Source of the DNA: Mobula hypostoma
Lineage: Eukaryota
Direction of reading: 5' to 3'
Assembly: GCF_963921235.1 (NCBI RefSeq)
Contig: NC_086108.1
Span: 45,138,001 to 45,202,000 of the forward strand
Length of the DNA: 64,000 nt
Position numbers and translations under genes: made by a program. Positions 1-64,000 of this stretch are shown in pieces. Positions within the stretch are counted from its first letter, which is position 1. The number at the start of each line of letters is the position of its first letter. The notes beneath the pieces were generated by a model. The model worked only from the letters and a program-made list of their open reading frames with translations. It was not told the origin of the DNA and made no database searches.

Positions 1-585
1 CAGTATTCAAAAGGTATATTTGTGGCTGAGGGGAATGGCCACAGGTTATTTGTATTGAGTGCTTATTCCCCTTGCATCTCCTGGTGGTCACCCAACCACT
101 ATTCTGATGCCTGTACCCTGCGTATGACCACTTCAATAAAAGACTCATCTATGAAGTTTTCACCCTCCTGGATGCTCCTGAGTGCATCCAGCTCCAGCTC
201 CAGTTCCTTGATGTTGTCAGTCAGGAGCTGAAGTTGGGTGCCCTCCTGCAGATGTAGTCATCAGGGTTAGGTCGCCTGAAACTGAACATCTCACAGGAGG
301 GGCATTCCACTGCCTGAACTACCATCCTGCCTACACTTACTATGCCCCTATCTTCTCCAACTTAAGTTCTAGTCTCTGCCTGTTCTTGCCAAACCCCGCT
401 GAGCCAAAGCTTGAGCACTCCAGCACTGGCTGCTTCACTTTCATCTTGCTTCTTTTAATTGGCTCTTGCTAAGTTACTATAAACCCAATCAATCTCTCAC
501 TCTGCAGACAAGCCCTAACAGACCCTGCTCACTTTTTAAAATTGGCACGTAAAGTCTATGAGGAGCTGTCTCCAACTCACTACAT
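1..585 (-). mobile_element. CR1 LINE 5' end (5'UTR plus ORF1 N-terminal remnant), cut by the window edge
   Basis: Colinear similarity to the ORF1/5' region of the CR1 at about 59795-60205 (cagtat..tgagggga..gccacagg; tgcagat; gagccaaagc). Confidence 0.65.
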
Positions 586-1461
586 GATCTCCTGTTCTAC
601 AGACAACGCGAGGAGGAAAGTCAAAGATGGTAAGGTTCTGGAAACTTGGATGATGAGGGACGCTGTAAATTTCCTTGAAAAGGGGGAAAAAATAAGCGCA
701 AGTTTCAGGAAGCTGAAATCAGAAAGGAATTCAGAGGGCCAAAGGGGGCCATAAAATATCCTTGCCATGCATGATTAAGGAAAATTCAAAGATATTTTAT
801 GCATACATTAAAAACAAGAGGGTAACTAGGGGACCCTTTGGAATAAAGAAGGTAAATTATTCCTGGAGCCAGGAAATGCAGGTGAAATACTGAGTGAGAT
901 TAGGGTGGGGTAGGGGATATTCTAGGAGGTGTTGAGTTCATGAAGGAGGATGTGTTGGGTACATTGAAGAACATTAAGGCGGATATCCTCATTGTTTGAT
1001 TGGATCTATCCCAGGTTATTAAGAGAGGTAAGTGAGGAGATTGCTGGAGCCTTGAAAAAGAACTTTGTGTCCTCTCTTGCCAAAGAGAAGGTACCAGAGG
1101 ACTGGATAATAGGCAGTGTTGTTCCTTTGTTTAAGGAGGTGAATAGAAATAGTGCTGGAAATTATTGGCTTGTGAGCATCAGAAAAGTAGTAGATAAGCT
1201 ATTGGAGAGGAGAGAATTTACTAGAATTTAGAATTAAAGCATAGAATTTACTCACATTTGGAAAAGCATGTCCTTATTAGAGATAGTCATCAAGGTATTG
1301 TACGGGACAGGTCATGCACACTGATTGAGGTTTTTGAGGATGTGACCAAGATGGTTGATGAGGCTAGAGCTGTGGATATTCCCTACATTAACTTTAAGAA
1401 GGTATTTGACAAGATCTCTCATAGTAAGCTGATGCAGAAGATTAAGCTGCATGGAGTCAAT

Positions 1462-2052
1462 GACAGGCAGCGTCCATCATTAAGGACCTCCAGCACCCAG
1501 GGCAGGGGTGGTCAATCTTTTACATTCCATGTGTCAGTTTTTTCACTCACGAGTTCAGATGCGCCATACAACTCTTGTACCCCGATTCAATTCTTGTAAA
1601 AATATGTTAACATAGAGCTCGTGCGTGAAAAAATCGCACCTGAACTCGTGCGTGAAAAAATTGACGCATGGAATGTAAAAGGTTGGCTACCCCTGACCCA
1701 GGGCATGCCTTTTTCTCACTGTTACCATCAGGTAGGAGATACAGAAGTCTGAAGACACACACTCAGCGATTTAGGAACAGCTTCTTCCCCTCTGCCATCC
1801 GATTCCCAAATGGACATTGAAGCTTTGGACACTACCTCACTTCTTTAAATATACAGTATTTCTGTTTTTGCACATTTTTATGAAATCTATTCAATATACA
1901 TAATTGATTTACTTGTTTATTTATTATGTTTTATTTTATTTATTATTATTATTTTTTCTCTCTTTCTGCTAGATTATGTATTGAACTGCTGCTGCTAAGT
2001 TAACAAATTTCACATGCAATGCTGGTGATAATAAACCTGATTCTGATTCTGA
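1462..2052 (+). mobile_element. Rex1/Babar-type LINE 3' fragment inserted in the CR1
   Basis: Encodes SIIKD..HPG..LFSLLPSGRRYRSL..RFRNSFFP-like C-terminus, then a 3'UTR and aataaacc(tgattc)n tail. Confidence 0.8.
1503..1695. mobile_element. hAT MITE, 193 bp
   Basis: About 60-bp TIRs (caggggtggtcaatcttttacattccat... / ...atggaatgtaaaaggttggctacccctg); perfect 8-bp TSD acccaggg at 1495-1502 and 1696-1703. Confidence 0.92.
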
Positions 2053-2329
2053 TGTGGTAGATTGGATTCAAAACTGTCTTGGCTACAGAAGGCAGAGATG
2101 GAGCGGTGTCATTCTGACATAAGTCTGTCACCTGTGCTGGGACCTCTGCTGTGGGAGGCTAAATGTAAGCAGAGCATGTGCAGTTAATCGCAGGAGCATT
2201 GCCATACAGAGGGATGTTAGGTTGCAAGTCCATAGCTCTCTGAAATTGGTAACACAGTAGGTCGAGTGATGAAGAAGCCAGATGGCATTCTTGTATTCAT
2301 AGATTGAAGAAAAAGACAGGGAAGTTGTG

Positions 2330-2600
2330 TGTTGTCAAATGAAGATGCAGAGCTAAGACAAGGTTACTAGATGAATAGAACAGTGCATATTTGAACATAG
2401 TTTGCAGATATTTGGACAGACTCAACTTTATGTAGAGCGTTGGAACAGGCAAATCTGATGGTTACAAAGAAATGGGTGAGGGTTTCAGCAGCTGAGGGCA
2501 AGAATGTTATTATAGAGAAGGAAGTTGCCAATCTTAGCTGTCTTTTAAATGCAGATATAACATTAAACTCACCGACTCTGGTTGCAGTTTTACTTGAAAG
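2330..2600 (-). mobile_element. Old L2 LINE fragment
   Basis: gggtttcagcagctgag.. reads on the minus strand as an SAAETL-type L2 ORF2 C-terminal motif; related to 44400-44600. Confidence 0.45.
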
Positions 2601-2714
2601 CTGTCATGTTTTATGGCCTATTGCTTTGAACTTCCCATTAAAGTATAATTTATTTTACTTCCTTATCGAAATGTTTAATTACCTTAAAATAATTATAATT
2701 AAATGAAAGATAGC

Positions 2715-3005
2715 CAGTCAGTGCAACCCTATTACAGGTCAGGGTGTCAGAGTTTGGAGCTCATCCTCTAAGAAGTTTGTACATCTTCCCCGTGGAATGC
2801 GTGTGTTTTCTCCAGCTGCTCTGGTGTCCTCCCACAGTCCAAAGATGTACAGGTTAATAGGTTATTTGGTCATTGTAAATTGTCATATGATTAGCTTAGG
2901 CAAAGGTTAAATTGGGGGTTGTGGGGTAGCACGGCTTGAAGGGCCAGAAGGGCCTATCCCATGCCATGCCTCTAAATAAATAAATAAACAAATAAACAAA
3001 CAAAC
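2715..3005 (+). mobile_element. V-SINE/HE1-type SINE
   Basis: Central domain tttctccagctgctctggtgtcctcccacagtccaaagatgtacaggtt; CR1-like tail gggccagaagggcct; (taaa/caaa)n end. Confidence 0.8.
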
Positions 3006-3019
3006 AGATCTGAGGAAAA

Positions 3020-3340
3020 TGGGCCATTTGACCCACTGAATCTGCAGCAAAGTTCTAACACCCATTTACCTGAACCTTACACTAAACCAGTTTTATTCTC
3101 CCCATCATGCCGTAAATCTGTTCCAAATTCTGCCACTCACTTACATAACTGCGGCTATTTACAGTGACCACTTAACCTACCAAACTACATATTTTTGTGA
3201 TGTGGGAGAAAACCAGAGCACTAGATAAAACCCATACAGTCACAAGGAGAAGGTGCAAACACCACACAGATTGAACCAAAGATCAGGATTGAATCTAGGT
3301 GATTGGACCTGTGAGACAGCGGCTGTACCATCGTGCCACT
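3020..3340 (-). mobile_element. V-SINE/HE1-type SINE (older copy)
   Basis: Reverse complement of the V-domain: tgtgggagaaaaccagagcac..cacaaggagaaggtgcaaac. Confidence 0.7.
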
Positions 3341-4111
3341 TCTAGTTATCCTTTCTGTAAAGAAAACAACCCCAGATTGTTCAGTCTTTCCAGTTAAGTA
3401 TATGTATCTATACAAATGCTGAATAAAGGAATCTCACTTGCCCTAACTGCATACTTATCAGGGTCCATAATATTACTTTTGACTTCCTATACATTGGAAA
3501 GCTGAAGCTTCCAGATTGCATTTTGTAATGTACTCCAGAACTTCTTGTGCTATATACGGCCTATGCATCTATTGGATGCTGAGCTCCGATATCGTCTACT
3601 TAAAAACATATAATCGTGATGTCTCAGCAGAAGGCTTGTATAGCTCAATATGCCATAGAAACAGGCACTGGAAGAGAGCCACATCCTCTCATCCTGTTTC
3701 CCAGAGTAGCCTCATGTTTTCCTAATAGTTGTCAGTAGCCATTAAACACAAATGAAAAAATATTATTGAATGTTCCAGTTGAGAGGAAGATCTACAATAG
3801 CTTCTCAAAGATCCATTCCAACAAATAGATTGCTGACTTGTAGATCTTAGGGACACTATATCATATTGCCCTTTCTTAAGAGTTAATACACTAATAACCC
3901 ACTTAGTAATACCCTGCAAATAGCTGATCTGTTACAATGCCTTTGTCTGGGGGAACTATTTTTATTAAGAGTTGGAGGCGCTTGTATGCGCATGAGGAGG
4001 TTGGTGAGAAAAGGGGCTTTTTTTTTGCTGCTGTTTTCTTGTTTTGTTCTGTGGTTGTTGTTACTGCTGCTTGCTGTGTTTTGCTGAACATTGTGAATGT
4101 GAGAATGTGTC

Positions 4112-5074
4112 ACACTCTTTTTTTAAAAGTGTTGCTTCCTCAGAAAATGTTTTGGTTTATGATGGACTACTTGAAGCTGAACACAAATATAATTTCAAGC
4201 TTGTATCACCTAGGGATTTGGAGAAACAATAAACTATATTGAATATAATGTATTTAATTGCACAATGGACACTGAAATAGTTCAATTAAACTAAAAAAAT
4301 GCTTTGTTGATGATTTTCATTTGTACTTGGTGTCTGAGGCTTCTCGCTTAAGTGTCGAAAAATAATCAGCCAGTGTTGATGGATTCCAGTTGCCATGATA
4401 TCATTTCTCCATGACAGCAATGTCCTTTCACCATGCTTGTCACTGACAGTGCCAAGATTTGCAGGGAAGAAATCTAAATGGGAATGCAATGACTCTGAAG
4501 AGCCCAGGCTTTGACTTGGTCGCCAATTTTAGGCTTTCTTAATGTGGAGTCATGCTCTGTCTTTGAGATTTAAGTGCATACTTGCCACAAATATAACAAA
4601 GTATTAGACCATAATCATTAGATCATAAGACATTGTGGCTGTTGCAACATTTGGCTATCATAAATACTCCTGAGAATACAATTACTTTATTATAATGAGT
4701 GCACGCAAGATACTATGCACGTAGAGCGTGCGGGTCAATGTGATTGCAAACCGATATACAAACATGTAAACAGAATGCATAGAGCACTGTGTTTGTGAAG
4801 CTTTTGTAGCTTTTCTAAAACCTGGCCTACCATGCAGCATCCGCCCTTGTCTAAGCATGCCCAGGCATGCCGAGACAAGATAGAAAACCTGTCAGCTTAC
4901 TTTGTGGACTGCATCTTAATTGACTTCATTTATGAATTGAAATAACAAACATATTCGATTTAAACAAAATTTTGCATGATAGGGAATTTTCATGGTGATT
5001 TTCATGATCAGCAGCCCAAAATCCTTAAGGTGCACCTAACAGTATTCAGGAAGCAAAATATTTGTTGTCCAGTG
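4112..5074 (-). mobile_element. Internally deleted Chapaev3-like (CMC superfamily) DNA transposon
   Basis: ORF 4286-4489 begins HSHLDFFPANLGTVSDKHGER; terminus ..ggaagcaaaatatttgttgtccagtg at 5074; degenerate inverted counterpart (tgttgcttcct) near 4130. Confidence 0.7.
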
Positions 5075-6480
5075 TTATTAACACAAATAGTGCATTTCAG
5101 CCTGCATTTTGATGTACATGTGATAAATCAGCATATGCTAGCTTGCTTGTTAAATGTGTCCACAAAAATCGTGTTCCTTTGGCAATGAAAGTGAGATAGT
5201 CATAACGCTTTGGTCATTGAGACATAACGCCTACTTTTAGAGCTTATATGTTCGTGCTCTCATTCTTGGAAAGGCATTCTGAATGCGAAGTGAGGTAGGA
5301 ATGAATTCACTTTGTTGGAGGACTGTGTTACTGAATACTGTACATCTTTTCACTGATTCAGCTTTGGAAAAGCAATCAGCTATTGGGGCCAATCTGCCTG
5401 AAAACATATGTAACTGACTTGCTTCTCCAACTATCATTCTCAGTGTCTGCAGCAACGTTGATCTAAAATCCTTGTCTATTTCTCCATCACATTAGCGTAA
5501 AATGTGCGATATCTATGTGAGATAACTGATTAAAAATCCAAAGCACAGTATTGTTTTTCTGATAGCTTTAGTTTAACAGTCAACCAGAGAGTTCCCTCAG
5601 TGATGTTTCATGGCCAATTATGGGAGAAATTCCTAAGCAGTTACAACACGAATTTCTCAGGAATTTTATTTAAAACATTAATTGACAACATGATACTATC
5701 ATTATCATAAAATGACAGCAATAAATTTTATTTATTGCAATATTGATTCATGAAACAAATGATTTAAGTCTGCTGAAGCTGCTTATTACACTGTTAAAAA
5801 AATTGATTGTTTCTTTCCCTTTCAAAACGGCTGTAATCATTCTTCTCAAGTTTCCATAAGTTTTTTTCATTCATTCCCCATTTTCTCTCAAAATCCCCAG
5901 ATTGTTGCTGCCCTATTTAAAACCTCTACATTCTGATTTACAACATTGTGAGCCCCCAGGCTCTGGCTCAGACTGAGATAAAAGCTGTTAATTCCACCAA
6001 GATGGTCTTCAGAGTGACTTTGCTATATTGCTGCCTTAGCTCCTATCCCACCACCACTAAAACCCCCACTCACATATCCCATTGCTGCTATCTTCTAACA
6101 TCAAACTGACCTAACCTCTAATTTCTTCAAAACCTATACCCACCCACCGTATCCTGTTGCACTTTCCGAATTCCCATTATAGCCAAATTTTCCCAATACT
6201 TTGGGGAGAATATAAGATAACATTCAGAATAGATTCAATATCAGTGGCGGGCTCTCATAACCTACCTTTCTTGACTATTGGGAGGCTCAAAAGACACAAG
6301 ACATAAGAAATATAAGTAGGTGGCGGCCCTATGGCTACTGTACCTTGTAATATGATGGGTGACATTTTACCTCAGTGCCAGTTTCCTGCACTGAACCCAC
6401 AAGCCATGACTCCCTTATTTAACCATAAGTTTATTGATCTGCCTTAAATGCATGCAAACAATTGAGCACCTACGTCCCAT

Positions 6481-7835
6481 TTCAAAGTTCAAAGTACTGT
6501 ACATATGTGTCACCATATACAGCCCTGAGATTCATTTTCTTGCAGCCTACTCAATGAATCCATAATAGAATAATAACCATCATAGAATCAATGGAAGACT
6601 GCACCAACTGGACAGTCACCAGTGTGCAAAAGATATCAAACTGTGCAAATACAAAAAGAAAGAAATAATAATAATAAATAAGCAATAAATATCGAGAACA
6701 TGAAATGAAGAGTCCTTGAAAGTGAGTCCATGGGTTGTGGGAGCAGTTCAATGATGGGGCAAGTGAAGATGAATGAAGTTTTCTCATTTGGTTCAAGAGC
6801 CTGATGGTTGAGCAGCACTAACCGTCTCTGAAACTGGTGGTGTGAGCCTTGAGGCTCCTGTAACTCGGTCCTGAAGAGAGCGTGAAGAGAGCATGACCTG
6901 CGTGGTAGGGGTTCCTGATGATGGGTGCAGCTTTCCTGCAACAATGTTCTGTGTAGATGTGCTCAGTGGTGGGGAGGGATTTAACTGGGAGGGACTGGGC
7001 CATATTCACTAGTTTTTGTAGGATTTTCCATTCAAGGACATTAGTGTATCCATACCAGGAAATGATGTAACCAGTCAATATACTCTCCACCACACATCTA
7101 TAGAAGTTTGTCATGCTGAATATTCGCAAACTTCTAAGGAAGTAAAGGTGCTGTTGTGCTTTCTTCGTAACTGTACTTGTATGTTGGGTCCAGGACAGGT
7201 CCTCTGAAATGATAACACTGAGGAATTTAAAGTTGCTGACATTCTCCACCTCAGATCCACGACGAGGACTCGCTGATGTTTCCTCCTGAAGTCAATAATC
7301 AACTCCTTTGTTTTACTGATGTTGAGAAAGAGGTTGTTGCTATGACACCACTCAGCTAAATTTGCATCTCTGTCCTATATGCGGATTCATGACCACCTTT
7401 GATTCAGCCTATGACAGTGGTAGCAAACTTGAATATGGCACTGGAGCTGTCCTTAGTCACGCAATCATAAGTGTAAAACAAGTAAATCAGGGGACTATGA
7501 ACACAGCCTTGTGGTGCCCCTGTGCTGATGGATATTGTGGAGGAGATGTTGCTGCCAATCCAAACTGACTGGGTTCTGCGTGAGGAAATCGAGGATCCAC
7601 AAGTATGTATTGAGGCCAATATCTTGAAGCTTATTGATTAGTTTGGAGGGGATGATGGTACTGAATTCTGAGCTGTAGTTGATAAAGAGCATCCTGATGT
7701 ACGCATCTTTGCTGTCCAGAGGTTCCAGGGTTTAGTGAAGAGCCAGTGAAATGACATCGGCTGTGGGCCTGTTTTACAGTAGGCAAATTGGAGCGGATCC
7801 AAATCACTTCTCAGGCAGGAGTTGATCTGTTCACT
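6481..7835 (-). mobile_element. Rex1/Babar-type LINE, 5'-truncated and frameshifted
   Basis: ORFs 7638-7880 (LDPLQFAY), 7495-7692, 7404-7619 ([11 protein letters not shown]), 6818-7249 (KAQQHLYFLR, ESILTG..WYG); ttcaaagttcaaag tail. Confidence 0.9.
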
Positions 7836-8054
7836 TCTTGGGTAGGAGTTGGGCAGAGAATTCCAAGAACTTACTGCCATTTAGCCCTCAAGTATGTGAC
7901 TGCTGTCTTCTTTCTTAGTGGGGCTATCTTTTAATCTAGACTGAATCATTCTAGAGTTTATAGAATTTTCGAAGTTATCAATAATACATCCACTATCTTT
8001 ATTGTCATCTCTTTAATAACACTAGGCTACAGACCATTATGGAAGTTTTGACTA

Positions 8055-8220
8055 ACACACAGAAAAGAGCTGGAGGAATTTAGCAGGTCCATTAGCATCT
8101 ATGGAGAGAAATTAACAGTCGATGTTTTGGGCAGAGACCCTTCATCAGGACCTGCTAAGTTCCTCCAGCATTTTGTGTGTGTTGCTCACATTTTCCAGTA
8201 TCTCCAGAATCTCTTGTGTC
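8055..8220. repeat. Penelope-derived terminal repeat in head-to-head inverted arrangement
   Basis: 8055-8089 is an imperfect inverted repeat of 8149-8182; degenerate hammerhead on the minus strand at 8115-8151. Confidence 0.7.
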
Positions 8221-10859
8221 TTCATTAGGGAATATATTGAGTTTCAATATTATTACCTTCTCCAGAACTGTTCACTAATATAAACTTATTTGTGCTCCCT
8301 AATTGTTCCAAGCATATTGTTCCCCACTATTTATGTGTGATTTTACATCTCTTTTGAAAAGGATACAACATTTTTTCTTCCCTGTATAATTTCTCCTGCA
8401 TTTGCCAACTTCCGTTATTTTTATTTTTATATGTCTGTAGAAGCATTTACTGTTTTCACTCTATATTCTTATTTTTCTTTATCAATTGCTTGGTCCATTT
8501 TTGCAGAAATCTGATATTCTGCAGTGTTCTGCTCTTTTTGGCAACATCCTAAGTCCTTCACTTTGATCCAGTACTACCTTTACACTATTAGCCAATTTAA
8601 TTGAGTTTTGTGCCTGGGGTTGTATATTTGCTGCAAACTATGTATTATTTGTTTCAATGTTAGCTTTCAATTTAATGCATTTCCCAATTTTCCTTAACTA
8701 AAATGTGCCTCATACTTAATGGGTTTGCATTGTTTGGACTTAAAACCCTGGTTTCAAACAGAACTAAATGATTTTCAGTTCTTACATTAAATTCTACCAT
8801 CACATTCCCTTAAGTCTACCTAACCACAAGGTTGTTCATTAACTCTTTCTCATTGCTGAATCCTTGCTGAGTATTTGATCTGAAATAGCCTGGTCCCTTG
8901 CTAGTTCCTCAGTGTGCTGCTCTAGAAAACCATCTGTCATCCATTCTTTGAATTGGCCCTCCATGCTATTATCACTCATTTGGTTAGCCCACTCACTGTG
9001 TAGATTATAGTCACCCACGCTGCTTCTATTACCCTCTTTACATGCGTCCCACTTTTTGGGGTTTAGATAATTCCCACCAGCATTTTCTACCCCTTTCTCT
9101 AACTGAACTCAATCTGACTGATTTTACTTTTTGATTTTCTGAGCTCTAATCCTTCTTTACTGTCCTCGTCTTATTTGTTATTAGCAGACCCACCTCTTCA
9201 TTTTGCCTCATCTCTTCAAAAGGTGTCATAGAATATTTAATTCCCAGTCTTGGTAAATTTGTAGTTGTGTCTTCCCAAAAGATTCAAACAATTATTTCTA
9301 TTTGAGCCATTAATTCTTCTATTTTATTATGAACTATATGTGCTTTCAGATTGTATGTTTCAGTTTTGACCTTTTACCTGCTCTCATATTCATATTCATA
9401 TGTTGTCATGATAGAGGATGTACTTGATTGGCATGTTTTTGGGAAGTGAGAGCACTAGGTAATGCCCAGTATCAGCTTACCAGCCTGGGGAAGAACAAAA
9501 CCGCATAGCTATTGCACTTAAACAACAAGCAGAAAGAAGCAGGTACACTGAAAGATTGATTTGGTAAAACCACACATCAGTAACCAAAAACCATAACTGA
9601 AGGATTAGCATTTTGATCTGGAGAAGGATGACTGTTGTGCATCATTCTCTGATAATGCTGAAGTGGCTGTAAGGAGAAAGGCTGAAGCAGAAGCCGATAT
9701 GTTGTTGTGTTGGTGGAGATGGAGGATTGGAAGTGACATTGAAGATTATTCTTGAGGAACCAATGAATATTGTAATTGAGGAGAAAGTGATCAAGCATAG
9801 ATGCATACATAAATGCATGAAGCATAGCCTTTGTACAATAAAGGATTTGTTTCCATGCTACATAACTCTGTGACTTTACACAGAAGAGAAAAATATCTAT
9901 AAATGCTGAATTTGTGAAATGCAACACTGTAAGAACTTGAGCATCTGCTTTGGAAGTTACCATTGAATGGCGTGGATTTGTTTACATAAAAAGCTTTCTG
10001 TCTGCTCTAGACCATCAGATAACAGATCAACCTGAAAGTTAATTCCAGTGAGCAAGTGAATTTATAAGGTGCATATCATGTTTCACCTATTAGTCGCCTA
10101 ACATGAAATAGGACAGGCAGTTAAAAGCCACACTTACCAAACGTAAATGCTTGATCCTTCATGACCTCCCCTTATTCTAACTTCATCTCTTCTAACTTCA
10201 TACAATATTCTCTCTTCCCTCCATTGCCTCACTCTGAATACTACAACTGATTTGGCCATAGCCCACTTTCAATAAGCCTTCAACCACGTTAACTCCAATT
10301 TTCCTAAAATCCTGCTTTTCTGTCAAGTTATTGCTCACATTCCTAACTCAACAATCATGGCTCACCATCCATTTAAAAAATGTTTATTTAATCTTCCTTC
10401 ACATTGAAAGACAATGGGATGTTAATAACCACTGTGACTTAAATATAGGGCTTGCTGTTGCTGAAGAATGCCTAAATCATGTTGATTTCTCAGAAATACC
10501 AACTATATTTACATGGTGTCTGTATTACAATATGCTTAGACCACAACCGGCTGTTTTGGCAGCGGACTGCTGTTCAGTGTGGTAGAGCTATAAGTTTCAC
10601 GTAATAGATAAAGCAATTAAGGTTAAGCTCTTTCAAACCATTGCGTTCTAAAATCCATCAACACAGGAATGTAAACTGGCAATGCAGCAGAAATGCCAAT
10701 AAACGGTGTTGGTGATGAATAAATTATCAGATGACTATCTTAGCTTCATATTGGTTAAAGTATTATTTACATCATCCAAGAAATTCTTCATGTTTCCTTT
10801 GACTGTAGTGTATCGCCACTTATTTGAGATGTTGTTCTGATGTTGCTTTAAGCTTCATA

Positions 10860-11085
10860 ACATTACTTCACTTTTTTAATATACAGTTTTTCTGTTTATG
10901 CACATTTTTAAAATCTATTCAATTTCTGTAATTGATTTACTTGTTTATTTGTTGTTATGTTTTATTTTATTATTATTTATTTTTTTCTCTCTCTCTGCTA
11001 AATTATGTATCATATTGAACTGCTGCTGCTAAGTTAACAAATTTTATGTCACATGCTGGTGATAATAAACCTGATTCTGATTCCG
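10860..11085 (+). mobile_element. Rex/Babar-type 3'UTR fragment
   Basis: Closely similar to 1829-2052, with the same (tgattc)n tail. Confidence 0.8.
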
Positions 11086-14064
11086 AATATGTGACTCTTC
11101 AAAGAAAAGTCTGACATTGTAATTGCAATCGTGAACTTTAAGAAGGAAGATCCAGCAAAAAAATACCTTTCCTTCTCATTCAGTAGTACTAGGTGGAAAG
11201 TGATTTAGATAATGATGCCTGTAGCTGTGATATCTTCCATAACAGGCCAGCCTGTTGTCAGTCTGGGCTTCCACATGAAAACCAGCCATTTGAGTAAAGT
11301 ATATACTCGTCTTCTTAGAACTCAACCGCAAGTGGCTCAATTTTTTTTTCAGGGGTAGTACAGATCTTGAAGAAGAACTAGGCAAATCAGTAATTTGTGG
11401 CTTAGTGATACACAGTCACATCGTAGAAGACTGCAGTTCGGTGTTAAAACTTAGAGAACTCCACTGTTCTTCTATATTGAGGCCTCACCCAAGGGTTAGA
11501 TCATTTGGAAGGTAGATCATGATGTGATACGGTAAGATGGGAGGAAGATCCTATAGGAAACAAACGAAGAAATAATGGGATCAGTGAGCATGAGAAAGAG
11601 TATAGAGGAATGATTCTTATGCAGCATATCTTTCTGCTTGTACAATTATTTTCAAGGATTTAACAGTTCTAGCGGTGATTACATTCTGCCAAAATAATAA
11701 TTGATTCCTGAAAGATTTGCGTAAAATAGTGGCAGGGTAAATGCTGTAACTTAATAAACCAAATTCATCCTGTGTAACTATGGGCTTGGCAAGAGAAACA
11801 AAAACAAGTGAAACTTTTGTTCATGCGTGTAATAAGTTTAAATTAAACAATATCCTAACAGAAACAATTATGGCAGTGGGCATTGGCTCAGTTACTGCTC
11901 TGGCAGTCGGCAATAAAGCAAAACCACATAATCCAGGAACTCAAGTAAATTGTCAGTCAGAAAATCACTATCAACATATGGCTGGTGGATTTCACATTTT
12001 TATAGAATCCAGGCCAGCAATATGTACAAAATAAATCAAAACCAAGTTATGACCCCATAGACGTTTAATCTTCGTTAATTGACAATGCAGCTTTTGAGCT
12101 TTAAGTTGAATGATTGCTTATGTATTAGTTTGAGTTTTTGCTATATTTATTAGCTTGTTTTATTTGAGTTTGAAAACAAGCCTTTCGGCTTCCCACAGAT
12201 ATTAACATTATAGTATAAATTCTGACTCCAAGAAGAAACACGATGGGACTCCCCAAAAGAGAAATGCACTGCTTTTGTTCGCCAAAACAGTAGGTTACAA
12301 GTTAGACTGAGGAAGTTGGGATCACACTGTAGAGTGATCTGTTCACATTGTGCTTTAAACACCACGTATGTTCTGGCCACTGAGACACCAGGGAGACTGC
12401 TAGGCATTGGAGGCATTGCAGAGAAGAGTCAGCCGCACTCAACCTCAACATGAGAGATGTTATGTTATATTCAAATACTCAAAAAGCAAGTTCTTCAACC
12501 TTTGAAGGAAATGCCAAATGTTCATGTAATTTAGATAATTAACAATATAGGGAAAGTGAATCTGAAAATTTGCTTCAATGATAATTGCATAAACAAAAAT
12601 AAGCATATTTAATCAGCTGATTCTTTTTGAATGTAATTGATTGGAAAGAAGAGTGCTAATGAGAATAGAGTTAGGGGAATTATTTGTGTGTTAGTGATGA
12701 CCATGTATCATTTCAATCTTTAAGTGTACTGCTGACTTGAATTATTTTGCTAGTCATCATCACTTGGTCTAAAACACGTTTGCTTTTGGAAAGCTTTAAA
12801 CGAAGTAAATATTTATTTGCCGAAAAGATTTGTCATTCCTAGGAGAAAGGAGTTGTGAATTATAAGAAATATAGTCTGTTTCTACATGAAAACCCAAGTA
12901 TTTTTCCAATAAACCTGAGTGTTTCATTTCAGTTTTCCATGAAGTTATGAAATTCAGCATATTGAAATATGCAGCAAATAATATAAAAATTCAACAGTTC
13001 CTACAGGAATTGCCTGCGAGTAGAAAATAAATGCTATGCATTAACTTTACTATTTTCCTTTGATTGTTGTCCAATTACCAATTTATTTTTCAGCATGTTG
13101 GTTATTCCTCGATCTATTCTTCTCACATGTCTCAGGTTTATATTATATTATTTGAGTAATCTGTTTTTTGGAAGATATTGATTAGCCTTTGCTTGTTTCC
13201 CTTGTAGTCATACACTTTTATTCCACATTGTATATTTTTGTTAAGTTGACTCTGGATCCCACATGACATATAAACTCTCTCCAGATGGAACATTACAGGG
13301 ATCTGGGCTGATTTTGCCTCCTTAATCTTGGGGTGTCTTCAGAGATTGAATTTCTTTTCCAATGTAATGTAAACAGGGATAGAAACTAGGTGAAAAGTTG
13401 TTGAGTTACAAGACTTCAACCATTAAAGATATATTTTCGTCATTGAAGATTACTATGCATCATTGATAACAAACCATATTTTTTGGAAATCTCCTTAAAA
13501 AAAGTGACCACAACCCTCCCTAACAGGATAGAAAATTCCTAGATCTTTTTTAAGTGTTTGTGTCTCTGTGTGGCTTGAATCACAATATTTTGAAATAAGA
13601 TTCTGTTTTGAAATAATCTATGACAAATTTATTTTAATCAACTATTATGCTGAAGTTACTTGTAGTGCATAAACCTTTTGGAAACCTGAAGTGTAAATCT
13701 GGCCATCCAGGGATGAACCATGCTTGCTGGGAAGAATCAGCTGTGCTCAACACCGGTCTTAAGGGAACTTGCTTTAACTAGAAGATTGAATTTAATTGTG
13801 TTGTGTCAATATTGCACAAATTCTGAAGAATTTTAAAATTCCTTGAAGTCTTCTTATGGTGATGTAGGCCAAGGAGACCTATCTTCCTTCTTAATTCCAA
13901 TCACTTAACTCCTTAGGCCTTCAGTTTTAGGCCTGATTTGAAACCATTTCTTTCCTGTTAACAGTTTAGCTTGAGCTATAGCAGAATGTCCAAACTGCTT
14001 GCTGCTGGGAACCTTGGCTGAGCACAGGTCCAAAACCACCTTCAAACTTGCCAAAGGTACACAC

Positions 14065-14924
14065 TGTTGGACAAATCACAGGTGGTGAGGAGATAGATCA
14101 TGTGGTTGAGTGGTGCCACAAAAACAACCTCTTGCTCAATATCAGTAAAACTAAAGGTTTAATTGTTGACTTCAGGTAAGGGAAGGAGGGCAAACATATG
14201 CTAGTCTACATGGGGGATTGGCAGTGGAGAGGGTTAGCAGCTTTAAATTTCTGGAGTTAACATACCAGATGACCTGTCTTGGGGCTACTCCATAGATGTC
14301 ATCATAAGGAAAGCACACCAGCAACTTTATTTAGGAGTTTAAGGAAGTTTGGCTTGTCATTGAATACTAACAAAACTTCTACAGATCTACTGTTAGAAGT
14401 ATCTTAACTGCGCATCATGGTCTGGTATAGCAATCTGAATATTAGAACCTGCAGAGAGTAATGGACACCACCCAACACATCATGTGCACATCCCTCCCCA
14501 CCATTGGTAGTATCTACAGGAGGCCCTGCTTCAAGAAGGTAGCATCTGTAATCCAAGATCCTCACCATTCAGACCATGTTGTCTTTTTGCAACTAATATC
14601 GGGCAGGAGGTACAGAGGCCTGAAGTTCAACATCACCTGATTCAAGAACAGTTACTTCTCCTCAATCATTTTGTTTGTGAACTAACTGAGAAAATCCTAA
14701 TCACTACAGTTTAGCAGCACTATGAACAAATTGCACTAAATTAGAATTCTTCTGGTTCTTATTGAGTTTTCTTGTAAAGATTGTTTATAATTTGTCTAAT
14801 TTATAGTTGTCTTATGAATTTTGCTGATATCATGCTCTGTGCTGTGTTGCTGTTGCAAGTTTATCATTGCTCCTGTGCATACATGTACTTGTGCATGTGA
14901 CAATAAGCTTAACTTTGACTTTGA
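14065..14924 (+). mobile_element. Degenerate Rex1/Babar LINE 3' part
   Basis: WC..NNL.LN.SKTK.LIVDFR-like coding remnant; aataagcttaactttgactttga tail. Confidence 0.8.
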
Positions 14925-15761
14925 AGGCTGCTCAACTTCGTACAAATCCAACCCAAGTAAAATAGTTCCTCATAAAGGGAAAGACAGAAGCCAAGACCAC
15001 TCTTTCCCTTTGTTATTAGTATGTCTGTATGAAGAAACTATGGCTAATAGGTTCTGCATATTTCTGTTTCCTTATTTATTGGAACTGAATTATCCTTGAA
15101 ACTGAATTATCCTTGAAACTACTTGTGGAAAGGAATGTATTGTTGCTAGAACTTGAGCTTATATTTGGCTGACTTTCCTTGTTTCTTCTCCCCATTCCAT
15201 TTTAATAGGTGCTTAGTCCATGTGCCTCCTCATTCCCAAATCCCCTGCTCTCCACATGACCTGCCCAATAACTTTATTTTCTGTTGGTTTTGGACTACTT
15301 TCCAAATGTTGGCAGTGGATTACCTCACACGAGGCACACATGCTGCAGGGCAAACTATCTCCCAGTGTAACTCAGAGGAGATGGAGAGTGCGACCAGAAA
15401 GGTAGCCCTGACCTGTCCAAGCATTGGGGGTAACTTGTGTAGAAGTCCACCATCCTATATCATACATATTAGAAATTGACCGTAGTGTTGATAGACAAGT
15501 GGAATACTCAAAATGTGGCAATAAAATATATTATGGTTCTCCGTTTTACTCTCCCTTCTCTCTTTCCCATCCCAAACTAACCCCTTCTTTCGAAGACTCA
15601 GACTTTAACTTCGATGGAGGCAGATGAAGCCATAGAACATGGCCTTTGGCAATGGCAGCATGAGGAATTGGGTCATTTATCATACATGCCTAGTTTAAAT
15701 ATTCCATCACTGTCTGCTAGCCAGAACTGACACAGTTGACATCAGGACTAGCAGGCAATAT

Positions 15762-15857
15762 GAGTCCTGATGAAGGATCTCGGCCTGAAACGTCGACTGT
15801 GACTCCTAGAGATGCTGCCTGGCCTGCTGCGTTCACCAGCAACTTTGATGTGTGTTG
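15762..15857 (+). repeat. Penelope-derived terminal repeat
   Basis: gtcctgatgaagg..gaaacgtcgactg..gatgctgcctggcctgctgcgttcaccagcaac; same family as the copy attached to a GIY-YIG-like remnant at 47646-48052. Confidence 0.75.
15763..15798 (+). ncRNA. Minimal type-I hammerhead ribozyme motif
   Basis: Helix I agtc/gact; CTGATGA 15767-15773; helix II agg/cct; GAAA 15787-15790; palindromic ACGT helix III; GTC cleavage triplet 15792-15794. Confidence 0.7.
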
Positions 15858-16124
15858 GGACCACAAAGTACATAAAATTTGTTTGTTGCGCCAAAAATAA
15901 GAGCAAAAATAGGGAAGCAAAATAATATCAATGCATTGCTTTTGGAGCCTGCATTACTGTTCCTGAAGTCGATGCTCATAATCAGTTCACTTCCTAAATT
16001 GAGGGAAATTATGGATACTGTATGTATATTCGGGCTGAGCAAAGCTGGCGAGTTTATGATGTCCCATAAAATCACTGCAGTTCTTGCTTCCCGCACCATG
16101 AAGGGCAGGAGAATGAAAACAAGA

Positions 16125-16220
16125 AAGACGCAGCAGACTGTAGGAGCTGGAATCTGGAGGAAAGTATAGACACTGGAAGAAGTCGGTGGGTTAAGCAGCA
16201 TCTGTGGAAGCAAACAGTAT
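16125..16220 (-). repeat. Degenerate Penelope-derived terminal repeat
   Basis: ctgtaggagctggaatctggag..ctggaagaagtc..gcagcatctgtgga resembles 53575-53655. Confidence 0.5.
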
Positions 16221-16629
16221 ATGGCATTCGGTTAAGAGAGGGCAGGACTTTTTTGACCACCTCACAGTATATTTTCAGTATTCTGATTTTAATTTTATTT
16301 CTGATTTTATGCATCTGCACTATTTTGATTTTATACTTTGTGTTATGAGGCATGAAACATTCCCAAGTCACCCTGATCTCAGTGATTAATGGAGCAGGCC
16401 AGGTGTAGGTTGGATACAGAATGAAAGCCTTTCATATCTCCTCAAAAAATAGTCTTTGATTCAGAGATTCAGAATAACGTACAAACTGGATCACCTTTGT
16501 AGCAGTTGTAACATAATAAGTAAAATGCTTTAGTTTATGAAGATGTGATATAATTCATTGCCACTCGTGCATTGAAGCTCAGCATTTCCTTAATATTCAA
16601 GTGATCAATTATGTAAATAACAGGTGTCA

Positions 16630-17175
16630 CCTCGGTGTTCAGGTCCAGTTCCAGAGACTTGACTACAAAAATCTAACCTGACCTTCCAGGGTAACACCAC
16701 AGGAATACGGCGCAGAAGCAACCTTTGTCTGTGGTTTAACAATATCTAGATATTAAGAAAACCAAGGGGTAATGACGGAAAGTGACGCTGCAGTAAATGA
16801 TCTGCTGTAATTTTGCTGAAAGGTGAAACAGGCAAGAAGAGATGAATAGCTACAACTTCTATTTTTTTATGTTCTTCAGCCAAAGCGAATTGGTTTTCGC
16901 AAATCGGTGTCAAAGATTCTTTGGCCTTATTTTGAAGGAGACGAATGGCTTTATTCCTAGTAGCTTGGCAATTATTTATAAATCAATAAATATTAAAGGA
17001 ACAGAATACATGCTCAATTTTACAGTACTATATGTGGAACTTGTTGTTTACAAATTGCCTGCCATGTTTCCTACATTAGGATTGTGGCTATGCTTCAAAA
17101 GTACTTGGTTCACTCCAAAGCATTTTGGGATTTCCTCAATGGGATGTGAGAAGTGCAACATAAATAGGAATCTTT
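16630..17175 (+). mobile_element. Ancient SacSINE1/DeuSINE-like SINE remnant (head 16630-16730, tail 17030-17175)
   Basis: gttcaggtccagttccagagacttgac head; caaattgcctgccatgtttcctacatta..cttcaaaagtactt tail. Confidence 0.55.
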
Positions 17176-18029
17176 TCAGTGGATAATTTCTGCCCATTTA
17201 CAGCCCATGGAAGACTGAAAAAGCTAGGATTTAGTGTGTTTCTCTCCATGGTGATCTCACACGAAAAGATTAAAAGGTTGGGCTATCCCAGCTTCAGAGA
17301 GCAAGTGGAATGTCTCCAATGAACAAGATCGGTTATTTTCCTGAAGATACCCCACCAACATTATTGAAATTCGGAGCTCGCCATGTGGGGGGGAACTGCG
17401 AACTCAGACACAATGTATATGGTATGTTCCCAAGGTGGGCCTCCAGGAAGATAAGGTTTGGGATTTTAGATCTTGGCTTATTAATAATGTTGCTTTAAAG
17501 TAATTGGCAGTAAATGCATTTAAGCAATTCCATGGAGCATTGAAACCTAAATAAGGTGGGGTAAAAATGGAAAAAGAATAAAAGCTTCGGAATGAAAAGT
17601 TTCAGAACCCTTGTGTTTAATTCCCAATGAGCTGACCTATTGTTTCAAATATGTTTGAGTTCTGAATTGAATTGTTTTATTTGGCCGGGGCAAGTTTTGG
17701 AAAGTTTATTTATTATCCATTCTGATATCAAATGACAAAGCAGCGACTTTGTATCTCTGACAGCTGTGTCAACTTTCACAAAATCAAAGGGATTTTTTAA
17801 CATGGAGTTTAGCATTAAGGAAATTATGTTATGAAAGAAGTCTTAGGTGTGAGTAATGCTTTAGAGTAAATCCAAGCGCAACAAGGTGGCCAAAGACATG
17901 ATCAAATAGGGATGACTCCAAGCATGGGAGAGAAAACAATGAATAGGAAATTTCCGGATAGGCTTCAGAGTGCTGGCCTGTGTTGGTAAAAATTCTATCA
18001 CAGATGAAAAGAATTATAATTATGTAGGA

Positions 18030-18250
18030 TCATTCACATCCATTCCAAAGTATCTTACAGTTAGTTATGTACTTCTGAAATGTATACATTGATGCAAAAT
18101 AGCAAACAAAACATATTGTTGGTGTCACCATGAGCTTTTATTTGTGTTCTTAATGATAGGTAAGATGGAGTCACTTGTCAATTGTCGGGTCACTGAGACA
18201 TATCACAGTGACCCTGCTCCTTTTCAATACAGTGCCATGGGAGCTACTTT
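18030..18250 (-). mobile_element. SacSINE1/DeuSINE-like fragment
   Basis: ccaaagtatcttacag..gtacttctgaaatgta and ctgctccttttcaatacagtgccatggga motifs. Confidence 0.45.
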
Positions 18251-18625
18251 TGTCAATCTTACATTTTTGTTACAATTTTCATGTTAGAAACAGTGAAAGA
18301 AGACTGCCACTGCCAACTAAACCCAAGTGCAAGTGCTTTACAAACGACTCTTAACCCATCTTTGAGTAGTACGAATGTTACTTCAGTCTGTTGAGAAATA
18401 TCTAAAAAGTAAGCCTTCCAATATTGTGCAGGCTTTCCAGTGGAATTGAAGTATAAATGCAAAAGAAATCTGCATTAACAGCTCCAAATTACCAGGACTT
18501 TCCAGGTCCTGGCCAGGCACTGGTGTTTGTCAATATCTTTGAGAGTGATGAGCATCAGTGTTCTCTGATTGTAGTCGGTTTGTGGTAAACCAGAGGTTTT
18601 AGACCTCATCACAAAATTACCCATA

Positions 18626-19500
18626 CAAGTTTCCCCTGTTATCCGAAAGTAAAGCGTTCCTATGAAACCGTTCGTAAGCCGAAATGGCATAAAGCAAAGA
18701 AGCAATTACCATTAATTTATATAGGAAAAATTTATGAGTGTTCCCAGACCCAAAAAATAACCTACCAAATCATACCAAATGACACATAAAACCTAAAATA
18801 ACACTAACATATAGTAAAAGCAGGAATGATATGGTAAATACATAGCCTATCCTTCGAAACCTTGCGTCCCTTAGCCTGCTTTTCTTCTACTGAAATAAAT
18901 GTCTTGCTCAGCAATTTTTTCCAATAAATTGCAGCGTCGTCATGGTTAAACACTTGCTTATACTAATATCTACCTTCTGTAATTACTTTCTTCAGTTCTT
19001 CTGGGAATTTTTCGGCAGCTTCAGTATCAGCCAAAGCACTCCCTCCAGTAATGCACGCACAATGTCTTTATTTCGTTCACCACGATCAAAACGCTTAATT
19101 ACATCCAGTTTTATGCTAAGCGTAACACCCTTACGAGCTCTCTTAGGCTTTTCTGATACCTTAGGACACATCTTGCTAACGGATGCACAAAATAAATCGA
19201 GATAAAGCACAGATGCTCACAGACACAGTTCAAAGCTATGGCGGCTTGATGCTGAGATGCTGAGTGTAGTTCCTGGGGAAGGCGCTTGGCGGCGCCACTC
19301 TCGCTGCTCGGGGTGCGCGCTGCCTCTGTAACGGCTCGTTGCAAAACAAACACTGAACGCTATTTTCGCTTTTCGCCTTTTTTCGTAAAAGTGAAAATCC
19401 TCTTCGGATTTCTTTCGGTTAGCGAAAACGGGTACTAACGTAGGTCTTTCGTAAAAACGAAGTGGCGTAAAGCGAACTTTCGAAAAGCGGGGGATACCTG
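18626..19500 (-). mobile_element. Tigger/pogo-type DNA transposon, internally deleted
   Basis: TA on both flanks; imperfect TIRs caagtttcccctgttatccgaaagt / actttcgaaaagcgggggatacctg; ORF 18992-19210 KRARKGVTLSIKLDVIKRFDRGERNKDIVRAL resembles a CENP-B-type N-terminal HTH. Confidence 0.88.
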
Positions 19501-20900
19501 TACTTCAATTTCCATCTCTAAAGCCTAACTTGTTTCAAACTCTAGGGTTTGTTTTCTCTATTATTAGGCCTTCCTTTCCCTCCGTGTAATTTTCTGATAT
19601 TGCAACGTGGGCAACTTTTAAGTGCTCAGACTAAGAATGATGTCCAGCAGGGCATCACTTTTTTTTTTCTTCCATATTCCTCCTTTTTCATTTTAAAACA
19701 TTTGAGGATGGTGAGGACAGTAAGGGGAATAACCAATAAATTGTAGGATACTGAGAGTTATGAAGAAACAGAGATACTTTATGGTGCATGGACACCAACA
19801 TGTCAATTACTATTGGGGATTGCATCATTCTGCATTTTGCTGCTTGCCACAAATCTAACAATTTTTTTAAATGTCATAATCTTTATAAACAAATTCAACC
19901 TTTCCTGTTAATAATCATCCCAGCAGGGATCTTTCCTGTTGAAGTACAGGATTTATCCGTAATGACTTGACAGCTGGCTAAGCCATACCCTGACTTAGCT
20001 GACTACCAAAGACTAGCAAAATCTGCTGCTGCAGGTGGTGAATGGGAGATTGTAGAGGGAAAAGGCAGCAGGAGTGAATAGGTGTGAAAAAGGAGAAAGT
20101 GGGAGATTAATGACAGGGCTGCTGTGGTCCATGGAGCTCAGCATCTACAGGGAGATCACTCTTAAATGTTTTTACTTACATTTCACCACCTCTTCCTGAC
20201 TTTAGCTGTTCATTGAGCCTTCCGCTTTTAACCACTGCATACCTATCCTCTCGACCTTAGAAATCGCCATGCTCCTTGCCTCAAAAGCTCATCCAGCCAC
20301 CACTCCCATAACTCAGGCTTCATTCACTTGTAGCCACCAATCCTTTTGTAGTCACCTGTTCAATTTTTGCTGCAGTGGTGAAACTAGAAAAGGAGAGGAT
20401 TTTGTGCACATTTACTCATGATGGGTCTTAAGACCATAGACTCATACAGCACTGAAATGCCTAATGTGCCATGGAAACCATCAAGCACTCATCTACACTT
20501 ATTCCATTTGCATCACCAGCCCACTGCATCCACTGTCACCTGCTTTGCATTGAAGAACTTACAGTAGCCTACTTACCTAGCAACAGAGTGCCTTTAGCAT
20601 AAGTGTGGAACCAATATAGTTGCAGGAAAAATGTGCAAAGTCCATGTAAGCTAGGGCAAGTTGCAAAGGTGAAAGCACAAATAAGTGTTGGTCTTCCACT
20701 CCTTGTTGCCTAATATGCCCTTTGTGGTGTCGAACAATTTCGAAGCCTGTAGAATAGGTTTAAGTTAGGCTTCAGCTGTGTGGCATACTTTCCAGTGCGT
20801 TCCATTCTTGCACCATTCCTCTGCTCCATGCTGTTGATAGTTTACCGAGGCTCATACATGAAACACCAAAGCAACACTCTCAGTCAACAATGACTTTGGG

Positions 20901-21110
20901 AATAGACAATAGACAATAGGTGCAGGAGTAGGCCATTCGGCCCTTCGAGCCAGCACCGCCATTCACTGTGATCATGGCTGATCATCCACAATCAGTACCC
21001 CGTTCCTGCCTTCTCCCCATATCCCTTGACTCCTCTATCATTAAGAACTCTATCTAACTCTTTCTTGAAAGTATCCAGAGAATTGGCCTCCACTGCCTTC
21101 TGAGGCAGAG
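20901..21110 (-). mobile_element. CR1 3' end, apparently young
   Basis: (aatagac)n tail plus gtgcaggagtaggccattcggcccttcgagcc; CpGs retained. Confidence 0.8.
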
Positions 21111-21111
21111 C

Positions 21112-21870
21112 TGAGGCTGAGGAAGGGGAAGGAGGGTGAATATACACCACTTACACTGAGGGATCAGCAGTGGATGGAGTTAGCAGTTTTTAAATTGCTG
21201 AGCATGAATGTATTAGATGTTCTGTCTTGAGCCCAGCACATAGATGCGATCATAAGCAATGCACGCCAGCATCTTTACTTCAATAGGAGGTTCATTTTTG
21301 CACTGAATACGCCAACAAACCTACAGATGCACTGCTGAAAGGAATCTGACTGGATGGATCATGATCTGGCACAACAATTTGAATGCACAGGAATGTAAGA
21401 AGCTGGAGGGAGTAGTGGAGCCAGCCCAAAACATCATCGGCACATCCTCCCCTCCACTGGTAATACCTGCAGGAGGTGCTGTCTCAGGAGGGCAATCTAT
21501 CATCAGAGATTCCCACTGTCCAAACCATGCTATCTTTTGGCAACTATTGTTGGCAGGAGGTACAGAAGCATGAAATCTCACACCACCTGGTTCAAAACCA
21601 ACTATTTTCCTTCAACCATTTGGTTCTTGAACCAACTGACAAAACCCTGACCACTATAGTTTAGCAATACTGTGACCACTCTGTCAACTTTGCACTAACA
21701 TGGATGTTTTTGTTCTAATTGTTAAAGTTTGTGTACAGTTTATGTTTAGTTTTATGTTTTTCTTGTGAATTCTCCTTGTGTGATGCCTTGTGCCCGAGGT
21801 GCCACTGCAAGTAAGTTTTTCCATTGCATACGTGTACTTGTGCATGTGACAATAAACTCAACTTCCACTT
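21112..21870 (+). mobile_element. Rex1/Babar LINE 3' fragment
   Basis: ORF 21361-21573 (WHNNLNAQECKKL..AQNIIGTS); 3'UTR similar to that of 14065-14924. Confidence 0.8.
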
Positions 21871-22699
21871 GGAAGCATAACGGCTCAGATGAGGATACAG
21901 GGAGAGATGTTGGTGCTGATATTATTATATTGCTACATAAATCAGGAGATGTAGACATGTATGATGGTTGAAAGGCTAGGGTTTGGTGGGGAATGATTCA
22001 GATTTGATGAAGGGGAGGGGATATTATTGGAAAGAAAAGAAAGCTGATTTCAGAACTAATATTGTGCAACCATCTGTGGAGAAGCAGTAGTCACTTTTTG
22101 AGTTTAAAGTTCATGGTCTTTTTAGAAAGTGCGCTGAAAATCTTTTATCCAGCCAACTGAGATTAAAACATGCAATACATGAGCAAATGAAATTCAAGAC
22201 ACGTAAGCCCACATTAGTCAGACAAGGATAATTAAGTATGCATCTCAAGAAATAGTTTCGTAATGTAAATCTTTAGGGATTAAGAAACTGATTTTGGAAA
22301 GTCTTATGACTCCACAGGGTTTTGATAGAACTTTCTCTTTTTTCACAACTTGTTCTTTTGGAACTCTGGTGGTTGTGAGCCACTTACAAACAAAGAAGTT
22401 CTGTTTTTTTTTGTTGTTCTGTTATGTTTGGCCAAGCAGACAGAACTGAGGCGTTTGAACACAGTTCAAGCAACTGACAATCCTGGAACCCTTATCTAGG
22501 GCAGGCTTCTCACTGAACATTTTTGAAGAGCTCAGGTAAAGGATGTGGGGCAATTGAAACAACTACAGAGAAGGCCAGAGAAAAGCTGAAGTATTGCCAC
22601 AGAGGTCAGGTTTAAAAACTTCTGGATTGCAAGAAAAAAGAAAATCTAGATTAGCTTAAATCGATCAGAATTCCTTTGTATAATCCTCTCTTATGACTT

Positions 22700-22940
22700 C
22701 AGAATATCATCAAAGATTAAATAACTAATTAAATACAGTTAATGCATAGTCACACTCACACTTGGAACAAAGGGCAACATGGTGGACAGTTGTGCACAGC
22801 AAGGACAACATGCAACAATGGGAATAAATAACTGGATGGTCTGCTTTAAATTACATTGGTTGAGGGATGAACATTGATCAGGATCATAGGGAGAACTGCT
22901 CTGTTTTCCTATGATGGTATTGGATCATTAATGTGTGCAT
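22700..22940 (-). mobile_element. SacSINE1/DeuSINE-like fragment
   Basis: ttgtgcacagcaag..ttggttgagggatgaacattgatcagga..gggagaact. Confidence 0.45.
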
Positions 22941-23239
22941 GAAATTGCATTAATTAACTTCCTGACTGTATGATTTTCCTGAGTTTTGAGGTGCACGTAA
23001 AAGTGGGCTGATTGCAATGGAAAAGGAGAAGCTCTGAGAGGCCGTTCTGACCTTTTCTGTCCATTCTACTCGAGCCTCAATTTTTCCATGAGCAAACACT
23101 TGTAAATATGTGATTAAGACATCAGCTTGTAAAAACAGTAATGAAATGAAAATCTGTTGAAAATGAAAATGTAATTTAAAATGAAGGTAGTTTTTTTATT
23201 TTTTAGTGTTTATTGTTTTAGTATTTTTTAGTGTTTAGT

Positions 23240-23933
23240 GACGGCGGGAGGAGAAGATGGCGGCGCGACGCAGCTCGCAGTGGCCACTCCGGTGGTGATG
23301 TCTGTTATTTGTCAAGTAGGGTGCCGTGCACAATCCTGATTTGATGGAGACGGACGTGAGAGCACGGAGGAACATCTGGTGAAACTTCTGAAATGCCTGC
23401 TTTGCTGCTGCTGATGCTACTGTGTGGTCCAGAATCAACGGAGGGGAAGGCCCCCCAGTCCTCGGCTTTGCTTGTTGCTTGGTGGCCGGGGCGGGGTTGA
23501 AGCACTCGGCAGAGGATGGTGCTCGGAGAGGCTGTATCGGAGGGGCTGGTCAGAAGCTTGAAGTTTTCGGACGGACTCAGAGTCCGCTGCGGTCGGGTGC
23601 TTCCAATGGTGGTGCATCGGCAAGTTTGCGGCGCTTGGAGGTTCATGGCAGAGAGAGTTTCTCTCTTCTACCGTCTGTGTGAGATGATGAGGCTATTGGG
23701 ACTTCGAGACTTTTTTTTACCGTGCCCATGGTCTGCTCTTTATCAAATTATGGTATTGCTTTGCACTGTTGTAACTATATGTTATAATTATGTGGTTTTG
23801 TCAGTTTTAGTCTTGGTTTGTCCTGTGTTTTCTGGTGATATCATTCTGGAGGAATGTTGTATCATTTTTTAATGCATGCATTTCTAAATGACAATAAACG
23901 AGGACTGAGTGTCCTTATAATCTAATGTAATCT
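23240..23933 (+). mobile_element. CpG-rich non-autonomous retroposon-like element
   Basis: 5' aagatggcggcg (YY1-like); GC/CpG-rich body without a recognisable ORF; 3' gacaataaa, aggac/gtcct hairpin and (taatc)n-like tail. Confidence 0.65.
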
Positions 23934-23989
23934 GTTTCTGTGGCATTCCAAAGAGTATTACAAGAACAGATAATGGTTTATTTGGTGTT

Positions 23990-24112
23990 ACTTACTGGGT
24001 TCTCTTTATCTAGTTTTAGGACTATCTAGTGAAGAACTGATCACATTTTAGGTCATATTTATGCAGAAATAGAGAAAGTTCTACAGGGTTCACAAACTTA
24101 CTAGCACCACTG
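23990..24112. mobile_element. Tc1-like transposon terminus
   Basis: Ends gggttcacaaacttactagcaccactg followed by TA (CAGTG-type TIR). Confidence 0.6.
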
Positions 24113-24350
24113 TATATCATGCAATGCCTCCTCATTTCTTATAACTGGTTTAAATGGTAAACCTCTCTACAAGTGATAAGCATTTGAACATTGAGCTGAA
24201 TTTTTGTTTCAGACAGAAGAAAGCTTCTTCAACTGTCAGTTCTCTTCAGGTGTGCAATTTGAGGATGACCAGTGGTGTCATCTCTCATTCCTGCATGAAG
24301 AATGTGAATGAAGAGTACATGCTGCAAGCTGATCGCAACATAGTTTGTTA

Positions 24351-27300
24351 AGATTCAGATTCTTTTACTTATCACAGTTACATCAAAGTATATAGTGAAA
24401 TGCATTGTTTGCATTAACAACCAACACAACCTGAGGATGAACAATAGCCAGACAGCAGTCGGGAATGTGAAAAGACATAGCTCACTCAGGCATCGACCTA
24501 CAGCAGTTTGGTGTTTGAACAGTAGCAAAGTAGTGATTGGGATTGATTGGCAAGAACAAATTTTTTTTTTTAAAAGGCAAGGACAAGCGGAGCAGCCATT
24601 GTTGGAGTGGACAGTGTTGGAGTGTTTTTTTGAGACTTTAGCTCTTCATGGCTTCAGTGAGGAGAAGCTTGCATGATAGAAGGTGAAAAAGATTTTTTTT
24701 TGGGAGGCTGAAGGGGTGATAGATAGGACATAAAAAGGTGCAAGGTACAGGAAAATGAGTGACGGTCAGGAAGGGAAAAGGGGTTAAGGAGCCAGTGCAA
24801 AGTACCTCTGTGGCCGTCTCCCTTAACAAGTATACCACTCTGGATAGCGCTGGGGGGGGGGGGTGGAGGGAAGATGACCTAGATGGTCAGGTCTGCCTCT
24901 GTGACTCAGAAGGGAAAGGGGAAGAAGCATGCTGTGGTGATAGGGGATTTGTTAGTTAGGGGACTGGACAGGAGGTTCTGTGGGCAAGAATGAGATTCCA
25001 GGGAGGTATGTTGCCTCTTGGGTGCCAGGGTCTGGGATATCTTGGATTGAGTTTTTAGCGTTCTTAAGTGGAAGTGTGAGCAGACTGTGCAGGTACCAGT
25101 GACATAGGTAGGAAGAATGATGAGGTTCTGCAAATTGAGTTCAGGGTGCTGGGTGTTAAGTTAAAGGATAGAACCTCCAGGGTTGTGATCTCAGGATTGC
25201 TACCCGAGCCATGTGCTAGTGAGGCCGGAAGTAGGAAGATCACACAGTTTTAACACTTGTCTAAGGAGTTGTGTAGAAGGGAGGGTGTCAGATTTTTGGA
25301 TTATTAGGGTTATTTTCCAGGGAAGGTGAGACGTGTACAGAAGGGACAGTTTGCACCTGAACTGGAGTGGACTAGCTAGAAGGGTTATTAGTGCTGCACA
25401 GTGAGTGGGGTTGGGGGGTGTTTAAACTAAAGTTGTAAGGGAATGGGAACTAGAGTGCCAGAACAGATAGTGGAGATGTTATGGAGACATGTTGTTAAGA
25501 CCTCAGACAAAGTCAGGAATCAATAGGTCGAATATGGTGGGACTCATGTTCTGAGTTGTGTATATTTCAATGCAAGAAGTATTGTAGGAAAGGCGAAGAG
25601 CTCAGGGCATGGATCAACACATGGAATGATGATTTTGCAACCATTAGTAGGACTTGGTTGCAGGAGGGGCAAGACTGTCAGCTCAATATTAGATGAAACA
25701 ATGCAAAAGGGATTAAAGTGGAAAGGGTGGCATTACTAGTTTGGGAAAATGTCATGGCAATGCTCCATCAGGACAGACTGGAGAGCTCGTCTAGTGAGGC
25801 TTTATGGGTGAAACTGAGGAATAAGAAAGGTATGACCATGTCAATGAGGTTATACTATAGACCACCCAATAATCCACGGGATTTAGAGGAGCGAATTTGT
25901 AGAGAGATTGCAGACTGTTGCAAGAAACATAAAGTTGTTATTGTAGGTGATTTCAACTTTCCATATATTGACTTGGACTACCATACTGTTAAAGGACTCG
26001 ATGGAATAGAGTATGTCAAAAGTGTTCAGGAAAGTTTCCTTAATCAATATGTTGAAGTCCCAATGAGAGAGTGTGCAATACTTGATCTCTTATTACTGAA
26101 TGAGACAGGGCAGGTGACAGAAGTTTGTGTAGAGTAACATTTTGCATCTAGTGATCATAATTAATTTCAAAGTAAATATGGAAAAAGATAAGTCTGCTCC
26201 ATGAGTTGAGATACTAAATTGGAGAAAGGCGTGTGGATTTGGATAGACTGTTTTCAGACAAAGTTGTATTTGGTAAGTGGAAGCCCTTCAAAAGTGAAAT
26301 TTTGAGAGTAAAAAGCTTATATGTGCCTGTCAGAATAATGGGTAAAGATAATAGATGTAGGGAACCTTGGTTTTCAAGAGTTATTGAGGCCCTGGTTAAG
26401 AAACAGAAGACTGTGCTTAGCAGGTATAGGCAGGTAGGAACAATTGAGGTACTTATGGAGTATAAGAAATGCAAAAGAACACTTAAGAAAGAAATCAGTG
26501 GGCTAAAAGAAGGCATGAGGTTGCCCTAGCACACAAGGTGAAGGAGAATCCTGAGGGAGTCTACAGATATGTTAAGTAAAAAAGGACTGTAAGGAAGAAA
26601 GTTGGTCCTCTGGAATGTCAGAATGGTAATCTATGCGTGGAGCCAGAAGAAATAGGGGAGATTTTAAATAGATTTTTTGCATCTGTATTTACTTGAGAGA
26701 TGGACACAGAGTCTGTAAAAGTGAGACAAAGCAGCAGTGACATCATGGACCATATACAGATTATAGAAGAAGAGGTGTTCGCTGTCTTGAGGCAAATTAG
26801 GGTGGATAAATCCCCAGAGCCTCACAAGGTGTTTCCTCAGACTCTGTGGGAGGCAAGTGCAGAAATTGTGGGGGTCCTAGCAGAGTTATTTAAATCATCC
26901 TTAGTGACAGCTGAGGTACCAGGGGGTTGCAGGATAGATAATGTTTTTCTATTGTTTAAGAAAAACTCTAAGAATAAGCCAGGAAATTATAGGCTGGTGA
27001 GCCTGACACCAGTAGTGGGAAGGTTATTGGAAGGCATTCTAAGGGACCAGATATATGAGTATTCGGATAGACACGGACTGGTTAGGGATAGTCATAGTCA
27101 TCATGGCTTTGTGTGTGGTAGGTCATGTCTAACCAACTTTATAGAGGTTTTCAAGGAAGTTGCCAGGAAAGGTGTTAAAGGCAAGGCATTGGATGCTGAC
27201 TACATGGACTATAGCAATGCATTTGACAAGGTCCCACATGGGAGGTTGGTCAAGAAGGTTCAGTTGCTCGGCATTCAAGACGAGGTAGTAAAGTGGATCA

Positions 27301-28800
27301 GACATTGGCTTTGTGGAAGAAGCCAGACAGTGGTAGTTGATGGTTGCCTTTCTGACTGTAACTAGTAGAGCACCGCAGGGATTGGAGCTGGGTCCGTTGT
27401 TGGTTGTTATCAATATCAATGATCTGGATGATAATGTGGTTAGCAGGATTAGCAAATTTGTGGATGACACCAAGGTTAGGGGTGTAGTGGACAGCAAGGA
27501 AGACTATTAGAGCTTGCAGCGGGATCTGGACCAGCTGGAAAAATGGGCCTGAAAAAAGGCAGATGGAAGTTAATGCTGATAAGCGCGATGTGTTACAATT
27601 TGGTAGGACTAACCAGGGTAGGTTTTGCATAGTGAATGGCAGGGCACTGAGAAATGTGGTAGAACAAAGGGATCTGGGAATACAGGTCCATAATTCATTG
27701 AAAGTGGCATTACAGGTAGATAGGGTCATAAAGCTTTTGACACATTGGCCTTCATAAATCATAAGACATTGCTGAAGCCTAATCCTAATTTGGATGTGTG
27801 CAGTTTTGGTCACCTACCTACAGGAAAGATGTAAATATGGTTGAAAGAATGCATAGAAAAGTCACAAGGATGTTGCTGGGAGTGGATGACCTGAGTTATG
27901 AGGAAAGATTGAATGGGTTAGAACTTTGTTTCTTGAAATGTAAAAGACTGAGGGAAGATTTGATAGAGGTATACAAAATTATGAAGAGTGTTGATAGCGT
28001 AAGTGCAAGCAGGCTTTTTCCACTAAGGTTGGATGGGACTACAACTGGAGGACAAGGGTTCAGGAGGTGAAATGTTTAAGGGGAACATGAGGGGAAACTT
28101 CTTCACTCAGATGGTCATGAGAATGTAGGATGATCTGCCAATGTAAGTGGTGCATTTGAGCTCGATTTCAACATTTTAGAGAAGTTTGGGTAGGTACATG
28201 AATGGTCTGGAGGGCTATGGTCCAGATGCAGGTCAATGGGACTAGGTAGTTTAAATAGCTCTGCATGAACTAGATGGGCTCCTGTTTCAGTGCTGTACTT
28301 TTCTATGGCTTTATGTGCTGAGGGCAGCTTGCAAGTGCTGATACACGTTCCAGCACCAACATAACATACCTACAATGCTTCGCAGAATAACATAGAGTAC
28401 ACAAAAGAGAACATAACAAATAAAACAAAAACAGCAAAACAAACTTCATTTCTCTCTCCCACCCACACACATACAGTCTTCCAACCCCAGGGCAAGCCGT
28501 CTTCTGCCTCCAGTAGACTTCACAGATATTTGGCTTCAACTTCCCCAGTGGACTTGCAGATCCAGGTTTTCTGGAGTTTCGATTGACCTTTGGGCTTCTG
28601 TCTTCTCCAGGACTTTCTGATGATGACCAATAAGGACCCTAGATGCAAACACTAGGCTCGAATTCCAGACTCCCCACTGACAGGATCTCGGACACCCAGC
28701 CTCGAATTCCAGACTCACCAATGACAGAACCCTGGACACTTGGCCTCGAACCGTGCTCTCGCCAACTTGTGTCCTTGGGGGAGACCCCAGCCCTCATCCT
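24351..28800 (-). mobile_element. Retroposon with a Rex-like tail, split by a CR1 (pieces 24351-24439 and 28314-28800)
   Basis: gattcagattc tail; caacacaacctgaggatg|tgctgagggcagc joins when the CR1 is removed. Confidence 0.6.
24440..28313 (+). mobile_element. Near full-length, inactivated CR1 LINE (ORF1 esterase plus ORF2 APE-RT)
   Basis: ORF1 remnant 24759-24959; APE 25718-26137 (YYRPP, VGDFNFP, ILDL); RT 26700-27365 (KPGNYR.VSLT, SCLTN, AFDKVPH); C-terminus 27798-28070; ctatgg-like tail. Confidence 0.93.
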
Positions 28801-29456
28801 TGCTAGTCTGGTGGCCCAACATCCAACCATGGATGTACCATGTCCGTGTCGCTGGGAAGTATTCATAGGTAAATGTTGCAGTTTGTGGATTGGAGACATA
28901 CCAGTTGTGATTTACTTTTCAATTGGTTTTACAAATTAGTAATTTTTCCTAAGTTCATTTCCAACAGTACCCAGCTTGTTTTGATAATACTGAAAATATA
29001 CAGTGGGCCAATCAGCATCTGAAAGGAAAAGAAAACAAAAGCTACATTTGCTCATCTAGACCCAATTCTTTACATATGAATTTGAAAATATTTAACCATT
29101 TTGGCATTAGCAACAAGTCCAAACATATTCACAGAAATCAGCAAAGGATTACCTAAAAGTAATCAAAAGGGTGATATAAAGAATATGAATAAATGACAAA
29201 AAAATAAATGCAGGTACTCAGAATTTCTGTAATATGTGAAACAGAGGAGAGCAGTGAAAATAGAGACCCTTGTGAGGATGAGAGTTTGTGGTACGCTCGT
29301 TTTGAGGTGGAAAATGACGTGGCAGCGAGGAAGACCACCCCCCTCCAAATGACCAGGTGCTGTGTCTTACCATGGCTGATGTGAGGAGAACCCTGTGCAG
29401 GGTCAACCCACAGAAAGCTGCTGGACCAGAGAATATTCCTGGCAGAGTGCTTAGAG

Positions 29457-30716
29457 CAGTGGTCCCCAACCACCGGGCCGCAAAGCATGTGCTACCAGGC
29501 CACGAGGAAACAATATGATTTGGCGATATGAGTCAGCTGCACCTTTCCTCATTCCCAGTCATGCCCACTGTTGAGCTTGAACGCATGCGAGGTCATTACA
29601 CATGCATCATCCATGTCAGCACGGGGAGAAGATCAACTCCTTGAGCTTGCAAATGGCGGCAGGCTGAAAAGTATGTTTGACATAACATCTCTGCCGGCAT
29701 TCTGGATCAGAGTCAAGGCTAAATATCCTGAGATAGCCATGAAAGCACTGAAAATGTTGCTTCCATTTCCAACATATCTCTGCGAAGTGGAGTTTTCTGC
29801 AATGAATGCAACGAAAACTAAATTGCAGAATACACTGGACATAAGGAACACCCTTCGAGTATCGCTGTCTCATTGCAGGGAAACAAGCCCAGGGCTCCCA
29901 CTGATTCAGGGATATTGGTGTGTTGCAATGATTTTATATGTTCATACAGGGAAAATATGTGCTGTGTGTTCAATATCCAAACGTTACTTAAAATGTTATG
30001 ATGCTATTGACTTATAAATGACTTATCACTATATTCATGCGAGGAAAATATGCGCTGTGTGTTTAATATTAAATTCGTTACATAAACCCTTTTAGAAATG
30101 AAATTGAGTGTGTTAGCCACTTATAAGTGACTTATCACCTATATTCCGGTCATGATTAACACCCCCCCAGGGTTGCCAACAGTCTCGTATTAGCCGGGAC
30201 ATCCAGTATATTGGGCTAAATTGGTTTGTCCCATACAAGACTGCCCTTGTCCTGTATTTCCCCCGATACGGTAGAGAGTTCCTATGAAATCTTTCGTGCC
30301 GAAATGGCGTAAAGCGAAGAAACAGTTACCATTAATTTATACGGGGAAAATTTTTGAGCGTTCCCAGACCCAAAAAATAACCTACCAAATAACACTAAAA
30401 CCTAAAATAACACTAACATATAGTAAAAGCATGAATGATATGATAAATACACAGCCTATATAAAGTAGAAATAATGTATGTACAGTGTAGTTTCACTGAA
30501 CGGAATCGCCAGAAATGACTTGTAGAAAAAAATCGGCACGTACACGCATGCGCACACAGGTGCCCGCGTAAGGCTTCATGGTCATGGTAGTCTTTCTCGG
30601 GGTAAACACTACATATTGGACTACTACTCTTGTTCATTGTCAAACTCACCCCAGTCCGCAAAAATATTGTCAATAATAAACCGGTCTGCTGTGCAAAAAC
30701 GGTTGGGGACCCCCTG
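29457..30716 (+). mobile_element. hAT Charlie/Buster-type non-autonomous composite element
   Basis: TIRs cagtggtccccaacc / ggttggggacccctg-like; 8-bp TSD gcttagag at 29449-29456 and 30717-30724; ORF 29571-30017 (FW..K..YPEIA.KAL..LLPF.TYLCE..FS) matches a hAT C-terminal dimerisation domain. Confidence 0.92.
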
Positions 30717-30728
30717 GCTTAGAGATGT

Positions 30729-32022
30729 GTGGACCAGCTAGCAGAGATTCTCACTGACATTTTCAGCATCTCCCTGAGCATCGCCGTTGTTCCTACGTGC
30801 TTCAAGGCTGCCACCATTGTCCCTGTGCCGAAGAAGTCTTCAGTGTTCTGCCTCAACGACTGTCGTCCCATTGCTGTCACATCCATCATCATGAAATGTT
30901 TCGAAAGGCTCGTCATGAGGCACATCAAGACCCTGCTGCCCCCCTCACTGAACCCCCTGCAGTTCGTGTACTGTCCCAACCGTTCAACAGACAATGCCAT
31001 TGCCATCACCCTCCACCTGGCCCTAACCCACCTGGACAAAAAAGACACGTATGTTCGAATGCTGTTCATAGACTTCAGTTCAGCATTCAACACAATCATT
31101 CCTCAGAGACTGATTGGAAAGCTGAGCCTATTGGGCCTGAATACCTCCCTCTGCAACTGGATCCTAGACTTCCTGAGTGGGAGACCTCAGTCAGTCAGGA
31201 TTGGAAGCAGCATCTCCAACACCATCACACTGAGCACGGGGGACCCCCCAGGACTGTGTGCTCAGTCCACTGCTGTTCACTCTGCTGACCCACGACTGTG
31301 CTGCAACACACAGCTCGAACCACATCATCAAGTTCGCCGATGACACGATCGTGGTGGGTCTTATCAGCAAGAGCGATGAGTCAGCATACAGAGAAGAGGT
31401 GCAGCGGCTAATGTACTGGTGCAGAGCCAAGAACCTGTCTCTGAATGTGAACAAAACAAAAGAGATGGTTGTTGACTTCAGGAGGACATGGAGCGACCAC
31501 TCTCTGCTGAACATCGACAACTCCTCCATAGAGATCGTTAACAGCACCAAATTTCTTGGTGTTCACCTGGCGGAGAATCTCACCTGGTCCCTCAACACCA
31601 GCTCCATAGCAAAGAAAGCCCAGCAGCGTCTCTACTTTCTGCGAAGGCTGGGAAAAGTCCATCTCCCACCCCCCATCCTCACCACATTCTACAGAGGTTG
31701 TAGTGAGAGCATCCTGAGCAGCTGCATCACTGCCTGGTTTGGAAATTGCACCATCTCGGATCGCAAGACCCTGCAGCAGATAGTGAGGTCAGCTGAGAAG
31801 ATCATCGGGGTCTCTCTTCCCGCCATTACAGACATTTACGCCACATGCTGCAGCCATAAAGCAAGCAGCATTATGAAGGTCCCCACGCACCCCTCATACA
31901 AGCTCTTCTCCCTCTTGCCGTCTGGCAAAAGGCACCAAAGCATTTGGGGTCTCATGGCCAGACTATGTAACAGTTTCTTCCTCCAAGCCATCAGACTCCT
32001 CAATACCCAGAGCCTGGACTGA
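30729..32022 (+). pseudogene. Rex/Babar reverse transcriptase, frameshifted near 31240-31255
   Basis: Two overlapping ORFs of 204 and 254 aa that join at the GxPQG motif. Confidence 0.88.
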
Positions 32023-32704
32023 CACTAACCTACTGCCCTCTACTATGCCTATTGTCCTGTTTATTATTTATTGTAATGTCTGCACTGTTTTGTGCACTTT
32101 ATGCAGTCCTGGGTAGGTCTGTAGTCTAGTGTAGTTTTGGGTTGTTTTTAGGTAGTTCAGTGTAGTTTTTGTATTGTTTCATGTAGCACCATGGTCCTGA
32201 AAAACTTTGTCTCTTTTCTACTGTGTACTGTACCAGCAGTTATGGTCGAAATAACAATAAAAAGTGACTTGACTTGACTTGAGACATTACAGACAACTCC
32301 TGCATTAAGGGGGGTGACGGTGGGGGGCCTGGTTCCCAGAAAGTGGTATAAATTGTGATTTTCCATAATGGGCTGTGTCAACTGTGCTTGTGTCAAGAAA
32401 CACAAGTTGAAAAAATAAATGTTGTGCTTATTCGTTTACTTTTTTTCCATAGATTCTGAGAGAGTGATTTTTATTCTGCACCTCAGTTTTGAATAATGAG
32501 CTGTGAATTCGGTTAGGACAAATTTCCATTACTGTACTTGAATGTCGGAGTTTTACCAATATAGAAGGAAAAAGAAAATATCTAAGATGTTAAATGAATA
32601 TTTTGTATGTATTTTAACTATGAAGATATTATAAATAGTGAAGAAATCACAAGCCTAATAAAGGTGAAAAACCTGAAATAGTTAAATAGGAAATGAGTAA
32701 GTGG

Positions 32705-32965
32705 ATGGCATGGTGGCATAGCTACTCCGAGCTCCAGCAGTCTGGGTCTGAACCTAATCTGTGGTGCTTCTTGTGTTTTCCCTATGATGGCATAGATCTC
32801 CTCTGGACACTTTCCTTGGTTTTCTTCCACATGCCAAAAGGTGTGCAGGTTAGAAGGCAAATTAACCACTGTAAATTGCCCACAGCAAATTGATGCTGGC
32901 GTAATCGAGTGCTGAGTGGTCAGCATGGACTCAATGGGCTGGAGGCACTGTTCCTGTGCTGTGTG
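32705..32965 (+). mobile_element. V-SINE/HE1-type SINE
   Basis: ggcatggtggcatagc head; ggttttcttccacatgccaaaaggtgtgcaggttag; atgggctggaggcactgttcctgtgctgt tail. Confidence 0.7.
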
Positions 32966-35900
32966 GCTGAAAGAAAAATACACTGGGAATTTTAATTAAA
33001 TTAAAAGACAACAAAGCTTTTAAATAACATCCAATGTTCCTTGTGTTCTCTTTAAATATATAGCTGTAGAAATAGCAAATGCTCTAGTGTTGATTGCCTA
33101 AAATTCCCTCAGTTCCACATGTATTTTCCTGAACCAAAGCTTCCTCAAGCTTCCAGCATCCTTATTATTTTTTTTTTAAAACTGCAGTACTGTTTCTTCT
33201 GTTCCAACTCATCCATTTTCATCCCCTGAAGAGAAGCATGCACCATTTCCTGACACACCGTAGGTATTCCCTATTTTTAAAATGCTGGTTCTGTCCTTCA
33301 CCTTTAAATGGTTCTTTCTTGGGATTTGTGTGGTTTTTGTTTTTCTGGGCTAGTGTGTTTACTAATTGAGCCTCCTAGATTTGTGTTCTGGAAATAACAA
33401 ATTTAGACACTTTGAGTTCAAATTATTTTTATTCAGTGAACTTTATCAGCACACCTTTAGCCGCAGAAGATGTGCTTTATACACGACAAACCACTTAACT
33501 TCAGTATGCATCTCATCACAAAAAACACTCAAGTAGATGACCTTCTTGGAGGATGCTAATTAATATGGAAATTTGCACCACGTATGAAACACCGCTTTGT
33601 GACAATTATGTGGGTGTATTTTTAACTGACTTGAATTTTCCTAAATGTAGTGTTTATTTTGGTTACTTTTCTTTTTAAAGAAATCTTTTAAGCATGAAAT
33701 GTTTTGCGATGTGTAATTACAGAAATCTGTGTGGTTTTGTTTGCTCAAAGCTTCTGGTATTGCAGTTTGTGAATAACATTACTGTTTCCTGCCTCACCAG
33801 TAGCAACAACAGTTGCAACAGTGTCTCTGATATTTGCCATATTCAGAGGAGCAGCTTTTGAAGGTCTATTGTGCTAAGGTGTATATGTGCATGTATGTTA
33901 GATGTGCACAGTGATATACAATTTTCCATTTCAGTACCCAAATTATCAGCTGTCCTGCTGGCTTGGTACCTGGCCCATAATTTATAAATGCCATATGAAC
34001 TAGCCATCTGAAGGATCTATTGTCCTTTTTGAAGCTGAATTTCTTAAGGCGTGTTAAATTATTTAAGGCGGTAATAATTGATTAATTTCAGGTAGCAAGG
34101 CCACATGATACAAAAGAATTGAAAAATCACACGGTGTAGCAAATTTACACTTGGATGCATTCGATACGGTCCTGATGAGTGATGTGGTTTCATACACGTA
34201 GAATGCTGCAAACTCAGAGATTCCCAGTTTAATGGAGAAATTTTCAGAAAAAGTAGTTGACTCTGGTGTAGTCACCACCTATAGAAAGGAGATGGAAGTA
34301 CAGGGAGAATAAATTGAAGAGTTTATAGAGCAAGGCAAAGATTGAATGATAAAGATTCAGTTGATAGTAAGCTAACTGGCAACCAGTTGATCTCTTGTTA
34401 TGACCTGCAGGAGGGTAAGTGTAATTTGAGAGCCAGACCTCACTGTTTTCTGGGTAGCAGGCTGTTGATGGGCATTAATTATCTGAGGCACCCTGCCAGT
34501 CCTGCTTTAGTGTTGGGGAGGAGTGGTAGCTTGGAGGCTGGCTTGGCCTTTCTCATGGTACCACAATACACAGATTTATACCTGCCACCCGTTTCAGCTT
34601 CATCACGGCTGAATCTTGATCAAGAACGTATGTTTTGCACTTACCTAGTCATTACATTTGAGTCCTTGAATGGCTAAGTTTAACATTGCAAATGTTCTTC
34701 CCACCTAATGTCAGTCAAATAAGAGTAGACATAAGGGACAATCACCAAACCAAACTGATGAACAGATATGTGGGTTACTCTCTATTGGGTTAGTTACCAT
34801 CACATTATCAATTTTGATATTTCAGTATTTATCCTGTGCATTTCACTCAACAGTCTTTTGAAATGAGAGAGTATCCGTCCATGATTTCCAGGAGTTGGAA
34901 TAGAACTTATGATGATACAGATTGCACTATTAGCCTTTTCTTAAAATCTTATGTTTTTTTTTAGTAACTTCTGTGTACTTGATTATGGAATAGAAGTGAA
35001 CACCGAAGTACTCAGGTATAAAGAACCCTGCAATCTGTTGTTATTATAGGAATGAATTGTACAATCATAGTAAAGATTTATTGCATTATTTCATTAGATT
35101 TTGACTTACAGTTTGATCTCAATGCAGTAACTTTAGCTTGAAGAGCAACTTTCTTTTTTGGAGATGAAAATAACAGGTCATCTTCAGATTGGGAGAGCTA
35201 TGGGAAGATTTCAATACAGCAGATATTGATATCCCTTAGTGGCATAGGCACCTAAAGAAGGAAATGGATATTAAGAAGTTAGGGAATTCCGGAATGTAAA
35301 GTCTAAAGCATTGCTACTTGTAGTGAGTGCTTGCAGGAGGAGATGCACTAAAAAGGAATCTATCTGTGAGAAGGGAGTTTTGAATTTGAGGTCTTTGAAG
35401 ACCTGAAGTCAATATTGATCAGAAGGAAAGTGCTATGAAGGTTACAACATAGAATGTAAAACAATTTTTTGAGAGGTATTTCTAGCTGACATACAAGGCT
35501 CAGAATAGAGGAAAAGCAGAGTCATAGAGACTTATAAAGATTAAAGTGGGCACTTCCGACCACCCCATCCATGCCAACTGTTTTGTCCTTCTATAATAAT
35601 CCCATTTGCCCAGAGTTTGTGGACATAGTGGTTAAGTAAAGCAAAGCTTGGAATTAAACACTTGTATGCAATGCATGTTTTAAAAAAAAGATTCAATGCA
35701 GGAAGCTTTGAGGACTAACGATTAAAATATTTAGAGTAGGAATGATATATGATCATCATTGACCATGGAGTCTTAGATAAGTATCTATGGTTAGAAACTG
35801 ATTATTTATTTTAAAACAGATTTTTCTGTGGGCCTCACAGAAAGGATATTACTGTTTACTAGATAATAGGTAGTTTTTAATTGTTTAAATTAGTTTACTT

Positions 35901-36804
35901 AAAGACTCTCATTCAAAATAAACTTAAATTATAGAGTGTTCAACTACTTTCAAATCTGTTCGACCATTTAAAGTTGTGGTTTTGATGCCATTCATTTGAT
36001 AGGAAGGAGACAGAATTTTTCTTCAACAATGAGAAGTTTTTTCCCCACATAATTCATGTTTGGTAATCAGTAGGGCCATTTTTTCTTCAATTGTGCATTA
36101 GCTCTATAAACAGCGTATGCTAAACAAATGTGAATACATCAGAAAAGAGGTGAAATGCAATTTTTTTAAACACACAACTGATGACCATGGCTATACAACC
36201 TGTAGAGGAGAGAGTCTGGATTATGTGTGTTGCCTGGTTGCCATTTGCTTTTGGGATTTGCATTGACATTATTAAAGAGTGCCATATTTAGAAGGCTGGA
36301 GCATTTTATTCCACAGACATCAGTTAGATAAAAATAATCATTTGCATTCAGTGGTATGAATTGTGTAATGTTTAACAAATATGCATTTTTCTTCAGTTTT
36401 TGTTCTATTTTAGACATTCTCAAATGCTGGACTATCTGGAGTCATTGGGAATAGTTGTAATGTTGCCCAGAATGACCAATGGTGTTTATTTATTGAGATT
36501 CTTTGCATATCATGTAAATGTTTCCAAGCTCTGAAACAGTACCATAACAAAAGACTAATGGCTTCTAGCAATTTCAAGTAACAATTAAAATTCACTGCAA
36601 ACATTTCACAAAGAATATCCAGCTTTTACATTCAGTTTCCTGAGTCCAAAAACGATGCTTGGAAGACGTTGAAAATTACCAGATCATGTGATTTTTCCAG
36701 GAAACCTTGGTGACCTCAAAAACACATAATGGTTTGTTTATCTAAGGGACTCAGGAGACCACAACTTGATTTGGGACTCTTATACTGAACTGAATGCCAA
36801 TGAT

Positions 36805-36980
36805 CTGGGTCAGGATGAGAATCAGGTTTTATTGTCAGGCTTAGAGGATGTGAAATGTGTGGTTTTGCAGCAGCAGTATAGTGCAAAGACATAACATTAC
36901 TATAAAAATAAGTAAATAGTGCAAAAAAAAGAATAATCAAGTTGTGTTCATGGACTGATGGACCATTCAGAAATCTGATT
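36805..36980 (-). mobile_element. Rex/Babar-type 3'UTR fragment
   Basis: agaatcaggtttattgtc..gaaatgtgtggttttgcagcagcagt. Confidence 0.65.
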
Positions 36981-37532
36981 ATGGAGTTCCTGTGTAGTTT
37001 CGCACCCATGAGGCTCTAATATTTTGAACAGCTAGCAGCACAACCCCCTCATCCCACTCCTGCCTAACACGTCCGTTCCATCTCCTTCAGGATTTGTCTT
37101 TGGCAATGGAGAGCGAGAGAATGCGCAATAATCTTACAGCACTTTTTTTTATAACGTTGATTGGTTTGTGATGCTTCGCCAAGTTATTATTAGAAAGAAC
37201 TTTTTGAGCATCTGAGGGGATAATAGGCACACTGTTTGGTGTAATACTACAGAATGGTTCAGAAGGATACAGATCGATCTGATGTTTGGTTGATTGCGGA
37301 GTTGGGCACTGTGTTTTTCTTATTTCTTTTACTATGGAGGGGAAAAGTGCCAATAAGACTTTCTGCTTTTGGTTGTAGTGCAGAAGGACAACTATCTTCT
37401 TATACTGAGGAGAGAATTCTACCATATACTTTTGCAATTTCCTTATTTTTGTAGAAGTGTAAAATTCAAAACCACCTCCCCAGATCAGAATTCACCCTAA
37501 AATTGAATACCATACAAAGCTACAGACCAATC

Positions 37533-40500
37533 TGTTATGTTTTGTAACTCCAAAATAGAAAACTAATTGAATGAAAACACAGACTGTATACTTAGTTTTG
37601 TTTTTACTTTAAGTGAGGAGCGCATATATGACGCGGTGGTGTGATGACTTATGCTATTCACTTGTATCTACATATAATGCATAATGAATTATTTAAACAA
37701 AAAACATAGGTTAAAATGTGGCTTATGACTTTTAATTTTACCCCCCAGAAATGTCTGCAGTCACTTAACACTTTAGTGGAAGGGTATTTATTAGGTGCAT
37801 CAAAAGCAAACTTACAAAAATTTGTGAAAATAGTGATAAAATGCCAATTTTTACAAAAATAATATCTGCAAGAAAAAAAGCAATAATAGCTCTACTTATT
37901 CTTGTCCATTGTGAGCACCTAGCAGCCCCTATCTCTCCTTTGCTGAGTACCAATCTCAGATTTTCGGGCCTCGTCTGCGGTGGTTGTAGGAGTTGCCTCT
38001 GGAACTGCAGGAAATGGTTCTGAAAGCACTGAGCACCTTTCTTCTCTATGCTTCTTTCTTCTCCAAGATGCTCCGGACATCTCTGGACGTGTTGGCATTC
38101 TGGACAGTGCTAGGCAAGCTGATCAATCTGCTGACCTATCCCAGGCCACTAGATGAATCTTTAAGCCAATGGTCCAGATGACCAGCATGTAGCTCCTTCA
38201 AAACTTTAGCCCTTAGCTTGGATGGTACAACAACACTCATTCCCCAGATAAAGCAACCCCTGTCAAGGGCAAGTATATCTTGGAGCTGGTAAAAATGTGG
38301 GATCTGGAACCTTGGCTGCACATTCCAGCCATTTTGTGTGGCCATGTAAAATTGAAACAGGGTGCGGTCTTTTTTGGTTTCCCTTTGGATCATCTCTGCT
38401 GTAATAGGGAGATTTTCAGTTTGTGTTAATGCAAATACGTCAAGCAGAGTGTTCTCTTTTGTCAAATTTTTGTTTTACTTTCAGCTCATTTCAGCTGGTT
38501 GGTTGAAGGAGTTAAACTTCTAAACTATATTTTCCACCCAAGCATTCAGCAAAACTGGCAGCCATTTTTTATTGGCTTTTTCACTTGCTTTACTGCCAAT
38601 TTGCTCAGTATATAAAATCCAGTTATCTTTTGTGCAATCAAATGCATCTATCTTTCCGATGTAGCCAGCCATTTCTGCTGTTGTTTTTTATTTGTGATTA
38701 CTGTCACTAAGTGCTTCGGAACCTGTGAATTCATCCAGTTTCTGCCTTTTTTTAAAACTCGACCGTTTCTCTCCTCCTGTGAAAAAAGCATGCTGCGCTT
38801 TTTGTTCAACTCGCTATGCTTTTGTTTAACTGGAGTGTCGCGCGTCCTTCAATAGGTAGTTACTCATTTTGGGTTTTGTGTAAAACTTGCTCCTTGCCAC
38901 TATTATGGTTTGTAACTCCAAAGCATAACACTAACAGAGAGAAAACATGGAGCTGGGAGATGTGTATGCTTAGTTTCATTTTTATTTTAAGTGAGATAAG
39001 ACCATAAGATGTAGGAGCAGAATTAGGCCATTCAGCCCATTGAGTCTGCTCTGCTATTCCATCATGGTTTATCCTGGATCCCACTCAACCACACACACCT
39101 GCCTTCTCGCCATATTCTTTGATGCCCTGACCAATCGGGAACCTATCAACTTCCGCCTTAAATATATGCACGGACTTGGCCTCCACTGCAGTTTGTGGCA
39201 GAGCATTCCACAGATTCAATACTCTCTGGGTAAAAAAAAAAAAATCCTCCTTACCTCTGTTCTCAAAGGTTACCCCTCAATTTTGAGGCTGTGCTCTTTA
39301 GTTCTGGATACCCCCACCACAGGGAACATCCTCTCCACATCCACCTTATCTGGTCCTTTCAACATTCAGTATGTTTCAATGAGATCCTCACACATTCTTC
39401 TAAATCCAGTGAGTACAAGCCCAAAGCTGCCAAACGCTCCTCATATATTAACCCTTTCATTCCCAGAATGATCCTCGTGAACCTCCTCTGGACTCTCTCC
39501 AATGACAACACATCCTTTCTGAGATATGGGGCCCAAAACTGTTGACAGTACCCCATGTGTGGCCTGACTAGTGTCTTATATGTCCTTAATATTATCTCCT
39601 TGCTTTTATATTCTGTTCCCATTGAAATAAATGCCTACATTGCATTTGCCTTCTTCACCACAAACTCTACCTGTAAATTAACCTTCAAGGAGTCTTGCAT
39701 GAGGACTCTAAGACCCTCTGCACCTCTGATTTTTGAACCTTCTCCCCATTTAGATAACAGTCTACATTATTGTTCCTTTTACCAAAATGCATCATCATAT
39801 ATTTCCCAACCCTATATTCCATCTGCCACATTTTTACCCATTCTTCCAATGTGCCTAAATCCTGCTGCAACTCACTGCTTTCCTCAGCACTACTTACCCC
39901 TCTACCTATCTTCATATCATCTGCAGACATTGCCACAAAACCATCAATTCCACTATCCAAATCATCGATAAACAATGTGAAAAGCAGTGGTCCCAATACT
40001 GACCCCTGAGAAACACCACTAATCACTGGCAGTCAACCAGACAAGGCCCCCTTTATTTCCCACTTGCTGTCTCCTGCCTGTCAGCCATTCCTCTATCCGT
40101 GCCAGTATCTTTCCTGTAACACCATAGGATTTGATCTTGTTAAGCAGCCTCATGTGTAACACCTTGTCAAATGCCTTCTGAAAATCTAAGTAGAAGACAT
40201 CCACTGCCTCTCCTTTGTCCATCCTGCTTGTTACTTCCTCAAAGATCTCTAACAGATTTGTCAGGCAAGACTTCCCTTTATAGGAACCATTCTGATTTTG
40301 ACTTATTTTATCATTAGTCTCCAAGTACCCTGAAACCTCTTTCTTAATAATAGACTCCAACACTTTCCCAACTACTGAGGTTAGGCTAACTGGCCTATAA
40401 TTTTCTTTCTTTTGCCTTCCTCCCTTTATAAAGACTGGAGTGACATTTGCAGTTTTTCAGTCCTCTAGGACCATGCCTTGAAAGATCATGACCAATCCAT

Positions 40501-41840
40501 TGGTTATCTCTTCAGCAACCTTTCTCAGGACTCTGGGATGTAGTCCATCTGGCCCAGGTGACTTATCCACCTTAAGACCTTTGCATTTGCCTTGCACTTT
40601 TTCCTTTGTAGTAGCAATAGCTCTTACTCCTGCACCCTGACACACAGACCTCTGGCACACTGCTAGTGTCTTCCACAATGAAGACTGATGCAAAGAACCC
40701 ATTAAGTTCATCTGCTATTTCTTTGTTCCCCATTACTACCTCACCAGCATCATTTTCCAGAGGTCCAATATCAACTCTCATCTCCCTTTTATTCTTTATA
40801 TAACTGAAAAAAGTATCCTGCTTTATATTATTGGCTAGTTTGCCCTCATTTTCATCTTTTCCCTTCTTATAGCATTTTAGTTGCCTTTTGTTGGATTTTA
40901 AAAGCTTCCAAATCATCCAACTTCCCACTCACTTTTGCTACCTTTCCTTGGCTTTTCTGCAGTTCTGAACTTCCCTTGTCAGCCATGGTTTCCTACCCCT
41001 GCCATTTGAGAACAACTTCTTCTATGGTACATATCTGTCCTGTACCTTGTGAACTATTCCCAGAAACTTCAGCCACCTCTGCTCTGCTGTCATCCCCACC
41101 AGTATCCTCCTGCAATGCAAGTTCCTCTCTCATGCCTGTGTAATTCCCTTTATTCCATTGCATGTGACTTGTGCTCCCTCTCAAATTGCAGTATGAATTC
41201 AATCATATTATCATCACTGCCTCCTAAGGGTTCCTTTACGTTAAGCTCCCTAATAAGATCTGAGTTATTACACAACACCCACTCTAGGATAGCCTTTCCC
41301 CAGTAAACTTAAGCACAAGCTGCTCTATAAAGTCATCTCGTAGGCATTCAACAAATTCCCTCCCTTGCAGTCCGACACCAAACTGATTTTCCCAGTCCCC
41401 GTGCATATTGAAGTTCCCCATTACAATTATGACATTACCCTTATTTCCAGCTTCCTTTGCAATCTCAACCCCACATCTTGGCTACTATTGGAGGCCTATA
41501 TGTGATTCCCATAATGTTTTTTTTTTCACTCTTGCAGTCTCTTAACTCCACCCAAAAAGATTCAACATTCTCTGACCCTATGTCACCTCTTTCTAAAGAT
41601 CTCTTACCAACAGAGCCACACCACCACCTGTGACTTCCTGCTTGTCCTTTCAATACAAAGTATATCCTTTGATGTTAAACTCCCACTATGACCTTTCAGT
41701 CACGACTCAGTGATGCACATACTGAGATGATGTGCACCGTTCAACTACTTTTATATATAACCCTAATGAATTATTTAAACAATTGAAAAATGTTTAATCA
41801 AACAATATATTTTAAATACTACTCAAATATTGGAGATTTT
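37533..41840 (-). mobile_element. Internally deleted Gypsy LTR retrotransposon (K02A2.6-like); 5' LTR split by a CR1
   Basis: LTR copies 37533-37710 and 38901-38995 plus 41715-41840 (tgtaactccaaa; taatgaattatttaaacaa); PBS-like gtggcaaggag at about 38890-38900; gag start MAGYIGKIDAFD at 38672; ORF 38136-38465 LPITAE..VLKELHAGH followed by WPG..CPEC (integrase HHCC). Confidence 0.85.
38996..41715 (-). mobile_element. CR1 LINE, 5'-truncated within the APE domain
   Basis: ORFs 41465-41653 (YRPP), 40457-40711 (KSPGPDGLHPRVL), 40019-40363 (DFQKAFDKV), 39685-40026 (QGSVLGP, ADD), 39359-39622; (cataagac)n tail. Confidence 0.93.
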
Positions 41841-41939
41841 CGCAAACTATGATTCCTTCTCTGCACTTCCTTATCTATCATTAACCTATGATTTTCCCAA
41901 AGAATTCTCTTCAATTTGCTAAGTACAGCCTGATATTTG

Positions 41940-43350
41940 CCACTGGAAAATTGCTGGGATCCATTATTAGGAAAGCAGGAGCAAGTAGAAAATTATAACC
42001 TGGTTAAGCAGAAGCAATCAGGTTTGACAAACTTACTTGAATCCTTTGATAGTAAAACTAAAAGTGCGTAAAGGAGAGACTAGATGCAGTGTTTTAGGAT
42101 TCCCAGATGGCATTTGATGAGGTGTCATATAAAAAAGAAAGCTACAGTACTTGACAATGAGGAAATAATGGGATAGTGGAGATAAATGGATCATTTTCAG
42201 GTTGCCAAGCTGTAATTAGTGGGCTCTTTGCTGTATCTTCACAATCTTCAATATATATTTAATGACTTAAGTCGAAGGACTGATTGTATTGCAGCCAAAT
42301 TTGGTGACAACACACATATAGCTGGATAATATAACACAAATAAATTCCTGAACAGGATGCACAAGGTATACAAAAGGATGCATAGTTAATATCTAATAAT
42401 CTACTGTACAACTGTTCAGAAATCCCAATGTTTTCACATCTGGCTCACCGGGACCCTGTTTTCCATTTTGCACATTCCTTTTGATCACACCAGGGCCTGG
42501 TGTCCTGCATTCCATGTAAATTCACTAGCTCTTCTGGAAAATTTATTGCATGACTGTGTAAAATCTTTAAAAAAAAAAGTAAATTAACAGTTTGTTGGGT
42601 ATAAATAAGAGTAATATCCAATAATCTGGAACATCTGCCAGTCTGACACTATCAATGTCCTGAGGGTTCTGCATTATCAAATTTTTAATGTTGGTAGGTT
42701 AAGTGAGTGGGCAGACATTCAGATGGATATAATGTGGAGAAATATAATGTTTTCCATTTGGTAGGGGAATAAAAAAGCAAAGAAATTACCCAAGCCTTAC
42801 TTGTACATGAAGCATTTAAAATGAGCATGCAGATACAACAGGAAATTAGGAAAACAGATGGAATGTTGGCAAAGTGGATGAAATCTAAATGTTAAAAGTC
42901 TTCATACAACTGCTCATGGTATTAGTGAAATCTGAAGTATTGTGTACAATTTTTGTCTTATTAAATAGGGATACTTGCATTGGAAGCAATTCAGAGAACG
43001 TTCACTGGATTGATTCTTGGAATAATGGGATGATATTTGATGTAGGTTCTGAGAAGATATTTCTCCTCATGGAAAATCTAAAATTAGGGACCTTTGTTTC
43101 TGAGTAACCGGTTGCCCGCCTAAGACCAGAATAGGAGAAATATCTTCTTAGGCGAATCTTTGGAATTCTTCAAGCAGAATAATATTACTATTCAAGCAGA
43201 GACTTTTGGTTTAAAAGGTTAGGGGGAATAGACAAGAAGGTGGAACTGAGGCCAAGATTGGATCAGATCAGTTGTGATTTTATACTGAGCTGTGATTTTA
43301 TTGATGGTGGAGCTAGGACTAGGGGCTGCTTGCATACCTTTTTCTTCCTC
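41940..43350 (+). mobile_element. Very old CR1 ORF2 remnant
   Basis: gattcccagatggcatttgatgagg (DFQ.AFD), gccaaatttggtgacaac (KF.DD), tttgaagcaattcagagaacgttcact-type C-terminal motifs. Confidence 0.6.
42402..42692. mobile_element. Possible old Tc1/mariner-type MITE within the CR1
   Basis: Interrupts CR1 colinearity; weak tactgtacaact..atcc / gcattatcaaatttttaatgt termini. Confidence 0.35.
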
Positions 43351-43859
43351 ATGTACTTTATGTCCTTTGAAATACATGCTGGCTACTAATAACTATTTTA
43401 TATTCATCTAAATGACTATCAATTAAACTGTAAAATGACCCTTTAATATTTAGATGCCTGTAATTACCAAGATTAATTGACTCCCTTTACAAAGTAGAAA
43501 TTATATTAGTATTCTCTCATCAAATACACACATACTCTTGAGATCCATGATAAAAAGAATAAAACGCATTACTGGATTGAAAAAGTTACTTCTTTCCCAT
43601 TTGATCTTGGTTGATCTTTAAGTTGACCAAGGCTCCAACAATGGACATAACCATTACATTACATTTGTCAGTTCATCTTACTGAAGCATTTTGACTGTAT
43701 TTTGAATCTAAGTTTTCCAATGGTACTGATTGTATAGAGTCTTTTATTCAAGGCCTCATATAAGACCAGTGTTATTTTTATGGTACTTTTGGTGTAGCAC
43801 ATGTCAAGATACTTAGCAATATAAGTATAAAACAGAATTTGTCTATAAGTCATAGGTGA

Positions 43860-44640
43860 CCAAAAGCTTAGTCAAAGACATGGGTTTAACAAGTATTTTC
43901 AAAAGGGAAAGAGAAGTAGAGAAGTTTAGTGGTGGAACTTAAGAGTTTGGCGCTCTGGCAACAGAAAACAATGTTGGCAGTGGTGGACCAATTAAGTTCA
44001 AGTTCAAAATAATTTATTATCAAAGTACATATATGTCACCATATGCTACCTTCTGATTCATTTTCTTGCAGGCATTTACCCAAGAAAAGAAATGCAATAG
44101 AATTTTACGAAAAAATATACATAATTAAAGACAGACAGACAAACAGTCAATGTTCAGAATAAACTGTGCAAATGAAAAAAGATACTGAGACTATGAGTTG
44201 TAAAGAGTCCCTGAAAGTGAATTAAGTTCTACTATAATTAAGGGGCAATTGGAGGTGCAGAGATATCTTGGATGGTTGTAGATTACAGAGATAGAGATGG
44301 CTGAGGCCATGGAAGAACTTGGTAAACAAAGATGAGGTTTTTAAAATCTAGTGATTGTTCACCTGATAAACAAAATAGATCATCAAGTATAGAGGTGAAA
44401 TGTTATTAGGTCATGGACAACAGAGTTTCAGATGACCTTAAACTCTTGAGGTAGAACAATGGTTGGACCAAGTGTGTTGGAAGAGTCAAATTTGAATTTA
44501 TCAAAGGGCCGAGGGTTTGGGCAGCAGATGAATTGAGATGGGGCAAAGTCAGGCCAATTTGTGGCAGTGTAGGCACTCTAAGTGATCCAAAATTCATTCC
44601 AGGATTAAAATTGACTTGAGAAATTTGTTCAGCTTTGAAG
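43860..44640 (-). mobile_element. Old L2 LINE 3' fragment
   Basis: ORF 44406-44711 contains LPHLNSSAAQTL..INSNL, resembling the L2 SAAETLIHAFVTSRLD motif. Confidence 0.55.
44000..44219 (-). mobile_element. Rex/Babar 3'UTR insertion into the L2
   Basis: aagttcaa tail; candidate 10-bp TSD aattaagttc at 43990-43999 and 44220-44229. Confidence 0.75.
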
Positions 44641-47169
44641 AGGTGCCGGGAATGGAGTCGAAGCTTGGGGAGTGGAATTTGTGAAGGGAACTGAGCCAAT
44701 GCTTGATTCACATATTAGTTTTGAGATTGCATTGCTTATTAATGGCTTTCTTATCAGCTGGTGGTTTTCAGCTCATGATTCTGCTGCCTGTTAATTAAGG
44801 AATTTCTAGGATTGGTAGGATTTGTTGATGTTTGCAAGACAGAGTTTTGGATTTATTAGAGGCGATCAATATGGAAAGAAGAAATCTTGATGTCTGGCTT
44901 ACACAGTGATAGAGTTAGCCTTTGTAAAGATGAATTTGTCTGATGGTATGTGTATATGTCCTGTCTTTATAAGACAATGATATTTATCTTTGGTAAAGTC
45001 ACAGGAGATTGTCCTCAGCCAGATAGAACAACATAAATGCAGAATGAGTTTGTTGTGAGCTGCTGGAAAGAGGATCAATACAGCATGCAGGAACAGTGAG
45101 TAATATCGGTTTTGGAGATTTAACAGCATTTGGTTAACAAGTTGACAAGGTTGGCTCAGGGAAGGTTGAGTGGAGCAAGAAGACTCACAAGCAATACCAT
45201 GGGAATTGCACCATTTTAAAATTCAAAGTCTTAGAGCTTAGCTGAAGTAACAAATCAAAAATTTTTTTTGGCAGCAGGAAATAAAGAAAACTGCACTCTT
45301 TTGCTAACATCTAAATGAAGAACTCCTGTTTGTCATTCATTGTGAAATCAGAAGTGTTTCTTAATACATGTGTTCCTAGTTGTTGTGAGCATGGGAATTA
45401 TTGTCCTGCCGACTCCTGTTGCTTTAATCTATGTATAATAATTGGATGACTTGAAGGCACAGTGTATTGACATGCTGTGCTGCCCCTTGCTGTGTTGTGC
45501 CGTGGTGTGCCAAACTGAGCTATGCCATTATTCTGCTTAATATTTCTTGCATGGATACTGATCTCAGCTCTATCCTATCCACCTTTGCAGAGGTAATAGG
45601 TAGAGCCCTTGCACATAAACGAAAAGACTCTTCCTCCACTCCTCTAGCCTTCATTATCTCTCACAACTCCTTGCAAGATGCTGTGGATTATATTGTGAAG
45701 CTTAGCACGGAGAAATAGAAAGGTAAAATAGCAGTAGTATTAAAATTAACATCATTTAAAGTAATTTAACAGCTTGAAGTATAAATGGTACTTTTGAATG
45801 AACATTATTTCCAGTTGCTCCTGTACTGTATTTCCAACATTTTGAGATTATCTTGGGAAACATGTCAGCCACTGGTACTTTGTCAATTGGATTACATCTC
45901 AAATTTATCCCCTGTTGCTCCCAATGCTTTGTAGTAGCCCTCGCTCAAGAACTAATTTCCATGCCAACTTACCTCGAGCACTATGAACCTGAATCTAAAA
46001 TGTTAGCAGAGTTTTTCCAAATTTCTCTCTTTAATAGAGCTCTATATTTCCTGTCTTATTTTTAAAAGGTGGCTCACAATGGCTTTCTTGGCAGCTTCTC
46101 GGTTTGGCAGTGAACTAGAGTGGACCAAATAAAAGGGCAATATTTATAACCCCAAAACCACTGGCATCATTTCCCTGGCATGTTTCTGAAATTCTAGCTA
46201 TTTACTTTTTGCCTGAACAACTTAGCATTTTAGTAAGTCAAAGGAGTTTTAGTTATATTCACAGCTGGTTTATTACTTATAAAATAAACTTTGCCAAAAA
46301 TCCTTTGTCCTATCCCAGAAAAAAAGTGAATATACACTCAAGAAGCTGGTGTTGTCAGATTTATAGTTTTTCCTCAACTTTTTTCTCTTCTTTCCAGTGG
46401 CTCTCAGTGATTGGTTGTGTGATTCTAGATTCTGAGAGTCAATAGGATGTTTAACACAAGGCATAAAAGTACAAGCCTTCCCTCTCTCTGTATCCTTACA
46501 AATGCACCTTCTAAAATCAATCATTGAATAACAGACTGGACATGGAAATGTTCCTTTTGATAGCATAGAGTATTTTGTAGCATCCCTGTCAATTGCAGAT
46601 AGGGCCTGGTGTCAAATGGCTTGGGATTATTTTGGTGTATTAACTAGCAGAGCTGTGGAGGGAGCTGTCGTGTGGTATTTTCCTAGCAATGTGGTTATAT
46701 CTGCTTGCACCTAGTTAATGTTAAATAATCTGAATTTCAGAACTTCATTTATTTTGTGGTTATGGGTCACCTGTGGAAGTTGTTGATCTAGCAGACAGGA
46801 GAGTTGCTGTTCTCACCACACAGTAAAAAGTTGAATAATTAAACTTTAAACCTTTATGACTGTATTAGTAAATCATAGTTATGGATGGTGAAATATTATG
46901 TTTGTCTTGTAGGAATGGCTTGTAGAGAAGTCTTTGAAACTTGCAGTTCACCCAAACTGAAAACTCTTTCAGACAACAAACTGTCTTTCATCAGTTGGAA
47001 ATAAGGATGGAATTTCTGAAATGTGCTTTAGTAGGATGAGACTAATAATTCCTTGAATTATTATTGTACATAAATGTTGTAACAGCCACAAGCAAAATTA
47101 ATTTGCTTTTCTTCTCAGTAGTAAAAAAGACGTAAAACACTAGATTGTCCAGTGGTCTTAGTTTTGTTT

Positions 47170-47375
47170 GGAGATACAGTGTGGCCACAGGTCCTGTGGC
47201 CCAACAAATCTTCACAGCCTAATTACACCTGTGTGACCAATCAACCTACATCTTTAGAAACCCACACAATCACAGGGAGAACGTACAAACTCCTCCCAGA
47301 CAGCTGTGGAATTGAACCTGGGTCACTGGCGCTGTAATTGCATTACACTAACTGCTATGCCGATGTGCTGCCCCA
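47170..47375 (-). mobile_element. V-SINE/HE1-type SINE
   Basis: cacagggagaacgtacaaactcc..ggaattgaacctgggtcactggcgctgtaa (B-box on the minus strand). Confidence 0.7.
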
Positions 47376-47645
47376 ACCAGGACCTCATTCTCAGCCAGTT
47401 ACAACAGTGATTAACAATGGAAAAAACCAAGGTCATAATCATTTAAAGAGTGAATGACTTTAATCCTGTCTTTCAGGGAATTCCCACCGTTACTGCGCAG
47501 AACATTCCAGTCCTATGCCAGTCATTCTAGCTCTTTAGTTTATCACTAAATCTGTATTTCAATAGTCCTTAGTACTCAAAATCATTTGCATCTAAAGCAA
47601 TATAATTTGATACCTCTGAATATCGGAGAAATTTGAAAGCTTTTA

Positions 47646-48052
47646 AATTATATTCCACCTGGGTAGCCTCCAGCCTAATGGCATGAATATCGATTTCTCC
47701 TTCTGGTTTAAAAAAATTACCTCCCCCCGCTTTCTTTTTCTATTCCCCACTCTGGCGTCTTACCTCTTCTTACCTGCCTGTCATCTCCTCCTCTTTCCCT
47801 TTCTCCCAAGGTCCACACTCCTCTCCTACCAAATTCTCCCTCTCCAGCCCTTTAGCTTTCCCACCCACCTGTCTTCACCTATCACCTGCTAGCTATTCTC
47901 CTTTCCCTCCCGTCACCTTTTTGTTAGGGCATCTTCACCATTCCTTTCCAGTCCTGAAGAAGGGTCTCGGCCCAAACATCGATTGCTCATTTCCATGGAT
48001 GCTGCCTGACCTGCTAGGTTCTTCCAGCATTTTGTGTGTGTGTGCGTTGCTT
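47646..48052 (+). mobile_element. Penelope-like element 3' end (GIY-YIG C-terminus plus terminal repeat)
   Basis: ..IFHLGSLQPNGMNIDFS coding remnant; pyrimidine-rich spacer; gtcctgaagaagggtctcggccc..gatgctgcctgacctgct..ccagcattttgtgtgtg. Confidence 0.78.
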
Positions 48053-48869
48053 TAAAGTATTTTTCCTGTTTTGATAGTAGGGACTTCAGGGGGCAGTATG
48101 ATAGCCTGAAGCCTTTTCACTACCGAGTTCCGTCATACCTCATTGGAGGCCTCCTGGTCAATAAGTCAGCTGGATCATCCTTCTGTAAATGGCTGAGATA
48201 ATGTGAGTGGTTGAAGACTGCAGGCAGTGAGTTGGTTGATTGGATCAAGTCCACTTGATTCAGGTGACACCAAGGAGAATGTGGAGAAAAGGGTACTGAT
48301 CATAACTTCTGTGAGGCCAGATCACTTCTGTTCATCTGATCTTCCTGAGCTAAAGATGCCCATTGGGTGGGTTGTGGACCTGACCATTAAATTGGATCTA
48401 ATTTCAACAAGGTCCTTCTCAAAACACTCTCAGTCATCAGAAACCACTTAAAATAACCTTATTGATATCAATGTAAGCGCAGATTGAGTGCTGGTAGTCC
48501 CCATTGCCTGTTACAGCCATTGTACACCAGCTTCAACCCCAGAATTTTGGATGCCCACTCTTTGTGAAAGCCTTTTCCCGTGCTGGAAAAACAAAATGAT
48601 TGATTTATGAACTCCTTTGCACTAATCTGTGGAGCATGAATATTGACATACGTATTTTCTTTGACCACAAGTGATTCCTTATTTGAAATGCAGTGCACTA
48701 GTAAATTAAGATGCAGAATTATTTGTCACATGGCTCTTGAAGGATATATTGCATGAATAAATGTGAAATTGACTTCATAAATTCTATCATATTTATACCT
48801 GACACAAATTTTGGATTGGTTAAGTTTAATGTTTAATCTTTCCCTCATGTCAGCAAAATAAAAGAGATA

Positions 48870-49592
48870 GTCATTGACTTCATGAAGTGGGGCAGTGCAT
48901 ATGCTCCTGTTTCCTCAGTGGCACGGAGTCAAGAGGGTTGAGAGCTTCAAGTTCCTAGGAGTGTTCATCAACAATAGCCTATCTTGGTCCAGTCACATAG
49001 ACACGATGACCAAGAAATCTCACTGGTGCCTCTACTTCCTTAAGAGGCCAAAGAAATTTGACTCTCACTGATTATTATTGATGTGCCATAGAAAGAATCC
49101 TCTCTGGGTGCTTGGTGTGGCAACTGCCCTGCCTGCGACTGCAAGAAACTGCAGGGAGTTGTGGACACAGCTCAGCACATTGTAGAAACTGACCTCCCCT
49201 CCATGGACTCTGTCTATATTTTGTACTGCGCTGTTAAAGCAGCCAGCATAATCAAAGACTCCACTCAGCCCAGACATTCTTTCTCCTCTCCTCTCTCATT
49301 GGGTAGAAAATACCATTAGGCTCTAGGACAGCTTCTATTCCACTGTTATAAGACTATTGAATAGTTTCCTGGTACAATAAGATGGACTTTTGACCTCACA
49401 GTTTAATTGCTATGACCTTGCACCTGCACTGCACTTTCTCCATAGCTGTGATGCTTCATTCTGCACTCTGTTATTGTTTTAATTTGTACCACCTCGATGC
49501 ACTGTTGCAATGAACTGATTTGTACGAGCACTGTATGACAAGCTTTTCCACGGTACCTCAGTAAGTGACAATTATAAACCAATTTACCAATT
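48870..49592 (+). mobile_element. Rex1/Babar LINE 3' fragment
   Basis: RVESFKFLG..L.WS.H; cctctacttcct (LYFL); RKKLQ.VVDTAQHI-like remnants. Confidence 0.8.
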
Positions 49593-50310
49593 GATTATTT
49601 ATTTACCACTGAATGAGAAGGGAAAAAAAACCATAGGAATAGCTTCTAGTATTTAATTCTGTCCCGTTCCTGACGCTGTTCATCTGTATTGAGTGTGGGA
49701 CCTGTGGGTGCAGTATGTCAGTGAAAGAAGCACATTCATAGTGGAGTTACAGCTTGCCTGAAAAACCCATGAAGGTTTTCAGCCAATAAAGTGTCACTTT
49801 AATTCAGTTGTATTTATGGTATTTGTTAGCAAGGATAACATGAAGGGAGTAACATGGAAGTAAAAGCCCTTAAGCTTAATATGTTTATGGAAAAGCTTAA
49901 GGAAAAATAACAGATTAGGTGTTCAAAAACACACAATTCAAGTTGAAGGTGTTGTTATAGGACATGTAAGAAAGTGGAAAAGTAAAGTGGGAAAATAGAG
50001 TAAGCTGAATATATGTGATTTTAAATAAATGTTATGATAAGGCTAGAATTACACGTAATTGTCCATGGGAAATATATGACGTGTTGTTGATAGTGATTGG
50101 AGTTTTATCTAATTTTACGCATTACCTGTTGCAATATCGTTTCACCATGGATACTGTTCACATTGCTGCATGGACTTTATCAGGAGACAAGGCAGTGGTG
50201 TGAGGCACTGGACAGGGTTCAGAATGGATGGAGTAAAGAAAATAAATAGATCTGAATACTGGCCTTTAGGAAAGGAATGACTGGATAAGGAAGTGGTTTT
50301 CATTTGTGTC

Positions 50311-51243
50311 CATAAGACCATGAGATGTAGGAGCAGAATTAGGCCCTTTGGCCCATTGAGCCTGCTGTGCCATTTCATCATGGCTGTTCCAATTTTTCTC
50401 TCAGCCCCAATCTCTTGACTTCTCCCTGTATCCCTTCATGCCCTGACCAATCAAGAATCTATCAACCTCTGCCTTAAATATACATAAAGACTTGGCCTTC
50501 ACAGCTGCCTGTGGCACAGATTTCACAGATTCACCACTCCCTGGCTAAAGAAATTCCTCCTCATCTCTGATCTAAAAGGATGTCCCTCTATTCTGAGGCT
50601 CTGTCCTCTGGTCTTAGACTCTCCCACCATAGGAACCATCCTCTCCACATCCGCTCTACCAAAGCCTTTCACCATTCAATGAGTTTCAATTGTTCTTCTG
50701 AATTCTAGTGAATACAGGCCCAGGGACGTTAAACACACATCATATGACAAGCCATTCAATCCTGGAATTATTTTCAGGAACCACCTTTGAACCCTCTCCA
50801 GTTTCAGCACATCCTTTCTAAGATAAGGGGCCCAAAACTGCTCACAATACTCCAAGTGAGGCCTCACCAGTGCCTTATGAATCTTAACATCACAGCATTG
50901 CTTTTACATTCTAGTCCTCTTGCAATGAATGCTATCAATACATTTATCTTCCTCACCACAAACTCAACCTGCAAATTAACCTTTAGGGAATTCTGCACAA
51001 GGAATTCCAAATCTCTTTGTGCCTCAGTTTTTTTGTATTTTCCCTCCACTTAGAAAATAGTTAAGCCTTTCATTTCTTCTACCAAAGTGCATGACCATAC
51101 ACTTCCTGACACTGTAGTTCATCTGCCACTTCTTTGCCCATTCTATCCTTCTGTAGGCTCTCTACTTCCTCAAAACTACCTGCTCCTCCACCTATCTTCG
51201 TATCATCTGCAAACTTTGCAACAAAGCTATCAATTCTGCCAAA
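50311..51243 (-). mobile_element. CR1 LINE 3' fragment
   Basis: AKFADDTKIGG (51079-51291); RPHLEYCEQFWAPYLRKD (50676-50867); cataagaccat tail. Confidence 0.9.
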
Positions 51244-51339
51244 TGTCACCTGCTCATAACTCCAGAAAATCCCAAAGCTTTTTACAGACAATTTAGAATT
51301 TTTGACATGAAGTCCCCATTATAATATAGAGAACAAGAT

Positions 51340-51485
51340 GGCAGAAGCAGCAATGTATTTTATGAGATCATATACTGTATTTATTGGCAGGAGGGTAAGA
51401 GAATCTCCTGCTGTTCTTTGAAAAGTGGTGCAGCATCCTTTTTATCCACCCACTCTGGGTTGAACATCTCAACTGGTTTAACATT
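51340..51485 (-). mobile_element. SacSINE1/DeuSINE-like fragment
   Basis: gagaatctcctgctgttctttgaaaagtggtgcagcatcctttttatccacc..tggtttaaca. Confidence 0.45.
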
Positions 51486-52094
51486 TTAGTGGTGGGCCAG
51501 ATTGTACTGAGAGCTAGCTGGTTGATCTGTGGAGGAGTGTATTCCAGGTTTTTGTATCTTTCTCTTGCAGCAATCAATAAATATGGAATGTGCTAGAGAT
51601 TAAATCTTGACACATCAGTGGTAAGTCCAGGGGATGGCATTGCTGCCTTTTCTAGTGCATAATTTGAATTAGAAATATTGATCTTCCTTAAAATGCAAAT
51701 TTAGGGTAGTTTATTTGGTTACTTTCTTTGCTTCACTGTTTCATCGTGTATGTTTTGTTCTTATTTATTTAATTATAGTTTAATGTGTCTTAAAATAAAT
51801 TCATTATATTTTAAGATTTTCCAATCAATTTAAGTTAATGTCAATTGCCATAGATACTTATAAAACAACAAAACAGACATTTGACATCAGGGCTTTGCTG
51901 GGAGTGGGGTCTCGTGATTTAACCTTGCAAGGGTTGGTCACTAGTTGCAGCTTGCTACGCTTGAGGTAGTTAGGAGCTGCATGGCTACAAAATGTTAGCT
52001 ATTGGACAGTTTGCTCTGTGCGTGCATGCGTACGTGTGTGGTGGATTAGATCAAGCATGATCCATCCCTCTATCTTCAGCAGTGGGATAATCTT

Positions 52095-52190
52095 TCACTG
52101 TTGCATTGAAGTGTCAGACTCAGTTATGTGAGGGAGTCTCTGGAGTGGGACTTGAACCCACAAGCCCTGACTCTGAGTTGAAAGTGCTAT
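52095..52190 (-). mobile_element. SacSINE1-like tRNA-related SINE head
   Basis: Minus strand tagcactttc..gtcagggcttgtgggttcaagtcccactccagagac, containing a Pol III B-box. Confidence 0.6.
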
Positions 52191-52339
52191 TAATTCATAC
52201 CAGGCAGAGGCCTTAAATAAAAAACAGGGGTCTCAATTAATGAAGGAGAAAACAGAAACACGTGAGATGGCCAAAAAAAGGCAGAATAAATAAGAAAAAA
52301 AGAGCACATAAACTAAGGTTGAAAGATTGAAATAAATAA

Positions 52340-52468
52340 GAAAGGTCTCGGCCTAAAACGTTGAGTATTTGCTCTTTTCCATAGATGCTGCTTTGCCTGC
52401 TGAGTTCCTCCAGCATTTTGCGTGTGTTGTTTGGATTTCCAGCATCTGCAGATTTTCTCTTGTTTGTG
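52340..52468 (+). repeat. Penelope-derived terminal repeat (partial)
   Basis: aaggtctcggcctaaaacgttga..atagatgctgc..tgagttcctccagcattttg..ccagcatctgcaga. Confidence 0.75.
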
Positions 52469-53560
52469 ATTGGATATTTATTATATTAAGTGTGTGGAGC
52501 AACGAGAAAGTCCTGTCTTATGTAATGCTCTCCGAATTTCTTTGTGTTCTCCATTACTACATAATTTAATATTTAGCACAGAAAATGGTTTACATTCCCT
52601 TAGTGTGGGATTCCATCCATGGTTCTTATCCTCAATAATGGTTTACTATCTTCCCTAATTATGAATGGCTTCCACACCTCCTCTATTGTTAAAATTACCT
52701 ACAAGCTAGTTGGTTCCTTCTATTATGCCAAATACATTTTTTTCAACAGCTGTTGCTTTTTTTTTAACTCTGATCAAAACTGTTCCCATATTAGCATGGT
52801 AGTAATCAGTTTAATTTGCCTCATGTTGTTTTTCAGTTTTTATATGTTGGAACTTCAGAATGTCTCTGTACCTTCCTTTTCTTTTACAATCTATGGACTT
52901 TTTAAGCTTGAATTTGGGATAATCTTACAAAAGTTTATTTACATTGCCCTACTCTCTTTAATCTTGTTGGTCTCCTGCATTATGGGATTTGGCCCTTCAC
53001 CCAGTATGAAACTGAATGTCCATATCCAATAGACTTGCATAACTTCAGTAATATAATCTGTCCTTCAGTCACAAATAGAATTTGAAATTGATGTAGATTT
53101 CTTTGGTGGCACAAAATGATTGTGATAATTTAATGTAACACACCTGGTCCAGTCCCTTGGTTGGTTTTAAGGACTAAATGTCTTTACCTTTTTCAAATTA
53201 GATTCAGGTTTAAATTACAAAGATGGAAAATTAAATTCCTCTGTCATGTCTGAATGATGAAAGCACCAGCCTGCGTCTAAGTTTCATTCAACGCCGTCCA
53301 AACGTACTTTTAGCTCGAAGTAAAGGAATAACAAGGACTGAAGTAATTTTAGGAAACAGCAGGTCATGACCTACTGCTGTTACATTTCTTTCTTCATTAA
53401 CTTTTAAGAAAACCTGAAGAAACATCTTACATTTTGTTCAATAGGACCAGTACATTTTGCTGTGTAAAGAAAGGGACAATAATTCTGTTGTTGCTAATGA
53501 CATTATAAGTACGTTTGTAAAATTTTCCACAACAATCAAAACCATGTTTGAAAGAAGTTT

Positions 53561-53688
53561 AAACGCAAACAACAGGAATTCTGCAGATGCTGGAAATCCA
53601 AGCAACACACATAAAAGTTGCTGGTGAATGCAGCAGGCCAGGCAGCATCTCTAGGAAGAGGTGCAGTCGACGTTTCAGGCCGAGACCC
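53561..53688 (-). repeat. Penelope-derived 128-bp insertion with a 14-bp TSD
   Basis: tttgaaagaagttt at 53547-53560 and 53689-53702; body gtcgacgtttcaggccgagaccc. Confidence 0.85.
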
Positions 53689-53939
53689 TTTGAAAGAAGT
53701 TTGTTTAGTGCTTCACTGAAGTCAGGAAATATTTAGAGAGGAAACAGTCATCGAAAGGTTGTTCCTTCAATATTCTAAAGTAATGTCACATAACTAAATG
53801 GTGGCAGCTAGAAAAGTCCTCCAAAATTTTCAATTCAGGGTCAGACTGATCTTTAGCATTCTTTCTGCCTATCCTCTATCCCGTTATTTCATTAGAGTAA
53901 AAAAAAATCATCAGTGTTAGCTTTGGAAATACCCAATGC

Positions 53940-55010
53940 AATGTGTATGCCCTGGCAGGGTCTGATTTGAGGAGAGATATTGAGGCTCTGGTCAGGAAAA
54001 AAGAGGTGTATGATGGGGATAGGCAGCTGGGATCAAGCAAACCCAGTGATGAACTTCTGGTAAAGAGTGTCAGCACGAAAAGTCGACTATACTCTTTTCC
54101 ACAGATGCTGCTTGGCCAGCTGATTTCCTCCAGCATTTTATGTGCGTTACCAATAAGGAGTATAAAAGATGTAAAGTACTCTCAGGCATACTCTCTGAGG
54201 AGGGGGAAAAGAGGATATGAGAGAGCTTAGCCTGAAAAGGTAAAGGAAAATTCTGAGAGATTATATGTGTACGTATATTACAAGAGATAATAGGTCCCCT
54301 TAAAGATGAGTGTGGTGGTCGATGTGTGGAGCCACAGGAAGTGGGTAAGGTTTTAAATTCATACTTTCATCTGTGGGAGAAGATTATGGAAGCTAAGGAA
54401 ATTAATAGTGATGTCTTGGATCACATCCCCATTGCAAAAGAAGAGGTAATGGTAGAGGGTGGTAGTGGAAGGTTGTTTTTCCTGGAAGCCTGTGACCAGT
54501 GGTTTGCCTCAGGGGTAGTTTGTTTATGTTAACAAATTGGATGAGAATGTGGTTGACATAGTTTGTAAGTTTACAGATTCCACCAAAATTGATTATCTAG
54601 TGAAGAAGGTTATCTAGTTCAACGAGGAAACTGGACCACATAATGGCAGATGGAATTTAAATCAGACAAACAATAATTATTGCATTTTGGTAAGTTAAAC
54701 CAAGGCACAATTTGAGCAGTAAATGGTAGGACCCTGGAGACTGTAGAACAGGGAGATCTAGGTGCACTGATGCTTAGGTCCCTGAAAGTGACAACACAAG
54801 TATGCACGATGGTGAAGAAGGCATTCGCATGCTTTCCTACATTGGCCGGGGTGTTGAGTACAGGGATTGGGATGTCATGTGCAACTGTACAAATCACTGG
54901 TGAGACCACACTTAACATTAACTGACATTTATACAAGCACATGGATCTAGCTCAGGTAGATAACAAGGACAAGTTGGGCTGAAGGGTCTGCTTCCGTAAT
55001 GTGACTCTAC
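53940..55010 (+). mobile_element. Decayed, internally deleted CR1 containing a Penelope-type repeat (about 54060-54150)
   Basis: IEALVRKKEVY, EPQEVG.VLN.YF, VTSG.PQG and WQMEFK remnants; gtcgactatactcttttccacagatgctgc insert. Confidence 0.75.
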
Positions 55011-55225
55011 TCCATATTGAAATAGTATGCAAAAGGGGAAGGTGAAACACAGAGAGTCCTGGAGGATGTGCCTGCTTTATCCTATGTTGTTTTCACTTAT
55101 TCTTGGAACTTGATATCCCTTTTTTCTCATTTCTGACTTATTTTGCAATGTTAATGCACCAAGTTTAAACCATGAGTTGTGATGAATGGAGATGTTTTAT
55201 TTGTTGCAGCTGTCTTCCTCCCACC

Positions 55226-55337
55226 TTCCAGACTTGGCTGAACCAAACTCAAAAGCCTCCTGAGTCTTGTGTGCATCAGCATTTCTGCCGGCGTGTACTC
55301 TGTCATGGAGTGCGGAGTTGATCTGTACCTTAAAAAA
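55226..55337 (-). pseudogene. Isolated Gypsy integrase fragment
   Basis: Minus-strand translation FLRYRSTPHSMTEYTPAEMLMHTRLRRLLSLVQP resembles the YRSTPHxxTxxSPAELLM motif after the integrase core. Confidence 0.6.
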
Positions 55338-56295
55338 CAATTCCAGATTACACAGCAAATCCATATTTTCCTTACATGAGTTGCTTCTTCTCTATTTCTG
55401 TATTGCTTCTTGCTCTACATTATTAGGATGTTGTACTGATCTAGCCATGCATGCAGATTACCTGTCCTTTCCACTTGAAGTTGAACATTTCATTGCTCTG
55501 AACTACTATATTTACGAAGGATGATCTTCATTACCTTGGTCACATTTTTTCTTGATAGTCCTGTTTTTTTGCACCATATTCATTTACATGGGTTTAATAT
55601 TGGAGCACCTGCTTTTACTATTGCCTTTTCCCTATGTACAGCAGGAGCATTGATGTTATGTGCTGTGTAATTTTCTGTAACAGTTTTGGAAGCAACTGTC
55701 TTCCAATTGACAATTTCTGCATATATACACAAAAATATATCCTGTGTTTTTAATAATTTGGATTGCATTTCCCAGTCTGTTAAACTGCACAGAACCTTTT
55801 TATCCAGTGCTCAACCCAGGAAAGTGCTGGAAATTCAGTGTTGAGGAGATCCTTGGATACTTAGCCTCACCACGGTTCCATGATTTCTCATTCTGAAATT
55901 ATACTTATTACAATTTCCAAATGTACCAGACTGAAGTGACTTTGTGATCCCTCTATCTCCTCATCAAATTAAACATCTTCAATCTTGATTGGAATCAAAC
56001 AACCTGCAAAAGAGGTAACCTATACCATCTCTATTTCAATTATTGTTTCTTGCTCTTGTATAGCTTCATTTTGTTCAGGCACATTTGCAGTTTTTTCACT
56101 GTCAGCTTTAATAGTACTATTTGCCCAGAAGATCATCTTCATTGATTCCATGTCAGAGCTAACAGCTGTCCTGAAGAAGGGTCTTGGCCCGAAACATCAA
56201 TTGTTTACTCTTTTTCCATAGATGCTGCCTGGTCTAACATAGAAACATAGAAAACCTACAGCACAATACAGGCCCTACCTTAGAAATTACTAGGC

Positions 56296-59187
56296 TTACC
56301 AATAACCCTCTATTTTTCTAAGCTCCATGTACCTATCCAAAAGTCTCTTAAAAGACCCTATCGTATCCACCTCCACCACCGTTACCGGCAGCCCATTCCA
56401 CGCACTCAGCACTCTCTGAGTGAAAAAACTTACTCTGACATCTCCTCTGTACCTACTCCCCAGCACCTTAAACCTGTGTCCTCTTGTGGCAACCATTTCA
56501 GCCCTGGGAAAAAGCCTCTGACTCTCCACACAATCAATGCCTCTCATCATCTTATACACCCCTATCAGGTCACCTCTAATCTTCTGTCGCTCCAAGAAGA
56601 AAAGGCCGAGTTCACTCAACCAATTCTCATAAGGCATGCTCCCCAATCCAGGCAACTTCCTTGTAAATCTCCTCTGCACAATTTCTATGGCTTCCACATC
56701 CTTCCTATAGTGAGGCAACCAGAACTGAGCACAGTACTCCAAGTGGGGTCTGACCAGGGTCCTATATAGCTGCAACATTACCTCCCAGCTCCTAAATTCA
56801 ATTGCATGATTGATGAAGGCCAATACACCATACGCCTTCTGAACCACAGAGTCAACCTGCGCAGCTGCTTTGAGTGTCCTATGGACTTGGAACCCAAGAT
56901 CCCTCTGATCCTCCATACTGCCAAGAGTCTTACCATTAATACTATATTCTGCCATCATATTTGACCTACCAAAATGAACCACTTCACACTTAATCTGAGT
57001 TGAACTCCATCTGCCACTTCTCAGCCCAGGTTTGGATCCTATCAATGTTCCGCTGTAACCTCTGACAGCCCTCCACACTATCCACAACACCTCCTACCTT
57101 TGTGTCATCAGCAAACTTGCTAACCCATCCCTCCACTTCCTCATCCAGGACATTTATAAAAATCACGAAGAGTAAGGGTCCCAGAACAGATCCCTGAGGC
57201 ACTCCACTGGTGACCGACCTCCATGCAGAATATGACCCGTCTACAACCACTCTTTGCCTTCTGTGGGCAAGCCTGTTCTGGATCCACAAAGCAATGTCCC
57301 CTTGGATCCTATGCCTCCTTACCTTCTCAATAAGCCTTGCATGGGGTACCTTATCAAATGCCTTGCTGAAATCCATATACACTATATCTACTGCTCTTCC
57401 TTCATCATTGTGTTTAGTCACATCCTCAAAAAATTCAATCAGGCTTGTAAGGCACGACATGCCCTTGACAAAGCCATGCTGACTATTCCTAATCATATTA
57501 TACCTCTCCAAATATTCATTAATCCTGCCTCTCAGGATCTTCTCCATCAACTTGCCAACCACTGAGGTAAGACTCACTGGTCTATAATTTCCTGGGATTT
57601 CTCTACTCCCTTTCTTGAATAAAGGAACAACATCCGCAACCCTCCAATCCTCCGGAACCTTTCCCGTCCCCATTGATGATGCAAATATCATCGCCAGAGG
57701 CTCAGCAATCTCCTCCCTTGCCTCCCACAGTAGCCTGGGGTACATCTGATCCAGTCCCCTGACTTACCCAACTTGATGCTTTCCAAAAGCTCCAGCACAT
57801 CCTCTTTCTTAATATCTACATGCTCAAGCTTTTCAGTCTGCTGCAAGTCATCACTACAATAACCAAGATCTTTTTCCATAGTGAATACTGAAGTAAAGTA
57901 TTCATTAAGTACCTCTGCTATTTCCTCTGGTTCCATACACACTTTCCCACTGTCACACTTGATAGGTCCTATTCTTTCACGTCTTATCCTCTTGCTCTTC
58001 ACATACTTGTAGAATGCCTTGGGGTTTTTCTTAATCCTGCCCGCCAAGGCCTTCTCATGGCCCCTTCTGGCTCTCATAATTTTCTTCTTAAGCTCCTTCC
58101 TATTAGCCTTATAATCTTCCAGATCTCTAACATTACCTAGCTCTCTGAACCTTTTGTAAGCTTTTCTTTTCTTCTAGACTAGATTTATTACAGCCTTTGT
58201 ATGGTAGGGTTCCTGTACCCTACCATAACTTCTCTGTCTCATTGGAACGTACCTGTGCAGAACTCCACACAAATATCCCCTGAACATTTGCCACATTTCT
58301 TCTGTACTTTTCCCTGAGAACATCTGTTTCGAATTTAAGCTTCCAATTTCCTGCCTGATAGCCTCATGTGCTTTTCTAACTTGTCTGTTCCTATTTCTCT
58401 CCAATGCTATTGTAAAGGAGATATAATTATGATCACTATCTCCAAAATGCTCTCCCACTGAGAGATCTGACACCTGACCAGGTTCATTTCCCAATACCAG
58501 ATCGAGTACAGCCTCTCCTCTTGTAGGCTTATCTACATATTATGTCAAGAATCCTTCCTGAACACACGTAACAAACTCCACCCAATCTGAACCCCTTGCT
58601 CTAGGGAGATGCCAATGAATATTTGGGAAATTAAAATCTCCCATCATGACAATTGTTATTATTACACCTTTCCAAGATCTGTTTCCCTATCTGCTCTTTG
58701 ATATCCCTGTTACTATTGGGCGGCCTATAAAAAAAACACCCAGTAAAGTTACTGACCCCTTCCTGTTCCTAACCTCCACCCACAGAGACTCCGTAGATAA
58801 TCCCTCCATGGCATCCACATTTTCTGCAGCCGTGACACTATCTCTGATCAACAGTGCCACGCCCCCACCTCTTTTGCCTCCCTCCCTGTCCTTTCTGAAA
58901 CATCTAAAACCCGGCATGTGAAGTAATCATTCCTGTCCCTGAACCATCCAAGACTCTGTAATGGCCACCTCATCATACCTCCAAGTACTGATCCACGCTC
59001 TAAGCTCATCTGCTTTGTTCACAACTCTCCCTGCGTTAAAATAGACGCATCTCAAACCTTTGGTCTGAGCGCGTCCCTTATCTATCACCTTTCTATCCTC
59101 CCTCTCGCACTGTCTGCAAGCTTTCTCTGTTTGTGAGCCAACCTCCTCTTCCCCAGTCTCTTCAGTTCGGTTCCCACCCCCCAACAA
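56296..59187 (-). pseudogene. CR1 ORF2 (AP endonuclease plus reverse transcriptase) in several frames
   Basis: YFNA, AITESW, GGGVALL, DSDH, PGNYRPVSLTS, DFSKAFDKVPH, FADD. Confidence 0.92.
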
Positions 59188-59194
59188 TTCAAGT

Positions 59195-60143
59195 TTAAAC
59201 TCTCCCCAGTAGCCTTAGCAAACCTCCCACCAGGATATTGGTCCCCCTGGGATTCAAGTGCAACCCATCCTTTTTGTACAGGTCACACCTGCCCCAAAAG
59301 AGGCCCCAACGCTCCAGAAATCTGAATCCCTGCCCCCTGCTCCAATCCCTCAGCCATGCATTTATCCTCCACCTCATTCTGTTCCTGTTCTCACTGTCGT
59401 GTGGCACAGGCAGTAATCCTGAGATTACTACCTTTGCGGTCCTGCTTCTCAACTTCCTTCCTAACTCCCTGTACTCTTTTTTCAGGACCTCTTCCCCTTT
59501 CCTACCTAAGTCATTGGTACCAATATGTACCACAACCTCTGGCTGTTCTCCCTCCCACTGCAGGATATCTTGGATGCAATCTGAAACATCTCGGACCCTG
59601 GCACCTGGGAGGTAAACTACCATCCGAGTTTCTTTTCTGCGTCCACAGAACCGCCTGTCTGACCCCCTAACTATAGAGTCCCCTATCACTATGCCTTCCT
59701 CTTCCTTTCCCTACCCTTCTGAGCCACAGGGCCAGACTCTGTGCCAGAGGCACAGCCATTGTCACTTCCCCCAGCTAGGCTGTCCCCCCCCCAACAGTAT
59801 CCAAACAGGAGTACTTATTGTCAAGGGGTACAGCCACAGGGGTACTCTCTGGTAACTGACTCTTCCCCTTCCCCCTCCTGACTGTGACCCACTTGTCTGT
59901 CTCCCATGGCCCCGGTGTGACCACCTGCCTATAACTCCTTTCTCTCACCTCCTCGCTCTCCCTGACCAGGTGAAGGTCATCGAGCTGCATCTCCGGTTCC
60001 CTAACTCGGTCCCTTAGGAGCTGCATCTTGACACACCTGGTGCAGATATGGCTGTCCGGGGGGCTGGGAGACTGCAGGACCTCCCACATCTGACACCGAG
60101 CACAGAAAACTGGCCTCACACACATACTTCCTCCTGTCCGCAA
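59195..60143 (-). pseudogene. CR1 ORF1 (zinc-finger plus SGNH/GDSL esterase)
   Basis: CARC..CTRC; IGDSIVR; VVHIGTND; DGLHLN. Confidence 0.88.
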
Positions 60144-60527
60144 ATAACACCGGTAAACCTACCTCGCCTCGTCCCGTTACTGCCTAAGCCTGTTGAGCCA
60201 AAGCCCTATCACTCTGCTGCCTCTCACACCGCTGTCCGCTCCGAACGCTGGCCTGCTGAGTTCCTCCAGCATTTGTGTGTGTTGCTTTAGATTTCTAACT
60301 CTGCAGATTTTCTCGTGTTTGTAACAGAGTTGGATTGATTCTAAGCTGCTGTTTTGCACTATTCTCACTTTAACATGGTTTATTTTGGCAATCTGTACAT
60401 GCTGTGCACCTGTTTCTTTCTCTGACACTCAAGTCTGAACTCAAATCCTATCATTTCAAGTTTGTATGATGAACTTACTGTGATTAGTCATCCATTTTCA
60501 GACTAAAATGATCAGCATGATTGTATT

Positions 60528-60705
60528 CAACATACAATCTACTGGAAGAATTCAGTGGGTCAAACAGCATCTGTAACCAATAGCATTGTTGGTTTTTCGG
60601 GTTGAAACCCTGGATCAGGACCTGAAATGTTGGGAATTCCTTTCCTCCCACAGATGCAATTTGACTCACTGAGTTCTTACAGCAGATTTTTGTTGCTCCA
60701 AATTC
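60528..60705. repeat. Old inverted (palindromic) Penelope-derived repeat
   Basis: ctggaagaattcagtgggtcaaacagcatctgt versus acagatgcaatttgactcactgagttcttacag. Confidence 0.6.
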
Positions 60706-60956
60706 CACACCTAATTTTTATGTCTCAGCATGATTTTACAGTCACTCAAGGCAGATTTAGATGTTCCCTATTCCCTCCCACCTCCTTGTCAGCTATGGCT
60801 TCCTGGTCAATACAGAGTCAAATGCATAGAATGCAGGATGATGCAACAGAAGTGTAGAGAGGTTTAGAAGATGTTTTGGGTTCACAGATTACTGGTACAT
60901 TTCCTCTTTTTCTCAGATGATGCATTCAATATGGTTGATTCTCATGGTTGAATATA

Positions 60957-61468
60957 GACTCAGTCACCACTTGGGTACATACTTTGGCTGCTGTAGCCCA
61001 TTTACTTCAAGGTTCGACATGTTGTGTATCCAGAGACATTCTTTTGCACAGACTGTTGTAGCACATGGTTGTTTGAGTTACCATTTCCTTCCCGTCTGCT
61101 TGAACCGGTCTGGCCATTATGACCTCTCTCATTAACAAGATCTTTGTGCCCAAAGAACTGCTGCTCACTGGGTGATTATTGTTTTTCATACAATTCTCTG
61201 TAAACTCTAGAGACTATTATTTGTGAAAATCCCTGAAGCTGAACAGTTTTTGAGATATTCAAACCACACTGTTTGGCACCAACAATCCTTCCCATGGTCA
61301 AAGTCACTTAGATCACATTTCTTCCACCTTCTGATGTTTGGTCTGAACAACAACTGAACCGCTTGACCATGTCTGTGTGCCTGTATGCATTAAGTTATTG
61401 CCACTTGATTGGTTGTTTATATATTTGCATTAACAAGCAGGGGTATCTAATAAAGTGGCAAATGAGTG
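60957..61468. mobile_element. Tc1-type non-autonomous DNA transposon
   Basis: TA flanks; degenerate TIRs gactcagtcaccactt..gtaca / gtatctaataaagtggcaaatgagtg. Confidence 0.75.
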
Positions 61469-61856
61469 TATTATGCAATGACATCACATTTACATATTCT
61501 ATAACCAGCAGAACCATTTTTTTCCTATTTTATCCATCTTACTTTTTTCAAATTATGCTGCTTGGGAATGCAGCTGTTGAAGAGTTTAATGCTGGGAAAC
61601 CATTATTAAAATAGTCTCATGCCATGGACCTGTCAAGCCTCCATTTATCTCTCAAATATGTAGTTTTACCCATGCTTTCCTTCCTGTTACTATACTCCGA
61701 AATGACCTTGGCAAAATTATCAAGAAAACAAAAAAGAGCATTTGTTTCACTGTCCTTCCAAGGTGTTGACTCACATTGGTATATTTTTTCCTGTGGCAGG
61801 AAATGAGTAGGGATGAAAAAAATGTATTTGGCTTTCTTTTAGAAGAGTGGCATCAT

Positions 61857-61993
61857 GACTTCCCTCTCCCACTCCCTCTCTCCCTCTCCCACTTCCCTCT
61901 CCCTCTCCCTCTCTCCCTCTCCCACTTCCCTCTCCCTCTCCCACTCTCCCTCTCCCACTTCCCTCTCCCTCTCCCTCTCTCCCTCTCCCACTT

Positions 61994-62030
<37 letters not shown>

Positions 62031-62170
62031 TCCCACTTCCCTCTCCCTCTCCCTCTCTCCCTCTCCCACTTCCCTCTCCCTCTCCCCCTCTCCCTCTCCC
62101 ACTTCCCTCTCCCTCTCCCACTCTCCCTCTCCCACTTCCCTCTCCCTCTCCCTCTCTCCCTCTCCCACTT

Positions 62171-62205
<35 letters not shown>

Positions 62206-62355
62206 TCTCCCTCTCCCACTTCCCTCTCCCTCTCCCTCTCTCCCTCTCCCACTTCCCTCTCCCTCTCCCTCTCTCCCTCTCCCACTTCCTTCTCTCTCTC
62301 TCTCTCTCTCCCTCTCCCTCTCTCCCTCTCCCACTTCCCTCTCTCTCTCCCACTT

Positions 62356-62429
<74 letters not shown>

Positions 62430-62435
62430 ATCCAT
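61857..62435. repeat. Polypyrimidine minisatellite/microsatellite: 33-bp unit interleaved with (CT)n
   Basis: cccacttcc anchors at 61888, 61921, 61954 and 61987; (ct)n tracts; ends (ctat)n. Confidence 0.95.
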
Positions 62436-62896
62436 CCCATAGGATGATGATGGTTCCTTTCATTCCTTTCAGTCAGTTAGTGGGGTTGACCCCACTCCTC
62501 AGAAAGGAACAGCGTGTGCGTGAGTGGATTTTAGGTGAGTAGGGGGTTGCACAGGTCCAGACCCACCCTCTCGACATCCCCTCCCGGATCCAGCAGCATG
62601 GTGGGGTTCAAGACGGCTGGGGGATGTTTTGTTGCAGTGAATGGCTAGACCAAGCTTCGATGCAAGGGATGCCCTTTCCGCGCTTCACGGCACGTGTTTG
62701 CTAGATGGCCATTGACCCTCCGAGAGGGTTCATCCGCCCGTTGACAGGTCTTGTTTCTCGTCCTGCAGGGTGTCTAGCCACCCTCCTCACCAGGCAAGCC
62801 TGGTGGGGGAGTCGGTTTAGTCACCGACCACCCGACCATGCGACAGGTAGTACTAGGTTACATGGTACCAGTAGCACTCAGACCAGTGACCTGACC
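62436..62896 (-). mobile_element. GC-rich non-autonomous retroposon-like element with a (GA)n tail (RTE-like, tentative)
   Basis: Abrupt GC/CpG-rich block abutting the GA/CT tract; hairpins caccagg-caag-cctggtg and agggtg-tctagc-caccct. Confidence 0.45.
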
Positions 62897-63242
62897 TAAC
62901 CTTATTCACTTGGGGTCAACATGTCCGCATGTACAGAGGCTATTGAACACTGACCAAGTAGAAATCTGAACTGATTATATTCCTTCTTACCATGTTCATT
63001 GTGACTGACTGATCATTATATATCGTATGCTTATTGGAGTGATTATTAGCCCTAAATTATTCCTTGGGTAATTTACTGTCAGCTCACCATATCCCACATA
63101 TGTCCCACCTACAGCTTCCCAATATCCTTTCGTGCTTCCAGCTTTCCTATCTCATTGCCGTCTTGCTTTGATCCTCCATGCATTTCACAGCTAATTTTGC
63201 ATTATTCCATCGCACTGCCAACTTGTCAATATCCTCCATATA

Positions 63243-63860
63243 CAAGTTCAGAGTAACTTTATTATCAGAGTAAGTATTTGTCACCATGCATTAACTACCT
63301 TGAGATTCATTTTCTTACAGAAAAATAAACAAACACAGTAGAATTTATGAAAACCAATAAATAACAAAGAATGACAAAATCAATGTGCAAAGGAGGACAA
63401 ATTGAGCAAATAATAAAAAATAAGTGAATAAATAATGCTGAGTTGTAAAGTCCTTGAATGTGAGTCTATGAATTGTGGAGTCAGTTTAGTGTTGAGGTGG
63501 GTGCAGTTCTCCTTGTTGGTTCAGGAGCCTGATGATTGTAGGATAATAACTGTTCCTGAACCTATTGATGTGGGACCCACGGCTCTTGTACCTTCTGCTC
63601 GATGGTGGTAGTACGGAGAGAAGAGAGCATGGTCTGGATGGTGGATTCCTTGATGATGGATGCTGCTTTCTTGTGGCAGCGCTCCTGGTAACTGTGCTCA
63701 GTGATGGGGAGGGCTTTGCCTGTGATGGGCTGGATTGTATCCACCACTCTTTGTAGATGTTCCTGTTCGTGGGTCTTGGTGTTTTCATATCAGGCCATGA
63801 TGCAGCCAGTCAGAATATCCTCCACTATTCATCTATAGAAGTTTGTCAAAGTTTTATGTG
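63243..63860 (-). mobile_element. Rex1/Babar LINE 3' fragment
   Basis: KALPITEHSYQERCHKKAASIIK; SSRRYKS..RFRNSYYPTIIRLLN. Confidence 0.85.
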
Positions 63861-64000
63861 ATTTATATGGCTATTAGTTAAGTTTTATTCTGTTCTACTG
63901 ACATTTGTCTTTATCCTTTATGCATATCATTGTCAGCTCACCATAATTTTCTATACTACAACTTTATGCTCAGCTTTAACCTCTATCTGACTACCACTTG

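Follow-up and report, generated by a model that had tools for sequence, protein, structure and literature searches.

The 95 bases at 15763–15857 (+ strand) of the window, by which we mean the whole 64-kb stretch of DNA analysed here, very probably correspond to an insertion from a Penelope-like element, produced as a by-product of truncated reverse transcription, in which a hammerhead motif is carried as a likely inactive and decaying passenger. The limits of the inserted copy were defined from contig depth, empty sites and BLAST. The copy is short at both ends, with neither the upstream pyrimidine tract nor the tail found in its family, and BLAST and the contigs indicated that a few bases have been deleted near 15800–15803. 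The motif is of a kind known since 2014, when minimal hammerheads were described at the ends of Penelope elements and in thousands of scattered solo copies.

Positions 15480–16080 were compared with DNA contigs from four related organisms (B, C, E and H; one run each, 4 of the 24 runs listed). In C, as in E, one contig passes from 15759 to 15851 through just 4 other letters, and a contig of H passes from 15759 to 15860 through 13; the site is thus empty in three of the four organisms. The flanks of these organisms differ from the window at 27/507 positions (5.3%) in C, 48/507 (9.5%) in E and 66/498 (13.3%) in H. Organism B was the closest of the four (11/553, 2.0%), and its contigs extend from the left flank as far as 15785 and from the right flank back to 15831, with no empty joint among the joints listed. 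The site is filled in B, as read from these flank-anchored contigs, none of which spans the whole insertion. These joints are most simply read as a single insertion in the ancestor shared with B, once the lineage of C had diverged, the order of the splits being taken from flank divergence alone. The insertion is young and limited to this lineage. In organisms C and E, the orthologous left flank is about 15–16 bases longer. Summed contig depth was 4–5 orders of magnitude above that of the flanks only in bins 15753–15857, and 5,936–23,535 contigs were placed per run, nearly all of them on the element, a figure that is not a copy number; the repeat family is very abundant.

The empty-site joints also revealed that the 7-base stretch with which the copy ends, TGTGTTG (15851–15857, + strand), is present in the pre-insertion site too, and it is carried by family copies as well. 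No target-site duplication was seen at 15763–15857 when the empty and filled sites were compared. The empty sites bear directly on the proposal that the motif is a domesticated intronic ribozyme regulating a host gene, like the conserved examples described in amniotes (PMC6155905). The intact core is the only feature pointing this way, and, with the orthologous site empty in three of four organisms, helix II changed and no host gene among the 578 reading frames scanned, we consider domestication extremely unlikely; a conserved hammerhead of the amniote type was rejected on the empty sites.

The motif itself is a minimal type-I hammerhead of 36 bases (15763–15798, + strand), recognised from its sequence, from a descriptor and from the layout of the consensus in Fig. 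S3 of PMC4209133. The helix I strands are AGUC (15763–66) and GACU (15795–98), the core boxes are CUGAUGA (15767–73) and GAAA (15787–90), all on the + strand, and the cut region consists of CG followed by U15793 and C15794, with a predicted cut after C15794. The letters, coordinates, core, GUC triplet and ACGU palindrome (A15790–U15793, + strand) proved to be as the earlier note had written them. All 12 of the 12 scored core positions are present, and the minimal Penelope-type core (CUGANGA, GAAA, UH) was found at 15767–73, 15787–90 and 15793–94. There is no helix III stem, the palindromic positions 15.2–16.2 being the ACGU at 15790–93. Both strands of the 64 kb were scanned with a descriptor requiring the two core boxes, the UH site, helix I and helix II, and 15763–15798 was the sole match, even with the helices relaxed. 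The same descriptor gave 0.027 matches per shuffle in 300 dinucleotide shuffles, and 0.003 when a palindromic helix III was added, a result that, with the sequence, bears out the reading of the motif as a minimal type-I hammerhead whose palindromic helix III does not close. Rfam yielded no match in the whole window at the gathering score and, at E ≤ 10 over 15600–16000, six weak matches with no hammerhead family among them. A hammerhead motif devoid of helix III may fall outside the Rfam covariance models. The stability of the 36-mer was unremarkable (z = −1.15).

The region of helix II (15774–15786, + strand) is decayed, as judged from the window copies, the consensus of paralogous contigs and folding. 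The earlier note had drawn this helix with AGG (15774–76) and CCU (15784–86, both on the + strand) closing a loop at 15777–83. Both strands are present, but they were drawn in a slipped register, and the AGG/CCU stem rests on a changed base, existing only because there is a T at 15786. In the family register, the stem begins at G15775, leaving A15774 unpaired after A9. Position 15777 is A in this copy versus G in 6/7 window copies, and position 15786, a CpG site, is T in this copy versus C in 4/7, T being common to the other 3/7; T15786 may thus reflect CpG decay or a minor family variant. The consensus of the paralogous contigs with loose ends in organisms B and C has G at 15777 and C at 15786 among the differences listed. 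In the 15763 copy, G15775 faces U15786 and A15777 faces C15784, and the conserved G10.1–C11.1 pair is lost. This pair is highly conserved, and one unpaired base after A9 belongs to the consensus (PMC4209133). The same unpaired base followed by G10.1–C11.1 is the majority state in the family, with G-C in 4/8 and G-U in 2/8 aligned rows. Judged by its letters, the 15763 copy is a degenerate member of the minimal Penelope hammerheads.

The motif alone was predicted to pair 15764–68 with 15774–78, hiding C3 and U4, and the predicted probability of helix II was about 0.001 for the motif alone and 0.001–0.10 with flanks (up to 400 bases of context), with a model that ignores tertiary contacts, Mg2+ and protein. 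Helix I, which has four Watson-Crick pairs on paper, had an intramolecular pairing probability of 0.001–0.002. Changing position 15777 to G in silico gave a probability of 0.73 for helix II in the family register. The strand-swapped double hammerhead was placed 14.3 kcal/mol above the best two-strand fold for the 15763 copy and 15.8 kcal/mol above it for a majority-like version, so the energy model disfavours the double hammerhead there too, and the size of the gap is thus no guide to whether a copy is live or dead. The lone 15763 copy is predicted to misfold. Thirteen bases upstream of the insertion, 15740–49 is an exact reverse complement of the insertion's first 10 bases, and no second such match was found anywhere in the window; it may have been left by an older copy in inverted orientation. 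Its involvement as a cause of misfolding was rejected, since the predicted pairing was only 0.01–0.12.

It is improbable, on our assessment, that the copy is still a weak working ribozyme, pairing in trans with another family copy or folded by a protein and cutting after C15794. Nothing has been lost from its core, its palindrome or helix I, and a helix II of three pairs can still be drawn, but this helix has decayed and is predicted to be unformed. Potential partners are abundant genome-wide (5,936–23,535 contigs per run), yet no other copy in the 64 kb is positive with the descriptor; the other copy with a full core (56171) lies 40 kb away and has neither an intact palindrome nor the helix I pair adjacent to the cut, and the nearest copy on the same strand is 32 kb away and lacks G12. 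Protein-assisted cleavage is known for a vertebrate Penelope hammerhead, but that hammerhead, from an anole, was active only with the first 172 bases of the ORF present (PMC11167929), and the 15763 copy is devoid of its parent's downstream region. Furthermore, engineered dimers of minimal hammerheads were cleaved poorly (PMC4209133), and none of the eight family copies starts at the cut site.

The integrity of the core does not in itself argue for selection. The insertion is young, and an intact core is therefore expected without selection, with a probability of about 0.7–0.9: at 1–2.7% divergence from the source, the probability that a 12-base core is left untouched by chance is 0.89–0.72. 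In the comparison of core and flank conservation raised by the earlier note, made here among the window copies, the core varied less than downstream sites (5/71 vs 47/307), but the difference was not significant (Fisher p = 0.08), the count omitting the one copy that has no hammerhead part and, for three others, the 5' halves that they lack, and the downstream figure being inflated by subfamily differences. In an analysis of stem covariation over eight window rows, which include non-homologous flank, 83% of the cells were paired and the score was reached by 194/500 shuffles.

BLAST identified eight copies of the family in the window, and these were aligned with each other. The longest (47647–48041, + strand) consists of an 18-codon remnant, a pyrimidine-rich tract and then a hammerhead without G12. 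The copy at 8054–8151 (− strand), in which G12 is changed to A, lies head to head with an inverted arm at 8151–8217 (+ strand), this arm being 5'-truncated and the sole bearer of a tail in the unit. The closest copy (53566–53690, − strand; 89.8% over 88 bases) has a tail and lacks the 5' half of the core. The 5' core is also missing from 52338–52466 (+ strand), which has a tail and changes at G12 and C17, and from 54062–54148 (+ strand), a decayed copy without a tail. The only other copy with a full core, at 56168–56235 (+ strand), fails the descriptor and has a broken palindrome and a broken helix I pair adjoining the cleavage site, and 60248–60322 (+ strand) is a 3' piece with a tail and no hammerhead part. 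The tail, of about 35 bases, is present in four arms and absent from four, one of the latter ending a few bases into it. Among the seven aligned copies, G12 is lost in 3/7 and the ACGU palindrome in 4/7, largely at CpG sites. Three of the eight copies start, to within one base, where helix I has its 5' strand (15763, 8151 and 56168), three inside the core near 15772–73, one far upstream and one downstream, the cut site itself accounting for 0/8 starts. A U-rich tract upstream of the hammerhead is present in the family. An old, heavily decayed related copy, with its hammerhead part destroyed, lies about 270 bases downstream of the insertion (16127–16250, − strand).

The repeat is likely to be the truncated end of a Penelope-like retrotransposon. 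The inverted, 5'-truncated arm typical of Penelope was found in 8054–8151 (−) with 8151–8217 (+), and the optional tail at one end only was found in the same unit. Both features have been described for Penelope-like elements (PMC8557442, Fig. 2 legend), and the tail has been explained by two internal start sites of reverse transcription (PMC11167929). The copy at 47647–48041 extends about 300 bases further upstream, through the pyrimidine tract, into 18 codons at 47647–47700. We take this remnant to resemble the end of a Penelope GIY-YIG endonuclease (C-terminal motif). With fewer than 20 informative residues, it is a query for which a blank weighs little: none of 14 protein candidates matched it at E ≤ 10, and 0 matches were found among 1.84 billion protein representatives and 0 among Pfam families. 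Its matches against Atlas were weak and unnamed (0.77–0.78), and terms for the endonuclease motif are absent from the supplement file of PMC8557442. No Penelope RT or GIY-YIG domain was detected in the window. The build of the DNA is stronger evidence for the Penelope link than the 18-codon remnant, and the description of the repeat as Penelope-derived holds for its build in the window but is without a database match for the protein link. A 20-base family pattern was found at one viral and 27 metagenome contig loci, and all 28 were rejected as chance matches with unrelated flanks.

Six of the eight copies are 70–130 bases long and start within the motif, as might be expected if the repeat were a short non-autonomous element (SINE-like or a solo retrozyme) mobilised in trans. 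The lack of any detected Penelope RT or GIY-YIG domain in the window would fit such an element, as would the retrozymes reported from one cartilaginous fish and derived from Penelope ends (bioRxiv 10.64898/2026.07.22.740005). However, the starts and ends differ between copies, no copy lies in a tandem array, one extends upstream for about 300 bases into the remnant of an ORF end, and the inverted arm and optional tail are Penelope signatures. We therefore regard this origin as very unlikely. The family shares with non-LTR retrozymes a type-I hammerhead, a non-coding repeat and a Penelope link (PMC7229834; bioRxiv 10.64898/2026.07.22.740005), and the hammerheads of animal retrozymes are dimer-dependent in amphibians (same sources). 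In contrast to retrozymes, which are tandem units with mostly canonical hammerheads, the family copies are dispersed, minimal, not in tandem and variably truncated (PMC7229834). A tandem non-LTR retrozyme was rejected, since 0 of the 12 tandem-repeat rows in the window overlap a family copy.

The pseudo-LTRs of Penelope-like elements in metazoans contain minimal hammerheads (min-HHR), which were found by Cervera and De la Pena (2014) and proposed to act as dimers; the single minimal motif gave no cleavage and dimers low cleavage (PMC4209133). By its layout, the motif described here belongs to this class, as a degenerate copy. It shares with min-HHR the CUGANGA box followed by one unpaired base, the GAAA box, the CG palindrome and the UC cut site, together with a short helix I, a U-rich upstream tract and an occurrence mostly as dispersed single copies of truncated elements (PMC4209133). 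The CG layout in the 15790–93 region is as in the fugu, cichlid and lamprey rows of Fig. S3 of that paper. Unlike min-HHR, the family has a helix II of 3–4 pairs, versus 5–8 in most of the examples listed, and the 15763 copy has G-U in place of G10.1–C11.1 (PMC4209133). No cartilaginous fish was seen among the vertebrate rows examined in Fig. S3 or in supplement file 2 of PMC4209133, and a full-text literature search (Penelope, shark, ribozyme) found no paper on this repeat family.

A second point of comparison is the Poseidon element PAc of Anolis carolinensis, the hammerhead of which cuts only with protein (Frangieh et al. 2024, PMC11167929). Insertion did not require this hammerhead in vitro, and its site did not coincide with the end of any RNA-seq read (PMC11167929). 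In both families the hammerhead is close to the end of the element, and both have two 3' end points, an optional tail of 30–40 bases and 5'-truncated copies (PMC11167929). In contrast, PAc primed in vitro at non-homologous DNA (PMC11167929), whereas the junction at 15851–57 shares 7 bases with its target, and, unlike PAc, the family has no full ORF in the window, where no complete element was present.

In the preferred reading, that of a by-product of truncated reverse transcription, the protein of the parent element would have nicked the target site and started reverse transcription at the internal start point of the RNA that gives the short, tail-less form, perhaps aided by the 7-base identity with the target. 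Copying would have ended some 95 bases later, where the 5' strand of helix I lies. The insertion would postdate the separation from C and predate that from B, and the copy would since have decayed neutrally, with CpG sites prominent among the changes. In a full element, the motif may fold as a strand-swapped dimer, two ACGU palindromes forming a shared helix III in tandem transcripts, according to the model of PMC4209133; alternatively, the protein of the element may fold the motif. In either case, the cut would be after C17. The lone 15763 copy would have neither a dimer partner nor the element's protein. The locus adds a dated insertion with its empty site, showing no duplication, a 7-base identity at the 3' end and a 5' end that coincides with the border of helix I, and such junctions, collected genome-wide, could be used to test how Penelope elements prime and stop copying.

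No second copy was positive with the descriptor in the 64 kb. Pfam scans covered 578 frames in all, comprising 280 frames of at least 62 residues (excluding starts in 61700–62600) and 298 frames of 42–61 residues outside masked repeat regions. No host gene was found among these 578 frames with Pfam, which returned only mobile-element domains (RT, endonuclease, esterase, the ALKBH8_N model on RT frames and a weak CENP-B_N) and four weak matches below threshold. As no host gene was identified, the intronic setting is putative, and likely cleavage at C15794 by pairing with a second copy in such a transcript was not supported: the insertion is young and its intact core needs no selection, helix II is decayed, and neither an intact partner nor a host gene was identified in the window. 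A bolder proposal, in which the dispersed copies constitute a genome-wide pool of half-ribozymes, host transcripts pairing through ACGU and cutting each other in trans, perhaps folded by a protein, is a long shot. If true, such trans cleavage of host RNA would be the first in vivo role for the minimal Penelope hammerheads.

The scan for splice signals gave nine candidate rows. The strongest acceptor/donor pair was at 62473–62534 (+ strand; 62 bases, one open frame), directly 3' of a 570-base CT-rich tandem array (61858–62429). An exon-like stretch follows a pyrimidine-rich AG at 16860–16960, and no protein homologue was found for it; the sequence after it, at about 16960–17190, is presumably a SINE tail.

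The window also contains broken LINE copies with Pfam matches to RT, endonuclease or esterase (GDSL) domains, at 56299–60158 (−), 25697–28067 (+) and 39688–40928 (−), and we take these three to be of the CR1 type. A second LINE family has RT matches at 30723–32019 (+), with Pfam ALKBH8_N matches both there and at 6821–7291 (−). Finally, a weak match to the CENP-B N-terminal domain, below the cut-off (E = 0.0012), was found at 18995–19216 (−), possibly corresponding to the remnant of a Tigger/pogo transposase.
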